A stretch of DNA of 49,077 bases from Basidiobolus meristosporus CBS 931.73 (lineage: Eukaryota; Fungi; Basidiobolomycota), in assembly GCA_002104905.1 (NCBI GenBank), contig MCFE01000660.1, forward strand, positions 1 to 49,077, in the 5' to 3' direction. Positions 1 through 49,077 of the stretch are shown here, one piece after another. Position 1 is the stretch's first letter. Each line of letters begins with the position of its first letter. A program made the translations under genes and the position numbers. Below the pieces are notes generated by a model. The model saw nothing but the letters and a program-made list of their open reading frames with translations. It did not search any database and had not been told where the DNA came from.

Positions 1-165
1 AGTGCCACATAGTGCCAGCCTGTTTATAGTGCGGGATCAATCTAGCACTCTATGGCACCATCTGGGACTATAACTTCTCCCAAAATGCCAGTGGTAGGAT
101 ATATTTAATGGTAATTTTACTCAATCTTACTTATGTTGCTCAGAGTAGTGCTTTCCTTGCTTTAT

Positions 166-2125
166 TTACTCCTCATAATGCTCCAGACACATTTCTCTCA
201 GTGGATGTCTTCTTGTATGAACATACTGTGCATTAATAAGTATCTTAACTATTTTACCTATTCTGCTGTTTTCACCTATATATGACTTTCCACTGTATTA
301 ACCTGCCAATATGCTGAATCTCTTCAGATATCCAAATTTGTGCTCTACCCTTACTCTGAAATGATTAAATATCTCATTGTAGAGCTTCTGCTTTCTGCTA
401 AGCACACCATTCCTTGGCTTCCTATAAGCTGTAATACATCCTAATCTCTGACAATCCTCTCCTATATAGGCTAAGTCTGCCATACATTTCTCCCCTCTAC
501 TGAATTCAGGATGATTCTCTACCCAGAGTGCTTTGTCATGCCTACTTCCAGCAAATGGCCCACTAAACCAGATGATGTTACCCTCAATGTCAGACAGTGC
601 TTGAAACTTCACACAGTGTGCCTTGTACTTGCCAGAATAAAAGTGCCTCTGCCCTCTAGAAGGTCTGTTAATCCTCACTGGGAAGGTATCCAAAATACTC
701 CTTATATGGAACCTGTTGCTGAACACTCTGGGATATGGAAGTCTATTGGAGCTTCTGAACCTAGTATTCCAAGCTTGCTCTAAGTCATTCATACCCTCTG
801 CAAGGTGGTTCTCCATTGCTGTCAGCTGGGAATGAAAGCCTCTAGGACTTTTGTTGCCATGGATGGTTGGATGAAACCTTGTAGGGCAATAGTCCTTGCA
901 ATAGCAGAGAAGCTTAACAAGGGATCTCCTTGAATAGGTTTGGGTAGATAATTCACGGTGTGGTGGTGTATAAGTCCAAGGGAGAGATACGTCCAACACT
1001 TCTCAAGTGTTTTGTGTGTGGGGTGTTCACTGGGTGCGATAACCTCTGGCAAAAGCTTGCTAGGAATACTTGGGTTCTGTCTCTAATCTAATGTGAAGGG
1101 GAATAAAGCCACAAGCTTATCAAGGGAAAACTATTGAGCTACAATCCCCAACTTAGTTGGCGTCTTAACAAAAGTATGTGCTGGGTTCAGCATCCTTTGA
1201 GATGACAATGTACTAAAGCTTCCAAAGTCAAAACAACTGTAAACTCCACCAGCAGGGACTTGATAAGAATGCAGCTTTGGTCAATAGTTACAAAGACAGA
1301 AAAGTATCTTTGCCTGTACAAGAACAAACTTGGGAAAGAATCAAATATAATAAAAGATACCTACTCTGAGTATTCCTCACAAGTAGTGCCTCCAAGGTCA
1401 GTTGGCTGTCAGCACGGTTTCCTGGGAGTGTTCTGTGGTCTAGGGTTGGAAGTTCAGGTAGCAGCAGGTAGCAGTGATCACACTAATCAACAAGTTGGTA
1501 TATTGATAAAAGGGATGATGATTTATTGTTGAGGGATAGCCTCCCTTATATACTTTTTTCACTGGCTAAGTGATTACTAATCATGGTGTTCCAGAAGGTT
1601 CCGGAGATCAATAGAAATCTTAATGACATCAGAATGACCTAAGAATGTTCTAAGTAGGTGCCAGAAGGTTCTAAGAGGCACAGCACATCCAACCAATCAG
1701 GAATCAGTATTCTGAAACCTGTGTAACATGGGGATACCATATATGGTATGGAAATGGTAGGGATGGTGACACGGGCTGATCATGTGTCACGGGTACTGGC
1801 ATGGGTACTTGCCTAATATAGAAGTACTTATAGCTAGTAATCTTACATAAAGTGAGGGGTAACTTATGCAATAAGGTAAGCAGGTGTGATAGTCAACCGG
1901 CTTATAGGATAGTACTGATTGGGTAAGACAAATGGGATAAAACTAAAATAAATGTAGTAGAGATATAGGGAAGTAGAAAATAAGGGAATGAGCACATCTG
2001 TCAGTAGGTGTCACTGTCACCCCACTACAACAGTACTTGGTATAGAACTCCCCTAGTGTGTCAAAAGGACATCCAGTGGTAGTGATGGGATTAATGAGAA
2101 AAGTCCATTCAGATGAGTAAATCAT
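166..2125 (-). pseudogene. DDE_Tnp_4 (Harbinger/IS5-like) transposase, split by solo LTR
   Basis: Motifs ILDTF, FYSGKYKAHCVKFQ, GSRHD, MADLAY, RVRVEH. N-terminus MIYSSEW...YTKY at 2030-2125 rejoins ELSTQTYSRR at <=954. After the TAA at 298-300 the frame continues YSGK...HPLR to a stop at 166-168. Confidence 0.88.
959..2029 (-). mobile_element. Solo LTR A (1071 bp)
   Basis: TGTAGTGG...CCACCACA termini on minus strand. Same length and endpoints as 18622-19692. Flanks acgg (955-958) and acag (2030-2033). Confidence 0.88.
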
Positions 2126-2483
2126 TTTAAAATTGGTGATGATTGGGCTGAGATGATTTGAGTTTATATGGCAAAATCAACTTTATTTATCTGATTTTCC
2201 ATGCATTATGATTAAATCTTCATCAATTGCCATGTATCGCATCATTGTGTTGCAAAAATCACCCTCAAACATTGACTTGGTATTTTTATGGATGTTTTAC
2301 TCACAAGTCTATAATCAAATAGGAAATCTACAATTGATGTGATCCAATTTGTGTTAATGCAATCTAAGTTGCATCATGCATAATATATGGAAAATTTAAC
2401 ATTCACATTAGTTCTCATATATATTTCATATAAGACCAGGTTGATACCAATACACTACTGTATAAGTATCCAAATCCATCACT

Positions 2484-3728
2484 ATGGTCCCTATACCAAG
2501 TCTCAGCACATCTTTAGTACAACCCACACAAAACCATCCTGCAGCTCACAAGTGCAGTCTGGACAGAAAAGTCAATGTTGGATCTGTTCAAGCTCATGCC
2601 AAATGATTTTAGTATGGCCCAAGTGTCTATGATGAGCCTTCATACAGATATTTGGGCACTACTCATTAATCTAGCAGAACTAGATACCTCAGAGAGTTGA
2701 CATAGATGGAAGAACCTGAGTAGAAAGCTGGGGCATAAGTTCTACATCAAGATGCCAGCAGTTGTATGTAAGAAGATACTTAACAAGACAAGTATTGAAA
2801 TCAAGAATGAGCTGAGAATGAGGGGATGTGATGAGGAAGCTGCACAGGAACAATTTTGCATGCAGTTTGCTCAGTACAGGCCCAACACGTCTGTTTATGC
2901 CTCAACATTGGAAACCAAAGAGATCTTGATTGAGTTTTTACCTCAAATGACTAATGTACTGTGTGATATATTAGTAGAGCTAAATGGCTTCCAAGAGCAC
3001 TAAGCACAGGACTCATCCAGGCAACAGTTTCAAAGTATCAGACAGAGGGTAAGTGAATACCTTGAAGAATCAGATGGTGAGCTTCAGGAGGAAGAATACA
3101 GACCTCTAGTAACAGTGGCTAGATTGTGCCAGCATGCCTTGCTGGATTCTATACCATCCCCCGCAACTTCAGCACGCCAATGCACATCAGTCTAAACTAT
3201 GTCAAAACCCTTCACAAGAGCACCCTGCATTGAGTCAATGCGTGTTGGATCAATGCACATGCTTCAGAGCAAAACCACCAGAGCTTGCCAAACTGCTCAT
3301 TTAGACATGAGTCCATGGAGTGGGCTGAGTTGTAGCAACAGGCTGCATCATATTAAACTCAGCCAAGGGCCATGCCAGCACATCAAGTTGTGTCTGCACA
3401 TGCTATTACACCTGACCATCAGCAAGTTTCTTCTGGTGAACTGACTGTTGATGACCCACATGAAGTGCCTCCACCACCAGAGCCTTTGGAAAGTAAAAGA
3501 ATGCATCAGCATGTAGCACTGCAGGCTGACTCAGTAGCATTATCCAGAGTAATTCAGCGTGGTGAAGCTGTAGCATCACACTCATCAACTAGGAGGCAAA
3601 ATACTGACTACAAATGCATAAGTAGCCAAGATGATAGTCAACAAGGAAGTAGTTTAGGTGTACAAAGTAAATCACTACCAAATGCTTCAGTAGTAATCCC
3701 TGTGAGAAAAAAACCTAGGAGAAGATGA
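2484..3728 (+). pseudogene. Harbinger accessory gene, copy 1 (possible Myb/SANT-like helix; basic C-terminus RKKPRRR)
   Basis: Joined frames read MAQVSMMSLHTDIWALLINLAELDTSES*HRWKNLSRKLGHKFYIKMPAVV... to ...VIPVRKKPRRR. Stops at 2698 and 3001 plus frameshifts. Homologous to 8277-9144. Confidence 0.6.
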
Positions 3729-4049
3729 TGCAATTGCATTGAATTGCTATTTTTTGCTATAATCCAAACAAAGCATTTTTTGCAATCCACATCAAACCAT
3801 TTCAAATCAGTGATCACAAAAGTTTTGACTATAAGTTAAAAATTTGCAAAATGTTGATCTTCCAAGAAAATTATAATATACTACTGATAGATAAAATATA
3901 AGGAAAATTATTCTGTATTCTTTATTTCCATTGTACCAACTTGGATTTAACAAAACTTGTAAATGTTTTTGACATTTAATTTTGTAATTTACTGCCCAGC
4001 ATAGTGCATTTGTAATCATGTTGACCATTCACCAGTCACCAGAGTACTA

Positions 4050-5599
4050 ATAATATCTTGCTGACCACTTGATTCTTCCAAAATGGCACCTTGACACAAT
4101 AGTCACCTTGCACAAGTGGAGTCAAGTGAGTCTGTGACATCTTTAGGCTCACCACAGCCTTCTGAATATGACACATAGAGTGATAGCTTTAAAGAAACAG
4201 GCTCACTCATAGATTGCCAGCCTATCTTCCCTAACAACAGTAACCTGCACAAGCCCATTAAAATCCCATCATGTAATGAGACAACACCTGTCAAAAAAAA
4301 TGCCAAGGATACTTTATGCAGTCAAGTGAGCCCATTAATCTATCTACTGGTCAATAATGTGATGCTCTGGCTAGAGAAGTGGTGCATCTTCACTGATATC
4401 AGTAATGGGGGCTTTGGGGATTTACTACCACTTCTTGCCAAGATCATCCAGGGATGCAACTTACCTTGTACATGTTGTAAATATACAACTGTGATGTGGC
4501 TGGCTACATAGGACTCAGTGACTGTCCTGATACTGGCATGTGTTAACAGTTGCATGACATTCACATCAGAAAATGCCACCATTGCAAGGTGTTCAACTTG
4601 TCAGGAATCTACCACCATTGCAGAAGATATTATTCATACTCTGGATAAATTCTGATTATACACCATCTAAAGAAGCTCTTGCAGTCCAACAAGTATTGTG
4701 AATCTATTAAGTATCACACTTAGTATCAATCAAGCTCAAACATATCCAATATTTTTGATGACCAACATTAAAAACCACTAAGAAGCAAGGGCTGCTTTGA
4801 AGATATGTACAATCATGCCTTAGCCTTGGCACTTAATGCATTCTCATTAAACAAGTACACTAGCAGCAAATCATGCTGGCCACTGATTCTCATCAACCTG
4901 AAACAGCTGCCTATCTTGTGGTATCAGAGCAGAAATCCAATGGTATTCTCACTGTTATTTGGGCATAAATTGCTGTTCAACCTGGATAGCTATCTGTATT
5001 TATTGCTGGATAATTCTTGATGCTTTCCAGCAGGAAAATAGTAAATGGCTACCATGTCAAAGCAATATAATAATCTGCATTGGAGATACCCTGGCCATCA
5101 GCATGATAGCTGGCTGCTCTGGGCACAATGGACAGCATTGCTGTCAAATGTGTGAGATCCAGAGGACTTACTCCATAACACACACACACATTATTATTGC
5201 CCAAACACCAACACCAAGAACATCATCTTTCTGCCAAGTGAACACACAGAAGTCAGCATGCAATTGCAGCAAAGTTGGCAAGCTATAAGCCACTGGCCCA
5301 AGTATGGAATTAATTGGAAACTGGAGATACTTAAGATAAAGGGTATTATATGAGCAAAGGCTTTTCACTGGGAGCAATGCATTTGCTTTTCAGCAATATC
5401 TCTATACTGATGACCAAGTTGTACATAGGACATTCCAAGCTAGATGAGCTCTTGGAGATACCAGAGAAGTTTGAAAGAACTGGCAAGATATTACAGAGTA
5501 TCTGCTACGGCAAGTAATTCTCATGGGCTCCAATCAACAGTTATGTGCATATGCAACAATACAAGTGCAGGGACCTGATGAACTGGATATGTATTTATT
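4050..5599 (+). pseudogene. CACTA/EnSpm Transposase_21-like remnant, 5' part
   Basis: Fragments YNHALALALNAFSLNKY..CWPLILINL and IICIGDTLAISMIAGCSGHNGQHCCQMCEI match the Tnp2-type DG..WP..LNLPP and GD...GH.G..CR.C pattern. Colinear with 35560-37531. Confidence 0.7.
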
Positions 5600-6217
5600 A
5601 GACTTGTTCTGCTGGATAGTGCCACATTGAGCCATGACTTTCAACAAGTGCCACTGTGTGCCAGAGAGCCATAGCATACCTAAGCTTGGCCACAGAGTGT
5701 GAAACATAGCCCTTCATCTCCATGCATAGTAGCCCATGTGTTACACATATTGTGCTTGAGAAAATACATTTTGGCCTTTTTTTTGGACCAATGTTGTGCA
5801 GGGTGTGTAACAGCACAGAGGGACTTAAGACATGCTTCTGGTACTCAATACCCATGGTACACTTAATCTAGCTCTTGTGGCTTGTAACATGTCATAAAAA
5901 TGCATGGGACTATCTTGGTCCACTGGCACTATCTGGCAATATAAATGCTTTGTATAGGTTTTATCTTATGTGTAATATTTAAAAATAGCGCCGGATAGTG
6001 CCAGTGGACCAAGATAGTGCCATGCATTTTTAAGACATGTTACAAGCCACAGGTGCTAGATTAAGAGTACCATGGGTATCAAGTACCAGATGCATGTCTT
6101 CAGTCCTTCTGTGCTCTTACACATCATGCACAACATTGATTCAAAAAAGAAGGTCAAAAAATAGATTTTCTCCAGCACACTGGCTGAAACACAGGGGCTG
6201 CATTGCATGTAGAGTAT
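5600..6217. mobile_element. Foldback MITE copy 1; right arm truncated where copy 2 begins
   Basis: Starts agacttgttc after att. Inverted arms around an AT-rich spacer at ~5940-5985. Confidence 0.85.
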
Positions 6218-6220
6218 ATT

Positions 6221-6938
6221 AGACTTGTTCCGTTGGATAGTGCCACATTGAGCCATGAGTGCCAAATGATGCCATAGTGTGCTAGAGAGGCCAAGTGAAC
6301 CTATACTTGGCCACAGAGTGTGAAAAATGGTTCTGCATCTCTGTGCAAAGCAGCCCCTGTGTTTCATCTATGACGGAGGAGAAAACCAATTTTTTGATGT
6401 TTTTTTGTGGATCAATGTTGTGCAGGATGTGTAAGAGCACAAAAGGATTGAAGTCATGCATCAGGTGCTCAATACCCATGGCACTCTGAATCTAGCTCCT
6501 GTGGCTTGCAACATGTCACAAAAATGCATGGCACTATCTTGGTCCACTGGTACTATCTGGCACTATAGATGCATTGTATAGATCTTACTTTAGGGCAAAT
6601 AATTAAATATAGTGCCAGATAGTACCAGTGGACCAAGATAGTGCCATGCATTTTTGTGACATGTTGCAAGCCACAGGAGCTAGATTCAGAGTGCCATGGG
6701 TATTGAGCACCTGATGCATGACTTCAATCCTTTTATGCTCTTACACATCCTGCACAAAACTGACCTAAAAAAAAAGGTCAAAAAATGGATTTTCTCCAAC
6801 ACAATGGGTGAAACACAGGGGCAGCTTTGCATGAAGATGCAGAGCTATGTATCACACTCTGTGGCCAAGTATAGGCTCACTTGGCCTCTCTGGCACACTA
6901 AGGCATTATTTGGCACTCATGGCTCAATGTAGCACTAT
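6221..6938. mobile_element. Foldback MITE copy 2; last ~16 nt of right TIR replaced by Harbinger sequence
   Basis: Starts agacttgttccgttgg after att. Inner ~120 bp of the arms are a perfect inverted repeat. Right arm runs to gcactat (6938), then switches to Harbinger left-end sequence. Confidence 0.88.
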
Positions 6939-7032
6939 AATTTCTACCATGATGCCAGTGGTATGATACAGTTACTGGTAATTTTACTCAATCTTACTTA
7001 TGTTGCTCAGAATAGTGCTTTCCTTGCTTTAT

Positions 7033-7917
7033 TTACTCTTCATAATGCTCCAGACACATTTCTCTCAGTGGATGTCTTCTTGTATGAACATACTGTGCAT
7101 TAATAAGTATCTTAACTATTTTACCTATTCTGCTGTTTTCACCTATATATGACTTTCCTCTGTATTAACCTGCCAATATGCTGAATCTCTTCAGATATCC
7201 AAATGTGTGCTCTACCCTTACTCTGAAATGATTAAATATCTCATTGTAGAGCTTCTGCTTTCTGCTAAGCACACCATTCCTTGGCTTCCTATAAGCTGTA
7301 ATACATCCTAATCTCTGACAATCCTCTCCTATATAGGCTAAGTCTGCCATACATTTCTCCCCTCTACTGAATTCAGGATGATTCTCTACCCAGAGTGCTT
7401 TGTCATGCCTACTTCCAGCAAATGGCCCACTAAACCAGATGATGTTACCCTCAATGTCAGACAGTGCTTGAAACTTCACACAGTGTGCCTTGTACTTGCC
7501 AGAATAAAAGTGCCTCTGCCCTCTAGAAGGTCTGTTAATCCTCACTGGGAAGGTATCCAAAATACTCCTTATATGGAACCTGTTGCTGAACACTCTGGGA
7601 TATGGAAGTCTATTGGAGCTTCTGAACCTAGTATTCCAAGCTTGCTCTAAGTCATTCATACCCTCTGCAAGGCGGTTCTCCATTGCTGTCAGCTGGGAAT
7701 GAAAGCTTCTAGGACTTTTGTTGCCATGGATGGTGGGATGAAACCTTGTAGGGCAATAGTTCTTGTAATAGCAGAGAAGCTTAACAAGGGATCTCCTTGA
7801 GTAGATTGGGGTTGATGGTTAACAGTACTTGGTATAGATCTCCTCCAGTGTGTCAAAAGGAAATCCAGTGGTAGTGATGGGATTGATGAGAAAAGACCAT
7901 TCAGATGAGTTAGTCAT
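7033..7917 (-). pseudogene. DDE_Tnp_4 transposase, copy 2 (~294 codons, two in-frame TAA)
   Basis: ATG at 7917 is in frame with ORF 7165-7683. TAA at 7819-7821 and 7165-7167. Tail YRGKSYIGENSRIGKIVKILINAQYVHTRRHPLREMCLEHYEE* ends at 7033. Confidence 0.88.
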
Positions 7918-8276
7918 ATTAAAATTGATGGATGATTGTATGGAGGCGGTTTGATTCAATTCGGCGTGATCTGCGTTATTTATCTGATTTTTAACACATT
8001 ATGGTTAAATCTCCATCAATTGCCATGTATCCCATTGTTATGTTGCAAAAATCATCTGCAAACAATGCCTTGGTACTTTTATTGATGCTTTAATCATAGG
8101 TCTATAATCAAATAGGAAATCTGCAATTGATGTGATCTGATCCGTGTCAACGCAATCTGAGATGCACCATGCATAATATATGGAAAATTCAACAATCACT
8201 TTAGTTGTTATATATATTTCATATAAGACCAGGTTGATGCCAATATACTGCTGTATAAGTATCCAAATCCGTTGCT

Positions 8277-9144
8277 ATGGTACCCATACCAAGCCTCAAC
8301 TCATCTTTAGTACAACCCAGACAAAACACATCCCCCAGCTCACAAGCATGGTCCGGACCGGAAAAGTCAATGTTGGATCCGTTTGAGTTCTCGCCAAATG
8401 ATTTTAGTATGGCCCAAGTGTCTATGATGAGCCTTCATACAGATATTTGGGCAACAGCTTCAAAGTATCAGACAGAGGGTAAGTGAATACCTTGAGGAAT
8501 CAGATGGGGAGCTTCAGGAGGAAGAATACAGACCGCAAGCAACATTGTCCAGATCGTGCCAGCACACCTTGCTGGATTCCCTACCATCTCTTGCAACCAC
8601 AGTGCGCCGGCGCACGTCAGTCCAGACCATGCGAACACCCTTTACCAGAATGCCCCGCGTCAAGTCAACGCGCGTGCTTCAGAGCAAAACTACAAGAACT
8701 TGCCAATCTGCTCATTTAGACACGAGTCCATTGGAGCGGACCAAGTTGTGTCAACATGTGGCATCACATCAAACTCAGCCAAGGGCCATCTCAACGCGTC
8801 AAGGCGCGCCTGCACATGCTGTTTTGCCTGACCATCAGCGAGTTACTTCTGGTGAACTGACTGATGATGACCAACATGAAGTGCCTCAACCACCGGAGCC
8901 CTTGGCAAGTAAAAGAACGCGTCAGCACGTGGCACTACAGGCCGGTTCAGTTGGTTCAGTTGGAGCAATTCAGCGCGGCCAAGCTGCAGCATTGCACTCA
9001 TCAACTAGGAGGCAAAATACTGACTGCAAATACACAAGTAGCCAAGATGATAGTCAGCCAGGAAGTAGTATAGGTGTGCAAAGTGAGTCACTACCAAATG
9101 CTTCAGTAGTAATCCCTGTGAGAAAAAAACCCAGGAGAAGATGA
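8277..9144 (+). pseudogene. Harbinger accessory gene, copy 2, with 365-bp frameshifting deletion
   Basis: ORFs 8277-8486 and 8545-9144. Relative to copy 1, the segment between GGCA at 2655-2658 and GGCA at 3020-3023 is missing. Ends RKKPRRR. Confidence 0.65.
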
Positions 9145-9867
9145 TGCGATTGCTTTGAATCGCTCACATTTGTAATGATCCCGACAACCCTTTTTTTTTG
9201 CGATCCAAATCAAGCCATCGCAAATCAGTGATCATCAAATTTTTGATATAAGTAATATCAAGGTCATCTCACATTTGAGAGAGAACCCCTATAAATAAAC
9301 ACCCTGCATATATATACGTCATCTGTAATACCAGTGCAGCTATTGGATCTGTTTTGCACCTACACAATCGCTTGCGTGCTAGCTATGACACCTTGTCCAA
9401 TCACTAGGATCAGGGATTTACTTGCTCAATGGGCAAAATGGCATATTTGATGGCGAATCAGGTAGCTTTTTCAGTAGTCAATGAGCCAATTGGGGGCTGC
9501 CAGCTTCAGGATACTTTTGGACCAATTAACCACTGAGATACCGTCCAATTGGAGTGAGGGTAACCAAAATGGTAAGTATCAGTGTAGTTTATAGTGTGAT
9601 ACACATTTATTTCCATTTACATTAAAGAAACATATCCAAATACCGGATTTTACCTGCCATTATAGCGGTATCCAATCACGCACATGATGCAAAGATTACG
9701 AGTTGGCGCAATCATCCGCGCCAACCTCAAAGTGTCAGATTGTGCCATAGTGTGCAAGATCTTCCAAGAACAATCCTGCCTTCTGGTAGCTATAATATTG
9801 CGCCCAATTGTTCTTTGCGACCGTGGATTGCGCCGCGCGCCCTGGCACGGTACAATGGAACAAGTCT

Positions 9868-10602
9868 AAAGCATTGGGAGTAATGCATGGATATTGTAGG
9901 AATATTTATCCAGGAGCAGATCACCAATGCCAGCTTGACACATCTACAGCTTTTGTGCAAAGTGTTTGTGATGGGAGATGAGCTGTACCACAAGCATAAA
10001 GCTGAATGTATAGATCTCAGCTGCTACTGTATACATTTGCTACTCCATCTTGCCTGATGTGTTGAGAATATTGGACCTTGCTTCACCTTTTGGGAGTTCT
10101 ATATGGAGCACATGTGTGGGGAGATAGTAAGACAAGTCAAGTCACAGGTACTCCCATATCCCAATCTCATCAAGAATATTACATTCAAGTCTGTGAAGGA
10201 TATGTTGAGTTGGCACATAGAGGACAGGCATGAAAAGCTGGGAAACACTGAGGACAGATGTGGACATTGAGACCCCTATGCCCATGGCTTTAAGAAGCTA
10301 AGCAGCCCCAATGTGTGGGTAATCAGTTAAGTAATGCAAAGTTGAGTTGCATGCAACAAGCAACTAACTCTTAGTAGGAAGACTCTACTAAAGTATGTCA
10401 GGTTTCTCTTTACCACAAGGAGATTTCTACACCATTCAGTACATAATTTAAACAAACAAGAGCCAGAGCACACCTATAAGGGGGAATAGAATTAAGCAGA
10501 GAGAAGGAATATATTGGCTAAATACCAAAAAGCTCTTTGCAGATAATCAGGAGGTATTCATGGCAGAAGTGGCAGCAACCAAGCATACGTTTGCAAGATA
10601 TA
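9868..10602 (+). pseudogene. CACTA transposase remnant, 3' part (continuation of 4050-5599)
   Basis: aaagcattgggagtaatgcatggatattgtaggaatatttatcc resumes the host ~40 bp after the point broken at 5599 (compared with 37190-37280). Contains the HL...GP...W.F.ME..CG region. Confidence 0.7.
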
Positions 10603-10971
10603 TGTTACAAGTTTTCATTTAGAAGTTGTAGAGGAATAGGGAGTTTAGCTAGTATTGTATTCACTAAAACTTGAACTGATCTTGATGGAGGTTCCAGCAG
10701 CTCCTCAAATACATTTTGCCAGATCAATTGCTGACTAATTGTATTTCCTAGTATAGGTTGTGCCTGATGACTCATTTGATTGCCTCATCATTGTTCAATT
10801 AGATCTTACTTAACATATCTATTTCTGTATGATATGGATTTGCTGATTCATGTGCTGACTAATCCTACTGATCTGACTGATAACACTGATATACTGATAG
10901 GATCAACATAAAACTAATTGATTAGACTAAAAACTGAACTAACTTAAACATTCAGGTGGTATAGCATCACA
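10603..10971 (-). mobile_element. Ty3/Gypsy family B 3' LTR
   Basis: TG...CA termini. Purine tract agtaggtgagaa adjoins on the minus strand. Homologous to 20564-20930. Confidence 0.75.
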
Positions 10972-11250
10972 TTCTCACCTACTAAAGTTGAGAGGGTTCT
11001 CCCGAATTTCTTTTCTTGTGATACCATTATCTCAATGGTTTAGTATTGTCAGCAAGTCTTGCAAGCCTGAATCTGTCTCTATAAACGAAATCTTCCCTGA
11101 TATTACCTTGCTTGTCCATTAGTTGGCAAGTTGAAATGGACATTATCAGATCATCTTGAGGACAGAAATTTTGCCATACCTTCTGTATGTTTGGTGCCAA
11201 CAATTTTTGAGTAAGCATGATAAATGTTATGAACCTTGCCTTTTTTGGCA
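10972..11250 (-). pseudogene. Family B integrase C-terminal tail and PPT
   Basis: DKQGNIREDFVYRDRFRLARLADNT matches the tail at 20950-21130. Confidence 0.7.
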
Positions 11251-11499
11251 TAGTTGACTAATTGTGTATATTTGGTGGATAAATTGGACATATATTCAGG
11301 ATCTTCTGGGGAGCAAGTTTGAATAGGGGGGATGAGAATGTATTTAATAATGTAATTGGTAATGTTGGATTTATTGTAAAGTTTAGAGTTCTCTTCAAGA
11401 GCAGAACAAATTTTATTAAGGATATTTTTATGCCGGATTCTTGAGAAGATTTGGAGGTAGGTTTGAATAAAACTAACCCGTCTCTAGTGACAGAATAAC

Positions 11500-13870
11500 T
11501 ACAAAAAAGTTTTGCTTTAGTCTAGTTGATGGCAGGCTGGTGTGACTATGAGTTTAAGCAGATAGGTTTTGAGGGTAGCAAAACTACACTTTTCAGCATT
11601 GAGAATCAGTCCAGCAGCTGTTGATCTGTTGATTACATTAGTGACATGGGTGGCATGATCATCATGGTTTGTAGAAAATATGAATACTTCATAAACAGAT
11701 ATCAATGCATATGGCACATTCTGGAGTACTATTATCAAAACTCTCTGGAACTTCCCAGTATATGTCTTTGGGCCAAAGGGAGCTCCCTGAAACATTCAAT
11801 GCATATTATTCCACATATGGGCAGTCTTACACTGATAATCTGGATGGATCTGTTATTGGTGATATGTACCATAAAGTCCAACTTGGAGAATAATTTTGCT
11901 CCTGATGATGAGGAGAAGATATCCTGGATTCTTGGGATTGAGAACTAGTCATCTTGGAGAAGCTTACTCAGGTGTCTGGGGTCCAAATAGGGCCACTTAA
12001 GAGTTAGATTTCCATCAATGCCCTTTTTAGGTGCAAGCATCAAAGGGCTGTTCAGTGTTGTGCTGACAGGGGCTTGAGTTATAATATCATTGTCAGCCAG
12101 CCTTTTGACTATTTTATCAGCTAAGTATTGACATGAATGTGGAATTGGGTATTGTCTCCTCCATGTTGAATCACCAGGTGGGTATTCTAACATAACAATG
12201 GTTGCTGGGATAGTGCAGAAGCTGTTCCTTGGAATAGCTTAGTTTCTTTCTATGGCCAGTTGAATATCCAATTTGACTGATTGAGAATATGCTTCAAAAG
12301 TTGGTGCTGACTCTTCTTTTTTGCATTGGAGTGAGATAATATCTGGAATGTGCTCCATTGTGGGTGACTGGGATTTAGGATTTTGGGATAGGGAACTAGT
12401 AGTCTGCCTATATGAAAGCCATGATTAGTAAAGGTGACTAGACCAGTGACTATGTGAGGTCCATCTACAATGTCAATAACTTCTATTTAATGGTTTATAG
12501 TTATTGAACCACAATAGACTTGTTCCATGAGATAGTGCCACATTGAGCCATGAGTGCCAAATGATGCCATAGTGTGCCAAGGAGGCCAAGTAAGCCTATA
12601 CTTGGCCACAGAGTATGAAACATAGCTTTTCATTGTCATGTAAAGCAGCACATTTGTCTCACCCACCATGCCAGAGAAAATCCATTTTTTGATCTTTTTT
12701 TTTGAATCAATGTTGTGCAGGATGTGTATGAGCACAGAAGGACTGAAGACATGCTTCTGGTACTCAATACACATGGCGGTCTGAAACTAGCTCCTGTAGC
12801 ATGTATCATGTCATAAAAATGCATGGCACTATCTTGGTCCACTGGTACTATCTGGCTCTGCTGCTTCTTGGGATGTGTCCTAACTTGTTTGACTGCTTGG
12901 CAATGCCTTTGCATTCACTGGTATTATGACAACATCTTCCATAAAGCCCACAATTCTTGGTAGAAGCTGAATCTTCTTGGTCACACAACTGTTTTCTTTT
13001 CCAGTTGCTGCTGGATCTTGAGTGCTGTTGCCTCAAGTCTGGCTAACAGCCCCAGTCATGGTGGCTGCAAGTGTACATGATGCTGAGATCTTGTCATAAG
13101 TTCATTCTGGGTTTCATGCTTTGATGATAGTAAAATTGCTCTGTAGCTAGTGTGAGAAGCATGAAAGAAAATGAGCTGTAAGCAATGGAGTATCATTGTT
13201 AACTCTGGCTAATCTCATTTGATGTTGGAATCTATGACAGAAGTGTTAAATAGATTAATCCTTTTACATTTTAGTTTTCCATAGGTTGCAGCTGGTGTGC
13301 ATCTAAGAAATGACTACGCTTTCAAGAAACTCAGTATGATTCTTTATAACATTGGCTCCTTCAACACAAAAAGGGAAGTATCTTGGTACAACCAACAGGG
13401 TAGATCCAGAGGGGGATATAGTACTGGAGGATCCAAAGGCACAACTTCTTGGCGGCTGATGCAGAGTAAGGCTTGGCAGATTTTCAATGCTGTCACCTAC
13501 TTTTGCAACATTCTCCTGAGCTTTGATTAATCTAATCTCATCTTGGTAACTGTATACAACTTTAAGGAATTCATCTCTGCAATGAATGACAGAACCTGTC
13601 TTGGCTAGCTTTGTGTGCTCAATCATCAAGATGTTTCTTTCAAGCTGTGCAGTCAACTCTTTCTGATTTTGTTGGGCTTCTTCAAACATGGAAAGATTTG
13701 AATTGCATGCTGAGCACATCTTACAAAATGGTTGAATGTACAGGATCTCAACAAAAAAAATGTTGTTTCCAAGAGAAATGTGTAGCAATGCTCTTATATA
13801 GTTTAGCTGAACCTTAGTGACACCTTGGTACAGAATTTTTGAATTCTCACCAAGTGGCAGAAACATTAGC
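11500..13870 (-). mobile_element. Decayed Ty3/Gypsy family C (gag with Cys/His knuckle, RT), interrupted by half-MITE
   Basis: RT pieces WRRQYPIP...NSPLMLAPKK...LDPRHL and FQGAPFGPK..GKFQR..HATHVTNVI..LILNAEKCSF. Knuckle-like CGLYGRCCHNTSEC near 12900-12960. Gag assignment of ORF 13303-13866 is inferred from position. Confidence 0.65.
12516..12856. mobile_element. Foldback MITE copy 3, left arm only
   Basis: Starts agacttgttcc after aat. Ends at ggtactatctggc, a few nt before the arm/spacer boundary. Confidence 0.85.
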
Positions 13871-14229
13871 AGAGTGATTCTGGTATAATACTTGTCTTGT
13901 TCATAGCTGGATATGGCTATGAAGGCAACAAAGGTGGTATGCTATGCAGGCTAGGCCTGGTGCTCTTGGAAATGCTAGACATGCTAAGCTTGGGCTGAAA
14001 CTAGACTGAAATTGTTGAATTGTCAATTGTGCTGAGAAACAATCTTATTTTTGTTGATACAAACTCTATACCCAAAGGTTCAGTAAGCTTTATTTATACT
14101 TTTCTGATCAAATTGAGCTAATAAGCACCAACAGGCTGGACTAATTGAAATCAGTTTGGGTGCTGATAGGTGCATATGATAAATGAAGACTGCATCATCA
14201 ATTAGCTGATGTCTTGGCAACTTCTAACT

Positions 14230-14430
14230 AATTGGATAGATCTGGGATGACTAATCCCTTGGAAAAGCATAGCATGTGCATTGATCAGGTGTGAGAGCTA
14301 AAAGCAGATTTGCAGAGGTGATAAATAAGCCATAAGTGGGATTAGTTATCTTTGGGTTAGTGAAAAATATTTAGGGCACTAGATTTTCTAGTAGAGTAAA
14401 AATTGTAAGTTTTAAATGGTGATGCACATC
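14230..14430. repeat. Unassigned dispersed repeat, also at ~33720-33910
   Basis: Both places share gataaataagccataa..ggattagt...ttagggcactagatttt. Confidence 0.5.
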
Positions 14431-14640
14431 ACCACTTTTATGGAAGGAGCTTGTGATGAGATTTGAGCTGCTATACTACAAGCATAAAGCTGAACACATA
14501 GATCTCTGCTGCTACTGTATCCATTCTTTACTCTGTTTTGCTTTGTGTGCAGAGAATATGGGGCTTTGCTTGACCTTTTGAGATCTTCCTATGCAGCCAA
14601 TATCACACAGAATTGCTATAAAGTTGAGGAGATAGATGTT
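14430..14640 (+). pseudogene. CACTA transposase fragment
   Basis: caagcataaagctgaacacatagatctctgctgctactgt matches 9990-10040 and 37360-37400. Confidence 0.6.
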
Positions 14641-15599
14641 TGCCCATTGCAGCAGGTGTTCACATATGGTAAGTAAGCTGGGGACCAAATTTGTTTTGAT
14701 AGAAATTATATTTTTGATACTCATGATGGTAGTGGACAAGCAAAAAAAGAGGGGTGAACTCAAAGTGAGTTATACAAATGACACTAGGGGAGGGGTACAG
14801 AGGAAACACCTTTGGTGATCAGTATGAAGGGATTACACAAAGCTAGCTGTAGGTTGCCATATTGCTGCTATAACTCTGACAATGGTCTGCAAAGTAGGCA
14901 TAATATACTAACACATTGTCAGCCATAAAAGACAATTGGATGTATTAGCCAATTTGGTCTACTCAGATAGCTGTAGGGCACATTGAGATGTTAAGATAGC
15001 AAGCTACTTTTGCCTATAGGCTGTTGAAAAACCATCAACATTTTACTGTATTTACCATCAAACTAGAAAATGTTGACACAATCCTATTATAAGATTGTGC
15101 AAATGGTCAATATTTCCAAGTTGCCTGCATTATAGTGAGTACTTTATCAAATAAAGAGGAGTAATTCATAAGAATATAAATTGGTGCAAGCGGAGGTAGA
15201 AAAAGAAAATAGAATTCACAAAGCAATAAGTATTTCTGCCAAAATATTACTTTTCCATGACTTTGACATGAACACTATGTTGTAAAAATACGTAATTCCA
15301 CCTATATATTCACCTAACTTGGTCACTTATATCATTACCTTGCAATCCTAGAGAATACTGACCAAATTCCTTGTCAGGATTTACTTATAATATTTCACCA
15401 AAATATCAGGTACCCAGAACATGAAAATTCTCAAAGTGGTCCAAACAGCCCAAAACTTTGCACACATGCTCTTGGGACCTCTCTTAACCCATTTTACATG
15501 TTTGTAATGCCAAGACCATGTAAAAGTATAAATACTACTTTTACATTCAATAAATCATTAAGTGAAAACCACATAATCTACTGGTTCTCCCAATTACTT

Positions 15600-18040
15600 C
15601 CAATTTCTTCAATACTCTTAAAACACATTACAGCTTTATGTCATTGTTGATTTACTGGCTCCCATATATTTTGGCCTTCAGCTGGCACAGCAAAGTCCAG
15701 CACCTCATTGGCCAGTCTTTACAATAATACCTTTCAATGTTCATGTGTACTTTCTTCTGCACTGCTCTTCCAGGAGTGCTGCAACCTCTGTGTTTACCTA
15801 CTGATGCTCCAAACTCCACTGTAGGGATTGTGATAGACTTTTGAGCTTTGAAAGTTGTTACTTTGCTCATCAGCAGGATCCCCACTGTGTTGGCAAAGAG
15901 GGATATGGAGGCAGTGGTAGACAAATTGCCTTTCTGCAATATGACATAGTGCACTGGAGTGTAGCTCAACTGACTGCACTTCCTGCTTTGAAGAAAGTCG
16001 CTGCTTTCTTGTTGGTAACTCTTCTGAGCTGTCATGGGACTCAACCTGAATAGGGCAAACAGTGTTAATTGGGAGGAACTGCAGCTTTTTTCTCTACTTG
16101 TCTGTTTTGGGCTTAGGTAGACTTTTCCCTCATCAACTTTACCTTATTCACTACAAAGTTTTTCACTGATCCTTTGGGTGTGTGCTTCCTGTATATAACA
16201 ACCTCTTAGCCTTTGTGAATGTGGCACTGGTACATTTCTCTTTGCCTACTTTTCCCTTGCTGGTACTATCCTGGCAACTTGGCTGATAGTTTTAGACTTT
16301 CAGCTCTGCTTGTGACAGGCTTATGGGAGAGCTACAGGTTTTTGATGCTGTTGGGACTTTGACTGCTACTGTAACTCAGTGCTTGTTGCATTAAACCAAG
16401 TTTTCTCTTTGATAAGTGCTCTACTAATACATCTGTTTTTTCCTGCTTGTCTCTTACTGACACTTACTTGGCAACCTAACATTTGTTTTTCTTTGGTTTT
16501 GAACTTTCAACTTTGGCTATTATAGGTATCTGAGAAAACTGCAGGGTTTTTGCATCTTCAGGTTCTACAGTGCCACTTTCACTAGGTACTTTTTGTATTG
16601 AGCTACCTTTTTTTCTTGATAAGTGATGCAGCTTTTCTGCCTGCTTGTCCCTTATTGAAACTCTTCTGACTCCCAGAAATTTCTTGGCCACATATTTGGC
16701 GCTTTTGGCCCTACTTGTGACAAGCTCCTGAGGAAGCTGCTAGTTTTAGCTCTGGCACCCTTGCTCTTCTGCCTGTGATTATTTCTGTCATTCTGCAGAC
16801 ACATTCTTAGCATACCAATTCTGGCCCAAAGTCAATTTGCTTACTTTAATTTAGGATAACACTGAAAGCACAGGTCAAGCAATTCACTTAGCTTTGAGTT
16901 GCTGAAGATCTCATAGTATACCTGCCTTGAGGTGATGCCATCCTTGACTTCAAACAGCCACTTAAGTGTCAACTCACCCTGCATCTTTGCACTCTATAGA
17001 CTTGTTCCATTGGATAGTGCCACATTGAGCCATGAGTGCCAAATGATGCCGTAGTGTGCCAGAGAGGCCAAGTGAGCCTATACTTGGCCACAGAGTGTGA
17101 AACATAGATCTGCATCTTCATGCAAAGCATCCCCTGTGTTTCACCTATGATGCAGGAGAAAATCCATTTTTTGATGTTTTTTTGTGGATCAATATTGTGC
17201 AGGATCTGCAAGAGCACAGGAGAACTGAAGATATGCATCTGGTACTCAATACCCATGGCACTCTGAATCTAGCTTCTGTAGCTTGTATAATGTCACAAAA
17301 ATGCATGGCACTATCTTGGTCCACTGGTACTATCTGGCAATATAAGTGCTTTGTATAGATCTTACTTTAGGGCTAATATTTAAATATAGTGCCAGATAGT
17401 ACCAGTGGACCAAGATAGTGCCATGCATTTTTGTGACATGATACAAGCTACAGGAGCTAGATTTGGAGTGCCATGGGTATTGAGTACCAGATGCATATCT
17501 TCAATCCTTTAGTGCTCTTGCTCATCTTGCACAACATTGACCTAAAAAAAAAGGTCAAAAATGGATTTTCTCCATCACAATGAGTGAAACACAGGGGCTG
17601 CTTTGCATAAAGATGCAGATCTATGTTTCACACTCTATAGCCAAGTGTTGGCTCACTTGGCCTCACTGGCATGCTATGGTCTCACTTGACACTCATGGCT
17701 CAATGTGGCACTATCAAATGGAACAAGTCTTATGGCTTCATGGATCTTCAATGTCTTTGATCATCAGTTGTGGGTTGAATACCATAGTCTCTCCCTCCCA
17801 TTCTATTAGAGGCTTTTCTGAAGGCTGTATCTTCAGGCACTGTTGTTGTACTTCAATGACTATAGGGTGTTCCTCTGCTGCTGCTTTGGGAGGGGGCTGT
17901 GTTACTTCACACAGTCCATGCTTTCTGGGGTACTGGAGTAACAGAATCATACTGTAATACCACCATAAGAGACATATGACTATCTTTCCTAAGTGCTCTA
18001 CAGTTCTGTGGCTTGCTAAGCTCACTTGTGTCCAACACAC
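15600..18040 (-). pseudogene. CACTA-associated accessory gene remnant, interrupted by MITE copy 4
   Basis: QQCLKIQPSEKPLIEWEGETMVF matches QCPKIKSTEKPITEWEGYTVVF at ~41200-41280. 15650-16900 is the inverse of 41400-42310. Confidence 0.6.
16998..17730. mobile_element. Foldback MITE copy 4, complete (733 bp), TSD TAT
   Basis: tat|agacttgttcc...ggaacaagtct|tat; ~345-bp inverted arms. Confidence 0.93.
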
Positions 18041-18164
18041 TGGAATTGATCAAGCTGAGATTCAGTCTGGCAGTTAGAAGCGCAAAGATCTGATTGCCAT
18101 TTTGTAACTTAGTAGCATGGGTTCTCCCATTTGTTGATGGCTTACAGATGAATAGCCATGTTCT

Positions 18165-18386
18165 TCAAAGTACCAGGTCAAGTTTGAAGTTTCCAAAAAT
18201 GTAGGTCTGTATGTCTTGTCCATAGCCATCAATACTTATTCTTACTGGCTGAGTGGTATGATTGACTATGTGAGAGTTCCTACCAGTTGTTAAGACTAAA
18301 GTTGATATAGTAGGTTCTGCGTTGATTCCAGCCTTCAAAGCAAATTGCTTTGACATGTAATTATGTGATGATCCAGATTCAATCAT
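18165..18386 (-). pseudogene. Family B aspartic protease fragment
   Basis: MIESGSSHNYMSKQFALKAGINAEP is a degenerate D-S/T-G motif. Homologous to 27070-27258 and 23690-23850. Confidence 0.65.
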
Positions 18387-18621
18387 GATCTTGGAAGGTA
18401 CTGTTGAAATATCAGAGAGATATATTGGAAGTGAAATGGAATGTTAGAAGATTTACATGAAATTCACTTGTATATTTGTTGAGTTGCATCACAGTATTCA
18501 TATTTCTTGCATAACCATATAATTGTTACTATTTGTTCATTATTAGGGGAGTCTCAGGAGTACATGTGCCATGTTTCAGCTCATTTGCACAGGCTTTAGA
18601 TTTTCCAAATATTCTGTATGT

Positions 18622-19692
18622 TGTAGTGGGGTGACAGTGACACCCACTGACAGGTGTGCTAATTCCCTTATTTTCTACTTCCCTACATCTCTACTACACT
18701 TATTTTAGTTTTCTCCCAATTGTCTTACCCAATCAGTACTATCCCATAAGCCGGTTGACTATCACACCTGCTTACCTTATTGCATAAGTTACCCCTCACT
18801 TTATCTAAGATTACTAGCTATAAGTGCTTCTGTATTAGGCAAGTACCCGCGCCAGTACCTGTGACACATGATCAACCTGTGTCACCATACCTACCATTTT
18901 CATACCATATATGGTATCCCCATGTTACACAGGTTTCAGAATACTGATTCCTGATTGGTTGGATGTGCTGTGCCTCTTAGAACCTCCCAGCACCTACTTA
19001 GAACATTCTTAGGTCATTCTGATGTCATTAAGATTTCTATTAATATCCAGAACCATCTGGAACACCATGATTAGTAATCACTTAGCCAGTGAGAAAAGTA
19101 TATAAGGGAGGCTATCCCTCAACAATAAATCATCATCCCTTTTATCAATATACCAACTTATTGATTAGTGTGATCACTGCTACCTGCTGCTACCTGAACT
19201 TCCAACCCCAGACCATAGGACACTCCCAGGAAACCACGCTGACAGCCAACTGACCTTGGAGGTACTACTTGTGAGGAATACTCAGAGTAGGTATCTTTTA
19301 TTATATTTGATTCTTTCCCAAGTTTGTTCTTGTACAGGCAAAGATACTTTTCTGTCTTTGTAACTATTGACCACAGCTGCATTCTTATCAAGTCCCTGCT
19401 GGTGGAGTTTACAGTTGTTTTGACTTTGGAAGCTTTAGTACATAGTCATCTCAAAGGATGCTGAACTCAGCACATACTTTTGTTAAGACACCAACTAAGT
19501 TGGGGATTGTAGCTCAATAGTTTTCCCTTGACAATCTTGTGGCTTTTTTCCCCTTCACATTAGATTAGAGACAGAACTCAAGTATTCCTAGCAAGCTTTT
19601 GCCAGAGGTTATTGCACCCAGTGAACATCCCACACACAAAACACTTGAGAAGTTTTGGACATATCTCTCCCTTGGACTTGTACACCACCACA
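18622..19692 (+). mobile_element. Solo LTR B (1071 bp)
   Basis: TGTAGTGG...CCACCACA. TATATAA at 19099 and AATAAA at ~19124. Flanks atgt (18618-18621) and acgt (19693-19696). Confidence 0.88.
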
Positions 19693-19859
19693 ACGTGATT
19701 GGTTCCTAATAATTAGCAAGTATCTAACAAACTAATTTCTAAGTTAATATTCTGAGATGCATTACTTAAATAAGTGCCATCTCATAACCTATTAATAATC
19801 AGGTGGACTTCAAATTTAGACTGATATCTCTGTTGGAGTACTCAGATCTTCCATTTGCA

Positions 19860-20563
19860 ACTTGGCTCTTTTATATTAAAGGTGCTTTGCAGGTAAAGGA
19901 GTGGCCCCAGAAAGCAAGTAATTTTTACAGCCTGTTACCTGGCAAACACAGCTTTATGGTGGTATCACAACCAGATCATATCATCAACTATGATAGGTTA
20001 CACTACTATCTCTACCTGGGATGAGTTTTTGCTGGAAATTCAAGATGCCTTCAAACCACCTCACCAGCAGACACTACTAAGAAGGAAGCTGAAGCAACTC
20101 AGACAGAAAGGAATGGTTCAAAAATACTACTTTGAGTATAGATATCTACTTGGACATATTGAAAGAATGCACCCTTTTGATCAAGCTGAATACTTTATTG
20201 ATGGATTGAAAGAAAGAACTTGCAAGGAAGTGAATTATCAAAGACCTCAAACTAGTGAAGAAGCCATCAAGAATGCCATTGCCATTGACTATTACTCAGC
20301 TATGTTTGGAGTAGGGAAGTCCACAATAACTAATAGAGTGGCTATGATCACTATGAAAGAAGTCCATCAGAGGCAGTGCAATTGTAAATAGATGCTATGC
20401 AGAAGAATCTCACCTGAGAAGAATGTTAGAACCAAAGACTTTGCTTTAATTACCACCAGCAAGGACACATTGCAATGTACTGCACTCAGAGAAGAAATGA
20501 GCACCTGTCGGCAAGGACTTTCAGCTAGGCTAAAGCCATTGAGTATAATAACATGGAAGATAA
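19860..20563 (+). pseudogene. Family B gag fragment (Retrotrans_gag-like)
   Basis: TWDEFLLEIQDAFKPPHQQTLLRRKLKQLRQKGMVQKYYFEY...FIDGLK. Inverse homolog of 27300-28000. Confidence 0.75.
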
Positions 20564-20930
20564 TGTTACAAGTCTTGGTATAAGAGTTGTAGAGGAATAG
20601 GGAGTTACATAGTATTGTATTCACTAAAGCTTGAACTGATTTTTATTGAGGTTCCAGCAGCTCCTTATATACATTTTGCCAGATAAATTGCTGACTAATT
20701 GTATTTCCTAATGTAGGTTGTGGCTGATGACTCATTTGATTGCATCATCATCACCCAATAAGATCCTACTTAATATATCTATTTCTGTCTGATAAGGATC
20801 TGCTGATTCATTTGCTGACTAATGCTACTGATTTCATAGATAATACTGATATACTGATAACCTAAACATATACTAATTGATTTGACTAAAAGCTGATCCA
20901 ACTTAAACATTCAAGCGGCAGATCATAACA
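20564..20930 (-). mobile_element. Family B 3' LTR
   Basis: TGTTACA...TAACA termini. PPT agtaggggagaa on the minus strand immediately inside. Confidence 0.82.
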
Positions 20931-21129
20931 TTCTCCCCTACTACAGTTGAGAGGGTTCTCCTGAATCTCTTTTCTTGTGATACCAATATCTTGATGGTTC
21001 AGTATTATCAGCAAGTCTTGCAAGCTTGAGTCTGTCCCTATGCACTAAGTCTTCCCAGATATTGCCTTGTTTGTCCACCAGTTGGTAAGTTGCAAATGGA
21101 CATTCTCTGATGATCTTGAATGGTCCTGT

Positions 21130-22272
21130 CTATTGTGGCTCAAACTTCTTCCAAGTGTTGTTTCTTAGCAATACAAAGTTCCCAACTGTCAATGCTTCTG
21201 GTGCTATAGTCTTATCAAATCTCTGCTTCATCTTTTCTGCACTTTGAGATACTTTGGTCTGTGCCTCTTGACGTCTTTGCTCCTGTTTCTGGTGTCTACT
21301 TGGCTGACTAAGCTCATCTTCTAAGGCATCTGTAAGCTTGGGTTGTGTGAGATCTCCTGGAATCCTTGGTTCACATCCATACACTAAGTAAAATGGTGAT
21401 TGCTGGGTGGTGTTGTGTACTCTGACTCTGCATGCAAAGAGTGCTTGGTCTATATACTCATCCCATCTACTGACAACTCCATTTGCATACTTGGCCAGCA
21501 TTTTTCCAAATAATCCATTAAACCGCTCAGTGACTCCATTAGTTCTGGGGTGATATGCCAAGGTTTTCAAGTGTCTGATCTGCTGCATTTCCAGGTAAGC
21601 CTCTAATGTCTTTGCCATAAAGTTTGCTCCTCTATCAGATAAGATCTCCACAGGGCATCCAAACTTCATCAGGATCTCATGGTAAATGAAACTTGCAACT
21701 TCTTGTTCACTGGCTATTGGTACAGCTTTAGCAACTGGCCATTTAGTGGCATGGTCAATTGCTACTAGGATCCAATGGTTGCATTTCCTGGTAGTTGGCA
21801 GTCTTCCAATAAAGTCAATTCCCCATCTCTCAAATGGTCTTACAGGCTCCAACGGGAAGAGTTTGGCAATTCTTTGTGGCTGGCCTTGATTGATTTGGCA
21901 GTTTGGGCATGTTTTTACTAGCTTCTCAATGTCTTGTTTCATTCTAGGCCACCATGTGCTGGCCTTCACAAGGCTATAGGTTCCTTCAATCCCAAGATGT
22001 CCATATCCATTGTGTAGCTTATGTATTAAATCCAGGCAAGCAACATAAGGACAATAGGCAATAGGGCTTCCATCAACAATTTGGTAGAGTGTTTCATCCT
22101 GTACAGCAAATTTGCTGGCTTCATCACGGATTATCTTCTTGATATCTTCATCCACCTCATTAGGAATGGCTTGGTCCTCCAAGTACTTTGGTAATAGGCT
22201 AGGCCAGTGTGATTCATGCACCAAGTTGAATTGTGCAACTTGATCTAATCTTGATAAGGCATCAGCAACCAT
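21130..22272 (-). pseudogene. Ty3/Gypsy integrase (HHCC plus DDE core)
   Basis: LHNGYGHLG...CPNCQ, PFERWGIDF, ILSDRGANF, YHPRTNGVTERFN. Part of a pol broken by stops and frameshifts. Confidence 0.9.
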
Positions 22273-23585
22273 GTTGTTTTTCCAGGGCAGTAGACAATCA
22301 CCAGGTCAAATTGCTGAATGTATTCACTCCATCTTGTCATTCTTCTAGAGAGTACCTTCTGAGTAAATATATACTTGAGGGAGGCATGATCAGTCTTCAC
22401 AGTGCATTTGACTCCTTCATTATAGCATCTCCATGTCTTCAAACAGTGTATTATAGCAAGCATCTCCTTCTCATGGACTGGATAGTTTTGTTCTGCTGAG
22501 TTCAGTTACTTGGATTCAAAGGCAACAGGGTAGTCCTTTCCCTTGTGTTCTTGGCTCAGCACTCCACCAATTGCATAATCTGAAGCATCTGTGCACAGAG
22601 TGAACTCTTTTCTGAAGTCTGGTATTCTTAAGCTTGGCAGCTTAGCAAGTTCACTCTTGAGCGTCTGGAAGGCAGTCTCACAAGCCATGTCCCACTTGTA
22701 GGTATTGTCTTTCTTGCGGATATCACTTAAAGGGGCCGCAATACTTGCAAACAACTTGACAAATCTCCGATAATAAGAAACCATTCCAAGGAATGATCTG
22801 AGCTCTGATATGCAATGGGGCTGTTTCAGATTTTTGATTACTTCCACCTTCTTTGGGTCTAAGGTTACTCCTGTGCTAGTCACTATGTGTTGCAGGTATT
22901 CAACGTGCTCCTTGAAGAATTCACACTTGGCTAGCTTGCCATATAGCTTGTTATCTCTTAGTTTCTTCAAGACCTTTTCAATGTGCACTACGTGATCCTC
23001 TTCTGTCTTGCTGTATACCAATATGTCATCCATGTAGATTATCACAAACTTGTCTAAGTACTCCTGAAAGACAGTCTGCATCAGCGTCATGAATGTTGCA
23101 GGGGCATTAGTGAGGTCAAAACTCATGACTAAGTACTTGTAATGCTCATATCTGGTCCTAAATGCTGTCTTAGGAATATCTTCTGGTTTCACCCTACTTT
23201 GGTTGTATTCTGACATGAGGTCAATCTTGCTGAAAATAGTGGCTCCATTAAGTTGGTCCAAAAGCTCATCAATCCAAGGTATGGGGTACTTATTCTTGAC
23301 AGTAACTGAGTTCAGGGCTCTGTAGTCAATGCACATCCTAAGTGTTCCATCCTTCTTTTTCACAAAAAGCACTGGTGCTCCCCAGGGTGACTTGCTGGGC
23401 CTGATGTATCCTTGCTCCAATAGCTGATCAATTTGTCTCTTCATTTCCTCCAATTCCAATGGACTCATTCTGTAAGGTGTCTTGCTCATTGGAGGGCTAT
23501 TTCCTGTGTCAATGGCATGATCCACATCTCTGACTGGTGGTAGGCTTACAAGCTCATCTGGGAACACGTCTGAATATTTCTTCAA
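22245..23585 (-). pseudogene. Ty3/Gypsy reverse transcriptase and RNase H
   Basis: [59 protein letters not shown]. Stop at 22506. Confidence 0.9.
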
Positions 23586-23686
23586 GAGAGTCTGGACCTG
23601 CTGGGGTGCGGGGGTAGAGGAATCCTACTGTAATACCGCCATGAGGAACATCTCAGTACCTTTTCTAAGTGCTCTACAGAACTGGG

Positions 23687-26485
23687 TCTTCAACTTGGAG
23701 CCCACAAAATCAACTTCAGTCTCAACAGCTAATGGGGACTCTCACATAATCAGCTATACTACTTGGCCAGTAAGAATGAAGATTAACAACTATGAAGAAT
23801 GCCTACAGGCCTATATATTTGAGAACTGCAAGTTTGACCTTGTATCTGGAAAAACCTGCCTTTTTATTGTAATCTATCAATCAGCTGGAGAACCCATGGT
23901 ACTCAGATCCAGAGGGAGAACAAGACCAATGAGCTATTACCCACCAAACTGGATCTCAACTTGGTTAATGCCAGTGTTTGTGAAACAAGTGAGCTCATCA
24001 GGTAACAGTTCTGTGGAGCCCTTAGAGAAGGTACCCAAATGTTCCTCATGATGGTACTCCAGCATCCCAGAAAGTCTAGATCTTTAAGAAGGAATATTCA
24101 GACTTATTTTTGAAAGAACTTCTAAGCCTACCACCAGACAGAGATATGGATCATGCCATTGATACTGCAGATAGCAGCCAATGAGTAGACACCTTGCAGA
24201 ATGAGTCCCTTGGAGTTGGAAGAGACAAAGAGACAAATAGATCAATTATTGGAGCAAGATTATACCAGTTTGAGCAAGTCACCTTGAGGACACCTGTCCT
24301 TTTGTGTTAAAGAAGGATGAAGCACTTGAGATGTACATTGATAATAAAGCCCTCAACCCAGCTACTGTGAAGAATAAGTACCCCATACCATAGATTGATG
24401 AGCTTTTGGACCATCATGATGGAGTCACAATATTGAGCAAGATTGACCTCATGTCAGGATACAACCAGATTAGGGTGAGTCCAGAAGACCACCTTAAGAC
24501 AGAATACATGACCAGATATGAACACTAGATGTACTTAGTCATTAGCTTAAGTCTGACCAATGCCCCAGCAACATTCATGAACTTGATGCAAACAGTCTTC
24601 CAGGAGTGCTTAGACAGGTCTGTGGTAATCTTCCTAGATGACATATAGATATACAGCAAGATAGAAGAGGAAAATGTGGTGCACATTGAAAAGGTCTTAA
24701 AGTTGCTAAGAGAGAACATGCTGTGTGGCAAGCTAGCCAAGCGTGGATTCTTGAAGAAACATGCTGAATACCTGGGACACATAGTGACTAGCACAGGAGT
24801 GACCTTAGACCCAAAGAAGGATGAAGTTATCAAGAATCTGAAGCAGCCCCATAGCATATCTGATCTCAGATCATTCCTTGGAATGGTTATTGTTATCAGA
24901 TATGTGTCAAGTCCTTTGCAAGTAGTCCCACCCCTGTAACTGATTTTTGCAAGAAAGACAACACCAGGAAGTGGGACATAACCTGTGAGACTGCCTGTCA
25001 GATGCTCAAGAATGAACTTGCTAAGCTGCCAAGCTTAAGAATCCCCAACTTCCAAAAAGAGTTTACTCTGTGCACAGATGCTTCAGACCATGCAAATGCT
25101 GGAGTACTTAGCCAAGAACACAAGGGAAAGAACTACCCAGTTACTTTTAAGTTTTAGAAACTAAACTCAGCAGAACAGAACTATCTAGTGCATGAGAAGG
25201 AGACACTAGCCATAATCTACTGCCTAAAGACCTGGAGATGCCATGTTGAAGGAGTAAGGCACTGTGAAGACTGATCATGCCTCACTCAAGTAAATATTTA
25301 CTTATGATACTGTTCAGAAGAATGACACCATGAAGGGCTGAATTCAGCAAATTGACTTGGAGATTGTCTATTGCCCTAGGAAGAAAAACACAGGTGCTGG
25401 TGCTTTATCAAGACAAGTACAAGTTGCACAACTCAACCTGGTGCATGAATTGAATTGGCTAAGCTAGTATCTAAAGTACTTGGAGGACCAAGCCATTCTT
25501 AATGAGGTGAATGAAGAGATCAAGATGCTAATCTGGAATGAAGCCAGCAAATTTGGAGTAAAGGTTGAAAAACTCCATTAAATTGTCAATGGAAGCCCCA
25601 TTTACTATTGCCCTTATGTTACCTGCCTGGATTTAATATGTTAGCAACACAATGGATATGGGCATCTTGGAATTGAAGGGACCTGTAGCCCTGTGAAAGC
25701 TAGATCATGGTGGCACAGAATGAAACAAGATACTGAGAAGCTGGTGAAAGCATGCCCAAATTGCTAAATCAACCAAGGTTAACCACAGAGAATTGCTGAA
25801 CTCTTTCCCTTGGAGCCTGTGAGACCATTTGAGAGATTGGGAATTGACACTGATGGAAGACTGCCAACCACCATGAAACGCAACCATCAATCCTAGTAGC
25901 ATTTGACCATGCCACTAAATTGCCAGTTGCTAAAGTGGTACATGTAGCCAGTGAACAAGAAGTTGAAAGTATCATCTACCAAGAGAGCCTTATGAAGTTT
26001 GCATGCCCTGTAGAGATTTTATCCAATAGAAGGGCAAATTTGGTGGCAAAGATATTGGAAGCTCACCTGGAAATGCTGTAGATTAGATGCTCAAAAATCT
26101 CAGCATATTACCCTAGATCTAATGGAGTCACCAAGTGGCTTAATGGATTAAATGAAAAAAGCTGACAATTTAAAAGTGCTGAAAAGATGAAGTAGAGATT
26201 TGATAAGACAATAGCACCAGAATCATTGACAGATGGGAACTTTGTATTGTGGAGAAGCAACATTTGCAAGATGTTTCAGCTACAATGGACAGGACCATTC
26301 AAGATTATCACAGAATGTTCTTTTGCAACTCACCACTAGTGGACAATCCAGGAAATATTCACAAAGATTTAGTTCATAGAGACAGACTCAAGCTTGCAGG
26401 ATTTGCTGACAATACTGAACCATCAAGATTTTGGATTACAAGAGAAGATATTCTGGAGAACCCACTTAACTTTGGTAGCAACAAT
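23687..26485 (+). pseudogene. Heavily decayed family B pol (PR-RT-RH-INT), inverted relative to 20931-23686
   Basis: Nucleotide-level inverse homology throughout, for example kidlmsg, vtldpkk and hrdrlklagfadnt segments. Many stops and indels. Confidence 0.8.
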
Positions 26486-26852
26486 TGTTATGGTCTACCG
26501 TCTCAATGTTTAAGTTGGATCAGTTTGTAATCAAGTCAATTAGTCTTAAGTTTTGGCTATCAGCATATCAGTGTTATCTATCAAATCAATAATATTAGTC
26601 AACAAATGAGTCATCAGATCCTAATTTGACAGATATTGCTATATTAAGTAGAACCTGATTGAATAGTGATGGTGCAATTAAATGAGTCATCAGCCACCAC
26701 TTACATTATGAGGTACCATTAGTCAGCAATTGATATGGCAAGATCTAGATCAGGATCTGCTGGAACCTCAATAAAATCAGCTCAGTTTTAGTAATTACAA
26801 TACTAGCTGAAATCCCTGTTCCTGTACAACTCTTATATCAAGACTGGTAACA
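26486..26852 (+). mobile_element. Family B 3' LTR
   Basis: tgttatgg...ggtaaca. Inverse homolog of 20564-20930, similar length. Confidence 0.72.
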
Positions 26853-27049
26853 TGTTGATTTTCTACCCCCTGCTCTTGCCAAGCTCTGCTGCTAAAAATG
26901 CATCAGGCTTAAACAAGAATTAGCTTTATTGCAAGGCTCAACATAAGACTAGTCCATTTGACTAAAAACTGATCTAAGTTAAGCATGCAAACAGTTGAAA
27001 ATCCCACTAAAATATCACCAAAATATTGGCAATCATACAGTTATGCATA

Positions 27050-28000
27050 TGTGATCACTTACCCATCAGCTACTGATACAGAAGTTGATTGGTGGGTTCC
27101 AAGTTAATTCCAGCTTTCAAGGCAGATTGCGCTGACATGTACACAAATGATGCTCCTGACTCATTCAAGATACTGGCAGGTATTCCATTAACTGCTCCAC
27201 TCAAGTATAATAGTTTCTCTGAGTTTGAGGACATTTGAAATGGATATTCTTCTGTCACATGGAAATGAGCTTTGAGTCTTCTTTGAGCTCATCCTCCATG
27301 TTACTATGCTTGAGTACTTCAATATGGCTAGAGGGTCTTCATGACTGGTGTCCATTTCTTCTCTGAGGGCAGTACTTTGCAATATGTCCTTGCTTGTAGC
27401 AGCTGAAGCAAGGTCATTTCTTCTTACATTCTTCTGACACGGGACTCTATGGCATAGCATCTTATGCCATTGGCACTGCCTCTGGTTGGCTTTGTATGTA
27501 GTGAGCATAGCCTCTCTGTTTGGTCATTGTGGACTTCCCAACTTTATACATAGCTAAGTCATAGTCAAAGGCAAACTTAATGGCTACTTTAGTAGTCTGA
27601 GGTCTTTAATAATTGTCTTCTTTGCAGGTTCTTTGTTTCAATTCATCAATAAAGTATTTAACTTGATCCAGGGAGTCCATTCTCTTGGTTTGTCCAGGTA
27701 GACATCAATACTCATAGAGGATTCTTGAACCATTCCTTCCTGCCTGAGTGTCTTCAACTTCCTTCTTGGTAGTTGCTGCTGGTGGGGAGGTTCATAGGTA
27801 TTGTAAACTTCCAAGACAAACACATGCAAAGATAGATATTGCAGAGCATCCCATCATGGTGGCTAACCTGATCTTGTTGGGATACCACTGTAAAGCTGCA
27901 TTTGCTTAGTGAGAAGCTGCAATATGCAACCTGCTTTCTGGCGCAATGCATGTAGTCTTGTAAGCTTTGTCAATATGAAAGAACCAAGCTCCAAGGTCTT
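27050..28000 (-). pseudogene. Family B gag-protease remnant
   Basis: YEPPHQQQLPRRKLKTLRQEG, then LLYLSGAVNGIPASILNESGASFVYMS. Confidence 0.7.
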
Positions 28001-28789
28001 CATTGACTCTACAACAGTATGGATTGACCTTAATGTTAGAGTTGCTCTTGACAGGGTTTTGCAGGTTCTGAGCCATGGTAGTCATTAATTGTTGCTGCTG
28101 GTTGAGGATCTGATTTGATAGATAGCACTTAAATACTGATAGGCTAAAGGTGAAACCAACTGATTCGACTAAGATTTAAACATTGAAGCATGAATCATAA
28201 CAGTGGCAGCAAGCAATGCATAGCCAGAAAGAAAGTGGCAATTTCAGGTCTGTGAATGGGTCCTACCAATACTCAGACTAGTCCTGAATTGTTAAGGGAA
28301 TTTCTAGCTGCTGAACACTACCAAATATTCCAGAATTTCAACAGCAACATGAATGTCTCACTAATCTAAAAGGACTAAAGCAGTGCAAAGACTCCAAAAA
28401 GCTTTGCACAAGCTCAAGTTGGCACTGTTGAGGTATTACAGAGATGTATTGAATGTTAAATGGAGAATCAGAGGATTTAAAAGTTATTAACTTGCTGTGT
28501 TGTTTAATTACAACACAGAATTGGTACTTCTTGCAGGCCTATGTAAATGTAACTATTTGGTCAATATTAGTAGAGTCTCCATATTACATGTGCCAACTTT
28601 CAGCTTATATGAACTAGTTTCAAATTATTCCAGAATTCTCTGCTTCATCAATTCCTCACTACTTGCAAACATCTCACAAACTAATTTCTAAGTAAATTTT
28701 ATGAGATATTTCACTTGACTAAGTGCTGCTCATAATAAATGAATAGTTTTGTGGCCTCCTGAATATTTCAAATAATACCCAAAATATGG

Positions 28790-29150
28790 TATTACTACAG
28801 TTGTTAATTAAGAGTTTAGAGGAAAACAGAGTGTAGCTAGTATTTTATTTACTGAAGCTTAAACCAATTTCTTTGAGATTCCATCAGCTCCTCTGGTACA
28901 GCTTGTCAGACCAAGTGCTGACTAATACTGTTTTCCCATGTAGTTTGTGGCTGATTACACTTTGAGTTGAACTATTGTCACCCAATTACAACTTACTTAA
29001 ACTATAACTATTTGGTATGCTAAACGTCTACCAGTTCATTTATCATTAATACTACTGATATCACTGATAACACTGATATAAGAATATACTAGGCACGATA
29101 ATTTGACTAAAACTGAGCTTAATTATGCATTCAAGTGGTGAATTATGACA
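28790..29150 (-). mobile_element. Degenerate family B LTR (probable 5' LTR of 27050-28000)
   Basis: Colinear with 20564-20930 (actgata repeats, tttgactaaa, cattcaag.gg). Ends tatgaca. Confidence 0.55.
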
Positions 29151-30539
29151 TCTTCTTAAATCAACGCTGCAAGGGTTCTTAGATGTAACACTATCTTAAA
29201 AGCAGTGCTGAAGAAAACAAACTGACTATCTTGCAAGGATTTTTTGCAAAGACTAGCATAAAAAGCACTTGGCCTTGCAATACTGGGCAAAGACTATACA
29301 ATAAAGGAGGCTGTGAGTAGAAAATGGCATAGAGATGAAATGTTTCAACCAAAGCTATGGAAAATGACATCAGGGTGCAGATACTTTGAGAATTGTGAAT
29401 CACACTGAAGTTATTTCTTAGGTAAACATTTGAGTTCAATGTTGGTGCAGGGTATAATGACTTAAAAGGCTTGTAAAACTTATAGTTGAACTAGAATTGG
29501 AGATTCATTGGTAATAGCTAATTCATATGTACAGAAAGTAAGTGAACTAGTTAACTCAGTCAACACCTAATGTAAAAAAGAGACATTGGACAATCAATAT
29601 ACTCAAATGAAGGAGATGTTTGACTCTCTGTGATTGGATAGTGAGATAAATGGCAGAGAGACAATCAGGCTGGGTGCTGATCAATGCCAATTGTATCAAT
29701 GTGCATATTGTTTTATGCATTGGCAATACTTGGTCATCTGCAAAGTAGCTGGCTCTTCTAGGAAACTTGAATAGTATTGCTATCATATACAGTGGATCAA
29801 TGGGACTTACTTCATAACTTAAAGAAGTAATTATTATCTAAACTCCAACACTGCAAACATCATCATCCCACAGTGAAATGTACAAAAGTCTGTATGTAAT
29901 TGCAGCAGAACTTACATGCTATAATGCTTTGGCCAGAACAAGTAATTAAGCCAAAGCCAGGGTTACTTAAGATGGAGGGAATATCTAGCAGTGTTATGAT
30001 CTACCACTCCAAGATCTCATCATGAAGCCAGGATAATGCCTGCAACTGGAATTATTGAACCTCCTTGGGAACTTATGACTGGATTGTGGTGGTGCTTGCT
30101 GAGTCTACCACACAATAGATAAATGAGCTTAGCCTTGTCACAAAGGTCATGCAATGGGATCATGATGGCATACTCATGGCTTACACTTGTTTGAACAGAT
30201 CTAACCAGCCAGTACATCCAGCTGGCAAATATGTGAGAAAACTTGACAGTATTTTGACAGCCTTGTTGCAGACATATGTTGGCATTTGCATGGCAATGCA
30301 GCATCCTCAAGCTAGTCCTGTATAATGCTACCATATTAATTTACCAAAAGGTATTTCCTTTTGTTACCACCACTTGCCCCATTCATATATACCCTTATGG
30401 AGTCTCCCAAGCTTATTTGTATATCCATTACTACCATAGGTACCCCACATCAAGCTGTAGTCAGACAAAGCTATGGCCTCCCGGGTTATAACCTATAATT
30501 ATGTGCAAATCTGCTGCAATTGACATAGTTTTGTCACCT

Positions 30540-33500
30540 CAACTTTATGGCTTTTTAGTGTGATACTTGCAAAGCTGCCATATACCTTACATTGCAGTTA
30601 ACCAACAAATCTTGCCAACATATGTTTAGTTGCCACCACATTTGACATGGATACTCATGAATATCTTCAAAATACTTTTTGGTGCTTAGCCAATATATTC
30701 CCTCTCCCTGCTATATTCTAGCATCCCTTAAAATTGCACAGTAGCTCTTGGTTGAATGACTTTTGTACTGAATAGTGCCAATATCAGCCTTTACCTAAAA
30801 AACCTAGTATGCATTGGTATAGTTGTACTAATAAGAATTAAATGAAGCGCTAGCAACACATACAGCTTACCAATATATGCTCAGCTTCCATCACTTTTGC
30901 TGAGAATACCTTTTGCATAACTATAAAGTACTTATTGGTATATAAGCAATATGTTCTTTTTCTCTCTTATAGTCCAGTCCCCATAAGAAGTATGCCCTGG
31001 CTCTTGTTTGTGTAAATTCCATTTGAATAGTGTAGAAGCTGGCTGGTGACCTGGAGAAACCCAGTATAATCAGGTAAAGTTGTCCTAATGAGAAGTAGTT
31101 GCCTGTTGACCACAACTTGACTATGCTGTACTTAACAGATCACCCATGCATTGGTGCCACTTTGCTTCTTGGACACAGGTGTCTCCATGTACACATTGCT
31201 CCTCAGTATTATCCAACTCTTATTTGCAGTCCTGCATGTGCCTACTGATCAAATCCAAGATAGATTTGAATTTTATATTCTTGATGATATTAAAATATGT
31301 TTGTACTTGTAACTTGACTTGTTTTCTTATATTCCCACAAATCTGCACCATAGGATACCTGAAAAAGGTGAAGCAAGGTCCAACATTCTCCACACACCAG
31401 GCAAGATTGAGTACACAATGTCAGCAACAGTGGTAGAGCTCAACATGTGCAGCTCTATACCTGTAATGAAGCTTCTAAAATCCTGTCACCAACCCCTTGC
31501 ATAATAGCTGTAGAGGCATTTAGTAGATGTTGGTCATCAGCTTCTCGATAAGTACTTCTACAAGGTCAACATATGACTTCTGATACTTTTAATGTACTCA
31601 AGATAAAAATTGCATCAGAAGGCCAATTAAATAGATAAATTACCCAATTCTCCAGCCCATTCATTTGCATTTTTGTAAATGTCCTTATATAATAATTGGA
31701 GATTGCAAAACATACTTTGGAGTTGGATATTCTCAAATATCTTGCCAATTATATAGAATTTTACTAGTATATCAAGGGGCCCATATAGACTGAAGTGCCC
31801 CATGTACAACCTGGTAATAAAAACAGGGATTTTATTGAAGAGTGAATCGATCACTCCCAGCAAAGAGCTTTTGCTCCAAGTGCACAATTTATTATAGATA
31901 TCTCTGGTCTTAATCAAATCCGTATTCTGGCCAATGACTAATAACTTGCCAGCTTTGCTGCCTTTACTAGAAGACTTGAGTAAATTATCTCTGCAAGAAT
32001 AAGATATTCCTGAAACTGATGTTTGGACCACAATGATGTATGTGATGTATGGAGCAGATCCCCTAGATCTCACACATGTTACTGCAATACTGTCTACTGT
32101 GCTCAGCAAAGCTGGCTATCATGCTGATGGCTGGACTATCTCCACTGCAGATAATAATAAGAATTTGGACAATATTGTTATCGACTAGTCTTCTACTAGA
32201 TAGCATACAAAATCCATCTATCAATGAGCACAAGTAGCTACTCAGGTTGCGCAGTCATTCAGGCCCCTATATCAGTGATACTGCAATTAGATTTCTGCTC
32301 TGGTACTCTAATATTGACACCAATTTAGGTCAATGAGAATCAGCAGCCAGCAAGATTTGCTGGCAGAGTACTTGTGCAGTGAGAATCAATCAACTTATAA
32401 GGTAATGGCATGATCCTACATATCTTCAAGGTATTGCTTTTCTAATTAGCTGATTGTAATGTTTGCTATCAAATATATTAGCAATGCTTGCACTTGATTT
32501 ACACTCAGTATAGTATTTTATAGATTCAGCCTTTTTGTTTTGCTGCATGAGCTTCTTGATACATAGTTTTACTGGAATATATTTGAGTTGTGAGCTTTGT
32601 TTTACCCCTGTGGTTGCATATTTCTGACAAGTTAGACACCCGCAATGTTGGCATATTTGGATATGAATGCCATTTACTGTTGGCACATACTGGTATCAGG
32701 GCGGTCTCTGGGTCATATATTGCCAGGTGCATGATAGTTTTCCATTTGTACTAAACACATGGTGAGTCATATCCAAGAATGATCTTGGCAAGAATTAGCA
32801 GGAAATCATCAATGCCCACACTGCCAAAATTGGTGGAGGTACACCACTTCTCTAGCCACAAGTTTGCATCATTCATATATAGATTAAATACTTGGCTCAC
32901 TTGGCTCACTTGGCTACTTAGAATATCCTTGGCATTTTTTCCACAGCTACTGTCTCACTACACATTGGAACATTGCCAGGCTTATCAAGGGTTCTCTGGC
33001 AACAGGAGACTGACTCATTATCTATCAGTGAGTCTTGATCTTCAGAGCTATCACTCTGTAGGCTATATGCAGAAGGTTAAGGTGAGCCTAAAGGCATCAC
33101 ATATTGACATGAATCAGTTTACATAAAATTATAAGTACAGCTGAGCATTGTTGCATGAGTATTAAATGGCAGGCAAAATATTGTTGGTACAGCAATGATT
33201 GATGAATGCTCAAATATGACTTGTGTGGCAAAGTACTGGCCATTTTCCTTGCAATACTACCTATACTATCTATGTGTCTCATGGCAGAGAGGCATGTTAC
33301 AATAACCATTTGGTTGTTTTCCTTCTTTTACAGTGTTGAATCAAAGAAGTCTTGTTCATGGGGCAAAGTGCTTAACACTCAATATTGCAATGCTATTATT
33401 TTCCTGTTCCCAGTACTCATGTGGCTTCAGACATTCTTACATTTGAGATATTATGACAATATGAATGTAAGATGCAATGATGATCCATTAGGGTAAACAT

Positions 33501-33620
33501 TACAAATAAAGATGTGACACCATATACACACCTAATTGTATCTCTGTTCTCCATTTGGTTTGGTTCACTTGTATATATATGCCACCATGCAATATAGCTT
33601 AGTTCGGTAGCTCCCAGCCA
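30540..33620 (-). mobile_element. Decayed CACTA transposase copy including its 3' region
   Basis: YDPETALIPVCANS, CQHCGCLTCQ and NIFDSKHYNQL homologous to 39477-40133. 30540-31050 matches the 3' segment also seen at 10420-10602 and 43400-43680. Confidence 0.65.
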
Positions 33621-34289
33621 ATGCTCCCCTTGATTAAAGGCAGAAAAGCAGCAGGACAATCATTTAATGGCCCGGAAACTGCTAAGTGGATAGCTAGATA
33701 TCCAATGACTAATCAGTTAGATTGACTTAGATGATCAGTTGATTATAATGATCACATGAAAATTGATAAGGTGTGACAGCTACCATACATTTTGAGATGA
33801 GATAAATAAGCCATAACTTGGATTAGTAAGATTTTGGTCAGGGAATATCCGTTAGGGCACTAGATTTTTTAACATATTATAGTTGGCAAAGTTTCAAGTG
33901 TTGATACATAGAGTGTTCTAGACTTCTGTTGGATTCTTGAATATTAGCCCATTCTTAATCATTACACTCCATGGCTAAACGGATCTTTAATGTCTTTCAA
34001 TCTCTAGGCTTGGGTGTAAGAATGACAGTTGCTCCCTCATATGTTGTGGTAAGTTTTTTGTGGGCATTATCTTTGGGCACTATTGTGCTGCTTTAAAACA
34101 GATGCATTAGCCCTCTGCTGCTACATTAAGAAATGAATCCATTGCTGGCTGTGACATTGGGCTATTTGTGCTCCTTCCTTGCAGCTTGGATATTCTATTC
34201 TCTACCTTTGGTACTGTCTGCTCTGCATGTTTCATCAGCTCATCCTGTCTATGGACAGCTTCCCATATAACTTGGTCATCACAACAGTA

Positions 34290-37200
34290 CCCAAGTGCCT
34301 TCTGCTTGGTCCTCTGGCAATTCTCTGCTTACAAATCCACATTACTCAATCATCTCCTATGTCTGTGTACCTTGATTGGCTGTTGCCTCTTTTCACACCC
34401 CTTATATCATGACTCATCTAGTATTCTTACATTTCATATGTACAAGTTGATTTATTTTTGTTGAAACTTCAGATGTACCTCAAATGCCAATTGCATTGCC
34501 CTGCACAAGTCCCTATACCCCGCTCCAACTTTAAGCCTAAGCCAATACTAAACAAGTAAATGCAGTAAAATCCACCATTCAGTAAGCATCTTTGCTGTAA
34601 TGCCCTTTTTCCATGACTTTAGTGGGCACCCTGCAGCTTTATGTCACCATTAACTTACTGGTTCCCATATATAGACATCCTACAGTCTCTTGAGTAGTTG
34701 CCCACTCTTCATCATTGTGCTCAATGGCTTTGCAAATCATCAGTGTCTTTTGATTTTTAGGATCAGACATGAATACCACACTCCCTGCCTTCTATGCTGT
34801 GATGGATTTTTCTGTGGGCTTTATCTTTGGAAACTGTAGTTGTGCTTCAATGACTGTGCAGCGTTCCTCTACTCTATCATTGGTGAACAGCTCATTTCTT
34901 GGCTGTGACATTGAGATACTTGAGTTCCCTCGTTGCAGCAAAGAATCTGTATTCTCTACCTAGGTTATTGATTGCTTTTTGTATATTATTGCTCATCCTG
35001 TTTTGATACTATTTCCTAATTTTCTGGCCCATCACTTCTATCCTTTCAGCCACTGCATCTTATTGCTCATTAGTGCCCTGATATGAGTTGACAGTATACT
35101 TGCTAAACTGGGTGGTGGTGATTTTGTGAAGGCCACTTGCCTGTCTTCAACCTGAATGCACAACTTTTGCTACATTCTCATCTGTCTGAACATTGTGGTC
35201 AGCTTATGGCTTGGCAGAGATTCTCATTTGTTTACTTAACCAAGAGCCTGAGGAGTCCACAGTATTACCTTTAGTAGGCACACAGTCAACATTTACTTTT
35301 TTGAATGTAGCCCTTCTGGTTACATTGAATGCAAAAGCAAGCTGTTGTATAGCCATTCTCCTGCTGCTTTGAACTGTGGGGTTGAGTTGGGAAGCAGAAG
35401 GCTTTGCTTTATTTTTTGGTGGCATACATATTTTAGTGACTTAAACTAAAGGAGAGAAATTGTTACAAAGTGTGTGTATGTGGTGCCACAGCTTTATTTA
35501 TAATGACTACAATGGCAGGTTGTCATTGAATCTTATGTCCATGCTGGTACAATGTCTTAAATACTAGACTCTCATAAATTCACGTGAGTATTGACCAAAA
35601 GTGATGTAATAGTATGATGCTGTTGATTGTCAAACTATTTGCCCCATAGCAAAGACTACTTTGATTTAGCAACATAAGTGAAGAGAAAAAAGAACATGTG
35701 GCTATTGTGACTAGCCTCTCAGCCACAAAGCACTCAGACAGCATAGAAAGTATCTGAAAGAACACAAACAGTGCTTTGCCACACAAGTCTTGTTTGACCA
35801 TTGATCAGTCACTACTGTAAAGCAATACCTTGTCAGCCACTTGATATTTGTATAATGGCACCCAGCTTACTTGTCACCTTGCACAAACTAAGCCAGGTGA
35901 GTATGTGACACCTATAGGCTCACCTCAGCCCTGGGAAAATAGCATGCAAAGTGAAAGCTCTGAAGACAAAAGGCTAACTGATAGATTGTGAGCCCCTGAA
36001 AGAGTGTGGTGGTTTCAATATGAAAGGAGACACCACCTGCAGAAGAAAATGCCAAGGACACCTTATGGAGCCAAGTGAGCCCTGTAATTCATCTACTGGC
36101 CAATGATGTGATGTTGAGGCCCAAAAGGTGGTGCATTTCAATAAACATCACTAATGGGTGCCTTGAGGAATTACTATTACTCTTGCCAAAACCTTTCTGG
36201 AAGCAACTTACTATGTACTCGGTACAAATAGGAAACTGTCATGCAAATAGCAATATATGGCCCTGTGATCATCCTGGTACTACCATGTATCAACTATTGC
36301 ATAGCATTCACATTAAAAAATGCCACCATTGTAGGGTGTCCAACTTGCCAGGAATCCACTACCATTAGAGAAGAATATTGCTCACTCCACAGAAAAATCA
36401 GTAATACCCCATTTGAAGAAATTCAAGCAGTCCAACAAATATTGTGAAGCTATAAAGAACTGCACTCCACCTGAATAAAGTGCAAATATTTCCAATATAA
36501 TTGATAACAAACATTACAAACAACTAAGAAGAAAGGGCTAATATGAATGTGTGTATTGCCATGCCTTTGCTGTGCAACTTGATGGATATTCATGAAACAA
36601 GTAATCTACCAGCAACTCCTACTGGCCACTGATTTTCAGCAATGTGAATCTGCTGTCTATCTTACAGTAGCAAAGCAGAAATCTAGGGCCTAAATCACCA
36701 TGCTTACTATACAGCAGCATACCACTGAATGGCCATGATATCAATGCACATATTACTATTTGTATTGGAGATGCACAGCTGTCCAAAAGATAGCCTGTAT
36801 TTCTGGGACAATGACTTGCATTGCTATTGAATGTGTGAGAATGTACAGAAGTTGGCATGTTGCTGCAGCAAGGTTGGCAAACTCTTAGCCATTGGCTAGA
36901 ATATCAAATTAACTGGAAACTGAGATACTTAAGATAAAGGAGATCAAATGGAGCAAAAGATGTCCACTGAGAGCAATGCATTTTTATTTCTACAATATCC
37001 CTATACTAATGACTAAGTTGTACAAAGGATAGTTGAGCTGAATGACCTATTCAAGAAACTAAAGAAATATGAAAGAATTGGCAATGTGCCACAAAGTATC
37101 TGCAACTAAAAGTATGTCTCACAGGCCCAGTTAATATTCACACCAATATGCGACAATACAAATGAAAGGACTGGATGAGCTAGATATGTATGTATTCATG

Positions 37201-37531
37201 TGACCTTCTGAAGCCATTTATACTAATAGTCCATTGGAAGCATTGAGAGCTATATGCTGACATTGTAGGAATATTTATGCAAAAGCAGATTGCTAATGCT
37301 AACTAAATACATCTACAGCTTTTATGAAAGGAGTTTGTGACAGGATTTGAGTGCTTTACTACCAGCATAAAGCTGCCCCAGTAGATCTCTGCCACCACTG
37401 TATTCATTTTCTACTCCATCTTGCTCAGTGTGCAGAAAATACTGGGCCTTGCTTCATCTTTTGGGAGCTTCCTATTGAGCTGATGTGAGAGAGAAAGGAA
37501 GACCAACCAAATTGCAGGCACCTCCATATCC
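34290..37531 (+). mobile_element. CACTA-like element: accessory gene on minus (~34620-35425) and transposase remnant on plus
   Basis: ORF 35204-35425 MPPKNKAK... is a homolog of 40617-40871. Transposase is colinear with 4050-5599 and 9868-10220. Confidence 0.68.
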
Positions 37532-37719
37532 TAGTCTAATCCAACTCATCACATCCATGATAGACTTGAAGGTAATATTCTTGCTGAGATTGGGATATGG
37601 TAGTTCCTGCAACTTGACTTGTCTTCCTATCTCCCCACACATTTGTTCCATAGGAAACTCCCAAAAGGTGAAGCAAGGCCCAATATTCTCCACACACTGT
37701 GCAAGATGGAGTAGAGAAT

Positions 37720-38453
37720 AGACTTGTTCCGTTGGATAGTGCCACATTGAGCCAAGAGTGCCAAATAGTGCCATAGTGTGCCTGAGAGTCATAGCAGACC
37801 TAAACTTGGCCACAAAGTGTGGCATATAGTTCTTCATATTCATGCAAAGCAGCCCCTGTGTTTCACCTACCTTGCTGGAGAAATTCAATTTTTTAACCTT
37901 TTGTTTGGGATCAAAATTGTGCATGACGTAAATGAGCACAGACAGACTGAAGATATGCATCTGGTACATAATACCCATGGCACTCTAAATCTAGCCCCAC
38001 AGGCTTGTAGCATGCCACAAAAATGCATGGCACTATCTTGCTCCACTGGTAGTATCTGGCACTATAAGTGCTTTGTATAGGTTCTACTTTAGGGCTAATA
38101 TTTAAATATAGTGCCAGATACTACCAGTGGAGCAAGATAGTGCCATGCATTTTTGTGGCATGCTACAAGCCTGTGGGGCTAGATTTAGAGTGCCATGGGT
38201 ATTATGTACCAGATGCATATCTTCAGTCTGTCTGTGCTCATTTACGTCATGCACAATTTTGATCCCAAAAAAAAGGTTAAAAAATTGATTTTCTCCCGCA
38301 CAGTAGGTGAAACACAGGGGCTGCTTTGCATGAATATGCAGAACTATATGTCACACTCTGTGGGCAAGTTTAGGTCTGCTATGACTCTCAGGCACACTAT
38401 GGCACTATTTGGCGCTCATGGCTCAATGTGGCACTATCCAACGGAACAAGTCT
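37720..38453. mobile_element. Foldback MITE copy 5, complete (734 bp), TSD AAT
   Basis: aat|agacttgttcc...ggaacaagtct|aat. Removing it restores the host, compared with the inverse of 37381-37440. Confidence 0.95.
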
Positions 38454-40616
38454 AATGCATACAGTAGTGGCAGAGATCTACAAGCTCAGCTCTATGTTTG
38501 TAGTATAGCTGCTCAAATCCCATCACAAGCTCCTGGCACAAAAGTTGTAGATGAGTCAAGTTGGCATTTGTGAACCACTTCTGGATAAATATTCTTAAAA
38601 TGTCCACATATGACTCCTAATGCTTCCAATGTACTCTTGGTAGGAATGGCTTCAGAATGCCACTTGAATAAATACATATTTGGTTGACCCAGTCTTTGCA
38701 TTTGTATTGTTGCATATGTGTATGAGTATTAATTGAAGCCTGGGAGAAGTACTTAGGGTAGCAGATACTCTGTAATATCTTGCCAATTCTTTCAAATTTC
38801 TCTGGTATCTCAAAGGGCTCATTCAGCTTGAAATGCCCCATGTACATCTTGGTCATCATTTTAGGGATATTGTTGAAAAGCAAATGCAATGCTCCTGGTG
38901 TAAAGCTTTTGCTCCAACAGATACCCGTTATCTTAAGTATCCCCAGATTCCAATTGATTACATATTCTGGCCAATGGCTTATAGCTTGCCAACCTTGCTG
39001 CAATTGCATGCTGACTTCTGTACATTTTCTCTGTGGGAAGATGATGCTCTCAGTGCTAGTACTTGGGTAACAATACTGTGTGTGAGTTATGAAGTAAACC
39101 CCATGGATCTCACACATTCAACAGCAATTCCATCCATTGTGCCCAGAAAAACCTGCTATATTGCTGATGGCTGGGGTATCTCAATACAGATAATAATATG
39201 TGCTTTTACATGATGGCCGTTTACTCTAATCTTTATGGAAAGCTTACAGAATTCATCCAGCAATAGATACAGGTAGCTATCAAGGTTGGTCAGTGATTTA
39301 TACCCAGATACCAGTGAGACTACCATCAGATTATTGCTCTGATACTGTAAGATGGGTGGCAGATTCAGATTGATGAAAATAAGTGACCAGCAGGATATGC
39401 TGGCAGAGTACTTGTTTAATGAAATTCCATCAAGTGCTAAGGCAAAGGCAAGGTCATACATACCTTCAAGGTAGCCCTAGCTTCTTAGCTTTTTGTAATG
39501 TTTGCCATCAAATATATTAGATATGTTTGCGCTTGATTGATACCAAGTGTGGTACTGTATAGCTTTGCAATATTTATTGGACTGCATAAGCTTCTTGAAA
39601 TGGGGTATTATCAGAATATATCTGGAGTGTGAACAATGTTTTTGCTCCGTGACAATAGGTTCCTGACAATTTAGACATGTTGCAATGGTAGCATTTTTGG
39701 GTGTGAATTCCATGCAACTGCTAATACATGCTGGAATCAGGACAGTCTCTGGATCATATGCTGCCAGCTGCATGGCAGTTGTCCACTTGTACCTTGCACA
39801 TAGTATGTTGCATCCCAGAATGATTTTGGCAAGAAGCAGTAGTAAATCCTCAAAGCCCCCATTACTGGTATTAGTGGAAAAGCGCCACTTGTCTGGCCCC
39901 AACATTACATTGTTCACTAGCAGATGGATTACTGGGCTCCCTTGGCTCCATAATCTATCCTTGGCATTTGTTTCAACTGGTGTTGTCTCACTGCATTTTG
40001 GGATCTGACTGGGTTCATATGTGGTGCTGTTGTTAGGGGCAATAGGCTCACAATCCATCAGTGAGCCTTCATTGTCAGAGCTATAACTCTGCATGCCATA
40101 TTCAGAAGGCTGAGGTGGGCCTAAACTCATCATAAACTCACCTGACTCAGTTTACAAATGGTGACAAAAATTGCTAGGTGCCAATACAGAGGTATCAACT
40201 GGCTGGCAAGATAATGTGGGTAAGGTAGTGACCAAAGAATGGTTGAATATGACTTGTGTGGCAAAACACTGGTTGTGATCCTTGTACTACTTCCTTTGTT
40301 GTCTGCATGCTTCATGGCTGAGAGGCTTGCTACTATAGCCACATGTCCTTTTCTCTCTTCTCTTACGGCATTGAATCAAAGTGGTCTTGACCATGGGGCA
40401 AACAGTTTAACCTTCAACAATATAATGCTATTATATCACTTTTTGGTCAAAACTCATGTGAATTTAAGACAGTCTAGTATTTAAGAAATTGCACCTACAT
40501 GAATGTAAGATTCAATGATGACCTACCATAGTAAGCTTTATAAATAAAGTTGTGGCACCACATATACATTTATATGTAACACTACTTCCCCTTTGGCTTG
40601 ACTCACTTCCACAAAT

Positions 40617-42330
40617 ATGCTGCCAACAAACAAAACAAAGTTGTCTGATTCCAAACCAAACCCTACCGCTGATGGCAGCAGAAGACTGGTTAGACAACAG
40701 CTTGCTTTGACATTCAGTGCAACAAGTGGGGCTACATCCAAAAAAGGCATGTTGACAGTGTGCCCACTGAAGGTAGTAATGCGGACTCCTCAGGCTCTCA
40801 GTCAGGTAGGCTTTCAAGATTTTCGGCAAAGCCACAAGCTGACTGTTATGCTCAGGCAGATGAGAATGTAGCAAACATAGTAACTGTAGTTGAAGACCAG
40901 CAAGTAGCTGTCACAACATGACCACCACCCATATTGGCAAGTATGTTGTCAGCTCATACCAAAGCATTAATGAAGCAATTAGGTGTAGTGGCTGATAGGA
41001 TAGATGCAATGGCCAAGAAAAATCAGGAAATAGTTGAGAAACTGGATGAGCAGATAATACATGTAGAGCAATCAATATCCCAGGTAGAGAAAGCAGTATC
41101 TTTGCTGCAAAGAAGGAACTCAAGTTGCTGAATGTCACAGCCAAGAATTGAGCCATTTCTCAATTTTACAGCATAGGAACACTGCACAGTCTTTGAAGCA
41201 CCACAACAGTGCCCAAAGATAAAGTCCACAGAAAAACCTATCACAGAGTGGGAGGGATACACTGTGGTGTTTATATCAAAGCCTAAAAATCAGAGGACAT
41301 TGAACATCTTTGTAGCAATTGAGTGCAATAATGTAGAGTGGGCTAATACTCAAGAGGCCTTCAGAAGCCTATAGCACCATCACCTAATGGTCAACATACC
41401 ATAGGACCATCAGGAACTCAAGGCCAAGCAGAATGCACTTGACTTGTTCCACAAGCATTATCCTGGATTCAAATGGGCAAACAGATTTTGGGTCAGCATT
41501 GGTATGCTAAGAAAGTATCTTAAGAATGGCAGAAACTATCAAAGTCAGAAGAACAAGGGTGCCATGGCTAAAAACCAGCAGCTTCCTCAAGATCCCATTA
41601 CAAGCAGGGTCAAAAGCTCCCAACAAGCATCAAAGAAACATCAGGTTGCTGGTAGAGTGCCTATTAGGGACAAGCAGGCAGACATGAATGCTCCAGCACA
41701 GCACTTATCAAGGAAAAAGCATAGTACCACTCAAGAAGCACTCAGTTAAAGTAGCAGCAAAGGCCTGGCAGTGATAATAACCAGCAGCATTTACAGGAGC
41801 CTGTCACATTAATGGTTAAGAGGTGGAAACAAGCGGAAAAGAAATGTCAGCTTGCCAGGAGAGTATCAGCAAGGGATAAGTAGGCCAAAACACATGCATC
41901 AAAGCAGAATTTATCAAGCAGAAAACATAGTTTATTACAAGGAGCATTTAGATGAAGTAGCTGTGAAAGCCCTGGCAGTGATAAAGGAAAAGGTCAAGGG
42001 AGAAATGTCTACCCAAGCCTGAGACAGGGAGGCATGCAAAAAAAAACTGCAGTTCTTACCAATTAACACTGCAGCCTGGAACAGAACTCAAAAGACTATC
42101 ATGATGCCTTCAGTGGAACTTTAGAACATAAGAGGTTGCAGCACTTCTTTGAGAGCGGTGTTCAAGAAAACACACTTGAATACTGCAAGAATTTATTGCA
42201 AAGACTGGCAGATGAGGTGCTAGACCTTCCAGTGCTTGCTGAAGACAAGGATGTATGGGAACTAGTGAATGAATAGTGGCATAAAGCCATTGGGTACCTG
42301 CCAAAGTAGCGGAACCAGAGTGTTACAGCA
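40617..42330 (+). pseudogene. CACTA-associated accessory gene (coiled-coil segment plus low-complexity basic region)
   Basis: ALMKQLGVVADRIDAMAKKNQEIVEKLDEQIIHVEQSISQVEKAVSLLQRR is heptad-like. Homologs at 15600-18040, 34140-34260 and 34620-35425. Confidence 0.55.
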
Positions 42331-42969
42331 GAAATACTTATGGAGTGGTGAATTTCAATGGAGTTACTTGTTGAGTGTGGGGTAGGGCATAATGTTAGTG
42401 TAGGGTATAAGTACTTATATAGGTCAATACAATTGGCAATTGAGGTACAACTGAAGTTTCAATAGAAATAAATCAATTTGTATGCAGGAAAAGTAAGAGA
42501 AATGGTCAAGTCAAGTAGTAATGAGTGTGGAAATGAGGCAATAGCCAATTAATACACACAGACATAGGAGGTGTTAGAGTGTCCAGGATCAGAAAGTGAA
42601 CAAATTAGCAGGGAACCAATCAAAAGCCACTTATATATTGTTGTGCTGAAAAATATTAACCAAGTTTTTTGTGAAATCTAGGGTGCAGTTATTTTACAAT
42701 GGTCTCTGGATAGTGTCCTGATGGGAACAGTACCTCTTAGTCATGGGACTTTAAATTTGTGATGGCCATTTGATGGGACCATTACAATAACTTTTCATAC
42801 GGTTTATTTGACCATAAAATCCAAAAAATACCTTTAACATCCCTTGGTAAGATTACAAGAAGGGTCAAGAACTCCAAGCAGCAGCATTTTCACACACCTA
42901 TTGTGAGATCCTAATGGCTGATCTGGATTGGATCTATCTCCAGATCAAATTGCTTTTAATAGGGAGCTC

Positions 42970-43680
42970 TAATCACTATTTGTACAGATATCCAATAATA
43001 CAAATGAACGGACTGAATGTACTGGATATGAATTCACTCAAGTGGCCTTCTGAGCCATTCTTTTAAGCGTACCTTAGAAGCATTTGAATTCATATGTAGA
43101 CATCATAGGACCTTATATTCAGAATTGGATCACCAATGAAAATCTGGCACAACCACAGCTTCCATGCTAGCAGCATGTGAAAGGACTTGAGCAGGAGATA
43201 GGATGACAAGTCAGGTCTCAGTTACTACCATATTCCAGTCCTATTAGGAATATTATCTTCAAGTCTGTCATTGATGTGGTGAGTTTATACATGGTGGATA
43301 GCCTGGCAGAGCTGGAAATTACTGAGAGCAGATAATAAGCCACCAAGCTTTATTGGGACATCATTTCCAAAGTATACAGGGCTTCTTCTAGTAACATGCC
43401 AATTACTACACCATTCAATACAAGACTCACACAAACCAGATGCAGAGCACACCCATAATGGGGACTAGAGTCCAGCAGGGAGAAGAAATATATTGGCCAA
43501 GTACTAAAAGGCTCTTTGCAAATATTCAGGAGATATTCATGGCCAAAGTGGTGGCAACTGAGCACATGTTTGAAAGATGTATATTCTGCTTGCAATATAA
43601 GGTATATGGGAACTTTGAGGATATCACACTGAAAAGCTGTATAGTTGAGGTGATACAAGTGTGTCACTTGCAGTAGGTGT
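42970..43680 (+). pseudogene. CACTA transposase 3' fragment
   Basis: caataatacaaatgaacggactg...aatattatcttcaagtctg matches 37150-37330 and 10170-10210, followed by the shared 3' segment. Confidence 0.55.
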
Positions 43681-43749
43681 CAAAAGAATTTAGTACAATT
43701 GAGGTGGTGGAGTATTTAAGGATCTTGAGGTCACAAAAGATCTTTATCT

Positions 43750-44976
43750 TTTGGGCTGCACCATCAAGGTAGTGTCTCTATTGTTCAAAGGCAACAATGA
43801 TTGCATGTAGTTCCTTGTCATAGATACCATAGCTTACTTCAGCTGGAGCAAATATTTGAAAGTAGAATGCAATATGGTGTGGCACATTCTTGCCATTATA
43901 CTGGGAAAGGATTACACTCTGGGCAAAGCCAGAGGTATTTGTCTCTGTGATGAAAGGTTTCTCAAGGTAAGGCTGAGCAATCAGGGGGCACATAAGAAGG
44001 ATATTGTGATAGAATCAAAGGAGTCAGACTGTTTCTCATTCCAAGCAAAAGGCATATCTTGTGGTTGAGCTTAATCAAGAAAGTGACTATCTTGCAGTGG
44101 TTGGCAATGAATCTATGGTGGATGTAGGCCAATCCATTCATGTTCAATTTGAGCTTAAAAGATAATATAGAAACTCAACTTCTGTCTGATCTAACTCATA
44201 TTTTTTCAGTTTGGTATCATCAAGGTGAATGGCCACAAACTGGTCAAGGTACTCATGGAATATGCCATTCATCAGGTGTTGAAAGACAGCTGGGGCATTG
44301 GTGAGACCAAATGGCATAGCTTTATAATCAAAGGGACCATATATTGCTCTGAAGGTAGTTTCCATTCATTGCCAGGCTTGATCCTGGCAAGGTTATAAGC
44401 TTCTCAGAGATCAATTTTGGTAAATACTTTGGGAGCAGAGTTGATCTAACAGGATGTTGACTGAGGGCAATGGGTAGCAGTTCTTGATAGTTATTGTATT
44501 CAGTGCATGGTAGTCTACACACATTGTATTGGTCCATCCTTTTTTTGACAAAGTGGATTGGAGCACTAGCTGGGGACTTGGAGTGCTGACTAAAATCTTT
44601 CTGAAGGTTTTTCTTGATATAGCTATGGAGTTCTTTCAGCTCAGGCTGCAAGAGGTTGCATATAGGGTGAAAAGGCAGGGTTTTTCCATCATCAAGGTCA
44701 ATTGGACAACCATAGGGTTTATGTGCTGGGAGTAGTTCTTCTTTCTTCTTATCAAAGACATGGGCACACTCTTGGTACTTGGCAGGTATTCCATTACAGG
44801 GGGATCCTTCAATGATGCTTGACACATGGGTCTGTGGTAGCTTGGGAAAAGATACTTTTTTACCTGAAAAGTCAGGTACTTTCACACAGTTGACATGATG
44901 GATTCTGAGGGATGTCAGGGTTTTATTCTTTCAGTCAATAGCTGGGTTATCGGGACTAAGCCCTGAGCTTCCAAAG
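43750..44976 (-). pseudogene. Decayed Tf1/sushi-type pol (PR linker-RT-RH, internally deleted); host of the 44977 element
   Basis: [54 protein letters not shown]. Same family as 46824-48570. Confidence 0.82.
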
Positions 44977-45505
44977 TGTCATGATCACATGACAACCATG
45001 AACACCCATGCCAAGTTTCAGCTTCCTAGCTCAATTTCTAAGAGATTCCTTCTGGAACCTTCTACCACCTTCCAGAAAGTTCCTGACCATTCCAAACCAT
45101 TGTTACACAATGGAACATTCCATGGAAGCTTTCCATCGTATTTTTCATAGTCCAGTACCATATATGGATATACCAGGTCACATGACTTAGTCACATGATC
45201 AGGTGATCCAATCCATTTCCCCATCCTGTCTCAGTGCCGTGTCATCTATGTCATTATCCCCAGCACCATTGCTGTGCCTCACCCCACAACCCCATTAGTA
45301 TTAGCTACTATCTCTTGGCATCAGTATAGCCAAAAAGTATATATAGTCCTTTCCCCCCTTAAGTATTCCTCAGTCTGATAAACACAGGTCTTGAATAAAC
45401 AGCCTTGCCTTGGAAATCTGCCTTGCCTTGTTGATCCACACCTAAGTCCTTTCCTGGTCCTTTCTTGCCTAGCTCTACTCTCCTGCCTTGTGTCTATTCA
45501 TAACA
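44977..45505 (+). repeat. 5' LTR (529 bp)
   Basis: TGTCATGA...TCATAACA termini, TATATATA at 45338, AATAAA near 45394. The host reading frame is broken at 44976. Confidence 0.75.
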
Positions 45506-45507
45506 GT

Positions 45508-45518
45508 TTTATCAGACT
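45508..45518 (+). promoter_or_regulatory. Candidate self-priming PBS
   Basis: tttatcagact is the exact reverse complement of agtctgataaa at 45372-45382, which lies ~27 nt after the end of the TATA. Confidence 0.65.
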
Positions 45519-45911
45519 CTCCTGACTTACCTGTGGATCCCTACCTTCTGCCCAAAGTTTGAAGAAAACTTGTAAAAGGAATACTCACCATAAGTATCAC
45601 CCATCATCTTTCCCTAGTCTTGTCCTATAAAGGCAAAGATACTTTATCTTTGTAAAACTATTGGTCAAAGCTGCATTCACTTTATTACCCTGCTGGTGGA
45701 GTTTACAGTTGTTACAGTATTGGAAGCTTTAGTACAATACTCTATCAAAGGACGTTGAAACCAGTACCTTCTGAAGTGACGCTAACTTATTTAAGTTGGG
45801 GATTGTGGCTCAATAGTTGTATTCTTGACATACTAGTGGCTTTACAGACCCACAACCTAGTTTAGTATATTCCAGTATGCCTTGCAAGTTCATCCGCCTT
45901 CCTCTGCTACC

Positions 45912-46840
45912 ATGTCCAACCTAGAGCTGAACTTTGCCCAGCTCATGGCTGCCTTTACCCAACTGCAGCAAGACCATGCAGACCTCAGAAACACTCTTGC
46001 TCAGTTCCAGAACCAAAGTGTCCAGCAAACTAGCCATGTCCCAGTCTACCAAGAACCCAAGTATACTCCTGCTACCAAGTTCAATGGCTCTCAGAATGAA
46101 TTCCGTGGCTTCATCAACATGGTGAAGAACAATTGTACACTCCAGCCCAACCAGTACCCAACTGACCAGGCCAAAGTTGGTTTCATCTCCAACCTGCTTA
46201 CTGGTACAGCTCTCAAGTGGTTCTCCCCATTAGTGGAGACCAACTCTCCCCTCCTCAGAGACTACCAAGCTTTTCTCACTGAAATGGAGCTAACATTTGG
46301 TAACCTTGACCAAGCCAGAACTGCTGCCAACAAGATCAAGACCCTCAAGCAAGGGAACAAACCAGCATCAGTCTACACCTCAGAATTCCAACAACTCTCC
46401 AGTGACCTCAGCTCCTGGGGTCAAGCAGCCTTGATTAGCCAATTCCAAGATGGCCTCAATGATGAAGTTTGTGATTTGCTACTAACACTCCCAGATCCAG
46501 ATACATTGGTTGAAGCTATGCACCAAGCAATCTGGTGTGAAAACAGACTATTCCAGAAGAAGCAAAAGAACTGTCAAAGACACATTCCTGTTGCAGTCCC
46601 AGCCCCTCCTGCTCCCCAAGTCACTCCAGAAGATCCCATGCAGATTGATAGTACCAAATACAACTATCAAAGAGTGAAAAGTCCAGACGTCAACAAGCCA
46701 ACCTCTGTCTATACTGTAGCCAACCAGGTCACTTTGCCAAGTCCTGCCCCAACAAGAAGTCCAGCTTCAAGCTGATGCAGTCCTCCAGTAACCAACCTGA
46801 TTCAGATCTGTCGGGAAACTCCAATGTCCAGTTGCACTGA
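45912..46840 (+). pseudogene. gag (capsid plus CX2CX4HX4C knuckle), one frameshift near 46660
   Basis: [64 protein letters not shown] at 46706-46747 is in a shifted frame. Confidence 0.85.
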
Positions 46841-46856
46841 CAGGCTTGCAACTGGA
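46813..46856 (+). promoter_or_regulatory. -1 ribosomal frameshift signal (G GGA AAC plus 10-bp stem)
   Basis: Heptamer 46813-46819 is phased to the knuckle frame. 7-nt spacer; tccagttgca (46827-46836) pairs with tgcaactgga (46847-46856). Confidence 0.7.
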
Positions 46857-48570
46857 CCCACCCATGAAAATCCAGCATATCCAGAATCTTCCTTTGCCAC
46901 AAAATCTATCCAGTCCTTGAGAATGCCTGTCAAAATCCAGATCCCTGACTCCAGTCCTGTCCCAGCCCTAGCCCTGATTGATTCCAGTGCTTCATCCTGT
47001 TTCATTGACCAAGCCTTTGTCCAGAAGCACTCTATTCCTGTTACCTTGAAATCCTGTCCTGTCCAAGTAGAAGTTATTGATGGAAAATCACTCTCCTCTG
47101 GTGCCATTACCCATGAAACATGCTTACTCCAGCTGTCCAGTATTGCCCACCAAGAAAGAATTGCCTTCAACATCATCAACTCACCACACTATCCTATTGT
47201 GCTTGGAAGCTCATGGTTGAGCTACCACAATCCAAGTATTGATTGGAAATCCAAGATCCTATCATTCACCAGATCCCACCAAGTCAACTCCATGAAATCT
47301 CCAGACCCTGATAACTGTGAAAAGACGGTTGCCAACAGTTCAACAGCCCAAGATACCTTGCCAGCTGAAGGAGCCCCCTCAGCAACTATACCAGCCAAGT
47401 ACCAAAAGTTTGCCCATGTCTTTGACAAGAAGAAAGCAGAACTCCTCCCTGACCATTGGCCTTATGACTGCCCTATTGACCTTGAAGATGAAAAAGTCCC
47501 TCCATTTGGCCCAATATATAACCTCTCCCAGCCGGAGTAGAAAAAACTCCATGGTTATATTCAAGAAAACCTCCAGAAGGGTTTTATTCAGCACTCCAAA
47601 TCACCTGCTGGAGCCCCAATCCTCTTTGTCAAGAAGAAGGATGGCACACTCAGAATGTGTGTGGACTACCATGCTTTGAATAAGATCACAGTCAAGAACT
47701 GCTACCCCCTGCCCCTGATCAGCACACTGTTGGATCAGCTATCTGCTGCCCAAGTCTTCACCAAGATTGACTTGAGAGGAGCTTACAATCTTGTCAGAAT
47801 CAAGCCCGGTGATGAATGGAAAACTGCCTTTTGCACATGATATGGTCACTTTGAGTACAAAGTAATGCCATTTGGCCTCACCAATGCCCCTGCTGTGTTT
47901 CAACACCTCATGAATGACATATTCCGTGAATACCTTGACCAGTTTGTGGTAATCTACCTTGATGATATTCTCATATACTCCAAGAGCCAAGATGAACATG
48001 ATGAACATGTCAAGAAAGCATTGAGAAAACTAGACTCTGCTGGTCTCTATGCCAAGCTAGAGAAGTGTAAATTTGACCAGAGAGAAGTGGAATTTCTTGG
48101 TTACCTCATCAGCCCTGAGGGAACAAGAATGGACCCAAAGAAAGTTGACTCAGTCCAATCCTGGAAAACTCCAAGCTCAGTCAAGGAAGTACAATCCTTC
48201 CTGGGATTTGCCAACTTCTATTGCAGGTTCATAGCCAACTACTCCAAGATAGCTACCCCTCTGACAAAGCTTACCCAGAAGAACACACCTTTTGCCTGGA
48301 ATGAGGAGCAATCCAGCTCATTCAACCAACTCAAGAAATCTTTCCTGAAGGCCCCTCTACTTGCCCACCCTGACCTTGAGAAGCAATTCATAGTGGAGAC
48401 TGATGCTTCTGATTTTGCCCTTGGTGCCATACTCTCCCAGTATGATGAGGACAATGTGTTGCACCCCATTGCATTCTACTCTTGCAAGTTTTCCCCTGCA
48501 GAGATCAACTATGATATCTATGATAAGGAGTTGCTTGCCATCATTGTAGCCTTTGAGCAATGGAGACACT
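46824..48570 (+). pseudogene. pol: protease, RT, RNase H (stops at 47538 and 47838)
   Basis: [67 protein letters not shown]. Confidence 0.9.
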
Positions 48571-49077
48571 AGACTTGTTCCGTTGGATAGTGCCACATTG
48601 AGCCATGAGTGCCAAATGATGCCATAGTGTGCCAGAGAGGTCAAGCGAGCTTATACTTGGCCACAGAGTGTGAAACATAGCTCTGCATCTTCATGTAAAG
48701 CAGCCCCTGTGTTTCACCCATTGTGCAGGAGAAAATCCATTTTTTGACCTTTTTTTGTGGATCAATGTAGCTCAGGATGTGTAAGAGCACAGGAGAACTG
48801 AAGATATGAATCTGTTACTCAATACCCATGGCACTCTGAATCTAGCTCCTGTAGCTTGTGTCATGTCACTAAGAAGAATGGCACTATCTTGGTCCACTGG
48901 TACTATCTGGCACTATATTATTTAAATATTAGCCCTAAAGTAAGATCTATACAAAGCGCTTATAGTGCCAGATAGTACCAGTGGACCAAGATAGTGCCAT
49001 TCTTCTTAGTGACATGATACAAGCTACAGGAGCTAGATTCAGAGTGCCATGGGTATTGAGTACCAGATGCATATCTT
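48571..49077. mobile_element. Foldback MITE copy 6, runs off window; spacer in opposite orientation
   Basis: act|agacttgttccgttgg interrupts EQWRH(Y). Spacer reads aaatattagccctaaagtaagatctatacaaagc, the inverse of the spacer in copy 4. Confidence 0.92.

Follow-up and report, generated by a model that had tools for sequence, protein, structure and literature searches.

The window analysed here, a stretch of 49,077 nucleotides from the fungus Basidiobolus meristosporus CBS 931.73 (contig MCFE01000660.1), is transposon-rich, has a G+C content of about 40% and carries coding relics of Ty3/Gypsy and PIF/Harbinger elements, long ORFs among them. It harbours six copies of a palindromic element, which together provide 11 arms and have different flanks. 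These copies were found by BLAST and by a profile search, the latter adding no further arm. Exact-pattern scans for further copies found nothing in metagenome contigs or in prokaryotic genome contigs, and the comparison with Rfam gave zero matches across the whole window.

The copy considered in most detail, copy 5 (37720-38453, about 734 bp), is non-coding and consists of two 347-nt arms around a 40-nt spacer. The left arm (37720-38066, + strand) starts with AGACTTGTTCC and pairs with the right arm (38107-38453, - strand), which terminates in GGAACAAGTCT. The non-palindromic spacer that separates them (38067-38106, + strand) corresponds to the loop of the hairpin and differs from the spacer of copy 4 at 3 of 40 positions. 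The element is bordered by a target-site duplication, AAT at 37717-37719 on the left and its partner AAT at 38454-38456 on the right. According to a computed fold, copy 5 as single-stranded DNA forms one hairpin of -424.8 kcal/mol (z = -62). Copy 5 is a true insertion, because its joined flanks align unbroken to a paralogous empty site, i.e. a copy of the host repeat (31241-32259, + strand) that is uninterrupted across the insertion point, located there at about 31418.

This insertion lies 156 nt from the centre of a member of a second, older palindromic repeat family (36837-39029), whose arms of about 725 nt are 72-84% alike. Further pieces of this family are found at 4966-5599, 9869-10213, 14427-14601, 31241-32259 and 42983-43285. 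The older family seems to be a preferred landing site, another of its copies hosting the block made of copy 1, copy 2 and a Harbinger element. An ORF of about 85 aa (86 aa for the longest) runs outward through the outer arm, both in the two arms of copy 5 (38195-38455 on the + strand and 37472-37978 on the - strand) and in copy 1 (5598-5855, - strand). Pfam gave no match to the 86-aa ORF inside the arm, the protein collection that was searched contained none of its relatives, and the outer-arm ORF is probably fortuitous.

Judging from its sequence, the element can be classified as a non-autonomous foldback MITE of the PIF/Harbinger transposon family. Its inverted termini, AGACTTGTTCC...GGAACAAGTCT, are accompanied by 3-bp target-site duplications that are not the canonical TWA (AAT/AAT for copy 5, TAT/TAT for copy 4). 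The assignment follows from the terminus GGAACAAGTCT (11-12 nt), which is found again at 9857-9867, where it is the right end of an element encoding a DDE_Tnp_4 transposase. The left end of this Harbinger element is copy 2. Its transposase ORF (7165-7683, - strand; DDE_Tnp_4, PIF/Harbinger, E = 6e-22) is that of a likely autonomous partner of the MITE, and a second DDE_Tnp_4 ORF is present at 298-999 (E about 1e-21). The search of the protein collection revealed one relative of the Harbinger transposase ORF, with 60% identity, on a 1.25-kb contig.

Copies 1 and 2 are arranged head to tail (5600-9867), and the junction between copy 2 and the Harbinger body reads ...CACTATAA/TTTCTACC. The second Harbinger copy, at the start of the window (1 to about 4900), displays the identical junction sequence, with arm-like sequence ahead of it. 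The left end of the autonomous element may therefore normally include the palindrome or a single arm of it, and could be the origin of the MITE. As the host repeat is nearly continuous across 5599/9869, the whole 4.3-kb block acts as a single insertion.

The five other copies differ in their completeness. Copy 1 (5600-6209, + strand) includes a full left arm, a 42-nt spacer and a right arm devoid of its outer 120 nt or so; its arms differ at 38 of 229 compared positions, and it is old and decayed. Copy 2 (6221-6938, + strand) has a perfect core (6441-6567 / 6608-6734), and the final 17 nt of its right arm are replaced by the Harbinger body, which reaches 9867. Copy 3 (12516-12859, + strand) is a half copy made of the left arm alone, stopping within about 4 nt of the border between arm and spacer. 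Unrelated sequence follows directly past the end of this arm (12516-12862), as expected from the breakage of a hairpin loop followed by end joining. Copy 4 (16998-17730, + strand) is complete, with its TAT/TAT duplication, and has a left/right asymmetry in common with copy 2; the inner 119 nt of its arms contain 5 mismatches, so that a perfect core is lacking. At copies 4 and 5, the arms show no over-copying into the neighbouring flank.

Copy 6 (48571-49077, - strand) is cut off by the end of the window, has a 57-nt perfect core and interrupts a Ty3/Gypsy pol ORF. The Ty3/Gypsy element (45882-48572) carries intact ORFs of considerable length for gag (297 aa), protease (238 aa) and RT/RNase H (235 aa), and its RNase H domain is severed exactly at the start of copy 6 (48570). 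Since its host retains such long ORFs, copy 6 is probably young, which suggests a fairly recent insertion of the MITE into a young retrotransposon. The orientation of its spacer is opposite to that of the other four spacers. The diagnostic sites of its single visible outer arm are equally divided (5 left-like versus 5 right-like), so that a flipped centre and an inverted insertion look alike. Elsewhere in the window, a 589-nt inverted repeat (22779-23367 / 24300-24888; arms 84% complementary and 932 nt apart) overlaps a Ty3/Gypsy reverse-transcriptase ORF (22506-23585); it probably arose by the inverted duplication of part of a retrotransposon.

An earlier note on this DNA had claimed that each copy possessing a centre carries variants that are absent from the other copies and nevertheless mirrored in its two arms. 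All the left arms were aligned with the reverse complements of all the right arms (11 arms from six copies), a variant being considered as private when it is absent from the five other copies in the window. The strings quoted for copies 1, 2, 5 and 6 are all present, and mirrored, in both arms of the copy concerned. They correspond in copy 5 to C and G in the ...CTTGCTCCACTGGTAGTATC... stretch, to CCCCACAGG and to TACATAATACC; in copy 6 to CTAAGAAGAATGG; in copy 2 to CAGGTGCTC; and in copy 1 to CCACTGGCACTATC and to two T's in GGTAC..TTAATC. Copy 5 has 23 window-private mirrored variants, 11 of them within 128 nt of the spacer and 12 beyond, where about one would be expected by chance coincidence. 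Copy 2 has 4, all in the inner zone, copy 6 has 4, clustered within 8 nt, and copy 1 has 3. The generalization to every centred copy does not extend to copy 4, for which the inner zone contains none. In copy 6, the cluster consists of four substitutions that change CAAAAATGCATGG into CTAAGAAGAATGG in both arms (about 48870-48877 and 49001-49008), 41-48 nt from the spacer; by analogy, this is the type of change that template switching would produce.

The arms of several copies are also perfectly complementary next to the spacer. The perfect run outward from the spacer reaches 163 nt in copy 5, 127 nt in copy 2, 57 nt in copy 6, 4 nt in copy 4 and 3 nt in copy 1. In copy 5, the core of the left arm (37904-38066, + strand) is the exact inverse of 38107-38269; it had been described as a perfect inverse of 160 nt (37907-38066), which is right as to perfection and 3 nt too short. 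The perfect stretch of about 120 bp announced for copy 2 is the 127-nt core. The arms of copy 5 are mismatched at 11 of 348 aligned positions, all of them outside the core and at least 164 nt from the spacer, so that a perfect core is associated with outer arms that are 4.5-5.2% divergent. The accumulation of mismatches towards the termini, noticed at first reading in copies 2 and 5, is statistically well supported. Indeed, all 45 mismatches of copy 2 lie beyond its 127-nt core (P = 1.7e-9 for all of them being so far out), and for copy 5 the probability that all mismatches lie at the observed distance from the spacer or beyond is 9.6e-4.

In four copies, mismatches are most numerous 150-200 nt from the spacer (15, 15, 13 and 5 mismatches per 50 nt), in a T-rich stretch prone to indels, and the ends of the tracts fall at or just inside this stretch. 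The older palindrome around copy 5 (centre near 37562, arms of about 725 nt) was used as a control. Its identity profile is flat (72-84%); therefore, palindromes in this assembly do not in general show the centre-out gradient. No signal of GC bias was found among the mirrored changes (12 W>S versus 9 S>W, P = 0.45), a result that neither favours nor rules out recombinational conversion.

The zones of the arms have had different histories. Over the inner 117 nt, the divergence between arms of the same copy is 0% for copy 2, 0% for copy 5, 2.6% for copy 6, 4.3% for copy 4 and 9.5% for copy 1; between copies, it is 5-20%. In the middle zone, C2a and C2b diverge by 18.1% and C4a and C4b by 19.1%, compared with 13.8% between C2a and C4a and 9.6% between C2b and C4b. 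Maximum-likelihood trees of the 11 arms of this one window, partitioned by zone, give the same picture. In the tree of the inner 128 nt, the arms are sisters in copy 2 (support 99), copy 5 (100) and copy 6 (98), those of copy 1 are paired at 86, and those of copy 4 are not paired. The outer 216 nt give a different tree, in which C2a is placed with C4a (85) and C2b with C4b (80) and only the arms of copy 5 are sisters. Such a conflict between inner and outer trees is what would be expected for a tract limited to the centre. The zone distances give no indication that the neighbouring arms of copies 1 and 2 have converted each other.

Copies 2 and 4 have a left/right difference in common at 10 sites, versus a single site with the opposite pattern. 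These sites mostly correspond to derived states of the left arm, 161-196 nt from the spacer, two or three being on the right arm. Since copies 2 and 4 are separate insertions with a common asymmetry, the outer arms of their source element were already unlike and were transmitted as such. The asymmetry of the outer arms thus survives transposition, and a jump does not regenerate the palindrome as a whole, contrary to one of the two origins of the symmetry put forward in the earlier note.

The left arm of copy 2 is a mosaic. It is of the left type at 10 sites located at least 157 nt from the spacer, has right-arm-derived states at 126 and 120 nt (as in C2b and C4b) and is identical to C2b over 127 nt. 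Such a mosaic is the mark of copying from the right arm to the left, over a tract that starts from the spacer and ends 128-157 nt out, the direction being deduced from only 2 derived sites. In the lineage of copy 2, the private unmirrored changes number 21 in 223 outer columns versus 1 in 128 inner columns, where about 12 would be expected; because of this deficit, the core of copy 2 can be considered as homogenised late in its lineage, the outer arm being spared. The other origin put forward earlier, the recopying of one arm from the other anchored at the centre, is borne out by the conflicting inner and outer trees and by the mosaic left arm of copy 2. Copy 5 looks like the product of an earlier event that affected whole arms and was followed by renewed divergence.

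Part of the symmetry is due to inheritance within subfamilies, since 20 of the 43 mirrored non-consensus variants of copy 5 are common to other copies, mainly as an outer-arm block found with C1a, and since C1a and copy 5 are on one side of a split supported at 91% in the tree. The sharing of symmetric variants by subfamilies, which the earlier note had named among the signs that the symmetry dates from founders only, is observed for these 20 variants but not for the 23 that are private to the window. Many of the variants of copy 5 described as private may themselves be subfamily markers. The outer arms of copy 5 carry 9 unmirrored private changes. If these are taken as the load accumulated after homogenisation, copying in place would be expected to leave about 2-3 mirrored inner variants, versus 11 seen, so that most of the mirrored variants of copy 5 would predate the last event. 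The copying would have taken place either in place after insertion or in the lineages of source elements, and six copies from one window would be compatible with both.

The most serious competitor of recopying between the arms, somewhat less probable than not on our assessment, is that the symmetry comes from founders only. All the copies would be fairly young insertions from different source elements that were already symmetrical, the mirrored variants would be subfamily markers and no change would have occurred after insertion. The outer-arm block common to copies 1 and 5, the 91% split and the 20 of 43 shared variants all fit this explanation, as do the intact target duplications of copies 4 and 5 and the probable youth of copy 6, inserted in a Ty3/Gypsy element with long ORFs. 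However, it still requires arm-to-arm copying, merely shifted to rare active source lineages, and it implies that the 21 private unmirrored outer changes of copy 2, beside a perfect 127-nt core, were all inherited from its source. Re-synthesis of the palindrome, or of its core alone, from one arm at every transposition, for example by snap-back of the excised element or by gap repair, is improbable. It would allow the inner mismatch values (0, 0, 2.6, 4.3 and 9.5%) to be read as the time since insertion, and perfect cores are indeed found in copies with intact ends. Nevertheless, its whole-arm form is refuted by the 10 versus 1 sites of asymmetry in copies 2 and 4 and by the grouping of outer arms by side, and no basis for its core-only form is known from the cut-and-paste transposition of DDE elements.

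Selection for a perfect stem, acting through compensatory substitutions because a hairpin core is needed for transposition or for the production of a hairpin RNA, appears more doubtful still. Divergence between copies is lowest in the inner zone (8-17% versus 14-28%), which bears AGTGCCA motifs of the terminal type; there are six of these motifs per arm, dispersed at the outer and inner ends, for about one expected in the whole 736-nt element. Selection in active lineages probably adds to the conservation of this zone. As the source of the symmetry, however, it is confronted with the 11 mirrored changes of copy 5 within 128 nt, with zero intermediates, and with the mirrored cluster of four substitutions in copy 6, both improbable as independent double hits; furthermore, selection does not act on the majority of copies in a MITE family, and Rfam gave no match. 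Least credible of all would be an artefact of assembly or polishing that transferred the bases of one arm to the other. Near-identical inverted arms can attract mis-mapped short reads, but the perfect zone adjoins the spacer, a unique sequence that gives reads their best anchorage, and any long read exceeds the element in length. In addition, the pattern is repeated in several copies with different tract lengths, and the neighbouring older palindrome is not homogenised.

We therefore favour, as the probable explanation, a repeated recopying of the loop-adjacent zone from arm to arm in lineages of this PIF/Harbinger foldback MITE. A single strand of the element would fold into one hairpin of about 347 bp with a 40-nt loop, and some 130-160 nt of each arm beside the loop would repeatedly be overwritten by the complement of the other arm. 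Any new mutation arising near the loop would then be either erased or mirrored. In the outer two thirds, by contrast, each arm would evolve on its own, and old left/right differences would persist. The most likely process that we infer is an intramolecular fold-back copying nucleated at the loop. With regard to its enzymology, template switching by a polymerase on a snapped-back nascent strand (quasi-palindrome correction) is one candidate, the others being short-tract gene conversion, heteroduplex repair between the arms and mismatch repair in an extruded hairpin. The interruption of the stem at the T-rich stretch 150-200 nt out would plausibly halt a hairpin-templated process. The process would be sporadic, since copy 4 has no homogenised core and the core of copy 1 is weak.

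The mechanism itself was regarded in the earlier note as the best candidate for something undescribed. This cannot be maintained, as the homogenisation of arms and the inversion of spacers are already published (PMC8604942, PMC1803023, PMC3723533). Template switching homogenises the arms of inverted repeats and inverts their spacers (PMC8604942). In this quasi-palindrome correction, according to the Ripley model, one arm is the template for its partner, and the products are perfect inverted repeats, multi-nucleotide changes in clusters and inverted spacers (PMC8604942). Copy 6 has a mirrored cluster of four substitutions and an oppositely oriented spacer, the latter equally compatible with an inverted insertion. 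However, Ripley-model events mostly concern short repeats, with tracts of a few to tens of bases, whereas the tracts reported here reach 127-163 nt or more and are known from sequence alone.

The Galileo and Foldback-type transposons of Drosophila also have long inverted arms, a short middle segment and mirrored copy-specific variants (PMC2775673). In GalileoN, the two TIRs of one copy share more than 99% identity, whereas those of different copies differ by about 7% (PMC2775673, Table 2); there are also chimeric copies, whose two TIRs are unlike (PMC2775673). In Tetris foldback elements, internal homogenisation is ascribed to conversion or unequal exchange (PMC4079207). Unlike the present family, which is PIF/Harbinger-like with 3-bp duplications, Galileo is a member of the P superfamily with 7-bp ones; a further difference is that homogenisation in the present family is confined to 130-160 nt beside the loop and to some copies. 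In addition, the arms of the Drosophila FB-type elements are tandem arrays of short subrepeats, unlike the present arms, which have dispersed AGTGCCA motifs and no tandem arrays.

Large palindromes are likewise kept alike by arm-to-arm conversion (PMC3723533, PMC1803023). In the human Y palindrome P6 and in inverted gene pairs of nematodes, as here, the two arms show concerted evolution, and conservation is stronger for the structure than for the sequence (PMC3723533, PMC1803023). These palindromes are gene-bearing fixed loci of kilobases to megabases with GC-biased conversion, whereas the present one is a mobile palindrome of 734 bp in which no GC bias was detected. Like the Tourist-like MITEs, the element is small and non-coding, duplicates 3 bp of its target and has termini in common with a DDE_Tnp_4 element. 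Typical Tourist MITEs, however, have TIRs of 10-30 bp and TWA duplications; the present element is wholly palindromic, with AAT and TAT. What is new in this family is the centre-limited tract found alongside an inherited outer asymmetry, the mechanism itself being already known.

A stronger version of the proposal, which we consider unlikely, is that every move of the element, or every replication of its locus, restores the perfect core from one arm, by a loop-nucleated snap-back whose reach of about 130-160 nt would be set by the single-stranded DNA available. Every insertion would then possess a self-correcting core, and the number of mismatches in the core would date the last event; this would be a new step in the biology of foldback MITEs derived from PIF/Harbinger elements. 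Under the favoured explanation, i.e. recopying between the arms in some lineages, the family is a clean, small-scale example of concerted evolution inside a mobile palindrome. The inheritance of outer-arm asymmetry through transposition excludes a regeneration of the whole palindrome for this foldback MITE family. Furthermore, the identity of the arms is a poor clock for the age of insertions in such elements, which matters for the dating of MITE bursts by TIR divergence.
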